Notes under the pieces: generated by a model
Databases searched by the model: none
Told to the model about the DNA's origin: nothing
The model's input: the letters and a program-made list of their open reading frames with translations, nothing else
Translations under genes and position numbers: made by a program
Shown: positions 1 through 55,516 of the stretch, piece after piece
How the letters are laid out: the number at the start of each line of letters is the position of its first letter
How positions within the stretch are numbered: the stretch's first letter is position 1
Assembly (NCBI GenBank): GCA_000434175.1
Contig: HF999800.1
Location: 60,947 to 116,462 of the forward strand
Length of the DNA: 55,516 bases
From: Mycoplasma sp. CAG:611
GTDB taxonomy: Bacteria > Bacillota_I > Bacilli_A > RF39 > UBA660
Reading direction: 5' to 3'

Positions 1-98
1 ATACTTTTACATATTCTTCTAAAAGCACTGTTAGAAACGCCTGCCATTGGTGCTAAAACAACTTTACTATTAATTTCAATATTTCCTATTTTTACCAT
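1..98 (-). CDS. dusB: tRNA-dihydrouridine synthase, N-terminal fragment (gene continues beyond left edge)
   Basis: Reverse complement of 1-98 reads MVKIGNIEINSKVVLAPMAGVSNSAFRRICKS. The VLAPMAGV(S/T) start is typical of the Dus family. It is absent from the ORF track because it is truncated. Confidence 0.65.
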   Translation of the reverse strand, partial: MVKIGNIEINSKVVLAPMAGVSNSAFRRICKS

Positions 99-130
99 AA
101 AACCACTCTTTTCTATACAATTATTTTATC

Positions 131-153
131 AAAAAAAGTATGAAATTCATACT
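131..153 (-). terminator. intrinsic terminator after ftsH
   Basis: AGTATGA-AAT-TCATACT hairpin (137-153) directly after the ftsH stop. It is flanked by A7 on the plus strand, which is a T7 run on the minus strand. Confidence 0.6.
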
Positions 154-154
154 T

Positions 155-2095
155 TTATTTATTTAATTTTGAAACTAATTCTTCTTTTGTCATTTTAGCA
201 TAACCTTTAATACCTTGTTCTTTTGCTAAAGTTTTTAATTCTTCTAAATCATATTCATCTTGAGGCATTTTTTTATGTTCTACTAAATACTCTATTTGTT
301 CTTGAGTTAAAGTTTCATATTTCATTAAGTTTTCTGCTACTAAATCCAAAAGTTCTTTATTTTCTAAAAGAATCTTTTTGGTTTTTTCATAACATGAATC
401 AATAATTTTTCTTATTTCTTGATCTATTTCATATGCAACTTGATCTGATGAATTCCTTGATTTATTATAATCTCTACCTAAAAATACACTTGACTCATTT
501 TGTTCTAGTTGAATAGGCCCAAGATCACTCATACCATATTCAGTAACCATTGCTCTTGCTATTTTAGTAGCTCTTTCAATATCATTTGATGCTCCTGTTG
601 TAATATCTTTGAACATTAATTCTTCACTTCCACGACCTGCTAAAAGGGTTGTTATTGTTTCTAAAAGTTCTTTTTTGGTTACATGGAATTTTTCTTCTTC
701 ATTTTGAATATTTGTATATCCTCCAGCCATACCACGAGGTATAATTGTAACTTTTTGAACTATATTAGAATTTTCTTGTTTTAATCCTGCAACAACATGA
801 CCTGCTTCATGATAAGCTGTAATTTTTTTATCTTTTTCACTAGGTTGTCTTGTTGTTTTAGCTGGTCCCATTAAAACACGATCATGTGCTTCATCAACAT
901 CACTCATATTAATTTCACTTTTATTTTTTCTAACAGCAAGAAGTGCTGCTTCATTAAGTAAGTTTTCTAGATCTGCTCCTGAAAAACCTGAAGTTCTTTT
1001 AGCAAGGAATTTTAAATTAACATCTTTACCTAATATTTTATTTTTAGCATGTACTTTTAATATTGCTTCCCTTTCTCTAAGATCTGGTAAAGATACAGTT
1101 ACTTGTCTATCAAATCTTCCTGGACGAAGAAGAGCTGGGTCTAAAACATCTGGTCTATTTGTTGCTGCGATTATAATAATTCCTTCATTAGCGCCAAATC
1201 CATCCATTTCAGTTAATAATTGGTTTAAAGTTTGTTCCCTTTCATCATGTCCTCCACCTAAACCTGTACCTCTTTGACGACCAACAGCATCTATTTCATC
1301 AATAAATATTAAACATGGTGCTGTTTGTTTTGCTTGTTTAAACATATCACGAACACGACTTGCTCCAACCCCAACGAATAATTCAACAAAATCAGAACCA
1401 CTTATGTAATAAAATGGTACATTTGCTTCTCCTGCTACAGCTTTAGCAAGCAAAGTTTTACCAGTTCCTGGAGGCCCTACAAGAAGTACTCCTTTTGGTA
1501 TTCTAGCTCCTAATTTTTGAAATTTTCTTGGATTTTTTAAAAAATCAATAAGTTCTTTAACCTCTTGTTTTTCTTCAACTAAACCTGCAACATTATCAAA
1601 TGTAACTTTATTTTTATCAGTTTGAAGTTTTGCTTTACTTTTTCCAAAATCAAATGATTTATTAGCTCCTCCAACTTGTTTATTCAAGAAAAACAATGTT
1701 ACTCCAATAATTAAAGCATAAGGTAAAAAATTAAGTAACATAAGTAAAAATGAACTACCCTCAGGATCTTTATTTACTTTAAGCTTAAAATTATCACTTT
1801 CACTTGCACTTAAAATATCACTTATAACTTTTTCTGACAATGGTGCTTTTAAAGTAAACATTTCATTATCTTTATAATCTTTTAATTTACCTTGTAAAAT
1901 GTAAACTTGACCACTCATACTTGGTGTTATTTCTAATTTTTCAATAGTACCTTTATTTAAATTAGACATAAATTCATCATATGATAATTGATTGTTAACA
2001 TTTCTAAATGATACAAATGCATAATATAAACATATTAGAACTGCCAATGCAAAAACATATGAAAATATACTTCTTTTAATATCTTTTTTATTCAT
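155..2095 (-). CDS. ftsH: ATP-dependent zinc metalloprotease FtsH
   Basis: Two N-terminal TM segments, AAA+ Walker A GPPGTGKT, Walker B IIFIDEID, second region of homology, and HEAGH zinc motif. Confidence 0.97.
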
Positions 2096-2110
2096 TAAAA
2101 AACCTCCTTG

Positions 2111-3439
2111 TTAATAATACCTTAATATTATATCACATTTTTTATTTTTTGGAATATCAAATTTAGATTTTTTTATTCCAGGTATCCACACTACTTTATC
2201 TTTTGAATCCACAACAATCGGCCAGATATCTCTTTTTGATAAAGGTATTTTACTATTTATAAATATATCTTTAACCTTTTTTTGTTTATTCATTCCCTTA
2301 ACATACATTTTATCTCCAACTTTTCTTGTCCTTATATGTAAAGGAAAAACCAAATCTTCTTTATTCAATCTTGCATAATTATTATCATTAATTTCACTTT
2401 CTTCAACCACTTCGATTACTTTACCATTAGGTAAAACAACTTTACTATTTTTTTCCCCTATTTCTAATTCATAACTATCTACTTCTTCAGTTACTTCCTT
2501 AATTATTAAATCATTATAACTTCTTACAACCTTAACATTATTAGGTAAATATACATAACTATTTGGTCTTGAAGAATAAATAAGATTATTTATAATATTA
2601 ACATGTTTATCATTTAAAAGAATTAAATCATCACTATATTTTTCTTCTAACATAAAATAAATAACTCTATTTTTAATTACATCATCTAGTTTTTTATATT
2701 TTTCAATATCAAGTTTGTTATCTTTAACTACCTTCTTTATTATTTTAGTTGTTTCTTTATTAATATATTCATTATACATTTGCAAAGTTTTACTATACTT
2801 TAAAAACTTTTCATGAACGTTTTTATCTTCTTTCTTTAAAAAAGGAAGAACTACTTTACGATATCTATTTCTTGTATGAAAATTATCAAAATTTGTTTTA
2901 TCTATAAAATAATTTAATTTATGCTTTTTATTATAATTTAATATATCTTCTTTGGTAACACTAATTAAAGGTCTTATTATTTTATAAGAACTTTTATCTA
3001 CTTCTTTACTAAAGCCACTGTAACCTGAAATTGAAGAACCTCTTACAATCTTCATAAGAATTGTTTCAATTAAATCATCACCATGATGAGCAGTCATAAG
3101 ATATGTCCCATTATATTTTTTCATTAAATCATCAAAATATTTATATCTAATTGTTCTAGCCTCATTTTCAAAATTATCATCACTATATTTTGTAATTGTC
3201 ATAGTTTCAAACGGAATTTTATTTTTTAAACAATATTTTTCCATAAATATTTGCTCATTTTTACTTTCTTTTCTTACATTATGATTAACATGCGCACAAA
3301 TAAGTGAAAAATCAATTTCCTTTTGTAAATTTTTAAGAATATCAAATAAACAAATAGAATCAGGTCCCCCAGAACACCCAATTACAACTACATCATCTTG
3401 TTTTATTAATTTTTTTAAATAATCTTTTACATCATCCAT
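2111..3439 (-). CDS. tilS: tRNA(Ile)-lysidine synthetase
   Basis: N-terminal PP-loop SGGPDS. Its length and its position upstream of ftsH match Bacillus. Confidence 0.9.
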   Translation of the reverse strand: MDDVKDYLKKLIKQDDVVVIGCSGGPDSICLFDILKNLQKEIDFSLICAHVNHNVRKESKNEQIFMEKYCLKNKIPFETMTITKYSDDNFENEARTIRYKYFDDLMKKYNGTYLMTAHHGDDLIETILMKIVRGSSISGYSGFSKEVDKSSYKIIRPLISVTKEDILNYNKKHKLNYFIDKTNFDNFHTRNRYRKVVLPFLKKEDKNVHEKFLKYSKTLQMYNEYINKETTKIIKKVVKDNKLDIEKYKKLDDVIKNRVIYFMLEEKYSDDLILLNDKHVNIINNLIYSSRPNSYVYLPNNVKVVRSYNDLIIKEVTEEVDSYELEIGEKNSKVVLPNGKVIEVVEESEINDNNYARLNKEDLVFPLHIRTRKVGDKMYVKGMNKQKKVKDIFINSKIPLSKRDIWPIVVDSKDKVVWIPGIKKSKFDIPKNKKCDIILRYY

Positions 3440-3486
3440 AAATTACCTCTTTATTATAAAAAATAATAACAAATATTATTATGTTA

Positions 3487-3789
3487 TTATTCTATTCTAA
3501 TAATATATTCTCCTTTTTTAGAGTAAAAAAACTTTTCCCTTGCATATTTTGCAATATAATCAGGGTCTTTTAATTTATTAACTTGTACTTTTAATGCCTC
3601 TTCTTCTTCTTGAAGATTAACAAGTTTGGTACTAAGTTCAACTTTTTCTTTTTTCTTATCATAAACTTGTTTTAACACATTAAACACCGAATAAAATACA
3701 TAAAAATTTACAACAAGGCAGATTAATCCAAAGAAAATAAGTCTTTTTTTTCTAACTTTATTACTCTTACTAATACTTTTCTTAGCCAT
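3487..3789 (-). CDS. divIC: septum formation initiator DivIC/FtsB family
   Basis: Basic N-terminus, single TM, then a coiled coil (LQEEEEALKVQVNKLKDPDYI). It follows yabP-yabQ as in Bacillus. The start is moved to MAKKS (3789), which has an AAAGGA RBS 9 nt upstream. Confidence 0.75.
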   Translation of the reverse strand: MAKKSISKSNKVRKKRLIFFGLICLVVNFYVFYSVFNVLKQVYDKKKEKVELSTKLVNLQEEEEALKVQVNKLKDPDYIAKYAREKFFYSKKGEYIIRIE

Positions 3790-3872
3790 AAATTTTTTCC
3801 TTTCTATACATTTATTCATACTATATTGTAACAAACAAGAAAAAAAACTTCAACAAATTAGACAAAAATTTA

Positions 3873-4151
3873 TTAAAGTTTACATCTTAATTTGTTAAAA
3901 AGTTTATTTCCTAGCAAAAAACTAATTAAAAATATTAAAAGCAAATAAATATGAATTATTCCTTTATTTATTTTTGTAAGTAAAATAATATATAAAATGG
4001 TAAAAAATATTGTAAAAATACTATTATATATTATTTTATAAAATAATTTTTTATAGACTAAAAATCTATAAAATATATTAAAAAACATTGCATAAATAAG
4101 CCCATATGAAAATGAGAAAAGTGATGTATAGATTTGAAAATTTAAACTCAT
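3873..4151 (-). CDS. yabQ: spore cortex biosynthesis protein YabQ-like small membrane protein
   Basis: 92-aa polytopic membrane protein with a 4-nt overlap with yabP, located between yabP and divIC as in Bacillus. Confidence 0.55.
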   Translation of the reverse strand: MSLNFQIYTSLFSFSYGLIYAMFFNIFYRFLVYKKLFYKIIYNSIFTIFFTILYIILLTKINKGIIHIYLLLIFLISFLLGNKLFNKLRCKL

Positions 4152-4444
4152 TTAAATAATTTATTAAATACACTTGATTCCTTATTTGCTTTTTTTAGTT
4201 CATCAATATATGTCATACTTATAAAATTTCCCTTTATAGATACAATCCCATCTTTTGTATCAAGTCTTACTATTTCAAGATTAGTTCCTTTTATTACAAG
4301 ATAACCCATATTAGTTTCAAGAAGAAATTCTTCTTCATCAAAATTATCAATTTTTAATACTCCCGTTATGTAAATACTTTTTCTTTCGTTAATACTAATT
4401 CCATGATTTTGACTAACACTAGATATTTCTAACATTTTATCCAT
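4148..4444 (-). CDS. yabP: sporulation protein YabP
   Basis: 98 aa. The ITGV..I..FDEEE..LET..G.L.IKG..L....L....G...I.G.I pattern is typical of the YabP/YqfC family. Confidence 0.8.
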   Translation of the reverse strand: MDKMLEISSVSQNHGISINERKSIYITGVLKIDNFDEEEFLLETNMGYLVIKGTNLEIVRLDTKDGIVSIKGNFISMTYIDELKKANKESSVFNKLFK

Positions 4445-4553
4445 ATATTTTCCTCCATTTAAGTATATGTAAGATTATTTAAAATAGAACTTCATTGTCT
4501 TTTTAAACCATTTATGTTATATTAAAGTTGCACTGAAAAGGAAGTGAGATTTT

Positions 4554-5471
4554 ATGAAAACTTGCCATTTAATTTGTAATTTAGAAAGCGGTAAGGGTAT
4601 TAAAAAAAAAGAAATTGATACAATTATAGAGTTAATTAAAAAGTATGATTATGAAGTAACATTACATATTACAGAAAATCAAGGAGACGCCACAAGTATT
4701 GTTAAAGCTTTAAAGAAATGTGATTTAGTTTTATCAATCGGTGGAGATGGAACATTTAATGAAATAGTAACAGGAAATTATAAAAGAAAAAATAAACTTT
4801 TATTATCTCATATACCCGTTGGGACAACAAACGACATAGGAACAATGCTTGGAATGAATAAAAATATAATTAAAAATGTTAAAGATATATTAGAAGGAGA
4901 TATAAAACAAATGGATATTGGTATAATAAATAATCAACCATTTATTTATGTCGCAGGTTTTGGTAAATTTATAAACGTACCCTATGAAACAGAAAGAAAG
5001 TTAAAAAAAAGTTTAGGGCATCTCGCTTATTTAATAAATGGATTTAAAGAGTTTTTTCAAATAACAAAACTTTATGATATTGAATATGAAATTGATGGTG
5101 TGAAAGAAAGAGGACTTTTCTCTTTAATTCTTATATCAAATGCTAATCATATCGCAGGATTTAATAATATTTATAAAAATGTTAAATTAGATGATGATAA
5201 ATTTGAAATAATATTTTGTAATATATCAAGAAGAAAAGATTTAGTTAGGTCTTTAATTATGTTAGTTAAAAATGATATAACTAAAATTCCTGGAATATAT
5301 AGTTATACGGGAAAAAATATAAAAATAAAATTCTATGATAAACCAAAAAATAATTGGACTATCGATGGAGAAAAATATAAAGATTTAACATATGATTATG
5401 AAATTAATATTGAAAAAAATATGAAATTTTTACTTCCAAAGAAAAATTTAGATAATTTATTTATAAAATAA
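4554..5471 (+). CDS. diacylglycerol/lipid kinase family protein (YegS/DagK-like)
   Basis: GGDGT motif (SIGGDGTFNEIV) and PVGTTND motif. About 300 aa. Confidence 0.85.
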   Translation: MKTCHLICNLESGKGIKKKEIDTIIELIKKYDYEVTLHITENQGDATSIVKALKKCDLVLSIGGDGTFNEIVTGNYKRKNKLLLSHIPVGTTNDIGTMLGMNKNIIKNVKDILEGDIKQMDIGIINNQPFIYVAGFGKFINVPYETERKLKKSLGHLAYLINGFKEFFQITKLYDIEYEIDGVKERGLFSLILISNANHIAGFNNIYKNVKLDDDKFEIIFCNISRRKDLVRSLIMLVKNDITKIPGIYSYTGKNIKIKFYDKPKNNWTIDGEKYKDLTYDYEINIEKNMKFLLPKKNLDNLFIK

Positions 5472-5499
5472 ATACATGTTTTACTAACATGTATTTTAT
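5471..5499. terminator. bidirectional terminator between convergent lipid kinase gene and whiA
   Basis: AATACATGTT-ttact-AACATGTATT 10-bp stem followed by a T-rich tract. Confidence 0.6.
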
Positions 5500-6425
5500 T
5501 TGTCATCTAGTTTTTTTGCCATTTCTTGAATCTTTCTAAATCTATGATTTAAACCTGATTTTGTTATTGTTTTATTTGTTTCTTCTGTCATTATTATACT
5601 TAAATCATTTAAAGAAACATCAGGATATTTTTTCCTATAAATAACAACTTCTTGTAATTTCTCATCCAATAAATCAAAACCAATTACATCTTCTAATTTT
5701 TTTATATCATTTAATTGTTTTTGAGCAGAAGATACTATTTTATCAACATTTGCTTGTTCACAATTATTAAGTCTATTAGTCATATTTTTGTGATCTCTAT
5801 ATATTCTTATATCTTCAAAATATAATAATGCTACATTAGCAGAAATAATTCTTAAAAAATCCCCTATTTTTTCAGATTCTTTAACATATACCATATAATT
5901 ATTATCTCTAGCTAACATTTTATTATTAATATAAAAATCATTTAAAATATTAGAAACAAAAGACGCTTCACTTTTATTATCTATAAAAAACTCCATATGA
6001 TATCCCAACTTTTTAGGATCATTAATACTTCCACATGCTAAAAATACTCCCCTTAAATAAGCTCTTTTTAAATCTTCTGTATCTGTTATATACGACTTTG
6101 GTTTATCAAGTATCTTATTATTTTCATCAATTACCATGATGTCTTTTAAAATAAAATTAGCATTATTATCTATTACCAAATTATAATAAGTATTTTTATT
6201 AAAGTTATTACTTTTTCCCTTTTCAATCAAAGGAGAAACACCATATATTTCTTTAAATAAATTATATAAATATCTAATTATCTTAGGATTTTCTGTTACA
6301 AGTGATATTTTATTAACATCTTCTAATTTATTATTTCTAACAAACCCTGATAAAAAAGATATATTTTCTACCCTTGATAATTTTAAAGAACAAACTTCAT
6401 TTTTAATTTCTGTAGAAAAAGACAT
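5496..6425 (-). CDS. whiA: DNA-binding protein WhiA
   Basis: The MSFS.E.K.E start, LAGLIDADG-derived repeats (LRGVFLACGSINDP), and a C-terminal HTH (SGLNHRFRKI). Confidence 0.9.
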   Translation of the reverse strand: MSFSTEIKNEVCSLKLSRVENISFLSGFVRNNKLEDVNKISLVTENPKIIRYLYNLFKEIYGVSPLIEKGKSNNFNKNTYYNLVIDNNANFILKDIMVIDENNKILDKPKSYITDTEDLKRAYLRGVFLACGSINDPKKLGYHMEFFIDNKSEASFVSNILNDFYINNKMLARDNNYMVYVKESEKIGDFLRIISANVALLYFEDIRIYRDHKNMTNRLNNCEQANVDKIVSSAQKQLNDIKKLEDVIGFDLLDEKLQEVVIYRKKYPDVSLNDLSIIMTEETNKTITKSGLNHRFRKIQEMAKKLDDK

Positions 6426-6465
6426 AATATCAAATCCCTTCTTCTTTCATTATACAATATTTTTT

Positions 6466-6687
6466 CTAATCTTCAAAATGTATTTCTAAATTTCCTATTA
6501 ATATATCAGTATAAGTAAATGATCTTTTTATCCCCGTGTCATTTGGTTTAACAACAAATAAATACTTATATGTATTTATTATTTTACCATTAAACTCTTC
6601 AGTTTGATTCCTATTACCATTAAATTTAAACCTAACATTTTTAGATGCATTTTCTTCTAACATGTTTTTTATCTTTGTTATATTCAT
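6466..6687 (-). CDS. veg: Veg family biofilm/sporulation-associated small protein
   Basis: 73 aa with the pattern I...L......V.....G.R......G.I...Y...F.V.........SF.Y.D.L.G...I.F. It lies next to yabG-rsmA as in Bacillus. Confidence 0.7.
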   Translation of the reverse strand: MNITKIKNMLEENASKNVRFKFNGNRNQTEEFNGKIINTYKYLFVVKPNDTGIKRSFTYTDILIGNLEIHFED

Positions 6688-7493
6688 CTAGGATACCCCA
6701 CATACATCGTACCATTAGTTATAATTCCCCCGATGCCTGAAGCACCATATTTTGTTTTATCCAAAATACCAATTAAATCAATAGGTTTTCCTTTATCTGA
6801 TAAACTTATACTAGACGCTACAATAGCAGGATCTAAAGCATGAATATTAATTCTTTTAGGGCTTGAGGCAAAATTTGCTCCTGATTTTATAAGTTCTTCA
6901 TAATTTGATTGACATGCTCCTGCGATTATTATAAGTTTTTCTTGATCTTTTTCATATTTTCTTGCATTTCTAACGGCATTAATAAAATTCATACTATTTT
7001 TATAATTATTATTATTTTTATAATCATCATAATCTTTACTATTATAAGCATCATGTCCTGTTACTACTAAAATATCAGGTTTAATTTCATTTAAATATTT
7101 ATAAATATTAGAAGAAACATCTTTTTCTTTCATTACAATTCCATAAGATAAAACATTCATTTTTTTATAAAAATTCATACATCTATCTAAATATTCTTTA
7201 TCTGCATCAATATGAAGAACTTTACCAGGTAAATAAAAATATTCATCTCTATTTAATTTATTAAAAGAATCCATTCTTTCTAAAAGTTTACTATCATCAG
7301 TTTCTAAATCTTCTTTACATTTTTCACATAAAACTAAATCACTTATATTAGAATCCGCGATTAATCTTATATTTACTCCTTGAAGTATAGCTATACTATC
7401 TTTTATTTCTATTATTTTAAAAACAGTATCGTTATTATAAGATTCTCTAGTAACATAATCTCCTACATTAAAAAGCATATAATCATCTCCCAT
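6684..7493 (-). CDS. yabG: sporulation-specific protease YabG (peptidase U57)
   Basis: Strong motif matches to B. subtilis YabG: PGKVLHIDAD, PDILVVTGHDAY, AGACQSNYEELIKSGANFASSPKRINIHALDP. Confidence 0.9.
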   Translation of the reverse strand: MGDDYMLFNVGDYVTRESYNNDTVFKIIEIKDSIAILQGVNIRLIADSNISDLVLCEKCKEDLETDDSKLLERMDSFNKLNRDEYFYLPGKVLHIDADKEYLDRCMNFYKKMNVLSYGIVMKEKDVSSNIYKYLNEIKPDILVVTGHDAYNSKDYDDYKNNNNYKNSMNFINAVRNARKYEKDQEKLIIIAGACQSNYEELIKSGANFASSPKRINIHALDPAIVASSISLSDKGKPIDLIGILDKTKYGASGIGGIITNGTMYVGYPR

Positions 7494-7521
7494 AAATTAT
7501 ATGCTTTGTTTTTTATAAATA

Positions 7522-8337
7522 TCATTTTTCTTTTTCATATAAAACTAAATTATTAGCAATATCAACAAATATATCAATACTTATTGCTTCTGCTCTTACA
7601 TTTAAATCAAAATTATATTTTTTTAAAACTTTTTCTATAACAACTAAATTATATTCTTTTAAATTGTTTCTAATATTTTTTCTTTTAAATTTAAAGCTAT
7701 CTCTAACAAGTTTAAAAAATAACTTTTCATCATAAACTTCTAACATTTTATCTTTCTTTTTAAAAGATACTACAACACTATCAACATTAGGGCTAGGTAA
7801 AAAACAATTTCTTTTTACAATAAACTCTTTTTTTATATCATAATAATAATTCAAATAAACAGATAATGAACTATATTCTTTTGTTCCCGCCTTAGCACTT
7901 AATCTATCTCCAACTTCTTTTTGAACCATAAAAACTAAAATATCAGGGTTTATATTACTAGATATTATCTTTTCAATAATGGGAGTAGTTATATAATATG
8001 GTAAATTAGCAACAACATACAATTTATCATATTTAAAAGACTTTATATCAGAATTTACATCTCTTTTTAAAAAATCTCCAAAAATAACATTATAATTATT
8101 AAAAGCTTTTAAATTATCTTTTAAATAAGGAATAACTTCTTCATCTATCTCATAACATAAAACCTTATCATAATAATTACATAACTGTTTTGTTAATCTT
8201 CCATCTCCACATCCTATTTCAATAACTAAAGAATTTGTTTTATCTTTTATTACATTAGCTATTTTATTAGTAATATTACCATCAATTAAAAAGTTTTGAC
8301 CATATTTTTTCTTAAATTTAAAATTTTTTATTTCCAT
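7522..8337 (-). CDS. rsmA: 16S rRNA (adenine1518/1519-N6)-dimethyltransferase
   Basis: KKYGQNFL start, SAM-binding motif EIGCGDG, NLPYYITTPI motif. Confidence 0.95.
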   Translation of the reverse strand: MEIKNFKFKKKYGQNFLIDGNITNKIANVIKDKTNSLVIEIGCGDGRLTKQLCNYYDKVLCYEIDEEVIPYLKDNLKAFNNYNVIFGDFLKRDVNSDIKSFKYDKLYVVANLPYYITTPIIEKIISSNINPDILVFMVQKEVGDRLSAKAGTKEYSSLSVYLNYYYDIKKEFIVKRNCFLPSPNVDSVVVSFKKKDKMLEVYDEKLFFKLVRDSFKFKRKNIRNNLKEYNLVVIEKVLKKYNFDLNVRAEAISIDIFVDIANNLVLYEKEK

Positions 8338-8390
8338 AACACATCACAATAAGATTATAACAAAAAAAATAGAAATTTAAAACTTCTATT

Positions 8391-8942
8391 TTATAATTCT
8401 TCTTCCGTTTCTTCTTTAGACAATTCTAAATTTTGTTTAACTACTTCTTTTTCATCAAATATTTCTTCAGGTAAACTGTTTTTCATATCATATATTTGAT
8501 ATTTATTTTTCTTTTTTTCTTTACCTAAAACTGATGCTACAATTAAGAAAAAGTTACTTACTATTAAACAATATAACATAGATACAACAAAAGTTAAATT
8601 ATCTGAAAAGAAAGATGGATTGTAATTTATACCATATTTATGATATAAAACCATATTTGTATCTAATTTAGCTCTTACTCCAAATACAATTATTGCAGCA
8701 AATACAATACAACTTACAAAATTTAAAAGTAAATTGTCATTAATTTTACTATCTCTTCTAATAAGATTAACTATATATATAACTAATAATAAAATAAATG
8801 GTATAAAAACACTAATAGCATCAAGTAAACTTTTTTCTAATCTACTGTAAGTAGATAAAATACCAAATAAAATAGCCATTGTTGCTAAAATAAAAAGTAT
8901 TATTTTTAAAAATTCAAACATTTTTGATAAAACTTTATTCAT
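8391..8942 (-). CDS. hypothetical polytopic membrane protein with acidic C-terminal tail (last gene of SipW locus)
   Basis: Four predicted TM helices and an EE-rich tail. Its start overlaps the stop of the upstream gene at 8942. I recognise no family. Confidence 0.5.
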   Translation of the reverse strand: MNKVLSKMFEFLKIILFILATMAILFGILSTYSRLEKSLLDAISVFIPFILLLVIYIVNLIRRDSKINDNLLLNFVSCIVFAAIIVFGVRAKLDTNMVLYHKYGINYNPSFFSDNLTFVVSMLYCLIVSNFFLIVASVLGKEKKKNKYQIYDMKNSLPEEIFDEKEVVKQNLELSKEETEEEL

Positions 8943-9646
8943 TATCTATTACCCCCAAACTCATTTACATACCAAATGGAAGATTCTTCAATAACACTAG
9001 TTAATCTACTATAATTGGATAAATTTGTAAAGAATACATCAGAAGTATAATTATATATTGTATTTCTAACAGTATCTGTCGTCCAAAAATAAGAACTATT
9101 AAATAAAAGTCTATTTTCTAACCTTAATGCATCAGTACTAAGATCATCCCTTGCTCTTATTAAATTATTTTTAACAGCATCATAACCATTAACTTTTATA
9201 TTGTATTTATTAATTGCATCTGTTACTTCTGCTTCTAATAAAAGCGTACAATAAGAATTAATTTTAGAACTAAAAGTTTTATTATAATCATAAATGTCTG
9301 CTGGTTTAAATGAATTTTTTTCTAAATTATAAAAATCACTTGTTTTAATTTCATTTAAACATTGTTCTGTTTTAGATTTATAAGTTAATGCTGTCATTCT
9401 TCTATTTATATCTTTAATATTATCTACATCAACCTTATTAATATTATTTTCTATTTCTTTTACATTTTCTTTAAAAGATATATAAGTTTTACTTTCATTA
9501 AGGTTATAATTATATGATTTATTTACTTCAATATAGTGATAAACATTACTTAAAAGTAGATGTGCACTTAAAGCTAAAGTTAAAATCATAAGACAATTGG
9601 CAAATAATTCAAATATTTCTTTAAAATAATCTTTCATTTTTATCAT
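8942..9646 (-). CDS. hypothetical membrane-anchored protein (SipW locus)
   Basis: One N-terminal TM (CLMILTLALSAHLLL) followed by a ~190-aa soluble domain. I recognise no family. Confidence 0.5.
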   Translation of the reverse strand: MIKMKDYFKEIFELFANCLMILTLALSAHLLLSNVYHYIEVNKSYNYNLNESKTYISFKENVKEIENNINKVDVDNIKDINRRMTALTYKSKTEQCLNEIKTSDFYNLEKNSFKPADIYDYNKTFSSKINSYCTLLLEAEVTDAINKYNIKVNGYDAVKNNLIRARDDLSTDALRLENRLLFNSSYFWTTDTVRNTIYNYTSDVFFTNLSNYSRLTSVIEESSIWYVNEFGGNR

Positions 9647-9656
9647 CCCTTTTTAT

Positions 9657-10250
9657 TTATTTTTTTATTACAACTTCATAATTATAATATCCACTTGCAT
9701 TAGAATTGCCCCAAATCAATATTTCATAATTATCTACAGTTTTTAATCCAATTGAAGTAGTTACTAATACATTGTTTTTTAAGTTACTTAATTTTCCTTC
9801 TTTTATTTTAACATCATTTTTAAATACAGAATAATTTAAATTTTTCCTATTAACCATTTTTTCATTATTATTAAGCTTTATATCATTTATCGTAAGTTTA
9901 TAAGTTATTTCATATTCATTATCATTTCTAACATAAAATTTATATTTATTTGAATTATCATAACTATTATATACTTTTATATTTTCAATATAGTTAGTAA
10001 AGTTTTCATTTTGATATATTCCAAGTAAATCTCCTTGATGTATTGTGTTATCATTTATTTTATTATAATGTTTTGATAACAAATACCCAATAAACATACC
10101 CAATAATACTGTTAATAATATAATTAAAATAAATAAAATATATTTCTTGTTTTTATCTTTTTCTTTATATTCATTTAATTCATTTGGACTAATTTCTTCT
10201 GTATATAAATAATTATCATTAAAGAATTTCTGTGTCACTTGAATCACCAC
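9657..10250 (-). CDS. membrane-anchored beta-rich protein, distant paralogue of the three secreted proteins upstream
   Basis: Cytoplasmic N-terminus, one TM (ILFILIILLTVLLGMFIGYLL), and a C-terminal YEILIWG motif resembling YRLRMWV / YTLRAWV / YKFRMWV in the secreted paralogues. It overlaps the sipW 3' end by 32 nt. Confidence 0.5.
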   Translation of the reverse strand: MVIQVTQKFFNDNYLYTEEISPNELNEYKEKDKNKKYILFILIILLTVLLGMFIGYLLSKHYNKINDNTIHQGDLLGIYQNENFTNYIENIKVYNSYDNSNKYKFYVRNDNEYEITYKLTINDIKLNNNEKMVNRKNLNYSVFKNDVKIKEGKLSNLKNNVLVTTSIGLKTVDNYEILIWGNSNASGYYNYEVVIKK

Positions 10251-10896
10251 TTTCTAATACTTCAATAGAATCATCTACATTATTTAAATATTTATCTAAT
10301 TCTTCTTTTGCTTTTAATTTTTTCTTACTAAGTTTAGGTTGTTTCTTTTTATTAAATGCTATTTTTAATACTTTCAATAAATCATATACTACTATACCAA
10401 CACATGGTATTACTATAACTACTATCCATCCTACTTTACTTAATATAAATTCTTGAATAAAACCAACCTTAGGAATAACAAATATAACTTTACCAATAAC
10501 ATCATCTTGACTTACATAATGCGTATCAGCAGTATTATTGTTATCACCTTTTGTTGAATAAAAATATTTACCATTTTCTATTTTTATATCAATTATTCTA
10601 TGCGTGATAGTTATTTGCCCATTTCCACGGTTAGAATAAAAAGTAATTATATCGCCAAGTTCATATATATTATCTTTATTTTTATAATCAACAACGACAT
10701 CTCCCGCCATTATTGTTTTTTCCATACTTGTAGTTAGTATTGTATACATATTAAACTTAATTTCATCCAGTCTATTTTGTTTTGCATATATTTTAATTGT
10801 TACAATATAAAAAACCAATAATATAATTACGCCCATTAATATCCAAAATAAAATATTCGAAATTATTTTAGATAATTTTTTTAAAAAGTTTTTCAT
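10219..10896 (-). CDS. sipW: signal peptidase I, SipW (ER/archaeal) type
   Basis: TTSMEKTIMAGDVVV (catalytic Ser), GDIITF, THRIIDI (catalytic His instead of Lys), and TKGDNNNTAD...VIGKV. The same motif order occurs in B. subtilis SipW. A C-terminal TM is present. Confidence 0.85.
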   Translation of the reverse strand: MKNFLKKLSKIISNILFWILMGVIILLVFYIVTIKIYAKQNRLDEIKFNMYTILTTSMEKTIMAGDVVVDYKNKDNIYELGDIITFYSNRGNGQITITHRIIDIKIENGKYFYSTKGDNNNTADTHYVSQDDVIGKVIFVIPKVGFIQEFILSKVGWIVVIVIPCVGIVVYDLLKVLKIAFNKKKQPKLSKKKLKAKEELDKYLNNVDDSIEVLESGDSSDTEIL

Positions 10897-10926
10897 AATA
10901 TTTACCCTTTTCTATTCTTTTATATT

Positions 10927-11622
10927 TTAATATGCATCTACATATAAATAACATTTAAAAGTTCTTGATACATTATCAACATTATAATCTTCATCAACCC
11001 ACATTCTAAATTTATATGTTGATAAAGTTTTCCCTGAAACTGTTTTCTTGTATAATTGTTTTGAACTTTTATTTCTTGTTGTTAAGTTACTATTTGGAAG
11101 TTTATTAAATGAATTAACTTCATTTTTATTTACTAATACTGCTTTCCCATCTTCTTCAAGATAAACTCTTACGTATTTTTCATCTAAAGTATTTTCATTT
11201 TCAATTGGTGTTAGCGTTATTTCATAAGTAATATTACTAATTTTAGCAGATTCAATTCTTGTTGATATTGTAAATTCAAAATATTCTCCAATACCAGATA
11301 ATTTCTTTCCAACTTCATCAGTCATAGGATATGTATTTATCATACTTATCGCATTAGTTCTTTCACTGTATGAAAACGCTACTGCTCCAGCATTTATAAT
11401 ATTATTATTACTACCTTGTTTTATTTTAAACAAAGAAAAGCCTGCAAAAGATACAAATAATGTTAATAAAACAAAAATAAGTACAAATAATAATAGCCTT
11501 TTTTGTTCCTGTTCTTCTTTTTGTAATATTTCATCTGCTACTTTATCTGCTACTTTCAATTCTTCGTTATTTAAACTATCTTTAATAATTGTAATATTCT
11601 CTTCATCGTCTAAATGTTCCAT
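10927..11622 (-). CDS. TasA/camelysin-like protein with long acidic N-terminal extension (paralogue 3)
   Basis: TM/signal ending VSFAGFSLF, then AGAVAFSYSERTNAISMINTYPMTD and C-terminal YKFRMWV. The start is moved to MEHLDD (11622, AAAGGA RBS) because the ORF-track start is a TTG. Confidence 0.5.
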   Translation of the reverse strand: MEHLDDEENITIIKDSLNNEELKVADKVADEILQKEEQEQKRLLLFVLIFVLLTLFVSFAGFSLFKIKQGSNNNIINAGAVAFSYSERTNAISMINTYPMTDEVGKKLSGIGEYFEFTISTRIESAKISNITYEITLTPIENENTLDEKYVRVYLEEDGKAVLVNKNEVNSFNKLPNSNLTTRNKSSKQLYKKTVSGKTLSTYKFRMWVDEDYNVDNVSRTFKCYLYVDAY

Positions 11623-11713
11623 ATAACAACATCCTTTCAAAAGACTTACTATCTTACTATAAATAGAATACCATAAATTATAAAAAATTAAAACCTAAAA
11701 GTGAAAAAAAATG

Positions 11714-11741
11714 AAAAAAACAGTAATTATTTACTGTTTTT
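11714..11741 (-). terminator. intrinsic terminator/attenuator after the second TasA-like gene
   Basis: ACAGTAA-ttat-TTACTGT hairpin (11720-11737) flanked by A7 and T4 on the plus strand. This gives a T7 run on the transcribed minus strand. Confidence 0.65.
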
Positions 11742-11776
11742 AGATTAAACATTTTTTTGTATTGTTTTTAGTATTA

Positions 11777-12406
11777 TTAAGCTGCTGCTTTAATTTCTAC
11801 ACCAAAACTAAATGTTTCAGCAGTTGAAGTATTAGTTTGAGTTTTACCATCTTCAGAAGTTGTGTTAGCACCTTGTGGTAATTTATAAGTATCAGCAACC
11901 CATGCTCTTAAAGTATAAGTAGCTCCTGTTTTTGTTGATGTTAATGTATCTGTGTCTAATAAATAACCAGTAGTTATAAGAGTTCCTTTATTAGTAGCAA
12001 GACTAGCAACTGTTACACCTTCATTAGCTTTACCAATAATATAAGTATCTCCTTTTTTAAGGTTAAATTTAATATGTTCAGCAGTTAAAGTTGCACCTGG
12101 AGTAATATTAGCTAATGCTAAATCATAATTAACGCTTGTAGAACCAGTAATTGAACCAGTAACTGTAAATACTAAATCGTGTCCTGTAACAGCAGATCCA
12201 GTAGCATCTGTTGAAGGATAAGCATTAGTTAAAGTTATTTTACTAGTTTCTTCATAACTTACTGAAATTGTACCAGTAGTGATTTGATTAACTTTAGAAC
12301 CTTGGGCACTGAATGTATACATTGCATAACTTACACCAATTACAACAACTAATAAAAGGATAACACCTAAAACACTAAAAAGTAATGTCTTTTTATTTTC
12401 AGCCAT
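11777..12406 (-). CDS. TasA/camelysin-like secreted protein (paralogue 2, putative fibre subunit)
   Basis: Signal peptide ending GVSYAMYTF, then ITTGTISVSYEETSKITLTNAYPSTD and YTLRAWV. T/S/G/A-rich composition. Strong RBS. Confidence 0.55.
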   Translation of the reverse strand: MAENKKTLLFSVLGVILLLVVVIGVSYAMYTFSAQGSKVNQITTGTISVSYEETSKITLTNAYPSTDATGSAVTGHDLVFTVTGSITGSTSVNYDLALANITPGATLTAEHIKFNLKKGDTYIIGKANEGVTVASLATNKGTLITTGYLLDTDTLTSTKTGATYTLRAWVADTYKLPQGANTTSEDGKTQTNTSTAETFSFGVEIKAAA

Positions 12407-12427
12407 TTTTTTATTTCTCCTTTCTTA

Positions 12428-13096
12428 TTATTTACCTAAAGCATTAACTTGAGAATTTACATTTACAGTTAATCTATAAGCATATTTTGTATTTGAGTTT
12501 AATGTACCAGGTGCTCCATCTGTTGTAAATTGAGCATCAGTATTAACCCACATTCTTAATCTGTAGTTTTCAGCTGTTCCAGTATGTGTAGTAGCGGCAT
12601 CATTTACTTCATATAACTTATATGCTGTAGTTTTATTTAAGTTTGATTTGTTACTATCAACAATAAGTGTATTAAGTTTTGTAGGTTCAACTACTGCAGT
12701 TTCAGTTTCACCGTTAACTTTAGTTAAATAAACTGTAACATATTCTGTAGGTAATTTTGTTTCACCTTCACCCATAGATCCTTCAGAAATACTAATTTCA
12801 TAAGGAACTTTTAGTGCTGCATCAGTTTTTCTTGATACAGTAAAATCAAAATAATGATTAGCAGTTTTATCAACTTTAGCAGTTGCGTCTGCTACTGGGT
12901 CTGCATTAGTAATACTAATTCCAGCAGTTTCTTCACTAAAACTCATAGTAATAGTACCTGTTGTAATTGAATTATTAGCAGATGGTGTATTTGCAAAACT
13001 AAATGCAGCAAATGAAACACCTACTACTGCTACTACTAAAATAGCAACTCCTAATACAGATAACAATACTTTTTTAGAATTATTTTCTTCCATCAT
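12428..13096 (-). CDS. TasA/camelysin-like secreted protein (paralogue 1, putative fibre subunit)
   Basis: Signal peptide ending GVSFAAFSF (compare TasA ..GGTWA/AFND), then ITTGTITMSFSEETAGISITNADPVAD (compare TasA FASGTLDLS...SVNLSNLKPGD) and YRLRMWV. GGAGG RBS. Confidence 0.55.
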   Translation of the reverse strand: MMEENNSKKVLLSVLGVAILVVAVVGVSFAAFSFANTPSANNSITTGTITMSFSEETAGISITNADPVADATAKVDKTANHYFDFTVSRKTDAALKVPYEISISEGSMGEGETKLPTEYVTVYLTKVNGETETAVVEPTKLNTLIVDSNKSNLNKTTAYKLYEVNDAATTHTGTAENYRLRMWVNTDAQFTTDGAPGTLNSNTKYAYRLTVNVNSQVNALGK

Positions 13097-13122
13097 TTTG
13101 TTTAACCTCCTTTACAATAATA

Positions 13123-13151
13123 ATATTATCTTATTTTGAAATTAAACGCAA
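13123..13151 (-). promoter_or_regulatory. putative sigmaA promoter of the SipW/TasA-like operon
   Basis: On the minus strand: TTGCGT, a 17-nt spacer, then TAATAT, about 25 nt upstream of the GGAGG RBS. Confidence 0.35.
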
Positions 13152-13179
13152 TAGATTTTTTAAATTTTTATACTTTTTT

Positions 13180-13947
13180 TTACATAATATTAAATACTTT
13201 ACAAACATTATCGGTTGTTTTTTTTGCAACTTCACTAATAGTTATATTTTTTATATTACTTAGACATTCTGCAATTAATTTTATATTTTTAGGTTCGTTT
13301 ACACTGCCTCTTATTGGAGATAAAAAAGGACTATCTGTTTCAAGAACTATATTTTCTAATGGTATATCTTTAATAACGTCCTTTAAATTACTATTTTTAA
13401 ATGTTAATACTCCTCCAATTCCTAACTTATATCCTAATTTTATATATTCATTTGCTACTTCTTTACTTTCACTAAAACAATGTATTACACCAAAAGATTT
13501 ATAATTTTTAAGTATATCAATTGTATCTTTAACAGCATCCCTTGAATGAATAACAATTGGTAAGTTATATTTATTTGCTAGTTGTATTTGTTTTATAAAT
13601 AATTCTTTTTGTTTTTCCTTATTCTTTTTAGTATAATGATAATCTAATCCTATTTCTCCAATAGCTACTAATTTATCTTTATTTTCTATTATTTGTTTTT
13701 CTAAAAGAATTAAGTCTTCAAGAGTATAGCTATCAGTACAATCAGGATGATATCCCAAGGTTAAATAAATATTATTATAATTTTTACATGCTTTTATATT
13801 TAATAAATTATCTTCTTTAGAATTACCACCTAAAATTAAATATAAAACATCTTCCTTTTTAGCATCATTAACTATTTTTTCTAAATCACTATCTTTTTCT
13901 ATATGAAAATGTGTATCTATTAAAATCATTTTTATTCCTTCTTTCAA
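13180..13947 (-). CDS. tatD: TatD family metal-dependent DNase/hydrolase
   Basis: IDTHFH start, EIGLDYH, and HSRDA motifs. It lies downstream of metG as yabD does in Bacillus. Confidence 0.9.
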   Translation of the reverse strand: MKEGIKMILIDTHFHIEKDSDLEKIVNDAKKEDVLYLILGGNSKEDNLLNIKACKNYNNIYLTLGYHPDCTDSYTLEDLILLEKQIIENKDKLVAIGEIGLDYHYTKKNKEKQKELFIKQIQLANKYNLPIVIHSRDAVKDTIDILKNYKSFGVIHCFSESKEVANEYIKLGYKLGIGGVLTFKNSNLKDVIKDIPLENIVLETDSPFLSPIRGSVNEPKNIKLIAECLSNIKNITISEVAKKTTDNVCKVFNIM

Positions 13948-14056
13948 TTCTTATTATTTAATAATCTCATGAATTAATTATATACTATATTTTCTTCTAT
14001 TCCAATTATAATAAAATTCAACAATTTTAGCAAATAAAAAAGGCCCTTATTAACCC

Positions 14057-14197
14057 TTAAACAACTTTTTTTAATTTAATACCAAATCCTAATAGAACAA
14101 GTAAATATCCTAAATCTAAAATATTTCTTGTTTGAATAATTGATGTTATTAAACCAATTATAAATAATACTAAAACTAACACTGCCATTTTTCTCAT
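14057..14197 (-). CDS. unannotated 46-aa small membrane protein
   Basis: Reverse complement reads MRKMAVLVLVLFIIGLITSIIQTRNILDLGYLLVLLGFGIKLKKVV-stop. An AAGGAGAATAATT RBS precedes it. It is below the ORF-track size cutoff. Confidence 0.45.
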   Translation of the reverse strand: MRKMAVLVLVLFIIGLITSIIQTRNILDLGYLLVLLGFGIKLKKVV

Positions 14198-14269
14198 AAT
14201 TATTCTCCTTTTATAAGTGTTTTTTAGTACTGCAAATTTAATATATCTTAAATAAATTTTAATTTCAAG

Positions 14270-14309
14270 AAAAAAACAACTGTAAATATTTAATTTACAC
14301 TTGTTTTTA
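14270..14309 (-). terminator. intrinsic terminator after metG
   Basis: 12-bp stem ACAAGTGTAAAT/ATTTACAGTTGT with one mismatch, followed on the minus strand by T7. Confidence 0.5.
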
Positions 14310-14311
14310 CA

Positions 14312-15841
14312 TTATTTTTCTATTTCTATTCTTTTAAATAGTACTTCAATTTGACCTAACTTATGATTATTTTCTAAAGCACCAAATTCATTTAATGTAT
14401 CATATGTATTTAAATTAGTATTTAATTGTTTAAATATTTTTTCAGTTGTCGTAGGCATAAATGGTGTTAAAAGTACTGATGAAATTCTTATTGATTCAAG
14501 TAAATTATATAAAACAGTTTGTAATCTTTCTAGTTTTTCTTCTTTAGCAAGTACCCAAGGAGTTGTATCGTCTATATATTTATTACATTCTCTTAAAAAG
14601 TTAAATATTTCTTCTAAAGCATCACTTATATATAATTTTTCCATATTTTTATCTACAACTGATTTTAAATTAGAAGCTTTATTTATAAGTTCTGTATCTA
14701 TTTCTTCATTTACTTTAGAATTAGAAATAACACCATCAAAATATTTATTAGTCATAGCTATTGTTCGATTAAGTAAATTACCTAATGTATTAGCTAAATC
14801 AGCATTTGTTCGAGCAATTAATGCTTCCTCACTAAAGTTACCATCACTTCCAAATGAAACTTCTCTTAAAGCATAATATCTAACTGCATCTACTCCATAT
14901 TTATCAATATATTCTCTTGGATCTTTATAATTTCCTAAAGATTTACTTATTTTTCCACCATCTATTTTTAACCAACCATGTCCGAATACTTGTTTTGGAA
15001 GTGGTAAATCAAGTGCCATCAATAAAGCAGGCCAAATAATTGCATGAAATCTTACTATTTCTTTTCCTACTAAATGTAAATCTGCTGGCCAATATTTTTT
15101 AAATAAACTATCATCATCACTTAAATAACCAAGAGCAGTTATATAATTAGTTAAAGCATCTATCCAAACATAAATAACATGTTTTGGATTAAAAGAAACT
15201 GGTATTCCCCAACTAAAAGTTGTTCTTGATACACATAAATCTTCAAGTCCTGGTTTTAAAAAGTTATTAATCATTTCATTTTTTCTTGATTCTGGTTTTA
15301 TAAACTCAGGATTAGTTTTATAAAGTTCTTCAATTCTTTTTTGATATTTAGATAATCTAAAAAAATAACTTTCTTCTTCTACTAAAGAAACTTCTCTTCC
15401 ACAATCAGGGCACTTTCCATCAACAAGTTGTGTTTCAGTCCAAAATGATTCACATGGCGTACAGTAAAGTCCTTTATATTTATCTAAATATATATCCCCT
15501 TGTTCGTATAATTTATCAAATATTTTTTGAACTGCTTTTTCATGATATTCATCAGTTGTTCTAATAAACTTATCATAACTTATCCCTAAACTTTTCCATA
15601 AATCTTTAGCATTTTCTACAATTTCATCCACATATTCTTTAGGAGTTACACCTTTTTCCTTAGCTTTATTTTCTATTTTTTGACCGTGTTCATCTGTTCC
15701 AGTTAAAAAGAATACATCTTTTTCCTTTAATCTTTGATACCTTGCAATTGAATCTGCAATAATTGTTGTATAACAATGTCCAATATGAAAATTAGCACTT
15801 GGATAATATATTGGTGTTGTTATATAATATTTTTCTTTCAT
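14312..15841 (-). CDS. metG: methionine--tRNA ligase (short form, no C-terminal tRNA-binding domain)
   Basis: HIGH motif (NFHIGH), KISKS (KMSKS-type motif), and a CPDCG zinc knuckle. The start is moved to MKEKYYITTP (15841, GGAAGG RBS). The 20-codon extension in the ORF track lies in the T-box leader. Confidence 0.95.
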   Translation of the reverse strand: MKEKYYITTPIYYPSANFHIGHCYTTIIADSIARYQRLKEKDVFFLTGTDEHGQKIENKAKEKGVTPKEYVDEIVENAKDLWKSLGISYDKFIRTTDEYHEKAVQKIFDKLYEQGDIYLDKYKGLYCTPCESFWTETQLVDGKCPDCGREVSLVEEESYFFRLSKYQKRIEELYKTNPEFIKPESRKNEMINNFLKPGLEDLCVSRTTFSWGIPVSFNPKHVIYVWIDALTNYITALGYLSDDDSLFKKYWPADLHLVGKEIVRFHAIIWPALLMALDLPLPKQVFGHGWLKIDGGKISKSLGNYKDPREYIDKYGVDAVRYYALREVSFGSDGNFSEEALIARTNADLANTLGNLLNRTIAMTNKYFDGVISNSKVNEEIDTELINKASNLKSVVDKNMEKLYISDALEEIFNFLRECNKYIDDTTPWVLAKEEKLERLQTVLYNLLESIRISSVLLTPFMPTTTEKIFKQLNTNLNTYDTLNEFGALENNHKLGQIEVLFKRIEIEK

Positions 15842-15859
15842 AAATACCTTCCTTTCAAA

Positions 15860-16078
15860 AAAAATATTACAAACATAGAAACGAATTTTTCGTGGTACCA
15901 TTCTACTTTGTAATATTAATTACCTTTTTCTCTTAACGCGAGTAACGAATTTATTTACATATCAATAAATCAGTTTTGGAAACCATATTCAATTATATTT
16001 ATTACTTATTTTCACCAAACATAAGCTCTCTTTAAATTAAATAATAATCTACTCTTTTCCTCACAACATTTAATTAAT
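15860..16078 (-). promoter_or_regulatory. T-box leader (riboswitch), probable Met (AUG) specifier
   Basis: On the minus strand, in order: AGAGAGC...GGTGAAA, GAATATGG (AUG at 15984-15986), a GCGTTA F-box-like element, and AATGGTACCACG matching the T-box core GGTGGTACCGCG. A short hairpin and T8 then precede the metG RBS. Confidence 0.7.
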
Positions 16079-16084
16079 GTAAAA

Positions 16085-16113
16085 ATTATAACACATATTT
16101 TTTTATTCTTCAA
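16085..16113 (-). promoter_or_regulatory. sigmaA promoter for the metG T-box leader
   Basis: On the minus strand: TTGAAG, a 17-nt spacer, then TGTTATAAT (extended -10). The -35 overlaps the spoVT stop. Confidence 0.55.
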
Positions 16114-16633
16114 TATATTTTCCTAAAAATTTAGCCGCAATTGAAACAGTTTTTTCTTCAAATTCTCCTAAATTATTATTTAAAGAAAAAATTATTACTG
16201 CTCCGATAGCATCACCACTTACAATAATAGGACTAATTGCATAACTAGCTGTTTCTTTTTTATCTTCAATAAAATTAAAATCTCTTAATTTAGGTTCTAA
16301 CACTACTTCTCTTTGTTCAATTATATTATCTAGTTTTGAAGATATGCTTTTATCTAAGTATTTTTTCTTTAAATCTCCTGCTACTGCTACAACTTTATCT
16401 CTATCAACAATCATAATATTTTCTAGTATAGCTTCGTATATTGAATTAACATAACTTTTATAAAATTCCATAATGTTTCCAAGTGGCGAATATTTTTTTA
16501 AAATAATATTATCACTATCTAAATATATTTCTACAGACTCCCCATCTTTTATTTTCATATTTTTTCTTATTTCTTTTGGAATTACGATTCTACCTAAATC
16601 ATCTATTCTTCTTACAACTCCTGTTGATTTCAA
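16103..16633 (-). CDS. spoVT: stage V sporulation protein T (AbrB-type N-domain plus GAF-like C-domain)
   Basis: The KSTGVVRRIDDLGRIVIPKEIR SpoVT/AbrB swapped-hairpin motif. The 176-aa length is typical of SpoVT, and the gene is adjacent to mfd. Confidence 0.85.
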   Translation of the reverse strand: MKSTGVVRRIDDLGRIVIPKEIRKNMKIKDGESVEIYLDSDNIILKKYSPLGNIMEFYKSYVNSIYEAILENIMIVDRDKVVAVAGDLKKKYLDKSISSKLDNIIEQREVVLEPKLRDFNFIEDKKETASYAISPIIVSGDAIGAVIIFSLNNNLGEFEEKTVSIAAKFLGKYIEE

Positions 16634-16806
16634 AAAAAATCACCCTTTCATCTTACTACATTTATAATTTCCTTTTAAGTTATTTTTATACTTAAAAATC
16701 ATAAATATTTTTCTATATATATTATAATATTAATAAAGGGTAATTTTCATTGGTAATATTTTCCAATTATATTTAAAATACATTTTAAATTTAAAAAAAT
16801 GTGCTT

Positions 16807-19800
16807 TTAACACATCTTTTCTAATAAATTATTTAAAGTAATTATATATGACTTATCTTTATTATATTTTTTTAATTTTATATGTAGTTTATTATCTTTA
16901 TAACTAAAAATTATATCTTTACTTATATTTAGTGATGTTACTATTAAATCTTCATAGTCTATTTTTTCACTTATTTCTTTACTAAATACAATTTCAATAA
17001 ATAAATCGTTATTTATAAGTATCTTACCTTCTAGATTTCTTAAATAGCTTTCAAATAATTCCTCATTCATATAAATTATCATATTATTATCTAATCTTCC
17101 AAATCTATCTTCTAATTCTTTTTTAATATCATTGTAAGAATCAATATTTGTTATATTATTAATCATTTTATGAATAGTTAATTTTAATTCTTCTTCACTT
17201 ACGTAATTATTATCAATATGATTATTTACTTCGATTAATGGCGTTTGTTTTATTTTTTCTTCTTCTATCTTTTCTCCTTTTAATATTTTAATTTCATTGT
17301 TAAGCATTTTCATATAAAGTTCAATACCAACAGCATCGATAAAACCAGCTTGTTCTGCTCCTAAAATATCACCTGCACCACGAATAGAAAGATCTCTTGC
17401 TGCTATATTAAAACCACTTCCAAGCTCAGTAAACTCTTTAATAACTTTTAATCTTTTAATAGCAGTTTCTGTTAATGTTTTATTTTTATTATACATAAGA
17501 TAAGCATAAGCAGTTCTTTCACTTCTTCCAACACGACCTCTTATTTGATAAAGTTGACTAAGTCCAAAGTTTGAAGCATCATAAATAATTAAACTATTAG
17601 CATTAGGTATATCAATTCCTGTTTCAATAATTGTCGTACATACTAAACAATCATATTCTTTATTTATAAATTTATTCATTATATCTTCTAATTCATTTTT
17701 AGGAAGTTTACCATGAGCATAAATAATTCTAGCATCAGGCACTAACAACTGTAGTTCTTTAACTTTTCTTTCAATTGTTTCTACTTTATTATAAAGAATA
17801 AATACTTGCCCTTCTCTTGACATTTCTTTATATATTATATCTTTTATTATTTTATTATTTTCTTCTAGAACATATGTTAAAACAGCATGCCTATTTTTAG
17901 GTGGCGTTTCTATTAATGAAAGATTTCTAAGACCTACCATTGCCATTTGCATTGTTCTAGGTATTGGTGTTGCGGTAAGTGTTAATATATCTATATTTGA
18001 TTTAAATTCTTTTAATTTTTCTTTATGTGCCACACCAAATCTTTGTTCTTCATCGATAATTAATAATCCTAAATCTTTTGGCTTAATATCATCACTTAGT
18101 AATCTATGCGTTCCTATAACAAAATCAATATTGCCTTCTTCTAATTCTTTTAAGATTTTTATTTCCTCTTTTTTTGATGTAAATCTATTAAGAAGTCCTA
18201 TTTTAACAGGATAATTTTTAAATCTTTCTAAAGCACTTTCATATTGTTGTTTAGATAAAAGAGTTGTAGGACATAAATATAAGACTTGTTTAGAATCATT
18301 TATTGCTTTAAATGCTGCTCTAAAGGCAACTTCTGTTTTACCATAACCAACATCTCCACATAATATACGATCCATTGGTAAATCACTTTCCATGTCTTTT
18401 TTTATCTCATTAATTGCTTTTATTTGATCTTGTGTTAATTCATATATAAATTCATTTTCAAAAAGTGTTTGCATTTCACTATCTTTACTAAAAGAAAATC
18501 CTTTTTTTAAACTTCTTTCTGCTTGAACTTTTAATAATCTACTAGCTTCATATCTAATTTTTTCTTTAACTCTTTGTTTTGTTTTTTCCCATGCTACACT
18601 ATTTAAACTATTAATTTTAGGAGCATAACCTTCTTTTCCTGTATACTTACTAATTAATTCTATTTTTGATGCTGGAATATAAAGTTTATCATTATCGGCA
18701 TATAAAACTTCAATATAATCTTGTAGCATATTATTCTTACTAAGCGTTTTTATACCATTATAAACACCTATACCATGACTATCATGAACAACATAATCTC
18801 CTATTTCTAGTTTATTTAAATCTTTTATTCTTGTAGCAAAATTAAAGTTAAATTTTCTTCTTTTAGTTTTTTTCTTTTTATTGTATAATTCATATTCACT
18901 TATAAATATATAATTATCTAAAATAAAACCCTCTTTTAAATCATATTTCACTATATTTATATTATTTTCTTTAATATTAACAATATCTGTTAATAAATAT
19001 GGAATATTAAGTATTTCAATAAAGTTATTAACATTAATTGTGGATAAACATATTATTACAGTTTTATTAAATTTTAAACTTTCTTCTAAGTATTTATTAA
19101 TTATTTCTATATTTGAATTAAATCTTTCAACATTTTTAATATTTAAATTAACAACTTTTTTTGCTAAAGAAGTATCATCATCTAAATCAAAATAGTAATT
19201 TATTTTCTTTCCATCTATATCATTTATATCATAAAGTGGATTTTCTATATTAAGTTCAAATATATCATTCATTATTCTCTCATATGATATTTTTATTTGG
19301 GAATAATCTTTAAATATTACTAAAGGATTATTTAAATATTCGTATAATGATGAGTATTTTTCGCTAGTTTTAGAAATTGAATAAATTTCTATTTCATCAA
19401 TATTTTCAAGTGACTTTTGACTTTCTACTTCAAAATATCTAATACTTTCAATTGTATCTCCAAAAAACTCTATTCTTATTGGATTTTCTTCGTTTAATGG
19501 GAAAATATCAAGAATAAATCCTCTTACTCCAAATTCTCCAGGTTTTGTTACTAATGTTTCTTTTTCATATCCTATTTCATATAAATTATCTACTATATTT
19601 TTTAAATTTATATCTGTTCCTATTTTTAATTTTATAATATTATTTTTAAAATCATTAATGCTTGGTAACTTTTTTAAATAGCCATTTATATCTGTTATTA
19701 TTATTTTTTTATTATTGTTTAATGATTCTTTTAAAATATTTAATTTTTCTACTTTCAACTCAGGACTTTTACTTGTTGCTAAACTCGTTAAAACATCATC

Positions 19801-20025
19801 TGTTTCATATAGAAAAACATCTTTTGTATCACTAAAGTTTTGATATAATTTATTCGCTTCATATATTGTAGGAGTAACTACGATTATTCCATTATCTGTT
19901 TCTTTTAGTAATTTATTTAAATAAAGCGAAAAAAAGCCTAAATTCATTCCTTTTAGGCCTATGTTATTTTCATTATAAGTTTTAATAATATTAGAAAATA
20001 TATTCATAACATCATCTCGATTCAT
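16807..20025 (-). CDS. mfd: transcription-repair coupling factor
   Basis: 1072 aa with a CarD/RID-like domain (GDYVVHDSHGIGVY) and superfamily-2 helicase motifs GDVGYGKTEVA, DEEQRFG and QLYQIRGRVGRS. Confidence 0.97.
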   Translation of the reverse strand: MNRDDVMNIFSNIIKTYNENNIGLKGMNLGFFSLYLNKLLKETDNGIIVVTPTIYEANKLYQNFSDTKDVFLYETDDVLTSLATSKSPELKVEKLNILKESLNNNKKIIITDINGYLKKLPSINDFKNNIIKLKIGTDINLKNIVDNLYEIGYEKETLVTKPGEFGVRGFILDIFPLNEENPIRIEFFGDTIESIRYFEVESQKSLENIDEIEIYSISKTSEKYSSLYEYLNNPLVIFKDYSQIKISYERIMNDIFELNIENPLYDINDIDGKKINYYFDLDDDTSLAKKVVNLNIKNVERFNSNIEIINKYLEESLKFNKTVIICLSTINVNNFIEILNIPYLLTDIVNIKENNINIVKYDLKEGFILDNYIFISEYELYNKKKKTKRRKFNFNFATRIKDLNKLEIGDYVVHDSHGIGVYNGIKTLSKNNMLQDYIEVLYADNDKLYIPASKIELISKYTGKEGYAPKINSLNSVAWEKTKQRVKEKIRYEASRLLKVQAERSLKKGFSFSKDSEMQTLFENEFIYELTQDQIKAINEIKKDMESDLPMDRILCGDVGYGKTEVAFRAAFKAINDSKQVLYLCPTTLLSKQQYESALERFKNYPVKIGLLNRFTSKKEEIKILKELEEGNIDFVIGTHRLLSDDIKPKDLGLLIIDEEQRFGVAHKEKLKEFKSNIDILTLTATPIPRTMQMAMVGLRNLSLIETPPKNRHAVLTYVLEENNKIIKDIIYKEMSREGQVFILYNKVETIERKVKELQLLVPDARIIYAHGKLPKNELEDIMNKFINKEYDCLVCTTIIETGIDIPNANSLIIYDASNFGLSQLYQIRGRVGRSERTAYAYLMYNKNKTLTETAIKRLKVIKEFTELGSGFNIAARDLSIRGAGDILGAEQAGFIDAVGIELYMKMLNNEIKILKGEKIEEEKIKQTPLIEVNNHIDNNYVSEEELKLTIHKMINNITNIDSYNDIKKELEDRFGRLDNNMIIYMNEELFESYLRNLEGKILINNDLFIEIVFSKEISEKIDYEDLIVTSLNISKDIIFSYKDNKLHIKLKKYNKDKSYIITLNNLLEKMC

Positions 20026-20566
20026 TATATTTACTCATTACTTTTTCAAAATCTAAATTTATAAAATCATTAATTATATTATTCGTTATTTCAAATTTTT
20101 TATGTAACTTTTCTAGTTCTTCTTGATTAAATTTACTTAAAACATAAGATTTTGTATCAATATTTAAATTATTAGAAATACCTATTTTTAATCTTTTAAA
20201 TTCTTCGGTATTTATATTTTGAATTATATTTTTAAGTCCGTTATGACCACCACTTGAACCTTTATATTTTAATTTTATTTTAAAACAAGGCATATCAAGA
20301 TCATCACTTATTATTAATAAATCACTTAGATTAATTTTAAAATAATTAACATATTTTTTAACAACTTCTCCAGATAAATTCATATATGATAAAGGTTTTA
20401 AAAATATAACTTCTTCATTATTTATAACTTTCTTTAGATACATTCCATTAAATTTAGTTTTAAACTTTTCATTTTTTAAATAATTATCTATTACCATAAA
20501 ACCAATATTATGCCTTGTGTTTTCATATTCTTTTCCTGGATTTCCAAGCCCAACGATTAGTTTCAA
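20012..20566 (-). CDS. pth: peptidyl-tRNA hydrolase
   Basis: MKLIVGLGNPG..Y..TRHNIGF start and GGHNGLK motif. Confidence 0.95.
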   Translation of the reverse strand: MKLIVGLGNPGKEYENTRHNIGFMVIDNYLKNEKFKTKFNGMYLKKVINNEEVIFLKPLSYMNLSGEVVKKYVNYFKINLSDLLIISDDLDMPCFKIKLKYKGSSGGHNGLKNIIQNINTEEFKRLKIGISNNLNIDTKSYVLSKFNQEELEKLHKKFEITNNIINDFINLDFEKVMSKYNESR

Positions 20567-20579
20567 AATAACTCACCTC

Positions 20580-21359
20580 TTATTTTTCAATATCTATTAT
20601 TTGCCCTTCTTCAGTTTCAATTTTATATTTTTTAGCAAATAAATCAACGTATATTACTTTACCAGTTCCTTCTTTTGTTTTTATAACTTCACCCACTCTT
20701 GGCAAATCTTTTTTATACTCAAAATAAGATTCATTTTCATAAGCTAGGCAACACATAAGTCTTCCACAAACACCGTTTATTTTTTCAGGATTTAATGCTA
20801 GGTTTTGATTTTTAGCCATATTTATTGAAACACCATTTAAATTATCTAAAAAGCCATGACAACAAAGCTTTCTACCGCATTGACCGTAACCACCAATTTC
20901 TTTTGCTTTATCACGAACACCTATTTGACGAAGTTCTATTCTTGTTTTATATATACTTGCAAGTCTTTTTGCTAGTTCACGAAAATCGACTCTATCATCT
21001 GCTAAAAAGTTAAATAAAAGTTGCTTTCTATCAAATGTAAAAGATGCGGATAAAATTTTCATATCTAAACCTAATTCATCTTTTATTTTCTCACAATCTT
21101 CCATTGCCTTAACAGAGTCTTTTAAATTTATATTATTTTGTTTTTCATCTTCATTATTTGCTTTTCTTAAAACATTTTTTACTTCACTTTGAAGTAATGA
21201 TTTATCTATATTAATTACACTAGTCTTAACAATACCATATTGTTCTCCACGCTCAGTTTCTACAATTACAGCATCTTTTTTAGTCAAAGGTAAACCATTT
21301 ATATTAAAATAATATATTTTATTTGAATTAGCAAAACTTATCCCTATTACATCTATCAT
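20580..21359 (-). CDS. ricT: PSP1-domain stage 0 sporulation protein YaaT/RicT
   Basis: PSP1 C-terminal domain with Cys cluster CGRKLCCHGFL...CGRLMCCL. It lies downstream of holB as in Bacillus. Confidence 0.85.
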   Translation of the reverse strand: MIDVIGISFANSNKIYYFNINGLPLTKKDAVIVETERGEQYGIVKTSVINIDKSLLQSEVKNVLRKANNEDEKQNNINLKDSVKAMEDCEKIKDELGLDMKILSASFTFDRKQLLFNFLADDRVDFRELAKRLASIYKTRIELRQIGVRDKAKEIGGYGQCGRKLCCHGFLDNLNGVSINMAKNQNLALNPEKINGVCGRLMCCLAYENESYFEYKKDLPRVGEVIKTKEGTGKVIYVDLFAKKYKIETEEGQIIDIEK

Positions 21360-22294
21360 AAATTACCTCCTGAAAAAGTTATAATAAAATTATTTATAAA
21401 CAATTCCTTATTTACATTATAACTTGATTTCTTTTGAAAATCATTAATAATTTCAATTTTTCTTATTATATCATTAAATTCATTAAAATTACTAATATTT
21501 TTTATAATATCTATATTGTTTTCAAAATATTCTATTTTTCTTTTTAATTTATAATTTAAAATATCTATATATAATTTAATTCCTATATCAAATAAAATAT
21601 CAATTTTATCAGTAAGACTAAAAACATCATAAAATGCAATTAATTTTGTTTTATCTTTTTCTAATTTTTCATAAAATTCCATTATATTTATAATTTGTTT
21701 TTCAACAAAAAGATTAAATTCTTCGTTTGGAGATATTTTTTCATATATTTTTTTAAAAATATTATTATTTATTTTTTCTTCCTTTATTAAGGATAATACC
21801 TGACATCTTGAAATTATTGTATCTAAGCAATTGTAAATATTATTTGTTAAAAGAATTGCTATTATGTTAGGACTTGGTTCTTCTAAAAATTTTAAAATAG
21901 TATTTGCTGAACTTCTATTTAATAATTCAGCATTTTTTATTATATAAATTAAATATTTTCCATAAAGTGGTTTCACGCTAAATTCTTTTTGCAATTCTAA
22001 TAATTGTTCTTTCTTTATTATTTTTGAATCTGCTTCTATTATTTTTAAATCAGGATAATTATTTGTATCTATATTTAAGCATATATTACAAGAAGAACAA
22101 GGACTATTGTTTTTTTTCTGACACAAAAAAGATTTTGATAAAGACATAGCAATATCAAATCCATAAGGACAATCATTTGTTTCAATTAAATAAGCATGTG
22201 ATATTTTATCACTTTTTATTATTTTTGAAACTTGATTATAAAATAATGGTTGTTTTTCTTTGTAATCTTCTAACATTTTTACCTCTTTATGCAA
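21356..22294 (-). CDS. holB: DNA polymerase III subunit delta'
   Basis: The HAYL motif, a Cys-rich zinc module (CSSCNIC), the KFLEEP motif, and SRCQ. Position matches Bacillus. Confidence 0.85.
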   Translation of the reverse strand: MHKEVKMLEDYKEKQPLFYNQVSKIIKSDKISHAYLIETNDCPYGFDIAMSLSKSFLCQKKNNSPCSSCNICLNIDTNNYPDLKIIEADSKIIKKEQLLELQKEFSVKPLYGKYLIYIIKNAELLNRSSANTILKFLEEPSPNIIAILLTNNIYNCLDTIISRCQVLSLIKEEKINNNIFKKIYEKISPNEEFNLFVEKQIINIMEFYEKLEKDKTKLIAFYDVFSLTDKIDILFDIGIKLYIDILNYKLKRKIEYFENNIDIIKNISNFNEFNDIIRKIEIINDFQKKSSYNVNKELFINNFIITFSGGNL

Positions 22295-22469
22295 TTAACA
22301 AAAATGCAATAATAGTAACCAAACCTGGGATACCTAAAAGTCCCACAAAAACAATAGAAAATATATTTATGGGAATTATTAAATTTAAAGGTAATGATAT
22401 TAGATTATAAATATAAAGAATAAATGGTGCGAGTAAAAATCCTCTTAAAACTTTCAGTATTTTTTTCAT
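22287..22469 (-). CDS. bofA: pro-sigmaK processing inhibitor BofA-like small membrane protein
   Basis: 60 aa with two TM helices and a GLLGIPG motif. It lies downstream of recR as in Bacillus. Confidence 0.5.
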   Translation of the reverse strand: MKKILKVLRGFLLAPFILYIYNLISLPLNLIIPINIFSIVFVGLLGIPGLVTIIAFLLIA

Positions 22470-22503
22470 AGTCCTCCCTTAAAATATATGAAATTAATAT
22501 ATT

Positions 22504-23100
22504 TTATAGTACTTCTTTTCTATTCTTTATTGCAGATTCTAAAGTAAGCGAATCTACATAATCTAAATCTCCTCCAATTGGGATACCACTTGCTATTTTA
22601 GTAATTGATACATTTTTATTTTCTAAAATTTTCTTTAAATATAAAGATGTTGTATCAGCTTCGATACCTGATTTTATTGCTAAAATAATTTCTTTTATGT
22701 TATCTTTATCTATTTTCTCAACTAATGACTTTATTTCAATATCATTTGGGCCAATATCATCCAGAGGTGAAATTAAGCCCCCAAGAACATGATAATATCC
22801 TTTAAAATTACCTATTTTTTCAAACAAGAAAACATCTTTAGAGTCTTCTACCACAATAAGTGTATCCTTTGTCCTTGTTTTATCTTTACAAATACTACAA
22901 ACTTCTTCATCAGTTAATGTTCCGCATTTTTTACATGGATGAATATTCTTTTTTGAATTTTCTATATTTTTACTAAATTTATCACATTCTTCTTCGCTAA
23001 AACGCAATACTGCAAAAGCAAGACGTTCTGCTGTTTTTTCGCCAATTCCAGGAAGAAGTTTAAATGATTCAATTAAATTACTTAATGTTTTTGGGTACAT
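22504..23100 (-). CDS. recR: recombination protein RecR
   Basis: LPGIGEKTAERLAF HhH motif, C4 zinc finger (CKKCG...CSIC), and a Toprim domain. Confidence 0.95.
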   Translation of the reverse strand: MYPKTLSNLIESFKLLPGIGEKTAERLAFAVLRFSEEECDKFSKNIENSKKNIHPCKKCGTLTDEEVCSICKDKTRTKDTLIVVEDSKDVFLFEKIGNFKGYYHVLGGLISPLDDIGPNDIEIKSLVEKIDKDNIKEIILAIKSGIEADTTSLYLKKILENKNVSITKIASGIPIGGDLDYVDSLTLESAIKNRKEVL

Positions 23101-23103
23101 AAA

Positions 23104-23400
23104 CTACATAAGCCCTGGCATCATATTAGCATATTTACCAAGTTTTTTATTAGTAATATCATCAATTTGTTTAAATGCGTCATTGATAGCTATAGTAAGC
23201 ATATCTTCTAAAATAGATAGATCTTCTTTTATATCTTCATCTTCTTCAATTCTTATACTTTTAATATTTCTAGTTCCTTTTACTATTACAGTAACTAAGC
23301 CATTTTTTCCTGTAAATTCCATTTCGTTTATTTCTTTTTGTGCATTTGTAATTTCTTTTTGCATATTTTGTGCTTGTTTTAAAATTGCTTGCATATTCAT
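23104..23400 (-). CDS. ybaB: nucleoid-associated protein YbaB/EbfC
   Basis: 98 aa with the MQ..LKQAQ.MQ start, located between dnaX and recR. Confidence 0.9.
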   Translation of the reverse strand: MNMQAILKQAQNMQKEITNAQKEINEMEFTGKNGLVTVIVKGTRNIKSIRIEEDEDIKEDLSILEDMLTIAINDAFKQIDDITNKKLGKYANMMPGLM

Positions 23401-23417
23401 ATTTAATCTCTCCTTTT

Positions 23418-25055
23418 TTATTGTATTTCAACAAAATCTTGACCAAAAAGGTCTAATGCATCTTTTATTGTTTCTTTTGTTTCTATTTCTATTTTATCAT
23501 ATTTTTCTTGTTCTTTTGGTTTTTCAATTAATATTTCTTCTTTATAAGTATATTTTATTCCATTTTTTTTATCCAAAATAAACTTATTTTTTATTGTTTC
23601 CCATTCATCATCTAAAACAAAGGAAACTTTATAATTTTTATTAACAATTAAATAAATTAATGATTCAATTTTTGACACGTTTAATAAAGCATTTTCTAAT
23701 ACAGAATCATATTTAAATGATATAATTACATCTTTTTCTCCAACCACACGAACATTTCCATCAATCAAAAAAGATACAACACTACCAAATTCTTTATTAT
23801 ATAAATAGTCAGATAAGTTTATCCAACATATTTTTAAATCTTCAAGTAGACTTTTATTAGCAAGTGCTAACGCATTATTTATTCTAATTTTATTTAATTC
23901 GAATGTTTGTTCGTTTAGACTATTTGCTTCTTTTATTTCTGTTTTTTCAATATTATTATTTTTTTCTTTTTTTATTTCAATAGGAAATTCCTTTTCTGAA
24001 AAAGTATTTTTCTCTTCAGAAATTTTATTATTTTCTAGCAAAGCTTCAATTTTCAAAAATGAAACCTCTAACAATACTTTTTGATAACTACTATTTTTCA
24101 TATTATTAACTGTATCATTTAAAATATCTATTATTTCAAAAATATCACTTTTGTTTATTTCATATTGTTTATTACTTATTAACATATTTTTTAAATATTC
24201 AATCAACTCAGTCGTAAATAAAATAAAATTTTTTCCTTTTTTTCCTAAATAATCAATTTTATCCAATGCTTCTTTAGTATCGTTTTTAACAAGATAATTA
24301 ATTATATCAGACAATTCCTCTTCTTTTACAATTCCTTTTATTTCATAAAAATCATTTGTTGTAATATTAGTAGAACAACAAGCTAATTTATCAAGTAAAT
24401 TAATTGCATCTCTAAGTCCTCCATCAGAGTATTTTGCAATTAAATTTAAAACTTCTTCCTCTACTTTTATTTTTTCTCTTTCTACGATAAATTTCAATTT
24501 ATTAACAATATCATCTTCACTTATTTTTTCAAAATTAAAGCATTGACATCTTGATATTATAGTTGCAGGAACTTTATATAATTCGGTTGTAGCTAAGATA
24601 AATACAACATGTTGTGGTGGTTCTTCAAGGGTTTTCAATAAAGCGTTAAATGCTCCGATCGAAAGCATATGAACTTCATCTATAATATATACTTTATATT
24701 TTGAAATAGAAGGCATTAATGTAACCTTATCCCTTATTTCTCTTATCTCATCAACACCGTTATTTGAAGCAGCATCCATTTCAATAATATCTGGATGATT
24801 TTTTTCATTAAATGCTATACAACTCGGACATTTTTCACAAGGTTTATCATCTATTGGATTTTCACAATTAAGTAATTTAGCAATTAACTTTGCTATAGTC
24901 GTTTTACCAGTACCTCTAGGACCAGAAAATAAATATGCATGTGATGTCATATGTCTTTCAATAGTATTTTTCAATATTTTTGTTACATATTGTTGGCCTA
25001 CAACTTCTTCAAATGTTTGTGGCCTATATTTTCTATATAATGCAAGATAACTCAT
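23418..25055 (-). CDS. dnaX: DNA polymerase III subunit gamma/tau
   Basis: LYRKYRPQTF start, GPRGTGKTT Walker A, zinc module CEKCPSC, DEVHML, and SRCQ. Confidence 0.95.
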   Translation of the reverse strand: MSYLALYRKYRPQTFEEVVGQQYVTKILKNTIERHMTSHAYLFSGPRGTGKTTIAKLIAKLLNCENPIDDKPCEKCPSCIAFNEKNHPDIIEMDAASNNGVDEIREIRDKVTLMPSISKYKVYIIDEVHMLSIGAFNALLKTLEEPPQHVVFILATTELYKVPATIISRCQCFNFEKISEDDIVNKLKFIVEREKIKVEEEVLNLIAKYSDGGLRDAINLLDKLACCSTNITTNDFYEIKGIVKEEELSDIINYLVKNDTKEALDKIDYLGKKGKNFILFTTELIEYLKNMLISNKQYEINKSDIFEIIDILNDTVNNMKNSSYQKVLLEVSFLKIEALLENNKISEEKNTFSEKEFPIEIKKEKNNNIEKTEIKEANSLNEQTFELNKIRINNALALANKSLLEDLKICWINLSDYLYNKEFGSVVSFLIDGNVRVVGEKDVIISFKYDSVLENALLNVSKIESLIYLIVNKNYKVSFVLDDEWETIKNKFILDKKNGIKYTYKEEILIEKPKEQEKYDKIEIETKETIKDALDLFGQDFVEIQ

Positions 25056-25144
25056 TTTGCACCCCCCTTAACTAACAATAAAGTATAAATAAATTATATC
25101 ATAAAATTTATTTATTTAACTATATTTTTAATAATTTTTATATA

Positions 25145-25160
25145 TGTTTCACGTGAAACA
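25145..25160. promoter_or_regulatory. parS: parS (ParB/Spo0J binding site)
   Basis: TGTTTCACGTGAAACA, a perfect 16-bp palindrome matching the Bacillus parS consensus TGTTNCACGTGAAACA. The palindrome extends to 24 bp (25141-25164). Confidence 0.85.
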
Positions 25161-25238
25161 TATAATTATTTAAATAAATGCTATTTTTTATCTATAAGTT
25201 ATGAAAATGTTCTATTTATTACAATAATCTTACCCAAT

Positions 25239-25254
25239 TATTTCCCGGGAAATA
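25239..25254. promoter_or_regulatory. NBS (Noc binding site)
   Basis: TATTTCCCGGGAAATA contains the B. subtilis NBS core ATTTCCCGGGAAAT exactly. The palindrome extends to 22 bp (25236-25257). Confidence 0.8.
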
Positions 25255-25298
25255 ATTTGTAACAAAAAATTAACAAAACTGTTTTAGAAAAAAAGTAA

Positions 25299-25314
25299 TG
25301 TTCCACGTGGAACA
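25299..25314. promoter_or_regulatory. parS: parS (ParB/Spo0J binding site)
   Basis: TGTTCCACGTGGAACA, a perfect palindrome built from the other allowed parS half-site. Confidence 0.8.
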
Positions 25315-25402
25315 TATATTATTATTTAAGTGTTATTTAATAACATATTATGTTTTATTATTATAAATACAATGCTATATATAATAATATAATATATTTC
25401 AA

Positions 25403-25418
25403 TGTTTCACGTGAAACA
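25403..25418. promoter_or_regulatory. parS: parS (ParB/Spo0J binding site)
   Basis: TGTTTCACGTGAAACA. The palindrome extends to 28 bp (25397-25424). Confidence 0.85.
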
Positions 25419-25497
25419 TTGAAAATAATAAAAAAACATATATTTTTCATTCATAAGTTATGAAAATGTTCTATTTATTACAATAATCTTACCCAAT

Positions 25498-25513
25498 TAT
25501 TTCCCGGGAAATA
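25498..25513. promoter_or_regulatory. NBS (Noc binding site)
   Basis: TATTTCCCGGGAAATA, a perfect match. Confidence 0.8.
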
Positions 25514-25556
25514 ATTTGTAACAAAAAATTAACAAAACTGTTTTAGAAAAAAGTAA

Positions 25557-25572
25557 TGTTCCACGTGGAACA
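25557..25572. promoter_or_regulatory. parS: parS (ParB/Spo0J binding site), also the terminator hairpin of tadA
   Basis: TGTTCCACGTGGAACA within the 24-bp palindrome GTAATGTTCCACGTGGAACATTAC (25553-25576). T6 follows on the minus strand. Confidence 0.8.
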
Positions 25573-25989
25573 TTACTTTCTCTTATCTTTAAAAAAAGCG
25601 CTTAAAGTTTCATTATATCCATATATGTCAAGCAATTTATTAATTCTAATATTTTTTTTATTTGCAGTTTCTACATCTTTATAATTAGATTTCAATAAAT
25701 AATATACGTTTTTTATTCGAGATTCGCCTATTGCAGATAAACACATATTGCATGGCTCTAGTGTTACATATAAATCACATTCATTTAATCTCCAAGATTT
25801 TAGTTTTTTACAAGCTTTAATAATTGCTAAAATTTCCGCATGATATATAGACACTTTTTTTGAATTCTTTTTATTATATGCCTTTGAAATAATTTTATTA
25901 TTCATAACAATAACTGCTCCCACAGGGATATTTCCTTTGTTTTGTGCTATTTTAGCTTGTTTAATTGCTTCAATCATATATTTATCCAT
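25573..25989 (-). CDS. tadA: tRNA-specific adenosine deaminase
   Basis: CMP/dCMP deaminase zinc motifs HAEILAI and PCNMC. The start is moved to MDKYMIEAIK (25989, GGAGG RBS). The longer ORF-track start would overlap the SRP RNA. Confidence 0.9.
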   Translation of the reverse strand: MDKYMIEAIKQAKIAQNKGNIPVGAVIVMNNKIISKAYNKKNSKKVSIYHAEILAIIKACKKLKSWRLNECDLYVTLEPCNMCLSAIGESRIKNVYYLLKSNYKDVETANKKNIRINKLLDIYGYNETLSAFFKDKRK

Positions 25990-26007
25990 ATAACCTCCAA
26001 TAAAAAA

Positions 26008-26079
26008 GTGCACACATATAGGGATTATTAAGGCTGCTACTTTCCAGTCCTGACCTGGTTCTAATATATATGTTGCACG
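26008..26079 (-). ncRNA. ffs: signal recognition particle RNA, short 4.5S-like form
   Basis: The minus strand reads GTGCAACATATA...ACCAGGTCAGGACTGGAAAGTAGCAGCC...TATATGTGTGCAC. This matches the domain IV consensus CAGGUCAGGUCCGGAAGGAAGCAGCC with a GGAA tetraloop. The 5' and 3' ends pair, T6 follows, and a promoter precedes it. Confidence 0.8.
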
Positions 26080-26085
26080 ATTTAA

Positions 26086-26114
26086 ATATTATATTAAATC
26101 AAATTAAAAGTCAA
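26086..26114 (-). promoter_or_regulatory. sigmaA promoter of ffs
   Basis: On the minus strand: TTGACT, then TAATAT at a 17-nt spacing (or TATAAT at a 15-nt spacing). It ends about 7 nt before the SRP RNA 5' end. Confidence 0.55.
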
Positions 26115-26126
26115 TAAAATTATGAA

Positions 26127-26142
26127 TGTTCCACGTGAAACA
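26127..26142. promoter_or_regulatory. parS: parS (ParB/Spo0J binding site)
   Basis: TGTTCCACGTGAAACA, identical to the B. subtilis consensus site. Confidence 0.85.
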
Positions 26143-26222
26143 TTGAAAATGAATTTTAAATATGTATTTTTTTATTCATAAGTTAGAAAAATGTTCAGTT
26201 TAATACAATAATCTTACCCAAT

Positions 26223-26238
26223 TATTTCCCGGGAAATA
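26223..26238. promoter_or_regulatory. NBS (Noc binding site)
   Basis: TATTTCCCGGGAAATA, a perfect match. Confidence 0.8.
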
Positions 26239-26281
26239 ATTTGTAACAAAAAATTAACAAAATTATTTTATAAAAAAGTAA

Positions 26282-26297
26282 TGTTCCACGTGGAACA
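26282..26297. promoter_or_regulatory. parS: parS (ParB/Spo0J binding site)
   Basis: TGTTCCACGTGGAACA within GTAATGTTCCACGTGGAACATTAC (26278-26301). T6 follows on the minus strand. Confidence 0.8.
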
Positions 26298-26314
26298 TTA
26301 CAATATTAAATATA

Positions 26315-26345
26315 AAAAGAGTGTTTTTTTAATAAACACTCTTTT
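26315..26345 (-). terminator. intrinsic terminator after gyrA
   Basis: 12-bp stem AAAAGAGTGTTT/AAACACTCTTTT with a 7-nt loop, directly after the gyrA stop. Confidence 0.65.
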
Positions 26346-26346
26346 A

Positions 26347-28863
26347 TTATTCTTCTATGATTTCTTCTTCTGGTTCTTCTTTTTCTGTTACTGTTACATT
26401 AGTTACTATTTGATTATCTTTTAATGATATTAATCTTACACCTTGTGTATTACGTTTTAATGTGGATATTTTATTTACATCTAACCTTATAACTATACCA
26501 CTATTAGTTGTGATTATTATATCTTCATCACCAACAACCGATTTAAATGCAACGATTAAACCATTTTTATCGGTAATATTAAGAGCTTTTACTCCTTTTC
26601 CTCCACGATGAGTTAATCTATATTCATCAGTTTCAGTCTTTTTACCATATCCTTTTTCTGTTATAACTAATATTAATTTTGAACTATCTGCTACTTCTGC
26701 TCCAATTACATATGAATTATCAAGTTCAATGCCTTTTACACCACTTGCTGTTCTACCCATCAATCTAACTTCTTTTTCATTAAATCTAACCATTCTACCA
26801 TTATTAGCAGCAATTATTATTTCATTTGTACCATCAGTTAAATTAACATTTATTAATTCATCATCTTCTTTTAATGTGATAGCTATTTTACCATTATTTC
26901 TTATAGACTCAAATTCTTTTATATTAGTACGTTTTACTAAACCATATTTTGTTACAAATACTAAATTCTTTTCATCATTAACTTCTTTTGGATCTATTGA
27001 AATAATTGATGTTATTTTTTCTTCTTTTTCTATTGGAATTAAATTAATTATTGGTAACCCTTTTGATTGTCTACTTCCAAGTGGAATTTCATATCCTCTT
27101 ACTCTATAAACTTTTCCATAATTACTAAAGAACAATATATCATCATGAGTTGATGATGTAATTAACTTATTAACATTATCTTCTTCATTTGTTGTCATTC
27201 CTTTTATTCCTACACCACCACGATTTTGTGTTCTATATGTATTTACGGCCAAACGTTTGATATATCCTTTTTCTGTTAAAGATATCATTATGTTTTCAAC
27301 AGGAATTAACGATTCATCTTCAATATAATCAATTGCAGTCATATCAATTGATGTTCTTCTTTCATCTGCATATTTATCTTTTATCTCAAGCATTTCAGTT
27401 TTTATTATATTATCTATCTTTTCACGACTAGCTAAAATTGCTTTTAATTCTTCGATTAATTTTAAAGTTTCAGCTAATTCTTGTTCTATTTTATCTCTTT
27501 CTAAACCCGTTAAACGACGAAGTTTTAATTCTAGTATAGCATCAACTTGAATATCACTAAAACCAAATCTTTTAATTAATTCTTCTTTTGCAATAACATC
27601 TGTTTCTGATTCACGGATTATTTTAATTACATCATCTAAATGGTCTAACGCTATTTTATAGCCTTCTAAAATATGTACTCTTGCTTCTGCTTTATCAAGA
27701 TCAAATTTCGTTCTTCTTATTATAACTATTCTTTGATGATCTATATATTTTTCAATTATATCTTTAAGTGGTAATGTTCTTGGTGTTCCATCATCAATTA
27801 CTAAAAAATTAATTCCATAACTGATTTGAAAATTAGTATGTTTATATAAATTATTAAGTACAACTTGTGGGTTAGCATCTTTTTTTAAAGTAATTGTTAT
27901 TTTTACCCCATCTTTTAAATCAGTGTGATAATCAGATATTCCATCAATTATCTTATCCCTAACAAGTTCTCCTACTTTGTTTTTTAATTCCAAAGTATTA
28001 ACGCCATATGGTACTTCCGTTATAACAATATTATTGTGATTTCCATGTTCTTCAATAGTTGCTTTACTTCTAATTGTTATAGACCCTCTACCAGTATCAT
28101 AAGCCTTTTTAATACCAGAGTTTCCTAAAATAATACCCCCTGTTGGAAAATCAGGTCCTTTAACGTATTGCATAAGACCTAAAGTATCTATTTCAGGATT
28201 ATCAATATAAGCAACACAACCATCAATTACTTCACCTAAATTATGTGGTGGGATATTTGTTGCCATACCTACTGCGATTCCCATTGATCCATTTACTAAA
28301 ACATTTGGAAACCTTGATGGAAGTACTTTTGGCTCTTTACTTGTAACGTCAAAGTTATCATCCATATCAACTGTATCTTTTTTGATATCTCTTAAAAGTT
28401 CTAGAGATATTTTAGATAATCTTGCTTCAGTATAACGATATGCTGCTGCACCATCGCCTTCAATATTACCAAAATTACCATGCCCATCAACCAACATATA
28501 TCTTTGGTTAAAATCTTGCGCAAGTCTTACCATTGCTTCATATATTGAACTATCACCATGTGGATGATAATGCCCCATAACATAACCTACAGTAGTAGCA
28601 GATTTTTTATGCGGTTTATCTGGAGTATTTCCTTCTTCAAACATACTCCATAAAATTCTTCGGTGAACAGGTTTTAAACCATCTCTTAAATCGGGTATTG
28701 CACGTGAAGCTATAACACTCATTGAATAATCTAAAAATGATGTTTTTACCTCATTTACAATATCATTTATATTATGACTATCTCGTTCATGAAATTTTCC
28801 ACCATAATCATCTTTTTCTTTATTATTTATTTCATTTTCAGTTGTTTTTTCTTCATTTTCCAT
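26347..28863 (-). CDS. gyrA: DNA gyrase subunit A
   Basis: AIPDLRDGLKPVHRR, the HPHGDSSIYEAMVRLAQ QRDR region, catalytic YRYTEARL, and C-terminal beta-pinwheel repeats. Confidence 0.98.
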   Translation of the reverse strand: MENEEKTTENEINNKEKDDYGGKFHERDSHNINDIVNEVKTSFLDYSMSVIASRAIPDLRDGLKPVHRRILWSMFEEGNTPDKPHKKSATTVGYVMGHYHPHGDSSIYEAMVRLAQDFNQRYMLVDGHGNFGNIEGDGAAAYRYTEARLSKISLELLRDIKKDTVDMDDNFDVTSKEPKVLPSRFPNVLVNGSMGIAVGMATNIPPHNLGEVIDGCVAYIDNPEIDTLGLMQYVKGPDFPTGGIILGNSGIKKAYDTGRGSITIRSKATIEEHGNHNNIVITEVPYGVNTLELKNKVGELVRDKIIDGISDYHTDLKDGVKITITLKKDANPQVVLNNLYKHTNFQISYGINFLVIDDGTPRTLPLKDIIEKYIDHQRIVIIRRTKFDLDKAEARVHILEGYKIALDHLDDVIKIIRESETDVIAKEELIKRFGFSDIQVDAILELKLRRLTGLERDKIEQELAETLKLIEELKAILASREKIDNIIKTEMLEIKDKYADERRTSIDMTAIDYIEDESLIPVENIMISLTEKGYIKRLAVNTYRTQNRGGVGIKGMTTNEEDNVNKLITSSTHDDILFFSNYGKVYRVRGYEIPLGSRQSKGLPIINLIPIEKEEKITSIISIDPKEVNDEKNLVFVTKYGLVKRTNIKEFESIRNNGKIAITLKEDDELINVNLTDGTNEIIIAANNGRMVRFNEKEVRLMGRTASGVKGIELDNSYVIGAEVADSSKLILVITEKGYGKKTETDEYRLTHRGGKGVKALNITDKNGLIVAFKSVVGDEDIIITTNSGIVIRLDVNKISTLKRNTQGVRLISLKDNQIVTNVTVTEKEEPEEEIIEE

Positions 28864-28874
28864 AAATTAACCTC

Positions 28875-30800
28875 CTAAATATCAAGATTTTCAACAAACT
28901 TAGCGTTTTCTTCGATAAATAATCGCCTTGGTTCTACTTCATCACCCATAAGTTTCTCGAATATTGAATCTGCTGCCATGCAATCCTCTACAGTTATTTT
29001 TCTTAATACTCTTTTTTCGATATCCATTGTTGTTTCATTTAATTCTTCAGCATCCATTTCCCCAAGACCTTTCATACGGGCAATTTCAGCACGATTTCTT
29101 ACATTTTCTGGAAGTGACGCTAAATAATCGTCCTTTTCTTTTTCATCAAGAACATATTTTCTTGTTTTGCCATGCATAATTCTAAAAAGTGGTGGTTGAG
29201 CTGCATATACATGCCCCTTTTCAACAATTGGTCTAAAGAACCTATAAAATAAAGTTAATAAAAGTACTCTAATATGACTTCCATCAACATCGGCATCGGT
29301 CATGATAATAATTTTATCATATCTTAACTTAGATAAATCAAATTCATCACCAATTCCTGTACCAAATGCTGTTATTATTGTTCTTATTTCTTCATTTCCT
29401 AATGCTTTATCAAGTCTTGCTTTTTCAACATTAAGTATTTTCCCTCTTAAAGGAAGAATAGCTTGAGTCATCGAATCTCTACCTTTTTTAGCAGAACCTC
29501 CTGCTGAATCCCCTTCGACAATAAATATTTCAGATATACTTGGATCTTTACTTTTACAATCTGATAATTTACCAAAGAAATTAGATGTTCCTAAATCACT
29601 TTTTCTTGTTATTTCTCTTGCTTTTCTTGCAGCATTTCTAGCTCTATTAGCAAGTAGTGCTTTATTTATAATAATTTTAGCTTCATCAGGATTTTCCATT
29701 AAAAATCTTTCAAATCCTTTTGAAAAAACACTATCAGCAAGTTTTCTTACTTCACTATTTCCTAAACGACCTTTAGTTTGCCCTTCAAACTGAGGATTTG
29801 GATGTTTACAAGAAATAATCATTGTTAATCCTTCTTTAACATCATCTCCTGTTAAAGATTCATCTTTTTCTTTTAACATATTAGTTTTTCTTGCATAAGA
29901 ATTTATTATTCTTGTTAATGCTCTTCTAACACCCTCTTCATGTGTTCCACCATCATGTGTATTAATATTATTAACAAAAGAATAAATATTTTCATTATAA
30001 CTGTTATTATATTGCATAGCTACTTCAAATTGAACATCATCTTCTTCGCCTTCAAGATGAATTATATTTTCATGTAATACTGTTTTATCTTTATTAATAA
30101 ATCTTACATATTCACTAATTCCACCTTCGTAACAGAAAGTTTCACCAGTTGTGTCTTCTAAATCACGATCATCTCTTAAATTAAGTGATAAACCTTTATT
30201 TAAAAATGCTAATTCACGAACACGAACTTTTAATGTTTCATAACTATATATGTCCGTATCAAATATCTCAGGATCTGGTTTAAATGTCACAGTTGTTCCC
30301 GTTCTATTTTCACTACATGTACCTATTACTTTTAAAGGTTCAACAGTATGTCCACCATTTTCAAATCTTATAAAGTGGACTTTACCATTTTTATAAACAG
30401 TTACTTCTAACCATTTTGACAAAGCATTAACAACACTGGCACCTACACCATGAAGTCCTCCAGATACTTTATATCCTCCTCCTCCGAATTTACCACCAGC
30501 ATGTAATACTGTATAAACAGTTTCTACTGTAGATATTTTTGTTTTAGGATGTATTTCTGTTGGTATTCCTCTACCATCATCTTTTACTGTAATTGAATTA
30601 TCTTTATTAATTACTATTTCAATATGTTTACAATAACCTGCTAAAGCTTCATCTATTGAGTTATCTACTATTTCCCATACAAGATGATGAAGTCCTTTTA
30701 CATCTGTTGTTCCTATATACATTCCAGGTCTTTTTCTTACTGCTTCAAGTCCTTCAAGAACTTGAATATCACTAGAATCATAATGTTTTTGTTGTTCCAT
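28875..30800 (-). CDS. gyrB: DNA gyrase subunit B
   Basis: [20 protein letters not shown] ATPase motifs, EGDSAGG Toprim, and [10 protein letters not shown]. The start is moved to MEQQKHY (30800), which has a GGAAGGAAG RBS. Confidence 0.97.
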
Positions 30801-31899
30801 AATTTTTCTTCCTTCCATAATTTGTTATATTTCCATCTTTTATTTTAAAAATACTTGCTTTTTCAACAATTTTATCACTTATATTTTTTATGTCTGTTGT
30901 TGTTATTATAAATTGAATATTTGATTTAATAAATTTAAGTAAATTATTTCTTTTTTCGATATCAAGTTCACTAAAAATATCATCTAAAAGAACAATTGGA
31001 TATGTTTTTTTTATTTCTTTGAAAATATTAATTTCAGCAAGTTTAAATGCTAAAATAGCTACCCTTTGTTGCCCTTGTGAACCATAATCTTTTAAATCCA
31101 TAGAATCAACATAAAAAGATAAATCATCTTTTTGAATACCAAAAAGAGTCATTTTCTTATCTACCTCATTATAATAATTATCTTTATAATAATTAATAAT
31201 TTCTTCTTTGTTATCAAAAGATATATTTTTATTATAATTTATTTTTAAATTACCTGTTTTCATTATTTTTTTATAAATAACTTCAATATTTGAATTGATA
31301 CATTCAATATACTTTTCTCTATAATTTCTTATAATTATAAGTCTATCAATTAATTTTTCTGTTATTATATCAAAATATGCTTTATCAATATTTAAATAAT
31401 TTTTTCTTAAATATTCATTTCTTATTTTAAGTAATTTATTATATTCATTTAATACTTTCATATAATTAGGAAATAATTGACATAATTCAATATTTAATAA
31501 ATTTCTTCTTACAAGTGGTGATTTTTTAATTATATCTAAATCATCAGGACTAAACATAATAACATTTAAATTAGTTAAATAATCACTAACTTTTTTTATT
31601 TCCTTTTTATTAATTTTCAATATTTTTTCTTGATTAGTTAAAATAACTTCCATTTCTTTTTGATTTTTTTCATATCTTAAATTACCTTTTATCAACGAAA
31701 AATCACTTGTTTTATTTATTAATTCACTTTCTTCAACAGATTTTGATGGTTTTGTAAGTGCAAGAACATATATACTTTCTAAGATACTAGTTTTTCCTTG
31801 AGCGTTGTTTCCAATAAAAATATTAATATTTTTATTTAATTCAGTTTCTAAATTTATTATTTTTTTAAAGTTTTTTATTTTAATTTTTTCAAGATACAT
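30778..31899 (-). CDS. recF: DNA replication and repair protein RecF
   Basis: [14 protein letters not shown] Walker A, GSQGQQR signature, and [10 protein letters not shown] Walker B. The 3' end overlaps gyrB by about 23 nt. Confidence 0.93.
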
Positions 31900-32025
31900 A
31901 AAATTTACTCATTTTTTTACCAAATTAACATCAACTCCCAAAACTAGTAGTCCTATACTTACATAACAATTATACCATAAAAAAGGCAAAAAAGGGCGTT
32001 TTTTTTTAAAAAATTACCCTTTTTA

Positions 32026-32466
32026 TTAATTTTTTCGTTGTTTTGTTATTGTTATTAACTTATTAACTCTTAATAGTTGAGTTTCTATGGACAAGATGGG
32101 CATATTAAACTCAGTTTTTTTATTATTTTTCCATTCTACTACTGTATTTTTTCCTTTTTTCTCATAATTTAAAATATTATTTGACCCTATCCAAACATTT
32201 TTTTCATTTTCAATTGCTGTTGTTGGAAAAAATATTAAATTATTAGTTTCTTCTACCATCACTGGTATTTTATAAACTGAACCTAAAATGCTTCTTGCAC
32301 CATTCATTCTGCCATTTAATGAACTTCCATAATAACTACAACTATTCTCAATTACTTGATATGGTGTTAAATCAACAATATATTCATCATTTAACTCAAG
32401 TATTTTACTTTTTCCTTTTTGATAAGGAATTATAGCTAAAGTATCGCTATTAATTTCATATTCCAT
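32026..32466 (-). CDS. ComK-family transcription factor-like protein (short, 146 aa)
   Basis: TLAIIPY...P.QVIENSCSYYGSSLNGRMNGA.....YKIPVMV....NLIFFPT.......WI parallels B. subtilis ComK (ATIAVLP...PLQIVDRSCRFFGSSYAGRKAGT...HKPPIMV...QIFLFPT...WI). Confidence 0.6.
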   Translation of the reverse strand: MEYEINSDTLAIIPYQKGKSKILELNDEYIVDLTPYQVIENSCSYYGSSLNGRMNGARSILGSVYKIPVMVEETNNLIFFPTTAIENEKNVWIGSNNILNYEKKGKNTVVEWKNNKKTEFNMPILSIETQLLRVNKLITITKQRKN

Positions 32467-32555
32467 AATATCCCCCTGTACTAAATAATAATATAAAAAA
32501 TATATTACACATAAAATGTAACATATTTTTCTGTCGTTTTTTGTCTTAATTTATT

Positions 32556-33674
32556 TTAATATGTTCTAATTGGTAAAATTAATCCAATTAAATCATTATT
32601 ACTACTTTCTCTTAATAAAATAGGTTTTATTTCTCCTACAAAACTAATAATAACATCTTCTGTTGATATTGTTCTTAAAGCATCCATCATATATTTACTA
32701 CTAAATGATATTTTAATATTATCACTACAATTAACTGCTAATTTTTCTTCTACTTTACCTATTTCAAGTGACATAGAAGTAATTTTTAACAAATTATTGT
32801 TAATTTCTAAAGTAATAATGTTATTATCCCTATCATTATTTAATATAGATGCTCTATCAACCATATTATAAAATTCTCTTTTGTTAATTCTTAAATCAAA
32901 TAATGTTTCTTCTGGAATTAAATTAACAGTATTTGGATAACTTCCATTAATTAATCTTGATTGGAAAATAATATTATTAAATTTAAAAATTATTTTATTA
33001 CTGAATATATATATATTTAATATTTCTTCATCTTCATCAAAAAATAATTTTAATAATTCAGTTAAATTTCTACTTGGAATTATAATATTAACATCTTTTG
33101 TTAATACTTTATCCATTTTATATTTCTTAAGAGATAATCTATAAGAATCTGTTGCACTACATTCAAGCATTTCTTTATTTGTTTTTAAATTTAATCCTGT
33201 TAAAACTATTCTTGATTCATCAGTACTTGAAGCATAATTAGTTTGATTTATAATATTTTTAAAATCTTTAATTGATAAACTAATAAAATCATCATTTAAA
33301 CTTAAATCTATTGGGGGATATTCTCTAGCATCAATACCATTTAAATTAAATTCACTATTTTCTGTATAGATAAGTACTTTATAATCATCAACTATTTCCA
33401 TATTAATAAATTCTGAATCTAATTTTCTAATAATATCAATTATATATTTACCTTTTATTACTATACTTCCTGTTTTTAAAATTTCTAAATCTTCACTTTT
33501 TTCTATTTCAGTTTGAATTGTAATATCATTATCTGATGCGGTTAAAATAAGTTTTTCTTTTGTTAAATTAAACTTAATACCTGATAATATAGGTACAATA
33601 TTCTTTGATGATAATGCTTTTGATACATTATTTAATGCTTCGGATAAAACGTTTTTTCTAATTTTTAATTTCAT
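32556..33674 (-). CDS. dnaN: DNA polymerase III subunit beta (sliding clamp)
   Basis: 372 aa with the MKL.I....L......V...V......PIL.GI start, the three-domain clamp length, a C-terminal LPIR motif, and a position after dnaA. Confidence 0.95.
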   Translation of the reverse strand: MKLKIRKNVLSEALNNVSKALSSKNIVPILSGIKFNLTKEKLILTASDNDITIQTEIEKSEDLEILKTGSIVIKGKYIIDIIRKLDSEFINMEIVDDYKVLIYTENSEFNLNGIDAREYPPIDLSLNDDFISLSIKDFKNIINQTNYASSTDESRIVLTGLNLKTNKEMLECSATDSYRLSLKKYKMDKVLTKDVNIIIPSRNLTELLKLFFDEDEEILNIYIFSNKIIFKFNNIIFQSRLINGSYPNTVNLIPEETLFDLRINKREFYNMVDRASILNNDRDNNIITLEINNNLLKITSMSLEIGKVEEKLAVNCSDNIKISFSSKYMMDALRTISTEDVIISFVGEIKPILLRESSNNDLIGLILPIRTY

Positions 33675-33806
33675 AAAAATTCCTTCTTTCTTTTATTTAT
33701 TTATTTTTTTTATTATAGCAGTTAATAACTGTTAATAACTTATTAAAACCTTATATATCAGTACTTTTAGAAGATTTTTTTTAACAATTATTAACTGATA
33801 TTAACA
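33675..33806. other. oriC: oriC, dnaA-dnaN intergenic box cluster
   Basis: Three exact TTATTAAC 8-mers: 33721-33728 and 33731-33738 on the minus strand as a tandem GTTAATAACT repeat, and 33788-33795 on the plus strand. ATATTAACA is at 33798-33806. No canonical TTATCCACA is present. Confidence 0.55.
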
Positions 33807-35180
33807 TTATTTTAATTCTTGTTCTATATGAATAATTGCTTCTTTTAATTCCATGTTACTTTTTAATGAAGTTTCTATTTTATTACAAGAATGCATTACA
33901 GTAGCGTGATTTTTTCCACCAAATTCTATTCCTATTCTTTCAAAAGATTCATTAGTTAATTTACGACATAAATACATTGCTACTTGTCTTGGAATGGCTA
34001 TATTTGGTGGCCTTTTATTAGATTTTATATCTTCATAAGATATTTTATAAAAATTTGCTACACTTTTTTGTATTCTTCTTATATTATTTTGATCTGTACC
34101 ACTTGTTTTTTTAGTAAATTCTTTTAATGCTTCCATTGCAAATTCTAAAGTTGGATTATTAACACCCATAATTACTGAATAAGCAATAAGTCTTGTAATT
34201 GAACCTTCAAGTTGCCTTACATCGTTTCCTACATTTGAAGCAATAAAATTAATAACATCATCATTTATTTTTAACTTTTCTCCATTTAATTTTTTTCTTA
34301 TAATAGCTACTTTTAATTCAAATTCAGGTGGTGCAATATCAACTTGTAAACCCCAACAAAATCTAGTACGAAGTCTATCTTCAAGAAATTTTAAATCATC
34401 TGGTGATCTATCGGATGATACAATTATTTGCTTAGAATCGTTATGCAAATTATTAAATGTATGGAAAAACTCTTGTTGTGATGCTGTTGCTCCCCCAAGA
34501 AATTGAATATCATCTATTATTAATACATCAATATCACGATATTTACTCTTAAAAAATTCCATATAATCTAAATTATTATTGTTAATATTATTTTTTCTTG
34601 ATAATCCCATAAAATCTTCAAGAAATTGATCACAGGTAACATATAAGACACGTTTTTTGTGTTTTTCTTCAATATAATTACCAATTGCATGCATAAGATG
34701 AGTTTTACCAAGTCCACTGTTACCATATATAAATAAAGGATTATACATCTTACCAGGATTTTCTGCTACTGCAAGAGCTGCAGCTTGTGCAAATTTATTT
34801 GATTCGCCTACAACAAATGTATCAAAAGTATAATTTTTATTTAAATTAGAATTAATTGCTTTTTTAGGTTTATATTTATCAACATCATCTTTAGTTTCAG
34901 TTTTTTCTTTTTCTTTATCAAGTATTTCATTAAGATTTTCCTTTAAAATAAAGATAATATCATTTATTTTAAAACTAGAATTGTTATTAAAATTATCTAT
35001 TATTATTTCTTTATAATTTTGTTCAATATGCGTTTTGTAAAGTAAATATGGTACGCATAATCTCAATTTATCATCTTGAATATCAATAAATTCAATATTA
35101 CTAAACCATGTATTAAAAGGAAGAGGATCTATAATATTTTTAATACTTAATAATGTTTTATTCCATATACTATCATTCAT
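33807..35180 (-). CDS. dnaA: chromosomal replication initiator protein DnaA
   Basis: AAA+ motifs GNSGLGKTHL and LIIDDIQFL, sensor motifs, and a domain IV HTH (PRQVAMYL...GGKNHATVMH). Confidence 0.97.
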   Translation of the reverse strand: MNDSIWNKTLLSIKNIIDPLPFNTWFSNIEFIDIQDDKLRLCVPYLLYKTHIEQNYKEIIIDNFNNNSSFKINDIIFILKENLNEILDKEKEKTETKDDVDKYKPKKAINSNLNKNYTFDTFVVGESNKFAQAAALAVAENPGKMYNPLFIYGNSGLGKTHLMHAIGNYIEEKHKKRVLYVTCDQFLEDFMGLSRKNNINNNNLDYMEFFKSKYRDIDVLIIDDIQFLGGATASQQEFFHTFNNLHNDSKQIIVSSDRSPDDLKFLEDRLRTRFCWGLQVDIAPPEFELKVAIIRKKLNGEKLKINDDVINFIASNVGNDVRQLEGSITRLIAYSVIMGVNNPTLEFAMEALKEFTKKTSGTDQNNIRRIQKSVANFYKISYEDIKSNKRPPNIAIPRQVAMYLCRKLTNESFERIGIEFGGKNHATVMHSCNKIETSLKSNMELKEAIIHIEQELK

Positions 35181-35618
35181 ATTATAACCTCCTTCCCCAT
35201 AAGATTTTTTAAGTCAATTTAATTGTAATACATTATTAAAAAAAATAAAATACCCAAACAGAAATTAACTAACTTATTAACATAGTTTTCAACATATAAA
35301 ACCCTTCGTCTATATATAATAAATGACTTTTTAACAAATTTCAAGAAAAAAGTTATTATTTTAATTAACATTATGTTATAAATAAATTGTTAATAACTGT
35401 TAACAATGGTTAATAAATATTAAAATATATATTATATAAGGATAAAATAACTGCAGTTATTAACTAAAATATTGTTAATTTTTAAATATTAATAATTTTT
35501 TATTATAAATTAACTACAGATATTAACTAAAAAAGTTAAAAACTAATTGCTCCGATGAATTGATTATTTATTTAATCCATGATATATTAAAAATATAAAA
35601 ATAATGAGGTAAAGAATT
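35181..35618. other. oriC: oriC, dnaA-upstream box cluster and AT-rich region at the strand-switch point
   Basis: The coding strand switches here. Four exact TTATTAAC 8-mers (35274-35281 plus strand, 35389-35396 minus, 35409-35416 minus, 35457-35464 plus) and at least 6 one-mismatch variants are present, along with the palindrome ATAACTGCAGTTAT (35445-35460). An almost pure A/T stretch spans 35417-35445. Confidence 0.6.
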
Positions 35619-36566
35619 ATGAAATTAAAATTTAATAAATACATACTAATACCAATTTTAATAATTACAGGATTAATTGTTATATCTTTTTATAACTTTT
35701 ATAAACCATATTATAAATTTATTGATGATTATAATACAATAAAAGAAAATTGCTATGAAAAAAAGAATGTTAATCACTATGTTTGTAAATTACCATATTA
35801 TCAAGATGAAAATAATTTAAAACATTTTATTGAAAATAATGACCCATATAAAAAATTAAATGAACTTGATTTATATACTGTTTATAATAGCATTGTTGAA
35901 AATGAAACTTATAGTGTTCTTCAATTTTTATCTCCCCTTCTTATTATGATTATGGTTGTGGGGACACTTCATCAAGAGTATTCAAGTGGAATGTTAAAAA
36001 ATTATTTGACAAGACAAAGTTATAAATCGTACTTAAAGGATAAATATAAATTTATATTAACTATTTCTTTAATTATACCTATTTCTCTTATCGTAATATT
36101 GTTAGTTTCTGGAATATTAACAGGATTTAATACAAAAATAGCAAGTAGTGTTTACTCTATCGCGGTTTATAGTGAATTTAAGTATAATCATTTCTTTATG
36201 TATTTTATAGGATTTTTATTTATTACTTATTTTATGAGTGTTTTTTATGCCAATATTGGATTATTTTGTGTTAAAAAAACAAAAAATACAACTCTTGCTA
36301 TAATTATGGGATATATCTTATTTTTAATTATAGACATTATTATTTATGTAGTTATATACGCGTTTATCTTATATAAATTTTTAAATTTAAATGTTTCTGA
36401 AGAAATATTTAATATAACAGGATACTTTTTTACTGATACTAAGATTAATTTATTAAAAATGTTATTAGTTTCCTTTATTTTGCAGGGATTATCTACATTT
36501 ATTTTATATAAATTTTATCAAAATAAGCAGGAGGTAATAGAAAATAGTGAAAAACAAAACGCATAA
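35619..36566 (+). CDS. ABC-2 type transporter permease-like membrane protein
   Basis: N-terminal TM, a ~80-aa loop, then about 5 TM helices. The HQEYSSGMLKNYLTRQS motif resembles ABC-2 / lantibiotic-immunity-type permeases. Confidence 0.55.
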   Translation: MKLKFNKYILIPILIITGLIVISFYNFYKPYYKFIDDYNTIKENCYEKKNVNHYVCKLPYYQDENNLKHFIENNDPYKKLNELDLYTVYNSIVENETYSVLQFLSPLLIMIMVVGTLHQEYSSGMLKNYLTRQSYKSYLKDKYKFILTISLIIPISLIVILLVSGILTGFNTKIASSVYSIAVYSEFKYNHFFMYFIGFLFITYFMSVFYANIGLFCVKKTKNTTLAIIMGYILFLIIDIIIYVVIYAFILYKFLNLNVSEEIFNITGYFFTDTKINLLKMLLVSFILQGLSTFILYKFYQNKQEVIENSEKQNA

Positions 36567-37971
36567 TACTTATCAAATATTAAATTATTTTGCTTCAACT
36601 GATAGATATAAAATAATTTTAATTTTAACAATTATTCTTTGTTTATATGGAAGTTTTGCTCTTGGACTTAATACAACATTTTCTTCTTCTGTACTTAATA
36701 CTTTTATGTTCGATATTTTTAATATATTTATGTTTTTAATATTATTTATTAATACTCTTAATATATGTACAACTTTTGATAATGAATTTTCTTTTTATAT
36801 AATAAGATTAAATAATAAAAAAAGATACATAAAAGAATTATTAAAAAATGTTTTAATATTTAATATCTTACATTTAACCATCTTTTTTCTTATATATTTT
36901 ACAATTAAATGCTTTCTGACATATGAACCTGGAAGTTATACATTATATCAAAACTATAATATAACAAACAATTTATATTTAATATTCTATTTAGGAAGAT
37001 ACATAATTTTAAGTTTATTATTTTGTCTAATTGAAAGTTTAATTTATATTAATTTTAAAACAAAAATAGTTTGTATATTTAACTCATTATTTATCATGGG
37101 ATTTTTACTTTCAAGTTCAAGTGATATGATTTATAATAAATTTTTAATTTTTCCTTGGAGTTATTTTAATAATATAAAATATAGTTCATTTTCTATGGAA
37201 GTTTTATATTCATGTATTTATATATTAATTTTATTAATAATATCACTTTTATTATATAAGTTTATTTTAAAAAAGAATAAAAATATAAATAATATAAGAT
37301 ATATTTTCTTTACTGACATTTTGTATTTGTTAAAAAAAAGAAAAAGAATTTTGTTATTATTTTTACTATTTCCAATTGTTACAACATTTATAAATGTAAA
37401 TATGGATTTATCTTTTATAAGTATTGTAAATACTTCAATGGGAACTAATATTATATTAAAAGAATCTGGTCCACTTGAAATATGTATGTATTTACTAAAT
37501 ATTGGAATAATAGCTTTTTTAATAACGGATTTATTTATAAGAGATATTAAATATAGTTTAGATAATATATTTTTAAGAACAAATATGTTAACATGGTTTA
37601 TTGATAAAGTCATTATATTTTTAATTTTTAGTTTTATTTTAAAAATATTGCAATACGTTTTAGTAGTTATAATTTTATTAATAAATAATAAAGTGTTTGA
37701 TAGTAATATTATTAATTTAATGTTAGCAGATTATTTTTACACATCTTTAGTAGGATTCATTTTCTTATTAATGTATATTTTATTTATTACATTAAATAAA
37801 ACAAAATTTTTACCTATAATAGGTGGAATACTTTTAATTATTGTGCTACCTAAAAGTATTTGGAGTTTAAAATGTTATATAATTTACATGATAGTTATAT
37901 TAATATTAATAATTACTATAATAAGTAAAATAATTAAGAATAAAAATAAAAAAATATTTGAAAATTTATAA
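36547..37971 (+). CDS. large polytopic membrane protein, probable second ABC-2 permease
   Basis: GTG start overlapping the upstream gene by 20 nt. At least 10 hydrophobic helices appear to form two permease-like halves. Confidence 0.5.
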   Translation: MKNKTHNTYQILNYFASTDRYKIILILTIILCLYGSFALGLNTTFSSSVLNTFMFDIFNIFMFLILFINTLNICTTFDNEFSFYIIRLNNKKRYIKELLKNVLIFNILHLTIFFLIYFTIKCFLTYEPGSYTLYQNYNITNNLYLIFYLGRYIILSLLFCLIESLIYINFKTKIVCIFNSLFIMGFLLSSSSDMIYNKFLIFPWSYFNNIKYSSFSMEVLYSCIYILILLIISLLLYKFILKKNKNINNIRYIFFTDILYLLKKRKRILLLFLLFPIVTTFINVNMDLSFISIVNTSMGTNIILKESGPLEICMYLLNIGIIAFLITDLFIRDIKYSLDNIFLRTNMLTWFIDKVIIFLIFSFILKILQYVLVVIILLINNKVFDSNIINLMLADYFYTSLVGFIFLLMYILFITLNKTKFLPIIGGILLIIVLPKSIWSLKCYIIYMIVILILIITIISKIIKNKNKKIFENL

Positions 37972-37983
37972 AGGAGAATAAAT

Positions 37984-38622
37984 ATGAAATTGGAAATAAA
38001 AAATTTATCTAAAAAGTTTAAAGATGTATATGTATTAAAAGATATTAATTTAACATTTGAAAGTGGAAAAATATATGGCTTTACAGGAAGAAATGGAAGT
38101 GGAAAAAGTGTATTATTGAAAATAATATGTGGATTTTATACTCCAACAAGTGGAGAAGTTTTATTAGACAATTATAATTATATTTTAAATAATGATTTTC
38201 CTAAAAGTACAAGATGTTTAATTGAAAAGCCTAATTTTTTGCCTGATTTGACGGGATATGAAAATCTTAAACTACTTGCATCAATTGAAAATAAAATTGG
38301 AGATAAAGAAATAATGGATACTATAGAAAAATTAAACTTAAAAGAAGAAATAAATAAAAAATATAGTAAATATTCATTAGGAACAAAACAAAAATTAGGT
38401 ATAGCACAAGTCTTAATGGAAGATCCAAAGTTAATTGTATTAGATGAGCCATTAAATGGTATAGAAAATGAAACAGCAAAAGAGGTAAGAAAAATATTAA
38501 ATGAAGAAAAGAAAAAAGATAAAATAATAATTGTTGCTTCTCATATAAAAGAAGATATAGATACTTTAGCAGATGTTGTTTATAATATTGATAATGGTAT
38601 TGTAGAAAAAATAAAGGGATAA
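37984..38622 (+). CDS. ABC transporter ATP-binding protein
   Basis: Walker A GRNGSGKS, degenerate signature SLGTKQK, Walker B LIVLDEP, and an H-loop (ASH). Confidence 0.9.
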   Translation: MKLEIKNLSKKFKDVYVLKDINLTFESGKIYGFTGRNGSGKSVLLKIICGFYTPTSGEVLLDNYNYILNNDFPKSTRCLIEKPNFLPDLTGYENLKLLASIENKIGDKEIMDTIEKLNLKEEINKKYSKYSLGTKQKLGIAQVLMEDPKLIVLDEPLNGIENETAKEVRKILNEEKKKDKIIIVASHIKEDIDTLADVVYNIDNGIVEKIKG

Positions 38623-38635
38623 AATTAAATTTTAA

Positions 38636-38664
38636 TTGACAAAAGCCTAACTTTCTCATATAAT
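38636..38664 (+). promoter_or_regulatory. consensus sigmaA promoter of rpmH
   Basis: TTGACA, a 17-nt spacer, then TATAAT, all perfect. It lies 42 nt upstream of the rpmH ATG. Confidence 0.75.
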
Positions 38665-38705
38665 TAGTAAATGAAAAAGGCAATTTAGTTTGGAGGTGCA
38701 AAAGA

Positions 38706-38831
38706 ATGAAAAAAGGAACATTTCAACCTAATAATCGTAGAAAAGCAAAAAAACATGGTTTTTTCTCACGTATGAAATCAGGTATTGTTAATAAAAGAAG
38801 AGCTAAAGGAAGAAAAAAATTATCAAAATAA
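38706..38831 (+). CDS. rpmH: 50S ribosomal protein L34
   Basis: Reads [41 protein letters not shown] (41 aa). GGAGG RBS. It is absent from the ORF track because it is too short. Confidence 0.93.
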
Positions 38832-38833
38832 TA

Positions 38834-38855
38834 CCACTTGAAAAAAGTGGTTTTT
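38834..38855 (+). terminator. hairpin plus T-run between rpmH and rnpA (terminator/attenuator)
   Basis: CCACTT-gaaaa-AAGTGG followed by TTTTT. Confidence 0.5.
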
Positions 38856-38874
38856 CTGTATAAAGAGGTAATTT

Positions 38875-39219
38875 ATGAAAAAAAAGAATATTGTAAAAAA
38901 TAAAGAGGATTTTACTAGAATAATAAATAAGAAAAATGGTTATGTAAATAAATATTTTATTATTAATGAAGAAGTAAATAATGATTTAATGCCAAAGTTT
39001 GGAATTACTTTTATTAAAAATATGTGTAATGCTGTTAATAGAAATAAACTTAAACGCCAAATAAAATCTATTATAGATAATAATAAAAATATATATGAAA
39101 ATAATAAAAATTATATTATAATTATAAGAAAGGACGCATTAAATAAATCTTATAAAGAACTTGAAGATAATTTAATATCCTTATTTAATAAATTAAAGGA
39201 GAAGAAAGATGAAAAATAA
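38875..39219 (+). CDS. rnpA: ribonuclease P protein component
   Basis: 114-aa basic protein with an RNR-like motif (NRNKLKRQIK), directly after rpmH. Confidence 0.85.
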   Translation: MKKKNIVKNKEDFTRIINKKNGYVNKYFIINEEVNNDLMPKFGITFIKNMCNAVNRNKLKRQIKSIIDNNKNIYENNKNYIIIIRKDALNKSYKELEDNLISLFNKLKEKKDEK

Positions 39220-40135
39220 GAAGAAGATATTTATTATAATACTTATGATATTTATGTTATGTGGATGTACTAAAGTATTAAAAGATGAAAACAATAAAGT
39301 AGTAGTTAGTCCTACAACAGGACAAAATGTTACAGAAAATATTTTATGTAAACCAACAAGTGAAGAAATGTTAAAAATATATGAAGAAAATAAAGTTGAT
39401 ATATCAAAACTTCCTGACTGTAAAGATATGAAAGTAACAGGAAAATATGAAAGTATTTGGAATAGTATTTTTGTTAGACCACTAGCATGGTTAATTGTAA
39501 AACTTGGCGAAGTAGTTAATTCAACTGGACTGGCAATTATTTTAATTACAATAGGAATAAGAATTCTTTTATTTCCTGTAACACAAAAAACTGCAATGCA
39601 ATCTGAAAATATGAAAAAAGCTCAACCAGAACTTGCTAGACTTGAAAAGAAATATGAAAATAAACAAGATCAAGAATCTATGATGAAAAAATCACAAGAA
39701 ATGATGGCTATTTATAAAAAATATAATATAAGCCCAATGGCAGGATGTATATTTGCCTTCTTGCAAATACCGCTACTATTTGCTTTTCTTGAAGCAATAA
39801 ATAGAATTCCTGCAATATTTGAAGAAAATTTCTTAGGTATTTTCCAAATGGGTACTACCCCACTTGTAGCGTTAAGAAATGGTGATTGGTATTATTTAAT
39901 ATTATTAGTATTAATCGTAGCTACAACATTTATATCATTTAAAATGAATAAATCTGTTGCTAACCCTGAATTAGAAAAGCAAACAAAAGGTATGATGTAT
40001 TTCATGATAATATTTATTGGTATTATGGGATTCTCACTATCTAGTGCTATAGCAGTTTATTGGATTACATCATCAGTATTTACTATTTTACAAAATGTTT
40101 ATACTGATATAATAAAAAAAAGGGCAAATAATTAA
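39209..40135 (+). CDS. yidC: membrane protein insertase YidC/SpoIIIJ (lipoprotein)
   Basis: Lipobox LMLCGC, and 60-kDa insertase core motifs (GLAIILITIGIRILLFP, M..LQPEL, KYNISPMAGC, PLLFAF). Confidence 0.9.
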   Translation: MKNKKKIFIIILMIFMLCGCTKVLKDENNKVVVSPTTGQNVTENILCKPTSEEMLKIYEENKVDISKLPDCKDMKVTGKYESIWNSIFVRPLAWLIVKLGEVVNSTGLAIILITIGIRILLFPVTQKTAMQSENMKKAQPELARLEKKYENKQDQESMMKKSQEMMAIYKKYNISPMAGCIFAFLQIPLLFAFLEAINRIPAIFEENFLGIFQMGTTPLVALRNGDWYYLILLVLIVATTFISFKMNKSVANPELEKQTKGMMYFMIIFIGIMGFSLSSAIAVYWITSSVFTILQNVYTDIIKKRANN

Positions 40136-40154
40136 TTATTAGGAGAGTTGTATT

Positions 40155-40766
40155 ATGAAAAAAGAAATTTTTGAAGAACAACATTTAGTGGAGGCAAAAG
40201 AAGAAGCGTTTAAAAAAATGAATATGAAGGAAGAAGACTTAATAATAAGAATATGTGATAAAAGTGAAAAAGAAAACCCTGATATGTGTGTAATTGAAGT
40301 TTACCAAAAAGATGAATTAACACAAAAGATAAAAGATTTTTTAATTGATATAATTAGTGATATGGGTGTTAATTGTAATATTGAAACTAAAACAAGAAAT
40401 GATTTATTTTATTTAAATATTTTAAGTAATAAAAATGAAGTATTAATTGGTAAATCAGGAGTTGTTTTAGATGCCATTCAAACTTTAGTAAATGAAGTAG
40501 TAAGAACTAATATAAAAATGAATTATAAAATTGTAATTGATGTTGCAGATTATAAACTTGCTAAACAAAAAAGAATAGAACATATTGCTAAAATGGCTGC
40601 GAAATCTGTAGGAAAAACTAAAATTGAAGTTAGTTTAGATCCAATGAATTCTTATGCAAGAAGAATAGTACATAATACACTTGCAAACAGTAGAGATGTT
40701 TATACTGAAAGTTTTGGAGAAGAACCAAATAGATATGTAGTAATAAAACCAAAAAAACTAAAATAA
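40155..40766 (+). CDS. jag: Jag/KhpB RNA-binding protein (KH plus R3H domains)
   Basis: C-terminal R3H motif (MNSYARRIVHNTL), a KH-like GKSG motif, and a position after yidC. Confidence 0.85.
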   Translation: MKKEIFEEQHLVEAKEEAFKKMNMKEEDLIIRICDKSEKENPDMCVIEVYQKDELTQKIKDFLIDIISDMGVNCNIETKTRNDLFYLNILSNKNEVLIGKSGVVLDAIQTLVNEVVRTNIKMNYKIVIDVADYKLAKQKRIEHIAKMAAKSVGKTKIEVSLDPMNSYARRIVHNTLANSRDVYTESFGEEPNRYVVIKPKKLK

Positions 40767-40767
40767 G

Positions 40768-40792
40768 AAGGTTACATTTTGTAATCTTTTTT
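40768..40792 (+). terminator. intrinsic terminator after jag
   Basis: GGTTACA-ttt-TGTAATC stem with one G-T pair, followed by T6. Confidence 0.5.
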
Positions 40793-40801
40793 AAGTTTTA
40801 C

Positions 40802-40830
40802 TTGATATTTTTATAAAAAGATAATATAAT
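40802..40830 (+). promoter_or_regulatory. sigmaA promoter of mnmE
   Basis: TTGATA, a 17-nt spacer, then TATAAT. Confidence 0.55.
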
Positions 40831-40856
40831 TAAGGCACGAAAAAGAAGGTGTATTT

Positions 40857-42209
40857 ATGAATGATACAATTGCAGCTATATCTACTAGTCTTGGTATTGG
40901 GGCGATAGCTATAGTAAGAGTAAGTGGAAAAGATGCTATAAAAATAGTTGATAAAATATTTTCAAGAGATTTATTAAAACAAGATAGTCATACTATTTCA
41001 TATGGTTATATAAAAGATAATGATGAAGTACTTGATGAAGTTTTAGTTAGTGTTATGAAATCCCCTAAAACATTTACAACCGAAGATATCGTAGAAATAA
41101 ATTGTCATGGTGGTATAATTACAACACAAAAAATACTAGAGCTATTACTTAAAAATGGTTGTAGATTAGCAGAACCAGGCGAATTTACTAAAAGAGCATT
41201 TTTAAATGGTCGAATAGATTTTACTAAATCTCGTGCTATTATGGATTTAATTACAACAAAAAGTGAAAGTGCAAGAAAAATAGCAATATCTAATTTACAA
41301 GGAAATACAACATCTAAAATTCAAGAATTAAGAAAAAAATTAGTATCAATTATATCAAATATTGAAGTAAATATTGATTATCCTGAATATCTTGATATTG
41401 AAGTGATGACAAAAGAAAAAATAAGAAAATCCCTTGATGATATAAAAATTTCACTTGATAAAATAATTAATAATAGTAAAAATTCTAAATTAATAAAAGA
41501 AGGTATTAATGTATCTATTATAGGACGTCCTAATGTAGGAAAAAGCAGTATTTTAAATAAATTAATAAAAGAAGATAAAGCAATTGTAACTTCTATTGCA
41601 GGTACAACTCGTGATACAGTTGAAGGAAGTGTTATATTAGATGGTATACAACTTAATTTTATAGATACTGCAGGAATTAGAAAAACAACTGATATCGTAG
41701 AACAAGTTGGGGTAGAAAAATCACTTAAAACAATTGAAGAAGTAGATCTTGTTATAGTGGTGTTAAATAATAATGAAAAATTAACAAATGAAGATATAGA
41801 TATTTTAGAAAAAACTAAAGATAAAAAAAGAATAATTGTTATAAATAAAAATGATTTATTAAATAAATTAGATATATCTAAAATAAAAGATAATAATATT
41901 ATTTATACAAATACTTTAAATTACGAAGGAATAGAAAGTTTAACTTCCAAAATAAAAGAAATGTTTAATATGGAACTTCTTGATGTTAAAGATTTTAATT
42001 ATGTAAGTAATGTTGAACAATTAAATAGATTATATGATGCTAAAAAATCTCTTGAAGATGTAGAAAAAGGGTTAAATAATAATTTACCTATAGATATGAT
42101 AGAAATAGATTTAAAAAATATTTGGACTATTTTAGGAGAAATAATTGGAGAAACATATACTGATGAACTTCTTGATAATTTATTTAGAGATTTTTGTGTA
42201 GGAAAGTAA
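40857..42209 (+). CDS. mnmE: tRNA modification GTPase MnmE
   Basis: DTIAAISTS start, G1 motif GRPNVGKSS, DTAGIR, NKND, and a C-terminal FCVGK. Confidence 0.96.
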   Translation: MNDTIAAISTSLGIGAIAIVRVSGKDAIKIVDKIFSRDLLKQDSHTISYGYIKDNDEVLDEVLVSVMKSPKTFTTEDIVEINCHGGIITTQKILELLLKNGCRLAEPGEFTKRAFLNGRIDFTKSRAIMDLITTKSESARKIAISNLQGNTTSKIQELRKKLVSIISNIEVNIDYPEYLDIEVMTKEKIRKSLDDIKISLDKIINNSKNSKLIKEGINVSIIGRPNVGKSSILNKLIKEDKAIVTSIAGTTRDTVEGSVILDGIQLNFIDTAGIRKTTDIVEQVGVEKSLKTIEEVDLVIVVLNNNEKLTNEDIDILEKTKDKKRIIVINKNDLLNKLDISKIKDNNIIYTNTLNYEGIESLTSKIKEMFNMELLDVKDFNYVSNVEQLNRLYDAKKSLEDVEKGLNNNLPIDMIEIDLKNIWTILGEIIGETYTDELLDNLFRDFCVGK

Positions 42210-42240
42210 AATTTAGGTTTTACTTTTTTTTATATAAATA

Positions 42241-42269
42241 TTGAATTTTAATATATTTAATAGTATAAT
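42241..42269 (+). promoter_or_regulatory. sigmaA promoter of mnmG
   Basis: TTGAAT, a 17-nt spacer, then TATAAT. Confidence 0.55.
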
Positions 42270-42296
42270 ACGAAAAGGAAAAAAGAAGGTGTAATT

Positions 42297-44156
42297 ATGA
42301 ATTATGATGTAATAGTTGTAGGAGGAGGTCATGCTGGTTGTGAAGCATGCCTTGCTAGTAGTAGAATGAACCACCCTACTTTATTAATAACAGGAAATAT
42401 AAATAATATTGCAGATACGCCATGTAATCCTTCAATTGGTGGGCCTGCTAAGGGTAATGTTGTCCGTGAAATAGACGCTTTAGGAGGAGAAATGGGAAGA
42501 AATACTGATAAAAGTATTCTTCAAATAAAAAAACTTAATACAAAAAAAGGTCCTGCAGTTTGGGCTTTAAGAGCACAAATAGACAAAATTGATTATCATA
42601 AAAATATGCTTAAAACAATAAATAATCAAGAAAATTTAACAGTAAAAGAAGGAATGGTTGAAGATTTACTTATTAAAAATAATAAGATTTATGGAATAAA
42701 ATTATCAACTGGTGAAGAAATATATGGAAAATGTGTTATTTTAACAACAGGAACATATATGAAAGGTCAAATTTTACGTGGAAGTAGTAAACATTCAGGT
42801 GGTCCACATGGGGAAAAACCTTCATTATTTTTAAGTGATAATTTAAAAAAATTAGGATTTACAATAAAAAGACTTAAAACTGGAACTCCTCCAAGAATAG
42901 AAAAAGCAACAATTGATTATACAAATGCCCTACTTCAACCTGGAGATACTACCCCTATTACATTTTCACATTTAAATAAAGTTTATTATGATGTTTTAAA
43001 TCAAGAAGACTGTTATTTAATATATACTACTCCTACTACGCATGAAATAATAAAAGAGAATCTTGAAAAATCAAGTATGTATGGTGGTTATGTTGAAGGA
43101 ATTGGACCAAGATATTGTCCTTCAATTGAAGATAAAATAGTTCGTTTTAGTGATAAAGAAAGACATCAATTATTTTTAGAACCAGAAAGTAAATATTACG
43201 ATGATATATATTTACAAGGATTTTCTACAAGTATGCCTGAAGATATTCAAGAAAAAATGGTTCATTCTTTACCAGGATTAGAAAAAGCTAAAATATTAAA
43301 ATATGCTTATGCTATTGAATATGATGCAATTGATCCATTACAATTAAAACAAAGTCTTGAAACAAAAATAATTGAAAATCTTTATACAGCAGGTCAAATA
43401 AATGGAACAAGTGGTTATGAAGAAGCAGCATGTCAAGGTTTAATCGCAGGTATTAATGCATCTTTAAAACTTGAAAATAAAGAACCTTTAGTTTTAAAAA
43501 GAAATGAAGCTTATATTGGAGTATTAATAGATGACCTTGTAACAAAAGGTGTAGAAGATCCATATCGTTTATTAACATCTCGTAGTGAATATCGTTTACT
43601 TTTAAGAAATGATAATGCTGATTTAAGATTATCTAAATATGGTAAAAAATTAGGACTTTTAAGTGATGAGCAATATAATAAATTTATAGAAAAAGAACAA
43701 AATATTGAAGAATTAATAAATTATTTAAAAAATAATTATCTTACACCAAAAAAAGTAACAAATGAATATTTAGAAAGCATAAATACTCCTACATTAAAAG
43801 ATAGAATATCTTTATATGATATTTTAAAAAGACCTGAAGTAAGTTATGAAGACATAAAAGAATTTATTCCAAAATCATATGATCTTGAAGTAATTGATGA
43901 AGTTGAAATTAATATAAAATATGATGGATATATCAAAAAACAAGAAAAAGAAGCAGAAAAAATGCTTGAATATGAAAATGTTTCAATTCCTGAAGATTTT
44001 AATTATTTAAATATTCAAAATTTAGCTCTTGAAGCAAGAGAAAAATTAAATAAAATACGCCCTACTTCAATAGGTCAAGCTATGCGTATAAGTGGTGTTA
44101 ATCCTGCTGATATATCTATTTTAATGATAGAACTTAAAAGGAGAAAATATGAATAA
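42297..44156 (+). CDS. mnmG: tRNA uridine 5-carboxymethylaminomethyl modification enzyme MnmG
   Basis: [18 protein letters not shown] motif, [11 protein letters not shown], and [12 protein letters not shown]. Confidence 0.97.
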
Positions 44157-44847
44157 AGAATTATTTTTAGAAGAATTAAAAAAACTTGGTATTTTATTAA
44201 CTCCTAAACAAGAACAAGATTTAGATACATATTATAAACTTCTTATATCTTATAATAATAATGTTAATTTAACTGCTATAACAAAAGAAGAGGATGTTTA
44301 TTTAAAACACTTTTATGATTCACTTACCCTATTTAAAGGTATAGATTTAAAAGAAAATTTAAAAATATGTGATTTAGGAACAGGAGCAGGTTTTCCTGGA
44401 TTAGTTTTAAAAATAGTATTTCCTAATTTATCTATTACATTAGTAGATTCACTTGAAAAAAGAATAAAATTTCTTGATTTAGTAATAAAAGAATTAGAAT
44501 TAAAAAATATTAAAACAGTTCATTCAAGAATTGAAGAATTTAAAGAAATAGAAGCATTTGATGTAGTTGTTAGTAGAGCTGTAGCAAAAATAAATATTCT
44601 TCTTGAACTTGGATGTAAGCTTCCTAAAGTTAATGGATTATTTGTTTTTATGAAAGGTAATATTTTAGAGGAATTAAAAAGTGCAAAGAATGCTTTAAAA
44701 GTACTAAATTATAGTTTAGAAAAAATAATTAATTTTAAATTACCAATTGAAGAAAGTGAAAGAAATATAGTCATTTTAAAACACACTTCCCCTACTTCAA
44801 ACAAATATCCAAGACAATTTTCAATAATAAAGAAAAAGCCATTGTAA
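44149..44847 (+). CDS. rsmG: 16S rRNA (guanine527-N7)-methyltransferase
   Basis: NLTAI...HFYDSL and [14 protein letters not shown] motifs. It overlaps the mnmG stop. Confidence 0.93.
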
Positions 44848-44863
44848 AAATATGGCTTTTATT
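44835..44863. terminator. bidirectional terminator between convergent rsmG and Bro-N/DinD-like gene
   Basis: AAAGCCAT-(9 nt)-ATGGCTTT. The loop contains the rsmG stop codon, and A/T runs lie on both sides. Confidence 0.6.
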
Positions 44864-44868
44864 GTGTT

Positions 44869-45723
44869 TTATTTATTTTCTATCTTTAATACATCATCTA
44901 TATATTGGTAATTTAAAGCATTAGAATTTGTAACAATACTTTCTTGTAATTCGTTTTCTAAATTTTTTCTTGTATTTAATGCAATATTTCCACCACATCT
45001 TGCCACCTCAAGATTTTGTTTTAAACCAATAGGATTTTTCTTTTTAGTTATTTCTCTAGTTGCAATTTCTCCTAAATCTGAAAGGACGACTTCTATATCA
45101 CTCATGTTATCCCTTAATGATTCTTTCCTAAGACCTTTAAAAGCTTTATATTCACTAGCAGTCATACCAGACCACTTTTTATATATTTCATTTGTAAGAA
45201 TAGCATACTCACTTTCTTCAGTTACACCATGTTCATTCCAAACATCAGTAAGTTTTTTTCTATCTTGAATACTTTTAATTCTTCTTATTATCCATTCTTC
45301 TGGATATCCTTTTTTTCTATAAGTATCAATAGCTCTTTGTACAGTAAGTGAAGGATCAAATACTTCATTAATTCTTTCACTTCCAAGTTTAGCTAACCAC
45401 TGTTTAATTGGTTCAGCATTTTTTGATGGGATTGATTCAATTATTCTAAACATTCCCTCAATATCACATACATCAGTTATACGATATTTTCCATCTTGAG
45501 CTTTTAGTTTCAATTGGTGACAATTTGTCACCGTTTGATTTCCTTGTTGTTTTAATCTTTGTTTTAATTTATTCCAATATTTTCTTGGATTTTCACTTCC
45601 AGATAAAACTCCAACAACATCCACTACACTAACATAATATTTTTCTTGTTCTTTATCCCATACTGTTCTTATTGTTTCATTATTAAATAACTTATTTATA
45701 AAATGCATCTTGCTTTCTTCCAT
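44869..45723 (-). CDS. Bro-N domain / DinD (DNA-damage-inducible protein D)-like protein
   Basis: N-terminal IRTVWDKEQEKYYVSVVDVVGVLS fits a Bro-N fold. The C-terminal half (KGLRKESLRDNMSDIEVVLSDLGEIATRE...) resembles my memory of E. coli DinD (RKGLKKNQKILDHMGSTELAANLF). Confidence 0.55.
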   Translation of the reverse strand: MEESKMHFINKLFNNETIRTVWDKEQEKYYVSVVDVVGVLSGSENPRKYWNKLKQRLKQQGNQTVTNCHQLKLKAQDGKYRITDVCDIEGMFRIIESIPSKNAEPIKQWLAKLGSERINEVFDPSLTVQRAIDTYRKKGYPEEWIIRRIKSIQDRKKLTDVWNEHGVTEESEYAILTNEIYKKWSGMTASEYKAFKGLRKESLRDNMSDIEVVLSDLGEIATREITKKKNPIGLKQNLEVARCGGNIALNTRKNLENELQESIVTNSNALNYQYIDDVLKIENK

Positions 45724-45746
45724 AAAATCTCCAAACTTATCTTATT

Positions 45747-46082
45747 TTAATTATTGTCTTTCGCATCTAGATATATTTTCATAATCGAAGCAAATAAATC
45801 TTCTTTTTGAATATTTGTTAACTTTTTACTTTCAAATAATAACTTTGCTTTTTCAATTAAATCCATACAGCTATCAGTAGTTTCTGCCATTATAAAATAA
45901 GACATTTCAACATTAAAAAACTCACATATTTTTTCTAATTGATTTAAACTAAAATTTCTTTTTCCTTTTTCTAAATTAGAAATTTGTGCCCTACTTAAAT
46001 TTAATAAATTTGCTAAATCTTCTTGTTTTAAATTTCTTCTTTTTCTTAATAATTTTACTTTTTCACCTAAATTTTGTATCAT
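45747..46082 (-). CDS. XRE-family helix-turn-helix transcriptional regulator
   Basis: N-terminal Cro/C1 HTH (LRKRRNLKQEDLANLLNLSRAQISNLEKGKR). It lies immediately upstream of the Bro-N/DinD-like gene on the same strand. Confidence 0.85.
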   Translation of the reverse strand: MIQNLGEKVKLLRKRRNLKQEDLANLLNLSRAQISNLEKGKRNFSLNQLEKICEFFNVEMSYFIMAETTDSCMDLIEKAKLLFESKKLTNIQKEDLFASIMKIYLDAKDNN

Positions 46083-46259
46083 AGATCCTCCTTACATGTT
46101 AATCATACAATAAATGTTTCAAATAGTCAATTATAAAAGAATTAATTTAATTATAGTTTACAAAAATATTTAAAAATACCCTTGTAAAAATATAATTTAT
46201 TTTGTATAATGATAACATAGGGATTTTATATTATAAAAGAATAGAAAGAGGGAGTTTTT

Positions 46260-47660
46260 ATGAACCTAGATAAAGAAGTATTTGAACTTTCAATGGATGA
46301 TATTTTACCAAATAGATTTCAACCAAGGGAAGTATTTGATGAACAAGCTTTAAATGAACTTGCTTTATCAATTAGAGAACATGGAGTAATTCAACCAATA
46401 ATAGTAAGAAAAATAGGGGATAAATATGAAATAATCGCAGGAGAAAGAAGATTTCGTGCTAGTCAAATAGCAGGTAAAAAAACTATTCCAGCATTAGTAA
46501 GAAATATAGATGATAAAGAAAGTGCTAAAATTGCTTTATTAGAAAATTTACAAAGGAAAAATTTAACTTCAATTGAAGAAGCAAGAACATATGATACAAT
46601 TTTAAAACTTGATAATATGACGCAAGAAGAACTTGCTAATAATCTTGGAAAATCACAATCTGCTGTTGCTAATAAAATAAGATTATTAAACTTAGATGAA
46701 TCAGTTCAAGATGCTTTATTAAAAGAACAAATATCAGAAAGACATGCCAGAAGTTTATTAAATGTTCCTGATAAAGCAAAGCAAAAAGAACTTTTAAATA
46801 AAGTTATAATGAATCGTATGACTGTTAAACAATTAGATGATGAAATAGCACTTTTAACAGGTAACAAATCGTCATCAGATGCTGAAGGAGGTCAAAATGT
46901 GTTAAAAGATGATTCAATATTTACATTACCTAATTTAGATAATTTAAATAACAAAGAAGAAAAACCTACGAATAATGATAATAATATAAAAAATCAAGTT
47001 AGTAATGAAATTGTTTCAAATAGCGAAGAAAAATTACCAGAATTTAATATACCTTATATTAAACCTGAAACTAGCACTTCAAATAAAATTGAAGAACCTG
47101 AAGTTAAACCTCTTGATGATAGTTTTGTAGAAAAAAGTATTTTCTTTACTAATCCAGAACCTACTAAGAAAAATGAAGATATTTCAAATTTAACAATAGA
47201 GCAAATATTAGCAAATTATAATTTAAATAATAAAAAAGTACTTGAAAAAGAAGAAAGACCTTCCTTATTTAATTTAGAAGAATCAAAAGAAGATTTATCA
47301 TCTTTAAAATCAACAGATTATAGTAATTTAATTAATCCAGTTGTGCCTGAAGAAATAAAAGAAGAACATCTTCCTGTTTTTGATGTCCCTTCTTATTCTA
47401 AAATTGAACAAACAACAGATTATCCTACTTATAACAATAAAGAAGAATCTTTAAATAATAATCTATATAATAATACTTCAAGCCAAAATATAACAAATAA
47501 AGAAAAAACAAATAACGAAGTATATGATTTAAGGTTTGCAATAAATAATTTTAGACAAGCAGTTCAAAATACAGAAAAATTTGGGTTTAAAGTTGAAACT
47601 GAAGAGTTTGATTTTGATAATGTATATCAAATTATTATTAGAATAGATAAAAATAAATAA
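46260..47660 (+). CDS. noc: Noc-like ParB-family protein with long low-complexity insert
   Basis: ParB N-domain (PNRFQPR, GERRFRA CTP motif) and an HTH with Noc-type residues (GKSQSAVANKIRLL...SERHARSLL). The C-terminal end RFAINNFRQAVQNTEKFGFKVETEEFDFDNVYQIIIRIDK parallels the B. subtilis Noc C-terminus. Its position between rsmG and soj matches Bacillus. Confidence 0.75.
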   Translation: MNLDKEVFELSMDDILPNRFQPREVFDEQALNELALSIREHGVIQPIIVRKIGDKYEIIAGERRFRASQIAGKKTIPALVRNIDDKESAKIALLENLQRKNLTSIEEARTYDTILKLDNMTQEELANNLGKSQSAVANKIRLLNLDESVQDALLKEQISERHARSLLNVPDKAKQKELLNKVIMNRMTVKQLDDEIALLTGNKSSSDAEGGQNVLKDDSIFTLPNLDNLNNKEEKPTNNDNNIKNQVSNEIVSNSEEKLPEFNIPYIKPETSTSNKIEEPEVKPLDDSFVEKSIFFTNPEPTKKNEDISNLTIEQILANYNLNNKKVLEKEERPSLFNLEESKEDLSSLKSTDYSNLINPVVPEEIKEEHLPVFDVPSYSKIEQTTDYPTYNNKEESLNNNLYNNTSSQNITNKEKTNNEVYDLRFAINNFRQAVQNTEKFGFKVETEEFDFDNVYQIIIRIDKNK

Positions 47661-47663
47661 TGC

Positions 47664-47702
47664 AAAACTATAGATAAAACGAAAATATCTATAGTTTTTT
47701 TG
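47664..47702 (+). terminator. strong intrinsic terminator after noc
   Basis: 10-bp stem ACTATAGATA/TATCTATAGT (47667-47676 and 47686-47695) followed by T7. Confidence 0.7.
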
Positions 47703-47796
47703 ATAATTTTTATATTTTTCATAAAACTCCTTTAAAAAATTTGTATTTTTTGGTAAACTATAAATAGTCGTAAATTTTAGATAGGAGTAAATAGGT

Positions 47797-48588
47797 ATGG
47801 GAAAAGTAATTTCATTAATTAATCAAAAAGGTGGCGTAGGAAAAACAACAACAAGTATAAATTTGTCAGCTTCCCTTGCGCTTTTAGATAAAAAAGTATT
47901 AATGGTGGATTTAGATCCACAATGTAACGCAACAACAGGAATAGGTATTAATAAAGGGGATATAGAAAAAAGTGTTTACAATGTTTTAAATGGAACTTGT
48001 AAAATAGAAGAAGCTATTTTAAAAACAAGATATAAAAATTTATATGTTTTACCAGCTAACCTAAATTTAGCAGGAATAGATATAGAAATAAGTGAAAAAA
48101 GTAGGGTTGATAATACATTTTTAAAACAAGAACAATTAAAAAATAGTATTGATAGAATAAAAGATTCTTTTGATTATATAATAATTGATTGTCCTCCTGC
48201 ACTTGGAATAATAACAACGAATGCTTTAACAGCATCGGATTCTGTTATAATCCCAGTGCAATGTGAATATTTTGCACTTGAAGGAATAACACAACTTTTA
48301 AAAGCAGTTAAGTTTACTCAAATGAATCTTAATTCTAATTTAAAAATAGAGGGAGTTTTATTAACAATGTTTGATGCAAGGTTAAATTTAGGACTTGAAG
48401 TAGTTGAAGAAATAAGAAAATATTTTCAAGACAAAGTATATAATACCATAATACCAAGACTTGTTAGATTAACTGAAGCACCATCGCATGGAAAACCAAT
48501 TATTGCATATGATCCAAAATCTCGTGGGTCTGAAGCATATTTAAATTTAGCTAAAGAGGTGATAGAAAAAAATGAAAGAGGAGAATAA
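47797..48588 (+). CDS. soj: chromosome partitioning ATPase ParA/Soj
   Basis: Deviant Walker A NQKGGVGKTTT, with DLDPQ and IDCPP motifs. Confidence 0.96.
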   Translation: MGKVISLINQKGGVGKTTTSINLSASLALLDKKVLMVDLDPQCNATTGIGINKGDIEKSVYNVLNGTCKIEEAILKTRYKNLYVLPANLNLAGIDIEISEKSRVDNTFLKQEQLKNSIDRIKDSFDYIIIDCPPALGIITTNALTASDSVIIPVQCEYFALEGITQLLKAVKFTQMNLNSNLKIEGVLLTMFDARLNLGLEVVEEIRKYFQDKVYNTIIPRLVRLTEAPSHGKPIIAYDPKSRGSEAYLNLAKEVIEKNERGE

Positions 48589-49453
48589 AAGAAGAGCTCT
48601 AGGAAGGGGCTTAGAAGAATTGTTTTCAATTGAAGATATCAACTATGGTAATTTAGAAGAAAAAATAATGGAAACCGTACATGAAGAAGAAATTCAAGAA
48701 CTTCCATTAAATGAATTAAGGGTTAACCCTTATCAACCTAGAAAGACATTTAACGAAGAAAGTTTAAATGAACTTGCAGAAAGTATTAAAGAGCATGGTG
48801 TTTTCCAACCAATTATTGTTAAAAAAAGTATTAAAGGTTATGAAATAGTCGCAGGAGAAAGAAGATTTCGCGCTTCTAAATTAGCAGGAAAAGAAACAAT
48901 ACCTGCTATTGTAAGAAATTTTACTGATGAAGAAATGATGGAGATTGCGGTATTAGAAAACTTACAAAGAGAAAATTTAAATGCTGTAGATGAAGCAAAT
49001 GCGTACAAAACTCTTATGGAAAATCTACATTTGACACAAGATCAAGTTTCAAAAAGAGTTAATAAAAGTAGAAGTCATATAACAAATTTACTTGGAATAC
49101 TTGCTTTACCTGAAGATGTTTTAACTTTAGTAAAAGAAAATAAATTAACTATGGGTCATGCAAGATGTTTATCAAAACTTAGTGATATTGAAAAAATTAA
49201 TGAATTAACTAAAAAAGTACTTGAAGAAAATTTAAGTGTAAGAGAACTTGAGGCTTTAGCAAGTGGTGAAGAAATAGAAAGAAAAAACAAAATAGTTAAA
49301 AAACCTAAATCTAATGAATACACATCACTTGAAAAAGAATTAACAGAATATTATGGCACAAAAGTTAAGATTGCTAACAAAAAATTAATTATTAGTTTTG
49401 AAAATAACCAAGATTTAAATAGAATATTAGAAATGATTAACTATAATAAATAA
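48572..49453 (+). CDS. spo0J: chromosome partitioning protein ParB/Spo0J
   Basis: RALGRGL start, NPYQPRK, the GERRFRA CTP motif, and an HTH with ParB-type residues (NKSRSHITNLLGILALP...TMGHARCL). Confidence 0.93.
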   Translation: MKEENKRRALGRGLEELFSIEDINYGNLEEKIMETVHEEEIQELPLNELRVNPYQPRKTFNEESLNELAESIKEHGVFQPIIVKKSIKGYEIVAGERRFRASKLAGKETIPAIVRNFTDEEMMEIAVLENLQRENLNAVDEANAYKTLMENLHLTQDQVSKRVNKSRSHITNLLGILALPEDVLTLVKENKLTMGHARCLSKLSDIEKINELTKKVLEENLSVRELEALASGEEIERKNKIVKKPKSNEYTSLEKELTEYYGTKVKIANKKLIISFENNQDLNRILEMINYNK

Positions 49454-49463
49454 GAAGGTTATT

Positions 49464-49649
49464 ATGGAAAAAAATTATAATATTAATACTAAAGTAATAA
49501 TGAAAAAAGGACATCCTTGTGGTACAAATTTATGGGAAATAGTAAGACTTGGTGCTGATATTAAAATAAAATGTATAAATTGTGGTAGAATTGTTATGTT
49601 ACCAAGAATGGAATTTAATAAAAAAATTAAAAAAATAGTAGAGGAGTAA
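49464..49649 (+). CDS. DUF951 family small protein (YyzM-like)
   Basis: 61 aa with KKGHPCG...WEI.R.GADIK.KC..CGR..M..R..F motifs. It lies downstream of spo0J as in Bacillus. Confidence 0.7.
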   Translation: MEKNYNINTKVIMKKGHPCGTNLWEIVRLGADIKIKCINCGRIVMLPRMEFNKKIKKIVEE

Positions 49650-49652
49650 CTT

Positions 49653-51245
49653 ATGGCAAAGAGAAAATTAAAAAAAATTACTTTACATCCAATAACAAGT
49701 TTTGTTTTATTAATTGTTGGTGTAATTCTTTTAAGTTTTATATTAAGTTTGTTTAATGTATCTGCTACATATTCAAATATAAATATAGCAACAGGAGCTT
49801 TAGAAAAAACACTTGTATCTGTTAATAATTTACTTAGTTATGATGGAATGAAAATGGTTATAAGTAATGCTGCAACTAACTTTATAAGTTCATCACCACT
49901 TAGTACTTTAATAATAACATTAATAGGTCTTAAAATAGCAGAAAAAACAGGATTAATTCAAGCATTTATGAAAAAAAGAATAATTAAAATTAATCCAAAA
50001 GCATTAACTTTTATAATAATATTAATGTCTATTTTTTCAAGTATTGTTAATGAAGTTGGTTATGCACTTTTAATACCATTAGCAGCTTTATTATTCTTAT
50101 TTAATGGAAGAAATCCATTAGCAGGAATAGCAGCAGCTTTTGCAGGAGTTGCTTTTGGTTATAGTATAAGTTTCTTTGTAGGATCTATTGATATAGATTT
50201 AATACCATATACACAGGCCTCTGCAAGGTTAATTGATAGTGAATTTTATGTTAGAATGACATCTAATTTATTTATAATGATAGTATCATCTTTCTTAATT
50301 GCACTTATAGCTACATTAATAACTGAAAAAATTATTGTAAAAAAATTAGGAAGATATGTTGCTAAAACAAGAGATGATTTGGGACAAACTAAAGAAATAG
50401 AATATCTTGATTTACAATATGAAGAAGAAAAGAAAATAAAAGAAGAGGCATTACAAAAGAAGGGTTTAAAATCTGCTAAAATAGTAGGTATTATCGTAAT
50501 AATTCTATTTGTATATATGATAATACCAGGACTTCCTTTATCAGGAATGTTACTTGATTTAAAACAAAGCGCTTATGTCAATCAATTATTTGGAAAAAAT
50601 TCATATTTTCAAGATGGATTTACTTATATGATGAGTATATTTTTTGGCATAACTGGTATAGCTTATGGAATAAGTGCTAAGACAATAAAAAATGATAAAG
50701 ATTTATTTAATAAATTAAAAGAAAGTTTAAGTGAACTTGGAATAATCATTGTTATGATATTCTTTGCTTCTCAATTTATTGCAATATTTAAAGAATCTAA
50801 TATAGGAACAGTAATCGCAGCAACTATGGCTAATATATTACAAAGTTTACCTTTTAGTGGAGCAGCTTTAATAATCGTAGCAATTATCTTAATTGCAATT
50901 TCAAATATTTTTGTAACAGGTTCCATATCAAAATGGGTAATATTTTCATCTACGATGGTTCCTACATTTATGCAACTTGGTATTTCTCCTCAATTTACAC
51001 AATTTATTTTTAGAGCAGCAGAGTCTATGACTAATGGTATAACCCCACTTCTTGCTTATTTTGTTGTTTATTTAGGATATATGAATATTTATAATAAAGA
51101 TTACGAAAAACCAATTACAATAAGAAAAGGACTATCTATTATGGTACCATATTTTATAGGAATATCTTTAACATGGTTGTTTATTATTCTAATGTGGTAT
51201 ATAATAGGACTTCCACTTGGCCCAGGAGTTTACCCAAGTTTATAA
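49653..51245 (+). CDS. AbgT family (p-aminobenzoyl-glutamate-type) transporter
   Basis: About 530-aa polytopic protein. GYALLIPLAALLFLFNGRNPLAGIAAAFAGVAFGYS matches the AbgT signature region. Confidence 0.75.
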   Translation: MAKRKLKKITLHPITSFVLLIVGVILLSFILSLFNVSATYSNINIATGALEKTLVSVNNLLSYDGMKMVISNAATNFISSSPLSTLIITLIGLKIAEKTGLIQAFMKKRIIKINPKALTFIIILMSIFSSIVNEVGYALLIPLAALLFLFNGRNPLAGIAAAFAGVAFGYSISFFVGSIDIDLIPYTQASARLIDSEFYVRMTSNLFIMIVSSFLIALIATLITEKIIVKKLGRYVAKTRDDLGQTKEIEYLDLQYEEEKKIKEEALQKKGLKSAKIVGIIVIILFVYMIIPGLPLSGMLLDLKQSAYVNQLFGKNSYFQDGFTYMMSIFFGITGIAYGISAKTIKNDKDLFNKLKESLSELGIIIVMIFFASQFIAIFKESNIGTVIAATMANILQSLPFSGAALIIVAIILIAISNIFVTGSISKWVIFSSTMVPTFMQLGISPQFTQFIFRAAESMTNGITPLLAYFVVYLGYMNIYNKDYEKPITIRKGLSIMVPYFIGISLTWLFIILMWYIIGLPLGPGVYPSL

Positions 51246-51260
51246 TAAGGAGGAAGAATT

Positions 51261-52358
51261 ATGAGTTTAAAAGCTGGTATTGTAGGACTTCCAAATGTTG
51301 GAAAGTCCACTTTATTTAATGCCATTACAAAGAAAAATATTTTAGTAGCAAATTATCCTTTTGCTACAATTGAACCAAATGTAGGAATAGTAACAGTTCC
51401 CGATGAAAGATTAGGACATCTTGAAGAAATATATATTCCTGAAGAATTAAAACCTGCAACTTTTGAATTTGTTGATATCGCAGGAATAGTAAAAGGGGCA
51501 TCTTTAGGTGAAGGCCTTGGAAATAAATTTTTATCTCATATTCGTGAAGTCGACGCTATTGTAGAAGTAGTAAGATGTTTTGATGATAAAGAAATAACAC
51601 ATGTTGATGGAAGTGTTGACCCTATAAGAGATGTTGAAGTAATTAATTTAGAATTAGCCCTAGCAGATTTAGAAATAATAAATAATAGAATAGATAAAAT
51701 AAAGAAAAAAGCAGAAACAACGAAAGAAAAAGAAACTGTTTTAGAATATAATGCTCTTACTAAGGCAAAAGAAGCTTTAGAAAAGGATATTCCATTAAGA
51801 TTGGTAGATTTTACAAAAGATGAAATGTTTGCTATAAAAGGATTTAACTTTTTAACATTAAAACCTCATATTTATTTAGCTAATATAAGTGAAAATGAAA
51901 TAAAATTAGAAAATGATTATGTTAAAAAATTAAAAGAATATGCTAAAGGTGAAAATTCAAAAGTAATTGTGGTATCTGCTAAAATAGAAAGTGAACTTGC
52001 AGAACTTGAAGATAGTGATAAGGAAGAAATGTTAAAAGATTTAGGTATTGAAAAAAGTGGTTTAGATAAGTTAATTGAAGAATCATATAATTTACTTGGA
52101 TTAAAAACATATTTTACATGTGGTCCTAAAGAAGTTAAAGCATGGACTTATAAAGATGGAATGAACGCTAAAGAATGTGCTGGAATTATTCATAGTGATT
52201 TTGAAAAAGGATTTATAAAAGCAGAAGTAATAAGCTATAATGATTTAATTGAAGCAGGATCAGAACTTAAAGTGAAAGAAAATGGCAAATTTAGAATTGA
52301 AGGTAAAGAGTATTTAATGCAAGATGGAGATATTTGTCATTTTAGATTTAATTTGTAA
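51261..52358 (+). CDS. ychF: redox-regulated ATPase YchF
   Basis: GIVGLPNVGKSTLFNA G1 motif, DIAGIVKGAS, and a C-terminal TGS-like domain ending HFRFN. Confidence 0.96.
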   Translation: MSLKAGIVGLPNVGKSTLFNAITKKNILVANYPFATIEPNVGIVTVPDERLGHLEEIYIPEELKPATFEFVDIAGIVKGASLGEGLGNKFLSHIREVDAIVEVVRCFDDKEITHVDGSVDPIRDVEVINLELALADLEIINNRIDKIKKKAETTKEKETVLEYNALTKAKEALEKDIPLRLVDFTKDEMFAIKGFNFLTLKPHIYLANISENEIKLENDYVKKLKEYAKGENSKVIVVSAKIESELAELEDSDKEEMLKDLGIEKSGLDKLIEESYNLLGLKTYFTCGPKEVKAWTYKDGMNAKECAGIIHSDFEKGFIKAEVISYNDLIEAGSELKVKENGKFRIEGKEYLMQDGDICHFRFNL

Positions 52359-52958
52359 ATGAATGAAAATTATGATAATTTTAAATCCTATTTTACAAAT
52401 GAAGATGAATTTAATTCGTGGTATGAAATAGTTAAGGATATATTAAATAATGAAGAGTTTAAAAAAAGAGTGTATTTTAAACATCATGAAAAACAAAGTT
52501 TATATACGCACTCTCTTTTAGTGTCAATTTTTGCTTATAAATATGCTAAAAAGCATCATGCTGATTATAAAGTTTGTGCCATTGCAGGACTTTTGCATGA
52601 TTTTTATACTCATGCATGGCAATATAGTAAAGAGTTAGATAATTTAGATAGAAAATATAGTGAAAATTTAAAGAAAAAAAAGAAATTTTCAACATTACAT
52701 GCATTTATACATCCATATGAAGCACTTATTAATAGTAATACTTATTTTAGTAATCTTATAAATGAAAAAGTAGAAAATGCAATACTTGTTCATATGTTTC
52801 CGCTTTCTTTGTTTAATAAAGTAAAACTTCCAAAATATAAAGAAAGTTGGATAATAACATACATAGATAAAGCAGTATCTTTAAAGGATTTTCCTAATAT
52901 AAAAGAAATACCTAAGTATTTAGGATTAAAAAATATTAAAAATAAGAACAAAAAATAG
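52359..52958 (+). CDS. HD-domain phosphohydrolase family protein
   Basis: H..HS...LLHD pattern (YTHSLLVS...IAGLLHDFY). Its start abuts the ychF stop. Confidence 0.65.
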   Translation: MNENYDNFKSYFTNEDEFNSWYEIVKDILNNEEFKKRVYFKHHEKQSLYTHSLLVSIFAYKYAKKHHADYKVCAIAGLLHDFYTHAWQYSKELDNLDRKYSENLKKKKKFSTLHAFIHPYEALINSNTYFSNLINEKVENAILVHMFPLSLFNKVKLPKYKESWIITYIDKAVSLKDFPNIKEIPKYLGLKNIKNKNKK

Positions 52959-53028
52959 AATTTATTTTTTGTTTTTATATAATTATGTGATAAAATATAT
53001 TTATAGGTATTTATGAAGGAGGATGTAT

Positions 53029-55516
53029 ATGGGTATACTTAAAGTATTTGATCATGAATATAAAGAATTAAAAAGGTTTGAAAAAATTGTAGAAGAAATT
53101 GATGCTTTAGAAGAAGAATATAAAAAATTAAGTGATGAAGAATTAAAACACAAAACTGTAGAGTTTAAAGAAAGACTTAAAAATGGTGAAACTTTAGAAG
53201 ATATTAAAGTTGAAGCTTTTGCTACTGCTCGTGAAGCTTGTGCAAGAGTAATTGGTGAAAGACCATATAAAGTTCAATTATTGGGTGGTTTAGCGATTCA
53301 TTATGGTAATATAGCAGAAATGAAAACAGGTGAAGGTAAAACATTAACATCAGTTATGCCTGCGTATTTAAATGCTCTTGAAGGAAATGGGGTTCATATA
53401 ATTACGGTTAATGAATACTTGTCAACTCGTGATAGTAATTGGATGGGAGAAATTCATAGGTTTTTAGGTTTAACTGTAGGTTTAAATTTAAGAGAATTAT
53501 CATCAAAAGAAAAACAAGAACAATACGCTTGTGATATTTTATACACAACAAATAATGAAGTTGGTTTTGATTATTTAAGAGATAATATGGCTATTAGAAA
53601 AGAAGATAGAGTACAACGTCCACTTAATTTCGCTATTGTAGATGAAGTTGATTCTGTATTAATAGATGAAGCAAGAACGCCTTTAATTATTTCAGGAGGT
53701 ACTTTAGAAAATAAAAATTTATATATCGAAGCAGATAGATTTGTAAAAACATTAAAAAAGGAAAAAGATTATATAATTGATGAAAAAACAAAAAAAGTAA
53801 ATCTTACTGATGAGGGTGTAAAACTTGCTGAAAATTATTATCATATTAGTAATTTATATGATATGGATAATACTAGTTTAGTCCATTTTATAAATCAAGC
53901 ATTGCATGCAAATTATTCTATGAAAAATGATGTTGATTATGTAGTTCAAAATGGTGAAATTATAATCGTAGATCAATTTACTGGTAGATTGATGCCAGGA
54001 AGAGCATTTTCTGAAGGATTACATCAAGCTATCGAGGCTAAAGAGGGTGTAGCAATCGAACAAGAAACAAAAACACTTGCTACAATAACATTTCAAAATT
54101 TATTTAGAATGTATAAAAAATTAAGTGGTATGACAGGTACTGCAAAAACAGAAGAAGAAGAATTTAGAAATATATATAATATGTATGTAATTACTATTCC
54201 TACAAATAGACCAGTTCAAAGAATTGATATGCCTGATCTTATTTACGCTAATAAAAATGCTAAGTATAATGCTATTGTAAAAGAAATAGAAGAACGCCAT
54301 AAAAAAGGACAACCAGTTTTAGTGGGAACAATAGCTATTGAAACGAGTGAAGAAATAGGAACTTTACTTCGTAAAAAAGGTATTCCACATGAAATATTAA
54401 ATGCTAAAAATCATGCTCGTGAAGCTGAAATAATAGCAAAAGCTGGAGAAAAAGGTGCAGTTACAATTGCAACTAATATGGCAGGTCGTGGAACAGATAT
54501 TAAATTAGGAGAAGGAGTAAAAGAACTTGGAGGACTTTGTGTACTTGGTACAGAAAGACATGAATCAAGAAGAATTGATAACCAACTTCGTGGTAGAAGT
54601 GGACGTCAAGGAGATCCAGGATATTCTCAATTTTATATAGCTATGGATGATGATCTTATGAGAAGGTTTGGTTCTGATAGAATTAAAATGATTATGGAAT
54701 CAACTGGTATGCAAGATGAAATGGCTATAAGAAGTAAGATGTTTAGTAAATCTGTTGAATCAGCACAAAAAAGAGTTGAAGGAAATAATTTTGATAATAG
54801 AAAACATATTTTAGATTATGATAATGTTGTAAGTACACAAAGAGAAAGTATTTATAATAAAAGAAATGAAATATTAGATAAAGAAAGCGTACATGAAGAT
54901 GTACTAGAAAGTATGAAAAATCATGTTGTCGATATTGTTGAATCTCACCTTGATGAAAAAGATAATCTAAAAGAGGAAGATAAAAAAGATATTATAGATT
55001 ATATTAATAATAATTTATTAAGAAATAAGGTAAAAGAAAAAGAACTTGAAGGTAAAAATGTTGATGAAATAATTTCATTATTAAGTGATAAAGTAGTAAG
55101 TGAATACGAAAACAAAATAAAAGATTTACCAATTGAAATAACTAATGAATTTGAAAAAGTAATAAGTTTAAATGTTATTGATAAATATTGGATGGAACAA
55201 ATAACTACGATGTCACATTTAATGGAGGGTATTGTTTTAAGACAATATGCACAAGATAATCCACTTCGTGCTTATACGATGGAAGGTTATGATTTGTATG
55301 AAAAGATGTTAGAAAATATTGATAAATATATAACATTATATCTTTTAAGAGCAGAAATAAGACAAAATGTTGAAAGAAAACAAGTTGTAAAACCAACTGG
55401 TACAAATAGAAGTGATGAAACTGCTAAAGTTCATACTAAAGTAAAAAAAGAAAAAATAGGTAGAAATGATCCATGTCCTTGTGGAAGTGGTAAGAAATAT
55501 AAGCAGTGTTGTGGTA
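53029..55516 (+). CDS. secA: preprotein translocase ATPase SecA (3' end just beyond window)
   Basis: Reads MGILKVFDHEYKELKRF..., MKTGEGKTL Walker A, VDEVDSVLIDEARTPLIIS, TNMAGRGTDI, and a C-terminal zinc motif CPCGSGKKYKQCCG at the window edge. It has no stop codon, so it is absent from the ORF track. GGAGG RBS. Confidence 0.97.
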   Translation, partial: MGILKVFDHEYKELKRFEKIVEEIDALEEEYKKLSDEELKHKTVEFKERLKNGETLEDIKVEAFATAREACARVIGERPYKVQLLGGLAIHYGNIAEMKTGEGKTLTSVMPAYLNALEGNGVHIITVNEYLSTRDSNWMGEIHRFLGLTVGLNLRELSSKEKQEQYACDILYTTNNEVGFDYLRDNMAIRKEDRVQRPLNFAIVDEVDSVLIDEARTPLIISGGTLENKNLYIEADRFVKTLKKEKDYIIDEKTKKVNLTDEGVKLAENYYHISNLYDMDNTSLVHFINQALHANYSMKNDVDYVVQNGEIIIVDQFTGRLMPGRAFSEGLHQAIEAKEGVAIEQETKTLATITFQNLFRMYKKLSGMTGTAKTEEEEFRNIYNMYVITIPTNRPVQRIDMPDLIYANKNAKYNAIVKEIEERHKKGQPVLVGTIAIETSEEIGTLLRKKGIPHEILNAKNHAREAEIIAKAGEKGAVTIATNMAGRGTDIKLGEGVKELGGLCVLGTERHESRRIDNQLRGRSGRQGDPGYSQFYIAMDDDLMRRFGSDRIKMIMESTGMQDEMAIRSKMFSKSVESAQKRVEGNNFDNRKHILDYDNVVSTQRESIYNKRNEILDKESVHEDVLESMKNHVVDIVESHLDEKDNLKEEDKKDIIDYINNNLLRNKVKEKELEGKNVDEIISLLSDKVVSEYENKIKDLPIEITNEFEKVISLNVIDKYWMEQITTMSHLMEGIVLRQYAQDNPLRAYTMEGYDLYEKMLENIDKYITLYLLRAEIRQNVERKQVVKPTGTNRSDETAKVHTKVKKEKIGRNDPCPCGSGKKYKQCCG

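Follow-up and report, generated by a model that had tools for sequence, protein, structure and literature searches.

What do the seven genes lodged between tatD and rsmA of Mycoplasma sp. CAG:611 build, if they build anything together? The window, a stretch of 55,516 nucleotides from contig HF999800.1, derives from a bacterium that is uncultured and common in the human gut. Its open reading frame list confirms that the seven genes are co-directional, all on the minus strand, and located where the initial annotation had placed them (Table 1). The locus can reasonably be read as a surface-fibre system. Judging from sequence, structural models and analogy, we give slightly better than even odds (approximately 0.55) that it encodes a sortase-independent, SipW-dependent surface fibre resembling the donor-strand filaments of TasA, BsaA and Tafi, in uncultured low-GC gut Bacilli.

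Table 1. Features of the tatD–rsmA interval, in window coordinates
Feature	Position	Strand	Length	Description
tatD	13180-13947			Flank of the seven-gene cluster
A	12428..13096	-	222 aa	First paralogue; candidate major secreted subunit
B	11777..12406	-	209 aa	Second paralogue; candidate major or co-major subunit
Hairpin and U-run after B	11705..11741	-		Likely intrinsic terminator
TTCACT-17-TATAAT	11677..11705	-		Promoter-like site upstream of C; 10/12 match
C	10927..11640	-	237 aa from TTG	sipW-adjacent paralogue; candidate minor or initiator subunit
SipW	10219..10896	-	225 aa	SipW-type (ER/archaeal, S26B) signal peptidase I
E	9657..10250	-	197 aa	Fourth, divergent paralogue; candidate membrane-anchored base subunit
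F	8942..9646	-	234 aa	Single-pass membrane protein; accessory factor
G	8391..8942	-	183 aa	Small polytopic membrane protein; accessory factor
rsmA	7522-8337			Other flank of the seven-gene cluster

The arrangement tatD-[2-7 paralogues]-sipW-E-F-G-rsmA is not peculiar to this genome. It recurs in approximately 70 genomes, counted at species level, of uncultured low-GC Bacilli. The loci surveyed belong to 79 species-level genomes, and identity within the family falls as low as 36%; wherever a contig extends across the region the gene order is kept, with sipW present in 73 loci and F and G in 70. Because it is found again in so many genomes, the arrangement far exceeds chance expectation, and the conservation on which the initial annotation wanted information is clear.

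BLASTP demonstrates that A, B and C are paralogues, as had been proposed (A-B: 36% identity, E 6e-13; A-C: 32% identity, E 1e-18). Their leaders end in VSFA|AF(SF), VSYA|MY(TF) and VSFA|GF(SL), respectively; these signal-peptidase-I-type ends and the motif Y(R/T/K)(L/F)R(M/A)WV are present as described, and the block ITTGTIxxS...TNAxPxxD is clear in A and B and degenerate in C. The family founded by protein A exceeds 1252 clusters, and not one of them carries a Pfam domain or a name; B is listed by NCBI as "unknown" (CDA23572.1). C may start at a TTG codon (237 aa) or at the ATG at 11622 (231 aa), the latter preferred by gene callers. It possesses a 45-residue acidic cytoplasmic extension followed by a membrane segment, with the VSFA|GF motif retained. 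This extension, already noted in the window, proves to be a conserved trait of the sipW-adjacent paralogue: across 73 loci, the membrane segment of that protein starts at a median of residue 21.5, versus approximately 9 in the others, and in one subclade, which includes the window, it bears the motif [VI]AD.VA.[ED]IL.

Genes A and B constitute the upstream unit of the cluster: each is preceded by a strong ribosome-binding site, and a terminator closes the pair. The Shine-Dalgarno sites are AAAGGAGG before A and AAAGGAG before B, in agreement with the strong signals claimed for the first two paralogues. The hairpin after B has an 11-bp stem and a 4-nt loop followed by a T-run, and the predicted folding energy of its RNA, -12.8 kcal/mol (z -4.1 relative to shuffles), makes it a likely intrinsic terminator parting A-B from the downstream genes; with fewer than three G-C pairs in the stem, it escaped a consensus scan. 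A consensus promoter scan, which is uninformative in such AT-rich DNA, returned 53 sites versus 51 in shuffled sequence, so that the site upstream of C is a weak candidate promoter.

The central gene encodes a SipW-type peptidase, as first recognized. It scores 100.6 bits against TIGR02228, the archaeal-type signal peptidase I model (cut-off 51.85), and contains the SM, THR and KGDNN motifs, which are conserved across 73 orthologues; NCBI names it "signal peptidase SipW ... S26B" (CDA23570.1). Its score of 100.5 bits against the Bacillus SipW equivalog NF046067 falls under the cut-off of 190, and the match is thus not at the level of an orthologue. In 73 of the 73 loci that reach sipW, the gene is embedded in the paralogue array. 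At the leader end, the S/T-x-A motif is found in approximately 93% of distal paralogues; the share falls to 60% among sipW-adjacent ones and to 6% among E orthologues. Predicted Sec leaders with a signal-peptidase-I site, linked to an archaeal-type signal peptidase I, are a trait that the locus shares with the TasA superfamily, considered here as TasA, BsaA, AbpA, AbpX, Tafi, threads and cannulae. SipW may be dedicated to the paralogues of the locus, an argument that weakens if it is the only signal peptidase I of the genome.

The label "TasA/camelysin-like", which had been attached to the three paralogues, lacks support in that form. Pfam yields no match for A, B or C, PF12389 included, and only 5 of 58 family members match PF12389 at all (best E 0.057). 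NF046066 reaches 13.9 bits where its cut-off demands 450, and the match is confined to residues 7-71. Alignment with hhalign to a 46-sequence TasA alignment covers just the leader and the first ~35 mature residues (34-55% probability; 60 N-terminal columns at 34%), and once the leader is removed the probability drops to 1% (P 0.047). TasA is absent among the matches of a profile search of PDB sequences. Foldseek with a model of pLDDT 74 lists no TasA-superfamily chain among its 50 matches; those listed are generic jelly-rolls (best E 2e-3, TM <0.35). A structural comparison of this kind had been suggested in the initial annotation. Descent from the TasA fibre family is consequently not demonstrated by sequence or fold comparison. 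Nor do the sequences look like type IV or sortase-dependent pilins. The leaders of A, B, C and E consist of an n-region, an h-region and S-x-A past the hydrophobic segment, without the G/A-F-T-L-x-E of type IV pilins; pilin N-terminal families give only weak, non-significant matches; and the same four proteins lack both the LPXTG of sortase-dependent pilins and a cysteine lipobox.

AlphaFold2 models A as a β-sandwich that is confident at residues 58-214 and of low confidence at 20-57. Conservation within the mature protein peaks at residues 41-60 (2.7-3.0 bits), and it is here that the monomer is modelled with least confidence (pLDDT 37-47); the core, residues 101-210, is less conserved with pLDDT 82-96. 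Asn42 is invariant (260/260), while Ile44, Thr46, Gly47 and Glu55 are 83-96% conserved, position 55 being Glu in 218 of 263 sequences and Asp in 20. A conserved segment with the lowest monomer confidence is what would be expected of a strand whose partner sits in another subunit. The leader and residues 31-68 align by hhalign in register with TasA 28-64, the region that contains the donor strand, linker and self-complementing strand of that protein (PMC9674648). Lys occurs at position 74 in 171/263 and at position 121 in 215/263, the A protein of the window having Thr at 121; with no invariant lysine, an N-E-K triad does not appear to be general in this family.

Among strains, A and B have pN/pS values of 0.61 and 0.96, respectively, whereas tatD, C (0.11), sipW, E and G stay within 0.03-0.18. 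The exact alleles of A and B are found in 170 and 96 contigs, that of SipW in at least 1000. A and B are most likely the exposed, fast-evolving parts of the proposed system. Taken together, the pattern of conservation and confidence, the pN/pS values and the layout of the locus favour, indirectly, a donor-strand fibre.

The downstream partners differ from TapA, as first stated, but one of them had been overlooked as a fourth member of the family: an alignment of E orthologues, with the membrane segment trimmed off, matches the A/B/C family with 97.6% probability (hhalign; E 4.6e-12, 119 columns). E, which overlaps sipW by 32 nt, has an N-terminal membrane anchor without the S-x-A cleavage motif, and only 4 of 62 E orthologues possess that motif, versus ~93% of distal paralogues. 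On this basis E would be the likeliest membrane anchor of the system. F is a membrane-anchored, extracytoplasmic five-helix bundle (AF2 pLDDT 94.6, pTM 0.88) with two near-invariant cysteines, C96 and C133. Searches of Pfam and of PDB sequences give no match, and the best Foldseek match in the PDB is the vinculin tail (E 0.033, not significant). In a set of 1.84 billion proteins its family has only 66 representatives, almost all of 200-240 aa; a few shorter ones look like fragments. F is a clade-restricted protein without a match to a known family. G, whose start overlaps the stop of F by 1 nt, is present in 70 loci, each time after F; it is a 4-TM protein (approximately four membrane segments) with an acidic C-terminal tail and no match to a known family, a PDB search included. 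DUF996 falls short at 20 bits, its cut-off being 31.3, and matches only 5 of 29 orthologues.

From these parts a route of assembly can be surmised. A and B would be exported by Sec, and SipW, to which they are linked, would cut their leaders after the conserved S-[FY]-A, where the hydrophobic segment ends. The freed N-terminal segment could then add a β-strand to the β-sandwich of the next subunit, giving a polymer, with C, by virtue of its cytoplasmic extension, as a minor or initiating subunit. E, as a β-sandwich on an uncleavable anchor, might tie the fibre to the membrane, and F and G may act as lineage-specific assembly or anchoring factors. More tentatively, and at somewhat short of an even chance, this would be an unrecognised pilus or fibre spread throughout a lineage of gut Bacilli labelled "Tenericutes," "Mycoplasma sp. 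CAG" or Ca. Onthousia, built of unannotated strand-exchange β-sandwich subunits with E as its membrane root and a disulfide-containing F and G as its assembly factors. If true, the major subunits would be under diversifying selection in a very prevalent human-gut species, which would imply interaction with host immunity or phages.

It is conceivable, albeit unlikely, that no fibre is formed and that the paralogues do not polymerise at all but act as surface or secreted proteins (a variable coat, adhesins or antigens), released by SipW or held by their uncleaved leaders, with SipW sitting there as their processor or as a general signal peptidase. The lack of demonstrable TasA homology or fold agrees with this, the high pN/pS of A and B would suit any exposed antigen, and the genomes look small (one is a circular MAG of 1.5 Mb) and might have a single signal peptidase. 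However, a conserved post-cleavage segment of low monomer confidence is hard to square with a monomeric coat, the anchor-type E together with F and G is fixed beside sipW across large evolutionary distances, and the SipW-type peptidases of Bacillus and C. perfringens act on subunits of polymers (PMC9674648, PMC7395162). A role in the spore, as part of a coat, crust or appendage layer expressed in sporulation, is improbable, and would in any case be compatible with a fibre. TasA was originally described as the spore protein CotN. Its spore-associated history (PMC9674648) and the presence of spoVT, yabG, veg and yabP around the locus point in this direction, yet the wider gene order (dnaA ... 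metG-tatD-[locus]-rsmA-yabG-veg ... tilS-ftsH) is the origin-proximal one conserved in Firmicutes rather than a sporulation operon, and membrane-anchored E, F and G better suit a vegetative envelope; a weaker point is that the 83-nt region upstream of A shows by eye no sporulation-sigma signature. The least probable reading makes the proteins secreted modules that bind ligands or carbohydrates, to capture nutrients or attach to the host, with a different specificity for each paralogue, since the Foldseek matches that suggest them (Eph ligand-binding domains, CBM32, CBM8 and Cry domain III; E 2e-3 to 2e-2) are non-significant at TM 0.2-0.3, conservation peaks at the N-terminal strand rather than in a surface pocket, and the linked genes encode a peptidase and membrane proteins, with no transporters or glycosidases.

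The proposed SipW-dependent fibre can be set beside systems already described. In the tapA-sipW-tasA locus of Bacillus subtilis, TasA forms fibres by donor-strand exchange (PDB 8AUR, 5OF1). The present locus likewise encodes an ER/archaeal-type SipW and β-rich subunits of ~20-26 kDa whose leaders end in the x-A|A-F manner; the leader and first ~35 mature residues are in register with TasA 5-64, and a family-like accessory protein is available that might nucleate the fibre or anchor it. It differs in that PF12389 gives no match and the β-sandwich shows no significant similarity, in possessing 2-7 paralogous subunits instead of one, in lacking TapA, in having a membrane-embedded paralogue, E, as candidate anchor, and in its two extra lineage-specific membrane proteins, F and G. 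In C. perfringens, sipW-bsaA-bsaB-bsaC specifies BsaA polymers with an "exchange and lock" isopeptide (PMC11580942, PMC7395162), and sipW-bsaA-bsaB loci contain several paralogues and yield membrane-anchored polymers (PMC11580942). Here too sipW shares an operon with several paralogous ~23 kDa subunits; the reported anchor of BsaA is the membrane and not the wall, and its superfamily is described as extremely sequence-divergent. The invariant Asn42 in the putative donor segment and the conserved acidic Glu55 may recall BsaA as described, whereas within the alignment of the present family no lysine that could complete an N-E-K triad is invariant, and no vWA protein, two-component system or sortase lies nearby. 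Tafi (Tat-fimbriae) of haloarchaea and the AbpA/AbpX systems are TasA-superfamily loci (PMC12337348, PMC9245690, 10.64898/2026.01.04.697558); in the Tafi loci, a signal peptidase and a membrane anchor accompany pilins of major and minor type (PMC12337348). In contrast to these, the present locus is bacterial with Sec-type leaders, has no DUF5305 accessory protein or regulator and no detected sequence or fold match, and its five-helix F and 4-TM G have no described counterpart. It resembles them in its apparent set of major and minor paralogous pilins, an archaeal-type signal peptidase I that may be dedicated to them, a candidate membrane anchor and accessory membrane proteins, and in a number of pilin paralogues that varies between species. 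With TasA-superfamily loci in general as precedent (10.64898/2026.01.04.697558), its layout appears, by analogy, to parallel those of the TasA, BsaA and Tafi loci.

The locus is real, strongly conserved and unannotated. Seven ORFs, all on the minus strand, occupy the interval between tatD and rsmA, as the initial annotation had described; in public records only SipW is named, and A, B, C, F and G appear as "unknown" or "hypothetical." The G+C content, approximately 20% over the window, rises up to 29–32% across A and B, the candidate major subunits. These two genes have strong ribosome-binding sites and share a reading frame, the natural read-through being A, two stop codons, ERRNKK and B. A hairpin followed by a U-run sets A-B apart from C-sipW-E-F-G, the genes of which are closely packed or overlapping. 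A promoter scan returned 53 sites where 51 are expected by chance, and is thus uninformative in AT-rich DNA; a TTGCGT-17-TAATAT site upstream of A, which agrees with the consensus at just 7 of 12 positions, is not counted as a promoter.

Features of the locus and its surroundings, in window coordinates; pN/pS was calculated from ten strains plus the window
Feature	Position	Strand	Description	pN/pS
rsmA	7522-8337		Flank of the seven-ORF locus
G	8391-8942	minus	183 aa ORF	0.18
F	8942-9646	minus	234 aa ORF
E	9657-10250	minus	197 aa ORF	0.17
SipW	10219-10896	minus	225 aa ORF	0.03
C	10927-11640	minus	237 aa from TTG; 231 aa from the ATG used by gene callers	0.11
Hairpin + U-run	11705-11741		After A-B; -12.8 kcal/mol, z -4.1
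B	11777-12406	minus	209 aa ORF	0.96
A	12428-13096	minus	222 aa ORF	0.61
tatD	13180-13947		Flank of the seven-ORF locus	0.04
metG	14312-15901		Mechanical ORF, 529 aa; 509 aa by gene caller
T-box leader	15874-16073	minus	Rfam RF00230, 95.5 bits
Bacterial small SRP RNA	25995-26087	minus	RF00169, 59.3 bits
dnaA, dnaN, gyrA	~26347-35600	minus	The only genes of the origin region confirmed with NCBIfam
dnaA	33807-35180	minus

The window includes the neighbourhood of the replication origin, with the conserved Firmicute gene order dnaA, dnaN, gyrA, SRP RNA, dnaX, recR, holB, ricT, pth, mfd, spoVT, T-box leader, metG, tatD, the locus, rsmA, yabG, veg, whiA, yabP, divIC, tilS and ftsH. The coding strand switches at approximately 35.2–35.6 kb, in the origin region, and the locus is found ~21 kb from dnaA. 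Since this order is a conserved one, the sporulation neighbours, from which a spore-surface role had been considered possible, are no evidence for a function in the spore. The T-box leader lies upstream of metG, and the mechanical metG ORF therefore runs into it. metG and tatD are separated by 364 nt, and within this gap gene callers recognize a 46-aa ORF in all ten strains (window 14000-14300; L080:1439-1579 in one of the strains).

The F protein has the same sequence as CDA23568.1 from "Mycoplasma sp. CAG:611" (neighbours CDA23567 and CDA23570-23572), and public assemblies contain this sequence in 1927 indexed blocks. A scan for relatives, with one genome per species, retained the best 80 of 178, corresponding to 79 distinct loci. 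The hosts of these best 80 are all uncultured Bacilli, "Tenericutes," "Mycoplasma sp.," Ca. Onthousia or Clostridium sp. CAG:451, plus a few bins labelled Muribaculaceae/Bacteroidaceae. Annotation of the ORFs of the 79 loci with iterated HMMs reveals the order tatD, two to seven paralogues, sipW, E, F, G, rsmA, yabG and veg in every locus spanning the region, E going undetected by these HMMs in approximately ten of them; a yabE-like gene after tatD is kept in 42 loci. This gene, located between tatD and the first paralogue in most related genomes (L003:2646-3233, L011:6580-7167 and 40 others), codes for a 195-aa membrane-anchored protein with the motif "...FMGTLTAYGPDC," which we take to be YabE/3D-domain-like; the species of the window is without it. 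The circular MAG OZ006970.1 (L011:8802-12997) has its paralogue array interrupted by ~4.5 kb of opposite-strand genes, with three paralogues before the interruption (judged by ORF size; two HMM-confirmed) and three after, followed by sipW.

The assignment of the central gene to the ER/archaeal-type signal peptidases is upheld by a score of 100.6 bits against TIGR02228 (cut-off 51.85) and by the motifs SM, THR and KGDNN, which are kept in 73 orthologues; against the Bacillus SipW equivalog model the protein stays under the cut-off. A, B and C are indeed paralogues (A-B, 36% identity, E 6e-13; A-C, 32% identity, E 1e-18), and the motifs originally quoted for them were all found. The downstream protein E possesses an N-terminal membrane segment and lacks the S-x-A site. 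When 62 E orthologues were compared with 259 A/B/C-type proteins, membrane segments having been trimmed beforehand, hhalign gave a probability of 97.6% (E 4.6e-12) over 119 columns, including the P..D...Y.F.V and Y.LR.W blocks. The locus thus has four members of the family, the fourth of which, judged from its sequence, is built to stay in the membrane.

The paralogues fall into three positional classes. In the distal paralogues the membrane segment begins at approximately residue 9, an S/T-x-A site is present in ~93%, and T, S, G and A make up ~40% of residues. The sipW-adjacent paralogue (C in the window) has a longer cytoplasmic N-terminus, its membrane segment beginning at a median residue of 21.5, with S/T-x-A in 60% and ~30% T/S/G/A; the values for the E class are 6% and ~21%. 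For A, the predicted mature N-terminus is AFSFANTPSANNSITTGTITMSFSEETAGISITNADPVADATAK, following a cut after A30. In one subclade, which includes the window (L002, L004, L007, L014, L019, L021, L040, L043, L046, L053, L064, L067, L071-L074 and L078), the cytoplasmic extension of the sipW-adjacent paralogue has the motif [VI]AD.VA.[ED]IL (residues ~30-38 of C), a puzzling feature in a protein whose leader looks cleavable. In L060 and L077 the family HMM matches longer proteins (549 and 468 aa) downstream of veg, which may be related to the subunits as multi-domain or tandem forms.

The proposal that A, B and C are TasA/camelysin-like is not sustained at the sequence level. Pfam searches with the three gave no family matches; PF12389 appears in 5 of 58 family members at E 0.057 or worse, and the NCBIfam TasA model gives 13.9 bits, its match being confined to residues 7-71. 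Using hhalign, only the leader and the first ~35 mature residues align with B. subtilis TasA (probability 55%; the TasA sequence used is identical to that of PDB 8AUR) or with 46 TasA-family proteins (34%); with leaders removed, the same TasA register was left only at P 0.047. A profile search of PDB sequences returned nothing relevant, only chance hits (Nup98, E 0.08; an archaeal pilin, E 3). The AlphaFold2 model of A (mean pLDDT 74) contains a confident β-sandwich at residues 58-214, with residues 20-57 below 50. Foldseek found no PDB match to it at E ≤ 1e-3, and the 50 matches listed are generic jelly-rolls (Eph ligand-binding domains, CBM32, APC10, Cry domain III) at TM 0.35 or less, with no TasA-superfamily chain. 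A distant relationship may still exist: the members of the BsaA/TasA superfamily reportedly diverge widely, and only 632 of 2172 match its InterPro family (PMC11580942). A BsaA-type N-E-K isopeptide (N42, E55 and K74, numbering suggestive) finds no support, as an invariant lysine is lacking; in the TasA register these residues also appear not to coincide with the BsaA positions.

The best reading, to which we assign a probability of roughly 55%, is a SipW-dependent donor-strand surface fiber, anchored in the membrane by a paralogue and served by two new accessory proteins. It would be a variant of a known fiber type rather than a demonstrated member of the TasA/camelysin family; leader cleavage, export and polymerization are presumed. 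The stretch aligned over a short region by hhalign corresponds to TasA residues 28-64, and in TasA the donor strand comprises residues 28-38, the linker 39-47 and the self-complementing strand 48-61 (PMC9674648). Among 263 paralogues, residues 41-60 are the most conserved mature stretch (2.7–3.0 bits per column), N42 being present in 260 of 260 and I44, T46, G47 and E55 kept in 83–96%, yet the confidence of the monomer model is lowest here (pLDDT 37-47). The core (101-210) is far less conserved (1.3–2.1 bits) yet confidently folded (pLDDT 82-96). Such an anticorrelation is what docking of a strand into a neighbouring subunit would give: the conserved N-terminal strand would insert into the adjacent subunit, and E, with its uncleavable leader, would tie the fiber to the membrane.

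The high pN/pS of A and B, together with the scarcity of their exact alleles (170 contigs for A and 96 for B, versus 1000 or more for SipW), fits exposed major subunits. The strong ribosome-binding sites of A and B, and the hairpin that sets them apart from the other five genes, also favor the fiber. The main rival explanation, a variable surface-protein module which does not polymerize, we consider less likely. Type IV pilin, lipoprotein and sortase-substrate identities were discarded because of sequence features of the leaders and C-termini. In the ten strains (L080-L089) plus the window, pS jumps at the G/rsmA boundary (~8340), from 0.011–0.033 for tatD through G to 0.09–0.16 for rsmA, yabG, veg and whiA. 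The locus may have undergone a recent sweep, or the jump may mark a recombination boundary; the selection of strains with identical F could also account for part of it.

One homologue search with F returned only 98–100% identical sequences; a search of representatives in 1.84 billion protein clusters gave only 66 homologues, diverse enough for alignment; almost all have lengths of 200-240 aa, and the few that are shorter look like fragments. In the very confident AlphaFold2 model from this alignment (pLDDT 94.6, pTM 0.88), a five-helix bundle comes after an N-terminal membrane helix. The nearly invariant C96 and C133 and the positive-inside N-terminus suggest that this domain is extracytoplasmic and disulfide-bonded. 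Pfam and PDB sequence searches with F were blank, and Foldseek showed only a non-significant likeness to the vinculin tail helical bundle (E 0.033). The small protein G is a polytopic membrane protein, has an acidic tail and finds no match in PDB; DUF996 membership was rejected, since the score of 20 bits falls short of the 31.3 cut-off and matches occur inconsistently, in 5 of 29 orthologues. Because F and G strictly co-occur with sipW and E, a role in assembly or anchoring is the simplest guess.

The carrier bacteria are common in human and animal guts, uncultured, and almost undescribed in their cell surface. If a fiber is made, it would be the principal surface appendage predicted for an entire order-level lineage, and SipW-linked donor-strand filaments would come to include a sequence family missed by current Pfam/NCBIfam models. 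A and B, which evolve fast, would then be obvious proteins to consider as targets of IgA or phages and for use in strain typing. If no fiber is made, the locus is still a conserved surface module, probably expressed at a high level, and F and G are still two protein families that are new.

Described loci of the TasA/BsaA/Tafi layout (PMC11580942, PMC12337348, 10.64898/2026.01.04.697558) combine, as does this one, subunit paralogues and an embedded peptidase with a paralogue of the anchor type and with accessory membrane proteins, a further point in favor of a fiber. With tapA-sipW-tasA the likeness is one of locus logic, subunits accompanying an embedded archaeal-type signal peptidase. The sipW-bsaABC locus of C. 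perfringens likewise embeds such a peptidase among subunit paralogues, and its polymer is membrane-anchored (PMC11580942); if the present locus builds a fiber, its paralogue with an uncleavable leader would be a concrete candidate for the membrane tie of such fibers. The haloarchaeal Tat-fimbriae (Tafi) loci, with major and minor pilins, peptidase, accessory protein and membrane anchor (PMC12337348), share this logic in their paralogous subunits, peptidase, anchor and accessory membrane protein.

Follow-up and report, generated by a model that had tools for sequence, protein, structure and literature searches.

A 1.15-kb region between gyrA and dnaX in an uncultured low-GC gut bacterium is likely to be the centromere of its chromosome, and a compound one that would load two CTP clamps. 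Among CTP-gated DNA clamps, ParB and Noc are the two studied best, and to our knowledge they have separate sites and different jobs in every organism studied. In the window (the whole 55.5-kb stretch of DNA that was analyzed), this region carries six parS sites interleaved with three Noc sites (NBS), and both site types recur at one locus in related species, at least 117 of them, which suggests a two-protein centromere that has not been described before.

Interleaved parS and NBS sites between gyrA and dnaX

The earlier note had placed six perfect parS palindromes at 25145, 25299, 25403, 25557, 26127 and 26282, alternating with NBS at 25239, 25498 and 26223; all nine are exact 16-mer matches, to TGTTNCACGTGNAACA and TATTTCCCGGGAAATA, respectively. 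The chance expectation for parS in the 55.5-kb window is 0.05, and six copies were reached in none of 100 shuffles. Beyond these sites, the whole window contains no TGTTNCACGTGNAACA match at up to 2 mismatches and no TATTTCCCGGGAAATA match at up to 3. All three NBS 16-mers satisfy the NBS consensus ATTTCCCGGGAAAT; the NBS 16-mer is identical to the NBS oligonucleotide of PMC8429893, and both 16-mers of the window are oligonucleotides used in experimental work (PMC8429893; PMC7383237). The genes, sites and cassettes are as follows; the sites, each an exact match, and the cassettes have no strand.

23418..25055, minus strand: dnaX, flanking gene (NCBIfam NF004046)
25145..25314: cassette 1, parS-NBS-parS, in the tadA-dnaX gap
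25145..25160: parS 1, TGTTTCACGTGAAACA, left in cassette 1
25239..25254: NBS 1, TATTTCCCGGGAAATA, also an inverted repeat, forming a 22-bp palindrome with its flanks
25299..25314: parS 2, TGTTCCACGTGGAACA, right in cassette 1
25403..25572: cassette 2, repeated in tandem with cassette 1 at a distance of 258-259 bp
25403..25418: parS 3, left in cassette 2
25498..25513: NBS 2
25557..25572: parS 4, right in cassette 2, adjoining the tadA stop codon
25573..26013, minus strand: tadA, an ORF of 146 aa (gene callers start at 25989, 138 aa)
25995..26087, minus strand: ffs, small SRP RNA (Rfam RF00169)
26127..26297: cassette 3, in the gyrA-ffs gap
26127..26142: parS 5, TGTTCCACGTGAAACA, left in cassette 3, just upstream of the promoter-like TTGACT-17-TAATAT of ffs
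26223..26238: NBS 3
26282..26297: parS 6, right in cassette 3, past the gyrA terminator
26347..28863, minus strand: gyrA, flanking gene, with its own terminator at 26315-26345
35181..35618, no strand: inferred oriC region, intergenic upstream of dnaA, at the GC-skew sign change

The start-to-start spacings are P-94-N-60-P, P-95-N-59-P and P-96-N-59-P (P, parS; N, NBS). The geometry of 94-96 and 59-60 bp claimed earlier is thus kept in all three cassettes, but it is not a property of the lineage, as NBS-parS spacings in other species range from 18 to >100 bp. Cassettes 1 and 2 share the same sequence from ATAAGTTATG to the end of the right-hand parS, minus one A of an A-run, as had been noted, and cassette 3 differs from them in its spacers alone. 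The recent duplication proposed on this basis is supported among strains with identical TadA, in which the cassette copy number is polymorphic and the internal geometry invariant: some strains lack one of the tandem cassettes 1 and 2 (which one is indistinguishable), and others have cassette 3 duplicated. The parS-NBS-parS cassette is a unit gained by duplication and lost by recombination. Every intergenic gap of gyrA-ffs-tadA-dnaX is filled, as claimed, but the gaps number two rather than three, because ffs and tadA abut. An Rfam search of the window returned ffs and a T-box, and nothing matched in the cassettes.

The origin was placed by gene order (dnaA at 33807-35180) and by the GC skew, which switches sign at ~35-36 kb; this sets the cluster ~9-10 kb from the inferred origin, and the earlier note had given the same distance from dnaA. 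A scan for DnaA boxes (TTATCCACA, at most 1 mismatch) yielded 21 matches versus 18 expected in this 23% GC DNA, without a cluster.

The palindromes might instead be transcription signals, either intrinsic terminators or operators of another regulator, rather than loading sites. Flanked by GTAA/TTAC and followed by a T6 run, the right-hand parS does fold, on the coding strand, into a stable hairpin that resembles a terminator: in minus-strand RNA, parS 4 (25557), directly after the tadA stop codon, gives a 16-bp hairpin followed by U6 (-19.6 kcal/mol, z -5.5), and parS 6 (26282), after gyrA, gives a hairpin followed by U6 (-13.9 kcal/mol); the signal is weak at parS 2 (25299). However, terminators tolerate compensatory changes, whereas these palindromes are invariant at 59-83% GyrA identity and equal the parS consensus; moreover, the left-hand parS sites have no T-run, and the NBS hairpin is no stabler than shuffled sequence (z -1.0). 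Across the lineage, T-runs come after 17% of parS and after 12% of random nearby positions, and the idea that the palindromes in general are terminators was rejected. This reading would account for a secondary role at 3 of the 9 sites at most, and we consider it very improbable as an explanation of the palindromes, although in this species the right-hand parS of each cassette probably doubles as an intrinsic terminator of gyrA and tadA. A placement of NBS in functional promoter spacers was also considered and was dropped because promoter-like matches in the region (18, versus 15.5 in shuffled sequence) are not above expectation.

The ParB and the Noc paralogue of the window

The candidate loading proteins are encoded in the same window, the noc gene ~20 kb from the site array.

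46260..47660, plus strand: Noc paralogue, 466 aa, with a CTP-binding N-terminal domain, an NBS-type HTH and a conserved C-terminal domain
47797..48588, plus strand: soj/parA
48572..49453, plus strand: spo0J/parB, 293 aa

Four HTH positions are decisive for parS versus NBS specificity, and K179 alone is sufficient (PMC7383237). In the alignment, the ParB carries R173, L179, A184 and G201, the parS type, and the Noc paralogue carries Q173, K179, N184 and R201, the NBS type, in agreement with the earlier claim that both cognate proteins lie in the window. The known NBS type has Q173, K179 and/or K184, and R201; position 184 of the Noc paralogue is N, not K, and its NBS specificity is a prediction. 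The same Q-K-N-R set is present in 116 of 120 homologues. Both proteins contain the GERRxR (CTP-binding) and ENLQR motifs. The ParB has the ParA-interacting LGRGL motif at its N-terminus and scores 205 bits on TIGR00180. With the NCBIfam Noc model TIGR04285, the Noc paralogue scores 301.3 bits, just under the 315-bit cutoff; this is its top-scoring family, and the ParB of the window reaches 232.5 bits on the same model.

An N-terminal amphipathic membrane-targeting helix is required for nucleoid occlusion (PMC4331003, PMC8429893). No such helix was found in the Noc paralogue, and its ORF has no room for an upstream extension. In alignments with solved Noc structures, its residue 5 falls at residue 26 (7nfu) or 28 (7ol9), and the AlphaFold2 fold opens with a strand at residues 7-11. 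The pLDDT is <50 at residues 203-421, and the protein has a disordered linker of ~220 aa, in which no short motif is conserved family-wide. The N-terminus is likewise short and helix-less in 118 of 120 Noc homologues. Because the paralogue lacks the N-terminal helix and has this ~220-residue linker, canonical membrane tethering is unlikely, and the earlier idea that the cassette acts as a membrane tether is weakened accordingly. The helix-less, long-linker Noc subfamily is probably a second centromere-bound clamp and not a membrane tether of the B. subtilis type.

Recurrence and conservation in related species

The search of related genomes proposed in the earlier note, a scan of GTDB species genomes, gave NBS-parS pairs at no fewer than 120 loci, in about 117 species at least, and the pair-bearing species listed are nearly all low-GC uncultured Bacilli. 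Across the 131 loci listed, which comprise ~1 Mb of origin-proximal sequence with a GyrA identity to the window of 59-83%, the gyrA-tadA-dnaX gaps hold 97% of 516 perfect parS and ~89% of 350 perfect NBS. Among the matches listed, which include two complete chromosomes, each genome has one locus or two contig ends of one locus, and copies at unrelated loci, as for a REP/MITE-like interspersed repeat, were not found. Scatter regardless of origin distance is absent from all sequence examined, which favors the centromere-linked element originally proposed. In some species, strict alternating arrays are as long as 11 units. Several arrays stop at contig ends.

As a background control, we used a metagenome scan anchored on the TadA alignment, in which 2 of 80 loci were syntenic and most came from distant organisms with tadA in other contexts; the 78 unrelated tadA contigs contained 0 perfect NBS and 3 lone parS. 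A sample of 12 relatives, collected independently of the sites through TadA homologues and contig look-ups, showed NBS among parS in 8; of the remainder, two had parS only, one had neither site and one had NBS 1.7-2.4 kb from the parS array. Co-location of NBS and parS is common, yet short of universal.

Unit architectures vary by species (58/68, 48/35, 27/49, 57/58 and 73/22 bp, among others) and their spacers are unrelated. In cleanly aligned arrays, spacer columns differ by ~4-19%, parS cores by ~0% and NBS by 0-6%; these figures come from locus-by-locus inspection, as a plain count is distorted by 1-nt register shifts and by non-homologous segments of equal length. Conservation extends into the flanks: position -1 of parS is A in 98% of half-sites, and positions -4 to -2 of NBS read AAA in 82-92%. 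Spacers diverge in length and sequence from one species to another and also change along an array, while both palindromes remain intact; both sites are therefore under selection. Since both site types are kept at one locus in species-specific architectures, selection appears to maintain their co-location and not a fixed geometry. Cognate residues in the two proteins, together with intact sites among diverged spacers at one locus in >100 species, support the earlier reading of the palindromes as putative interleaved loading sites for ParB and Noc.

Where an NBS neighbours a parS, the distance between them follows a 10.5-bp period at half-integer helical turns (R 0.24, n=225 spacer families), a pattern not found for adjacent parS-parS pairs. 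With looser merging of the families (n=63, p 0.27) the periodicity is gone, so the phasing, which is suggestive, may reflect spacer lengths inherited from a common ancestor. Heterotypic adjacency in the large set amounts to 482 versus 357 expected, an excess that applies to loci picked for having a pair and is partly due to tandem duplication of one unit. In the site-independent sample, it is 11 versus 10.4 by label shuffling, i.e. without excess.

A putative compound centromere and its comparison with known systems

By homology, the six parS would load ParB-CTP clamps, and the three NBS between them would load CTP clamps of the Noc paralogue. Once released, clamps of both types would spread over one and the same stretch of origin-proximal DNA, the outcome being a mixed ParB/Noc nucleoprotein complex ~9-10 kb from oriC. 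The two clamps may co-spread and be functionally coupled; the Noc paralogue is a candidate link between the segregating origin and division control, replication control or compaction. A more specific version can be offered only tentatively: the Noc of this clade, helix-less and linker-expanded, might be a second centromere protein that loads with ParB on interleaved sites (possibly on opposite helical faces) into one hetero-clamp partition complex, with a non-tethering function such as division/replication coupling or linker-driven condensates. It could also be a living intermediate of the ParB-to-Noc transition, switched in specificity and still at the centromere.

The main competitor of a compound centromere is that the co-location is coincidental, the NBS being ordinary members of a chromosome-wide, origin-biased set that serves conventional nucleoid occlusion without ParB-Noc interplay. 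NBS would then lie beside parS because in compact genomes sizeable gaps near the origin are scarce and a two-site unit was duplicated in tandem. The isolated NBS outside arrays (23 within dnaX, others 1-7 kb off), the 4 of 12 site-independent relatives without interleaving, the lack of heterotypic excess in that unbiased sample and the wide range of spacings all fit this explanation, and as the NBS counts cover origin-proximal DNA, the Noc paralogue may have many more sites and a conventional role. Nevertheless, ~89% of perfect NBS in ~1 Mb share the two gaps of parS, the window has no other NBS in 55 kb, many unrelated unit architectures each have both sites, spacers drift in arrays while both sites are preserved, the 10.5-bp phasing is specific to heterotypic neighbours, and the helix needed for conventional nucleoid occlusion is missing from the protein (PMC8429893). 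We therefore regard coincidence as unlikely. A boundary or regulatory role, in which the clamps restrict each other (Noc roadblocks confining ParB spreading, or the reverse) and shield the essential gyrA, ffs, tadA and dnaX, or in which the Noc paralogue tunes the initiation of replication at the origin close by, seems to us less probable still. Its attraction is that with ParB and Noc sites 18-100 bp apart the two kinds of clamp would have to meet, that the arrays lie directly upstream of promoter-like elements of ffs and dnaX, that oriC is inside the 8-10 kb over which Noc is reported to spread, and that Noc in S. aureus restrains replication initiation (PMC5540599). Sequence evidence does not separate such a boundary from cooperative co-assembly, but promoter-like matches are no more frequent than shuffled sequence predicts, and alternating arrays of up to 11 units resemble amplified loading capacity more than a boundary.

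If the region is a compound centromere, it would define the centromere for a large, uncultured, genome-reduced group of gut Bacilli, whose assemblies often break at the gyrA-tadA-dnaX locus because of the arrays. Natural and strongly conserved loading of both clamps on a few hundred bp, combined with an anchor-less Noc, suggests a novel Noc function, and the arrangement bears on the evolution of Noc from ParB. The cassette is also a ready substrate for analyzing how two clamps interact on one DNA, whether by blocking, co-spreading or co-condensing; culturing is unnecessary, because purified proteins and the 175-bp cassette suffice.

The closest known system is Noc-NBS of B. subtilis and S. aureus (Wu et al. 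2009; Adams et al. 2015, PMC4331003; Jalal et al. 2021, PMC8429893; Pang et al. 2017, PMC5540599), which has an identical 16-bp NBS core. The Noc proteins of these species and the window paralogue share the ParB-family CTPase fold, Q173, K179, R201, a conserved C-terminal domain and a gene adjoining soj-spo0J. [quoted passage not shown] Unlike known Noc, the window paralogue lacks the N-terminal amphipathic helix and helix alpha-2, and its disordered linker has ~220 residues versus ~15 in B. subtilis Noc. The clustered-parS ParABS centromeres of Caulobacter, Corynebacterium, Myxococcus and Streptomyces (PMC7333895, PMC7022226) likewise have several consensus parS in a few kb, ~10 kb from oriC, with a parA-parB operon nearby and a ParB with parS-type residues; none of the described chromosomal centromeres is known to have a second, paralogue-specific site type among its parS.

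In an engineered system in human cells, both protein-site pairs work side by side without cross-binding, but their sites are at separate loci. The plasmid centromere F sopC consists of 12 tandem 43-bp repeats of ParB sites. Arrays of this type resemble those of the clade in their head-to-tail short units, each with a palindromic loading site, and in their variable copy number, but each of their units has a single site type for a single protein, whereas the chromosomal arrays of the clade have two site types for two putative paralogous clamps. In Caulobacter, MipZ, a ParA-like ATPase, binds the ParB protein; a division regulator is thereby anchored to the centromere, and division placement tracks origin segregation. 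MipZ-ParB offers an analogy in how the system might work and in nothing else, as the candidate here is a ParB paralogue that would use DNA sites of its own, next to parS, for loading.

Paired ParB and Noc sites between gyrA and dnaX

Scanning the window for the ParB (Spo0J) site TGTTNCACGTGNAACA (parS) recovered six perfect copies, at 25145, 25299, 25403, 25557, 26127 and 26282, and scanning for the Noc-binding site TATTTCCCGGGAAATA (NBS) recovered three, at 25239, 25498 and 26223. These are the positions reported in the earlier note; no additional parS was found in the 55.5 kb with up to two mismatches allowed, and no additional NBS in the window with up to three. The parS count expected by chance is 0.05, and six matches were reached in none of 100 shuffles. 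Both palindrome types are, letter for letter, the experimentally defined ParB and Noc sites. With P for parS and N for NBS, the series reads P-94-N-60-P, a 104-bp gap, P-95-N-59-P, a 570-bp gap and P-96-N-59-P; the constant internal geometry described earlier (94-96 bp from parS to NBS, 59-60 bp from NBS to parS) thus holds for all three parS-NBS-parS cassettes. The near-identity of the first two copies was likewise recovered, in that their inner ~120 bp are common save for one A within an A-run, and the third differs from them in its spacers alone. The genes and hairpins around the sites are as follows.

23418-25055, minus strand, dnaX
25557-25572, minus strand, terminator-like parS hairpin directly 3' of the tadA stop (-19.6 kcal/mol, z -5.5)
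25573-25989/26013, minus strand, tadA
25995-26087, minus strand, ffs (Rfam)
26282-26297, minus strand, terminator-like parS hairpin after gyrA (-13.9 kcal/mol)
26347-28863, minus strand, gyrA
33807-35180, dnaA, beyond gyrA and after gyrB, recF and dnaN

The site cluster fills both intergenic gaps of gyrA-ffs/tadA-dnaX. The GC skew switches sign at ~35-36 kb of the window, which together with the position of dnaA places the cluster ~9-10 kb from the inferred origin, in agreement with the distance first proposed. The longest tadA ORF begins with the GTG at 26013 and shares 19 nt with ffs, an overlap that disappears with the start used by gene callers of public assemblies, the ATG at 25989 (138 aa). 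Elsewhere in the window, a 529-aa ORF (14312-15901) is preceded by a T-box leader (15874-16073, minus strand; Rfam RF00230, 95.5 bits).

Together with the GTAA/TTAC flanks and T6 run beside it, the right-hand parS of each cassette folds, on the coding (minus) strand, into a terminator-like hairpin; it may double as centromere site and terminator in the window's species. As a general account of the palindromes, termination was rejected: within the lineage, 17% of parS are followed by a T-run versus 12% of random nearby positions, the stability of NBS hairpins is unremarkable, and a terminator needs no invariant sequence.

Distribution, constraint and turnover in the lineage

Scanning GTDB species-representative genomes for ATTTCCCGGGAAAT-N(31-61)-TGTTNCACGTGNAACA identified NBS-parS pairs at no fewer than 120 loci in at least about 117 genomes, which answers the question of whether related genomes carry the pairing. 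Among the matches listed, nearly all are MAGs of 22-33% GC labelled as uncultured Bacilli, Erysipelotrichaceae, Tenericutes, Mycoplasma sp., Clostridium sp. CAG:417 or Candidatus Onthousia, which we take to be, probably, RF39-like Bacilli with reduced genomes. Two matches of higher GC, L008 ('Clostridia bacterium', 0.41) and L100 (an Erysipelotrichaceae MAG, 0.45), suggest that such pairs may also occur outside the main clade. In tblastn searches with the window's proteins, essentially all listed loci were syntenic (gyrB-gyrA-[sites]-tadA-[sites]-dnaX-ybaB-recR), with 59-83% GyrA identity to the window. Together, 131 loci hold 516 perfect parS and 350 perfect NBS, of which 97% and ~89%, respectively, lie inside the gyrA-tadA-dnaX gaps. 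Many species carry strict alternating tandem arrays, such as the 11 units of 68/58 bp at locus L040, and others of 57/70 (L093), 48/35 (L014), 27/49 (L085), 57/58 (L074) and 64/60 bp (L109). Arrays frequently stop at contig or tile ends (L021/L055, L038/L070, L093/L098 and many more), and some genomes have two contigs that each terminate in an array; short-read assembly seems to fail in these centromere repeats, and the array lengths seen in MAGs are therefore minimum values.

From one species to another the spacers share neither length nor sequence. In cleanly aligned arrays compared unit against unit, spacers differ by 4-19%, parS cores by ~0% and NBS by 0-6%. Because the palindromes stay intact while the spacers diverge, selection evidently maintains both parS and NBS at a single origin-proximal locus throughout a deep clade. 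Constraint reaches past the cores: 98% of parS half-sites have A at -1, and 82-92% of those of NBS have AAA at -4 to -2; the lineage's sites are effectively palindromes of 18 bp (parS) and 24 bp (NBS). Among 78 unrelated metagenome contigs that carry tadA, taken as background control, there were three lone parS and no perfect NBS.

A perfect NBS also occurs inside the dnaX coding sequence (L207:6263, L208:6160, L213:6038, L214:6052 and ~18 further loci), ~1.05 kb from the gene start, in a variable low-complexity linker corresponding to residues 340-354 of the window's DnaX, or in some cases 368-388. It is translated I-S-R-E-I; one species has a near-parS there, translated V-P-R-E-T, and two parS stand at this place in L149, a genome with parS only. 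The window's DnaX lacks the site. Since the peptide is not conserved, the constraint seems to act on the DNA.

The large set of loci was chosen for having an NBS-parS pair, and a second sample was drawn by TadA homology alone. Among its 12 syntenic relatives, eight have NBS among parS, in one the NBS lie 1.7-2.4 kb from the parS array, two have parS only and one has neither site. The parS cluster at gyrA-tadA-dnaX is thus the clade's putative conserved centromere, and NBS co-location is frequent yet losable, common and not universal. Ten contigs of the window's own species, all with identical TadA, carry the invariant cassette P-59-N-94/97-P in differing numbers: in the gyrA-ffs gap a single cassette, a single one accompanied by an extra parS, or a pair, and in the tadA-dnaX gap one or two. 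This polymorphism bears out the recent duplication suspected from the window and marks the cassette as the recombining unit.

Adjacent NBS and parS lie from 18 to >100 bp apart, centre to centre, so no single geometry is required. Their distances are periodic, with peaks near 24, 36, 48, 57-58 and 68-70 bp and troughs between. Two runs that grouped the 468 spacers by sequence gave 226 and 225 families; at this level the Rayleigh statistic is greatest at exactly 10.5 bp (R 0.24, p about 2e-6), and the 5-bp offset puts the preferred distances at half-integer helical turns. No such signal came from neighbouring parS-parS pairs (R 0.04). With looser merging (n 63) the NBS-parS periodicity was not significant, so inherited spacer lengths may account for it, and we regard the phasing as suggestive. 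In the window, 59-60 bp is near a peak and 94-96 bp is about nine full turns.

The Spo0J and Noc paralogues of the window

The window encodes, in order, rsmG, a Bro-N/HTH pair, a 466-aa ParB-family protein (46260-47660), soj and spo0J. The 466-aa protein is closer to solved Noc structures (7ng0/7nfu, E 5e-61) than to Spo0J (6sdk, 5e-50), and its best NCBIfam match is the Noc model (301 bits, slightly below the 315-bit cutoff). The choice between parS and NBS is set by four positions, of which lysine at 179 is by itself permissive (PMC7383237). On alignment, this Noc paralogue has Q173, K179, N184 and R201 and the adjoining Spo0J has R, L, A and G; the DNA-binding part of the paralogue is thus Noc-like, and both proteins keep the CTP-binding motifs GERRxR and ENLQR. 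The claim that both cognate proteins are encoded here therefore stands, with a protein pair that matches the two site types.

In alignments with Geobacillus and B. subtilis Noc, residue 5 of the paralogue falls on residue 26-28, so that the helices alpha-1 (the membrane-targeting amphipathic helix) and alpha-2 present in those proteins have no counterpart; the called start is the first start codon past a stop, which precludes any upstream extension of the ORF. Residues 203-421 form a variable low-complexity linker, disordered according to AlphaFold2 (pLDDT 30-47), between a confident N-terminal and DNA-binding region (1-202) and a conserved C-terminal domain (422-466). As aligned and modelled, the protein is non-canonical both in lacking these helices and in its long linker. 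Among its 120 best homologues, 118 share the short N-terminus and 116 have QKNR, and lengths span 303-580 aa owing to the linker; both features are traits of the whole subfamily. Between rsmG and the noc paralogue, a Bro-N protein (284 aa) and an Xre/HTH_3 repressor-like protein (111 aa) occupy 44869-46082 (minus strand), a phage-like antirepressor/repressor pair inside an otherwise conserved origin gene order, found in all six contigs of the window's species looked at.

A proposed compound centromere and its alternatives

By homology, ParB and the Noc paralogue would each load at their own site as a CTP-gated clamp and then spread. Noc is reported to spread over 8-10 kb (PMC5540599), which from the site cluster would get to oriC. 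With parS and NBS only 18-100 bp apart, the two clamp populations would share the same DNA and be bound to meet, and additional units would give greater clamp-loading capacity. Our best explanation, which we consider probable, is a compound centromere on which ParB and Noc clamps form one mixed complex. The main rival holds that ordinary Noc sites came to lie beside parS by coincidence, where intergenic space is scarce, and were amplified by unit duplication. Heterotypic adjacency in the pair-selected set exceeds label shuffling (482 vs 357 +/- 11), an excess due partly to the duplication of whole units, and in the few TadA-sampled relatives (n=12) it is not above expectation (11 vs 10.4), as coincidence would have it. 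Against this stand the share of NBS in the same gaps as parS across the origin-proximal DNA of the 131 loci, the many independent unit architectures and the missing membrane helix, and we consider coincidence unlikely.

In B. subtilis, membrane-tethered Noc nucleoprotein complexes physically exclude the divisome. Such a mechanism is unlikely here because the paralogue, as aligned, lacks the membrane helix, which weakens the membrane-tether role that the earlier note had raised for the cassette. The paralogue could instead serve centromere-anchored division control, by a logic like that of MipZ-ParB, or replication control, in which S. aureus Noc acts (PMC5540599); a barrier to spreading and linker-driven condensation are further candidate roles. 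Spo0J and Noc are reported to be functionally linked in Z-ring timing in B. subtilis (PMC6852036). Neither natural interleaving of parS and NBS nor a Noc subfamily without the helix turned up in searches of full-text papers outside subscription journals, and the sole paper there uniting both systems concerns a synthetic labelling tool (PMC11109969). The arrangement is directly testable in vitro and of high relevance for the ParB/Noc field; its components, ParB/parS and Noc/NBS, belong to known kinds, and what is new is how they are arranged, together with the variant form of the protein.

Follow-up and report, generated by a model that had tools for sequence, protein, structure and literature searches.

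We consider it probable that in the window, a stretch of 55,516 nucleotides from Mycoplasma sp. CAG:611, the reading surface of the initiator DnaA has been re-tuned and that its cognate boxes have changed in step, from TTATCCACA to TTATTAACA. Few protein–DNA pairs of bacteria are as conserved as DnaA and its 9-mer box; here a gut lineage appears to have changed both sides of the pair, and its relatives preserve intermediates and convergent replicates. The substitutions and the box clusters were observed directly, as were the homologous position of the clusters and the joint occurrence of both changes on the phylogeny. From these comparisons of sequences it is most likely that protein and binding site changed specificity together, which gives a testable hypothesis on the residues setting specificity at box positions 5 and 6.

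The dnaA gene of the window encodes the single chromosomal initiator DnaA. Its product passes the curated Pfam cut-offs for DnaA_N (7e-09), Bac_DnaA (6.7e-65) and Bac_DnaA_C (1.2e-29), with the domains in the order DnaA_N, AAA+ Bac_DnaA and Bac_DnaA_C helix-turn-helix, and B. subtilis DnaA (8BTG, 6e-109) is its best match with a solved structure. A Walker A P-loop, GNSGLGKTHL, was found in the reading frame, and G156, G158, K159, T160 and H161 are invariant in our DnaA alignment (A1). The 96%-complete genome of 0.93 Mb holds only this one match to Bac_DnaA_C. On the minus strand the genes are ordered dnaA, dnaN, a ComK-like gene and recF, an order typical of an origin region, and the genes upstream of dnaA lie on the plus strand. 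Since the cumulative GC skew has its minimum at about 36 kb of the window and the coding strand switches there, the origin was placed at dnaA; dnaA–dnaN synteny, skew switch and strand change are thus all present. The host lineage, an uncultured family of Bacilli, is large and common in human and animal guts, with genomes of about 1 Mb and 23% GC. The features discussed below are collected in Table 1.

Table 1. Features of the dnaA region; positions refer to the window, and TTATTAACA-like sites have at most one mismatch.
Feature	Position	Strand	Basis or remark
dnaN (beta clamp)	32556..33674	-	directly downstream of dnaA; ORF list
dnaA–dnaN spacer with six TTATTAACA-like sites	33675..33806	.	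sequence, site list
Tandem pair TTATTAACAgTTATTAACT	33720-33738	-	in dnaA–dnaN spacer
dnaA, 457 aa	33807..35180	-	sole DnaA of the genome
Start of recognition helix (helix 5, domain IV), GGKNHATVMH, equivalent to E. coli G430-H439	33891..33920	-	translation
Codon for Glu in place of E. coli P423 (contact on helix 4)	33939..33941	-	'sferig' vs 'slpeig'
Arg equivalent to E. coli R399, conserved	34011..34013	-	'snkrpp' vs 'skrrsr'; ORF residue 390
Upstream part of oriC with nine TTATTAACA-like sites	35181..35618	.	sequence, site list
Head-to-tail array with 10-bp period, TTATTAACC/TTGTTAACA/TTATTAACA	35388-35416	-	

Exact minus-strand translation returned the recognition helix GGKNHATVMH as read in the earlier note; in E. 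coli numbering it carries R432K, D433N, T435A and L438M. The residue correspondence had been set by hand there, and an error in it was named as a possible refutation of the whole idea. HMMER was used to align the last 100 residues of DnaA with 1J1V_A, the chain of E. coli domain IV. The motif region of the aligned segment (snkrppniaiprqvamylcrkltnesferigiefggknhatvmhscnkie) contains no gaps, equally against B. subtilis 8BTG, so that the hand alignment was right: R399, H434 and H439 are kept, and P423E, R432K, D433N and T435A are changed. The base-contact set, as PMC2533591 and PMC7561715 summarise it after Fujikawa 2003, consists of R399, P423, D433, H434, T435 and H439. The five contacts named in the earlier note are all on this list, which adds R399; three of the six residues are substituted in this DnaA. 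Secondary sources divide the box as 'TnCACA / TTA'; R399 reads the TTA part from the minor groove. In alignment A1, conservation at the R399 equivalent is 90% or more.

The KNHAT motif is kept in all of the nearest 120 database homologues, down to 72% identity. A sequencing error or a pseudogene as source of the variant was ruled out by these homologues and by the single Bac_DnaA_C match. The Asp–His pair 433–434 is regarded in the literature as nearly invariant. D433N was found in 12% of the uncultured Bacilli family but at none of about 56 loci from other Bacillota, and by this comparison it is a rare, informative substitution. R432K is widespread among lineages whose boxes are canonical, and it probably has no bearing on specificity.

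On the DNA side, the dnaA–dnaN spacer has, judged by its sequence, the layout of the basal unwinding system of B. subtilis. In that system boxes 6 and 7 stand in tandem, separated by no more than 3 bp, and are followed by a short spacer, by the trios, which are at least three (.A.) trinucleotides, and by an AT-rich tract before dnaN (PMC8287927). In the window the tandem pair is followed by gc, the trinucleotides TAT AAT AAA, an AT-rich run and the ribosome-binding site of dnaN. The series TTATTAACAgTTATTAACT-gc-TAT AAT AAA AAA AAT is present, but its boxes are variant ones, and at ~20% GC (.A.) trios come almost automatically. By the tandem boxes, the spacer, the trios, the AT-rich tract and dnaN, TTATTAACA is positionally homologous to boxes 6 and 7 of B. 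subtilis. It differs from the canonical box at two adjacent positions only (5-6: TA vs CC). In relatives this slot is taken by T[AT]TCCACA, T[AT]TCAACA, TATTCACA or TATTAACA, following the box type of each genome.

Genome-wide, the seven 500-bp windows richest in TTATTAACA (at most one mismatch) all lie upstream of dnaA, with a peak of 10 sites per 500 bp vs about 1.2 expected, and the two densest clusters of exact TTATTAAC are the two flanks of dnaA. Against a flank-trained background the enrichment at the window is modest (6 sites observed vs 1.2 expected). Compositionally, TTATTAACA is an easy sequence at 23% GC. Canonical boxes are missing: T[AT]TCCAC has no site in the 1 kb flanking dnaA of the window, the 12 exact genome copies of TTATCCACA are nowhere clustered, and the whole genome, at oriC or elsewhere, has no cluster of TTATNCACA. 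Apparent TTATNCACA clusters with at most one mismatch, at 27.7 kb of contig C55 and at 49.8 kb of C32, turned out to be scattered one-mismatch hits within genes. Origin-finding software looks for TTATCCACA, and the change of box explains the failure of standard origin prediction in these genomes.

We considered whether the TTATTAACA repeats could be sites of another origin-binding factor or structural AT-rich elements, with the true boxes elsewhere or degenerate and the helix changes unrelated. The motif is AT-rich, it has exact copies away from oriC as well (19 in the window vs 5 expected), and the link between DnaA and the motif is drawn from comparison. Nevertheless, we hold this for highly improbable: the motif sits exactly in the slot of boxes 6 and 7 beside the trios and keeps canonical flanks, no more than the two adjacent positions separate it from the canonical box, the dinucleotide in this slot follows residues 433 and 435 across the family, and no alternative repeated motif was found in the flanks. 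The flanking positions of the motif are conserved at 56-64% (T1), 76-84% (T2), 65-76% (A3) and 56-82% (A9); around TCCAC in canonical genomes the values are 62% (T1), 83% (T2), 72% (A3) and 87% (A9). Logos anchored on TTAAC also show canonical-like flanks, but they are uninformative because TTAAC in coding DNA gives a similar picture in an AT-rich genome.

The argument for a joint change of helix and boxes is a comparative one. K-N-H-A at positions 432-435 occurs in 18 of 401 genomes and 10 of 214 genera of the family. The earlier note had raised its rarity and co-variation with the box across Bacillota, and in the 24 K-N-H-A genomes examined it is never paired with TTATCCACA. The top dinucleotide at box positions 5-6 is TA in 22 of them, CA in two and CC in none. 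The 1 kb flanking dnaA in these genomes holds 0-1 T[AT]TCCAC vs 7-24 T[ATG]TTAAC, and the exact 9-mer is kept at 9-24 copies across 10 genera. Among about 70 further Bacillota, in which the helix reads [RK]DH[ST], almost all retain TTATCCACA. Family-wide, CC is the top type in 20 of 34 D433 genomes and in one of 41 N433 genomes. Sister lineages are graded: P423 with K-N-H-S/T goes with CA boxes, that is TTATCAACA, and T423 with K-D-H-A/T goes with TC boxes.

Origins were counted on a tree of DnaA domains I-III, leaving out domain IV. K-N-H-A arose three times independently on this tree, and each origin goes with A at box position 6 and with the loss of CC. Phylogenetically independent pair tests (treekit) yielded three K-N-H-A pairs and five well-supported N433 pairs, numbers at which significance is unreachable; for this reason a coincidence test weighted by branch length was used. 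TA-type boxes originated three times, twice on K-N-H-A stems, and these stems make up 2.8% of the tree length (p about 0.002). The proposal of the earlier note that initiator specificity shifted together with its sites is supported by the co-occurrence and the three origins, but the relation between helix and box is not one-to-one, and R432K, which had been counted among the changes, is probably neutral. Clade C (E423, K-N-H-A, C438) favours TTATCAACA, and N433 with T435 goes mostly with T[AT]TGCACA.

Some further exceptions are consistent with a different history, in which AT pressure eroded the cytosines of the boxes and a tolerant initiator kept hold of them through R399, H434, H439 and cooperative oligomerisation; the helix changes would then be neutral or mildly tuning, with no switch of specificity. 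The unwinding module already bears CA/TA boxes in two genomes with a fully canonical R-D-H-T (L044, L078), the trio-proximal box is TATTAACA in L040, L077 and L118, and TTATCAACA is used by many D433 lineages, among them L055, L059, L087, L091 and L092 with S435. Unmodified DnaA may tolerate TATTAACA as a weak site, since the canonical Clostridia L104 and L118 carry five to six TATTAACA sites beside CC boxes. Furthermore, E. coli DnaA does not read box position 5, its consensus being TTATNCACA (PMC5043019). Erosion under a tolerant initiator is unlikely all the same. It sits badly with CC boxes that are wholly and not partly gone in all 24 K-N-H-A genomes, with the copy number of the exact 9-mer held across genera, and with a K-N-H-A that is invariant in 120 homologues and convergent three times. 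AT-richness as the sole cause was rejected, the locus GC being nearly equal in TA and CC genomes (23.3% vs 24.8%) and other Bacilli families of 22-29% GC retaining both the D-H residues and CC boxes.

Genome reduction could also have weakened the specificity of DnaA, so that oriC is recognised mostly by the shape of AT-rich DNA and the repeats are leftovers. The small genome would fit, as would the finding that T435M in E. coli DnaA impairs specific binding (PMC5742627). The strong conservation of the 9-mer across genera in sequence and copy number, the head-to-tail arrays with a 10-bp period and the convergent recurrence of the same residue set with the same box make this very unlikely.

For a re-tuned reading surface, the residue-to-base contacts and the actual binding preference can be sketched from general recognition rules. 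Asp433 is fit to take a hydrogen bond donated by the amino group of cytosine. Asn, which stands in its place here, is the classic reader of adenine, and D433N would turn the preference at box position 6 away from C and towards A. Thymine at position 5 would be accommodated or selected through the missing side chain of Thr435 and the exchange of Pro423. Because E. coli DnaA ignores position 5, the critical change in the box would be C6 to A. The minor-groove Arg (R399) would still read the TTA start of the box, and H434 and H439 are also kept. We predict that the DnaA of the window binds TTATTAACA sequence-specifically, and the tandem TTATTAACA pair next to dnaN would nucleate unwinding. Historically, weak AT-rich box variants may have pre-existed as secondary boxes under very low GC; the optimum of the protein would then have moved stepwise to such variants, as the lineages with P423, K-N-H-S/T and TTATCAACA may illustrate, and the C-containing boxes would subsequently have been lost.

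A wider reading, which we hold tentatively as not quite probable, is that this uncultured gut family of at least 237 genera has re-coded its DnaA-box specificity repeatedly, with at least six types at box positions 5-6 (CC, CA, TA, TC, GC, GA) tracking residues 423, 433 and 435. The code for residues 433/435 may then run D/T to CC, D/S to CC or CA, N/S to CA, N/A to TA, N/T to GC, and E433 or T433 with S435 to GA; K-N-H-A with TTATTAACA may be an end point on which three independent origins converged. If this is true, a recognition code of the universal bacterial initiator can be read from the family, and initiator–origin pairs diverge fast enough for origin incompatibility between neighbouring genera. 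The natural variants could be used for engineering orthogonal initiator/origin pairs.

With the DnaA proteins of E. coli and B. subtilis (1J1V; 8BTG) the DnaA of the window shares the family, the helix-turn-helix domain, the box length, the outer box positions TTAT..ACA, the residues R399, H434 and H439, and a dnaA–dnaN origin with a putative unwinding module of tandem boxes and trios. It differs in P423E, D433N and T435A, in TA instead of CC at box positions 5-6 and in the absence of a canonical cluster. Thermotoga maritima DnaA (2Z4R) likewise has divergent contact residues (..NRSHPVV.. in the alignment) and a non-canonical box. The T. maritima box, a 12-mer, has another length and another sequence, and the divergence goes far back, whereas the change in the window is recent, concerns two adjacent base pairs and can be traced through intermediates within one family.

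A precedent is found in the Epsilonproteobacteria, in which lineage-specific helix-5 substitutions go along with a changed box requirement, backed by footprinting (Jaworski et al. 2016, PMC5043019). K432, a residue other than Thr at 435 and T at box position 5 are common to both. The epsilonproteobacterial proteins, however, keep D433-H434, have S435, S438 and K439 and retain C6 in the box (T[CT]ATTCACA); the DnaA of the window has N433, A435 and M438, keeps H439 and goes with A at box position 6, and is therefore not a pair of the epsilonproteobacterial type. That pair is backed by footprinting, the one described here by sequence comparison.

The 9-mer itself has been proposed before: for Mycoplasma hominis, M. 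arthritidis and M. mobile, one or two copies of TTATTAACA ahead of dnaA were put forward as the DnaA box, without an analysis of the protein side (Pereyre et al. 2009, PMC2751442). These are likewise very AT-rich, reduced Bacilli; the window has at least 15 sites (at most one mismatch) together with a matching change in the protein. In a sample of 61 Mycoplasmatales genomes the DnaA helices mostly read [KR]DH[TS]T.

The dnaA gene of the window is followed downstream by dnaN, a ComK-like gene and recF, and the cumulative GC skew has its minimum at about 36 kb. The recognition helix GGKNHATVMH described in the earlier note was recovered exactly on translation. The C-terminal 100 residues of the protein were aligned (HMMER) with the E. 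coli domain IV crystal chain 1J1V_A, without gaps over the DNA-binding region; the alignment with B. subtilis DnaA (8BTG) is likewise gap-free there, so that the residue correspondence previously drawn by hand in E. coli numbering proved right. R399, H434 and H439 are kept, whereas P423 is replaced by E, R432 by K, D433 by N, T435 by A and L438 by M. In the 1J1V complex, bases are contacted specifically by R399, P423, D433, H434, T435 and H439, residues that B. subtilis and other Firmicutes are described as conserving (PMC2533591; PMC7561715); the earlier note had named all of these but R399 as major-groove base contacts, and three of the six are replaced here. The helix starting at residue 434 reads the 3' box part TnCACA and R399 the 5' TTA (reviewed in PMC5742627). 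D-H-T is present in each of the solved DnaA structures (E. coli, B. subtilis, Aquifex and M. tuberculosis). KNHAT is kept in all 120 nearest homologues, at identities down to 72%, and this DnaA gives the only Bac_DnaA_C match in the genome (96% complete, 0.93 Mb). The helix variant is real and under selection.

Features of the window (positions in nt)
Feature	Position	Strand	Remarks
dnaA, 457 aa	33807-35180	minus	DnaA_N, AAA+ Bac_DnaA and Bac_DnaA_C helix-turn-helix, all above Pfam cut-offs
Recognition-helix motif	33891-33920	minus	GGKNHATVMH
Head-to-tail array	35388-35416		TTATTAACC/TTGTTAACA/TTATTAACA, 10-bp period, upstream of dnaA
Tandem pair TTATTAACAgTTATTAACT	33720-33738		dnaA-dnaN spacer
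ComK-family protein, 146 aa	32026-32466	minus	Pfam ComK 8.8e-36; between dnaN and recF
Pair of long, strongly hydrophobic ORFs (315 and 474 aa)	35619-37971	plus	directly upstream of oriC
Three exact TTATTAACA within ~870 bp	23638-24507		at 23638, 24176 and 24499; away from oriC

The dnaN-recF interval is usually occupied in Bacillota by the small S4-domain gene yaaA, and rpmH is in many Bacillota the divergent neighbour of dnaA where the hydrophobic ORFs lie; the 315-aa ORF had no Pfam match.

Both dnaA flanks, 1 kb in all, lack canonical T[AT]TCCAC sites, and T[ATG]TTAAC occurs 15 times within the same 1 kb. Relative to the canonical box, only the adjacent positions 5-6 are changed. Among all 500-bp windows of the genome, exact TTATTAAC is densest in two, the dnaA-dnaN spacer and the region upstream of dnaA. 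When up to one mismatch to TTATTAACA is allowed, the seven highest-ranking windows are all on the upstream side of dnaA (10 per 500 bp observed versus about 1.2 expected). Near-canonical box clusters elsewhere in the genome were rejected, one-mismatch matches being dispersed within genes. With the most conservative background the enrichment is modest (6 observed versus 1.2 expected); the statistical weight is borne by the genome-wide ranking and by the relatives (up to 21 sites), not by the window's own enrichment.

The tandem pair is followed by gc, the trinucleotides TAT AAT AAA, an AT-rich tract and the dnaN ribosome-binding site, a layout like that of the B. subtilis basal unwinding system, where boxes 6 and 7, a spacer and DnaA-trios follow each other (PMC8287927). 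In the corresponding place sampled canonical Bacillota have TTATCCACA-TATTCACA-spacer-TAC TAG TAC, and relatives from the same uncultured Bacilli family have box-G-TAATAAT, the box being T[AT]TCCACA, T[AT]TCAACA, TATTCACA, TATCGACA or TATTAACA depending on the genome. Nothing speaks more strongly than this positional homology for taking the TTATTAACA elements to be the DnaA boxes. The same TTATTAACA was proposed as DnaA box in Mycoplasma hominis, M. arthritidis and M. mobile, with no protein analysis (PMC2751442). The whole window holds 19 exact TTATTAACA copies (5 expected); those away from the origin may be secondary DnaA-box clusters or a composition effect.

Members of the family come from human, Hadza, goat and cattle gut and form at least 237 genus-level groups; their genomes measure about 0.8-1.5 Mb, and the loci have a GC content of about 23-25%. 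K-N-H-A-T (K-N-H-A being residues 432-435) is rare: 18 of 401 sampled genomes and 10 of 214 genera have it, and another 31 genomes (20 genera) combine N433 with Ser or Thr at 435. One of 18 other families of the same class has N433, and none of about 56 other Bacillota and other phyla does, with a retrieval pattern that allowed D or N. R432K is common alongside canonical boxes and is probably irrelevant.

Boxes were typed by the dinucleotide at positions 5-6, counting T[AT]TNNACA in 700 bp upstream and 300 bp downstream of dnaA against a Markov model trained on the flanks themselves; canonical Bacillota served as the control, and in them the top class was CC almost everywhere. Within the family the dominant box varies by genus between TT[AT]TCCACA, TTATCAACA, TTATTAACA, TTATTCACA, T[AT]TGCACA and T[AT]TGAACA (loci L038-L094, L215-L234), and its type follows DnaA residues 423, 433 and 435.

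Dominant box dinucleotide by residues 433/435 (number of genomes, each with at least 4 sites)
433/435	Dinucleotide
D/T	CC 8, TA 1, TC 1
D/S	CC 12, CA 9, AA 1, TC 1
D/A	TC 1
N/A	TA 20, CA 2
N/S	CA 5, GA 1, TA 1
N/T	GC 6, CA 2, CC 1, GA 1, TA 1
E/S	GA 1
T/S	GA 1

CC is the top type in 20 of 34 D433 genomes versus 1 of 41 N433 genomes (at least 4 sites each). Ordinary boxes alongside K-N-H-A were looked for: the top type is TA in 22 of the 24 such genomes and CA in the other two, with 0-1 T[AT]TCCAC per genome. Other helices go with further boxes, R-E-H-S with TTATGAACA (L046) and K-T-H-S with TTTTGAACA (L086). Base composition was rejected as the explanation, since TA-type loci (23.3 ± 1.6% GC) are close to CC-type loci (24.8 ± 2.1%) and other Bacilli families at 22-29% GC retain both D-H and CC boxes.

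On a maximum-likelihood tree of DnaA domains I-III, domain IV being excluded, K-N-H-A falls into three separate, well-supported clades. In clade A (19 rows including the window genus) position 423 is E or Q; the sister genomes, with P423/K-N-H-S or P423/K-N-H-T, have TTATCAACA boxes. In clade B position 423 is L or V, and the neighbours combine T423/K-D-H-A/T with TTATTCACA boxes or R-D-H-T with mixed CC/TA boxes; the domain IV of this clade is otherwise like that of the neighbours, so that it was inherited vertically and not transferred. Clade C has E423, K-N-H-A and C438 with TTATCAACA and TTATTAACA boxes. Parsimony gives three changes to K-N-H-A and three to TA-type boxes, two of them coinciding. 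Because the three K-N-H-A stems hold 2.8% of the tree length, at least two of three TA origins would fall on them by chance with p ~0.002; for formal paired sign tests the pairs are too few for significance.

Residue replacement and box change co-occur repeatedly. By the general rules of amino-acid/base recognition, and judging from the pattern across the family, the amino group of C6 is probably read by Asp433. Adenine too presents a major-groove amino group, which would account for the TTATCAACA tolerance of D433 lineages, especially with the smaller Ser435. Asn could accept from adenine N6 and donate to N7, so that D433N would fix A6 and make C6 unfavourable; T at position 5 would be accompanied by T435A and a P423 replacement. 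Several pairings depart from a simple code: D433 lineages with TTATCAACA boxes occur, Clade C prefers CA, and N433/T435 is mostly paired with T[AT]TGCACA, so that N433 does not always mean A6. Loci L044 and L078 have a fully canonical helix, yet CA/TA boxes at the unwinding module. The canonical Clostridia L104 and L118 carry 5-6 TATTAACA sites next to CC boxes, and in L118 (a Terrisporobacter MAG), L040, L044 and L077, all with R-D-H-T/S helices, TATTAACA is the secondary, trio-proximal box among otherwise CC-type boxes. Possibly this AT-rich sequence is an ancestral box of low affinity. Likely, the sites changed first and the protein after, via K-N-H-S/T with CA boxes to an end state of K-N-H-A with E, L, V or Q at 423 and TA boxes.

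In Epsilonproteobacteria the helix-5 substitutions K432, S435, S438 and K439 were proposed to underlie a T5 requirement, and the residue-433/434 pair was considered highly conserved (Jaworski et al. 2016, PMC5043019). Neither a D433N/T435A DnaA nor the origins of this Bacilli family were described in the literature that our searches covered. The earlier suggestion that initiator specificity shifted together with its sites is supported by convergent comparative evidence, and we consider a true co-evolved specificity shift of the DnaA/DnaA-box system the probable reading; a family-wide recognition code, if true, would raise the interest of the finding.

Unusual helices were also seen elsewhere. 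A 0.9 Mb genome of another family of the same order (G037) encodes two paralogous DnaAs of full length whose helices diverge, ..GGKDHSTVIK.. and ..GGRDHSTIKY.. (L067, L068), and, where a contig ends, a fragment of a third domain IV. Two DnaAs of the Mycoplasmatales sample (L205 in G434, L213 in G471) read ..GGRNSSTVM.., lacking the otherwise invariant H434, and ..FSRNHSTIM.., with N433 and a preceding one-residue deletion.
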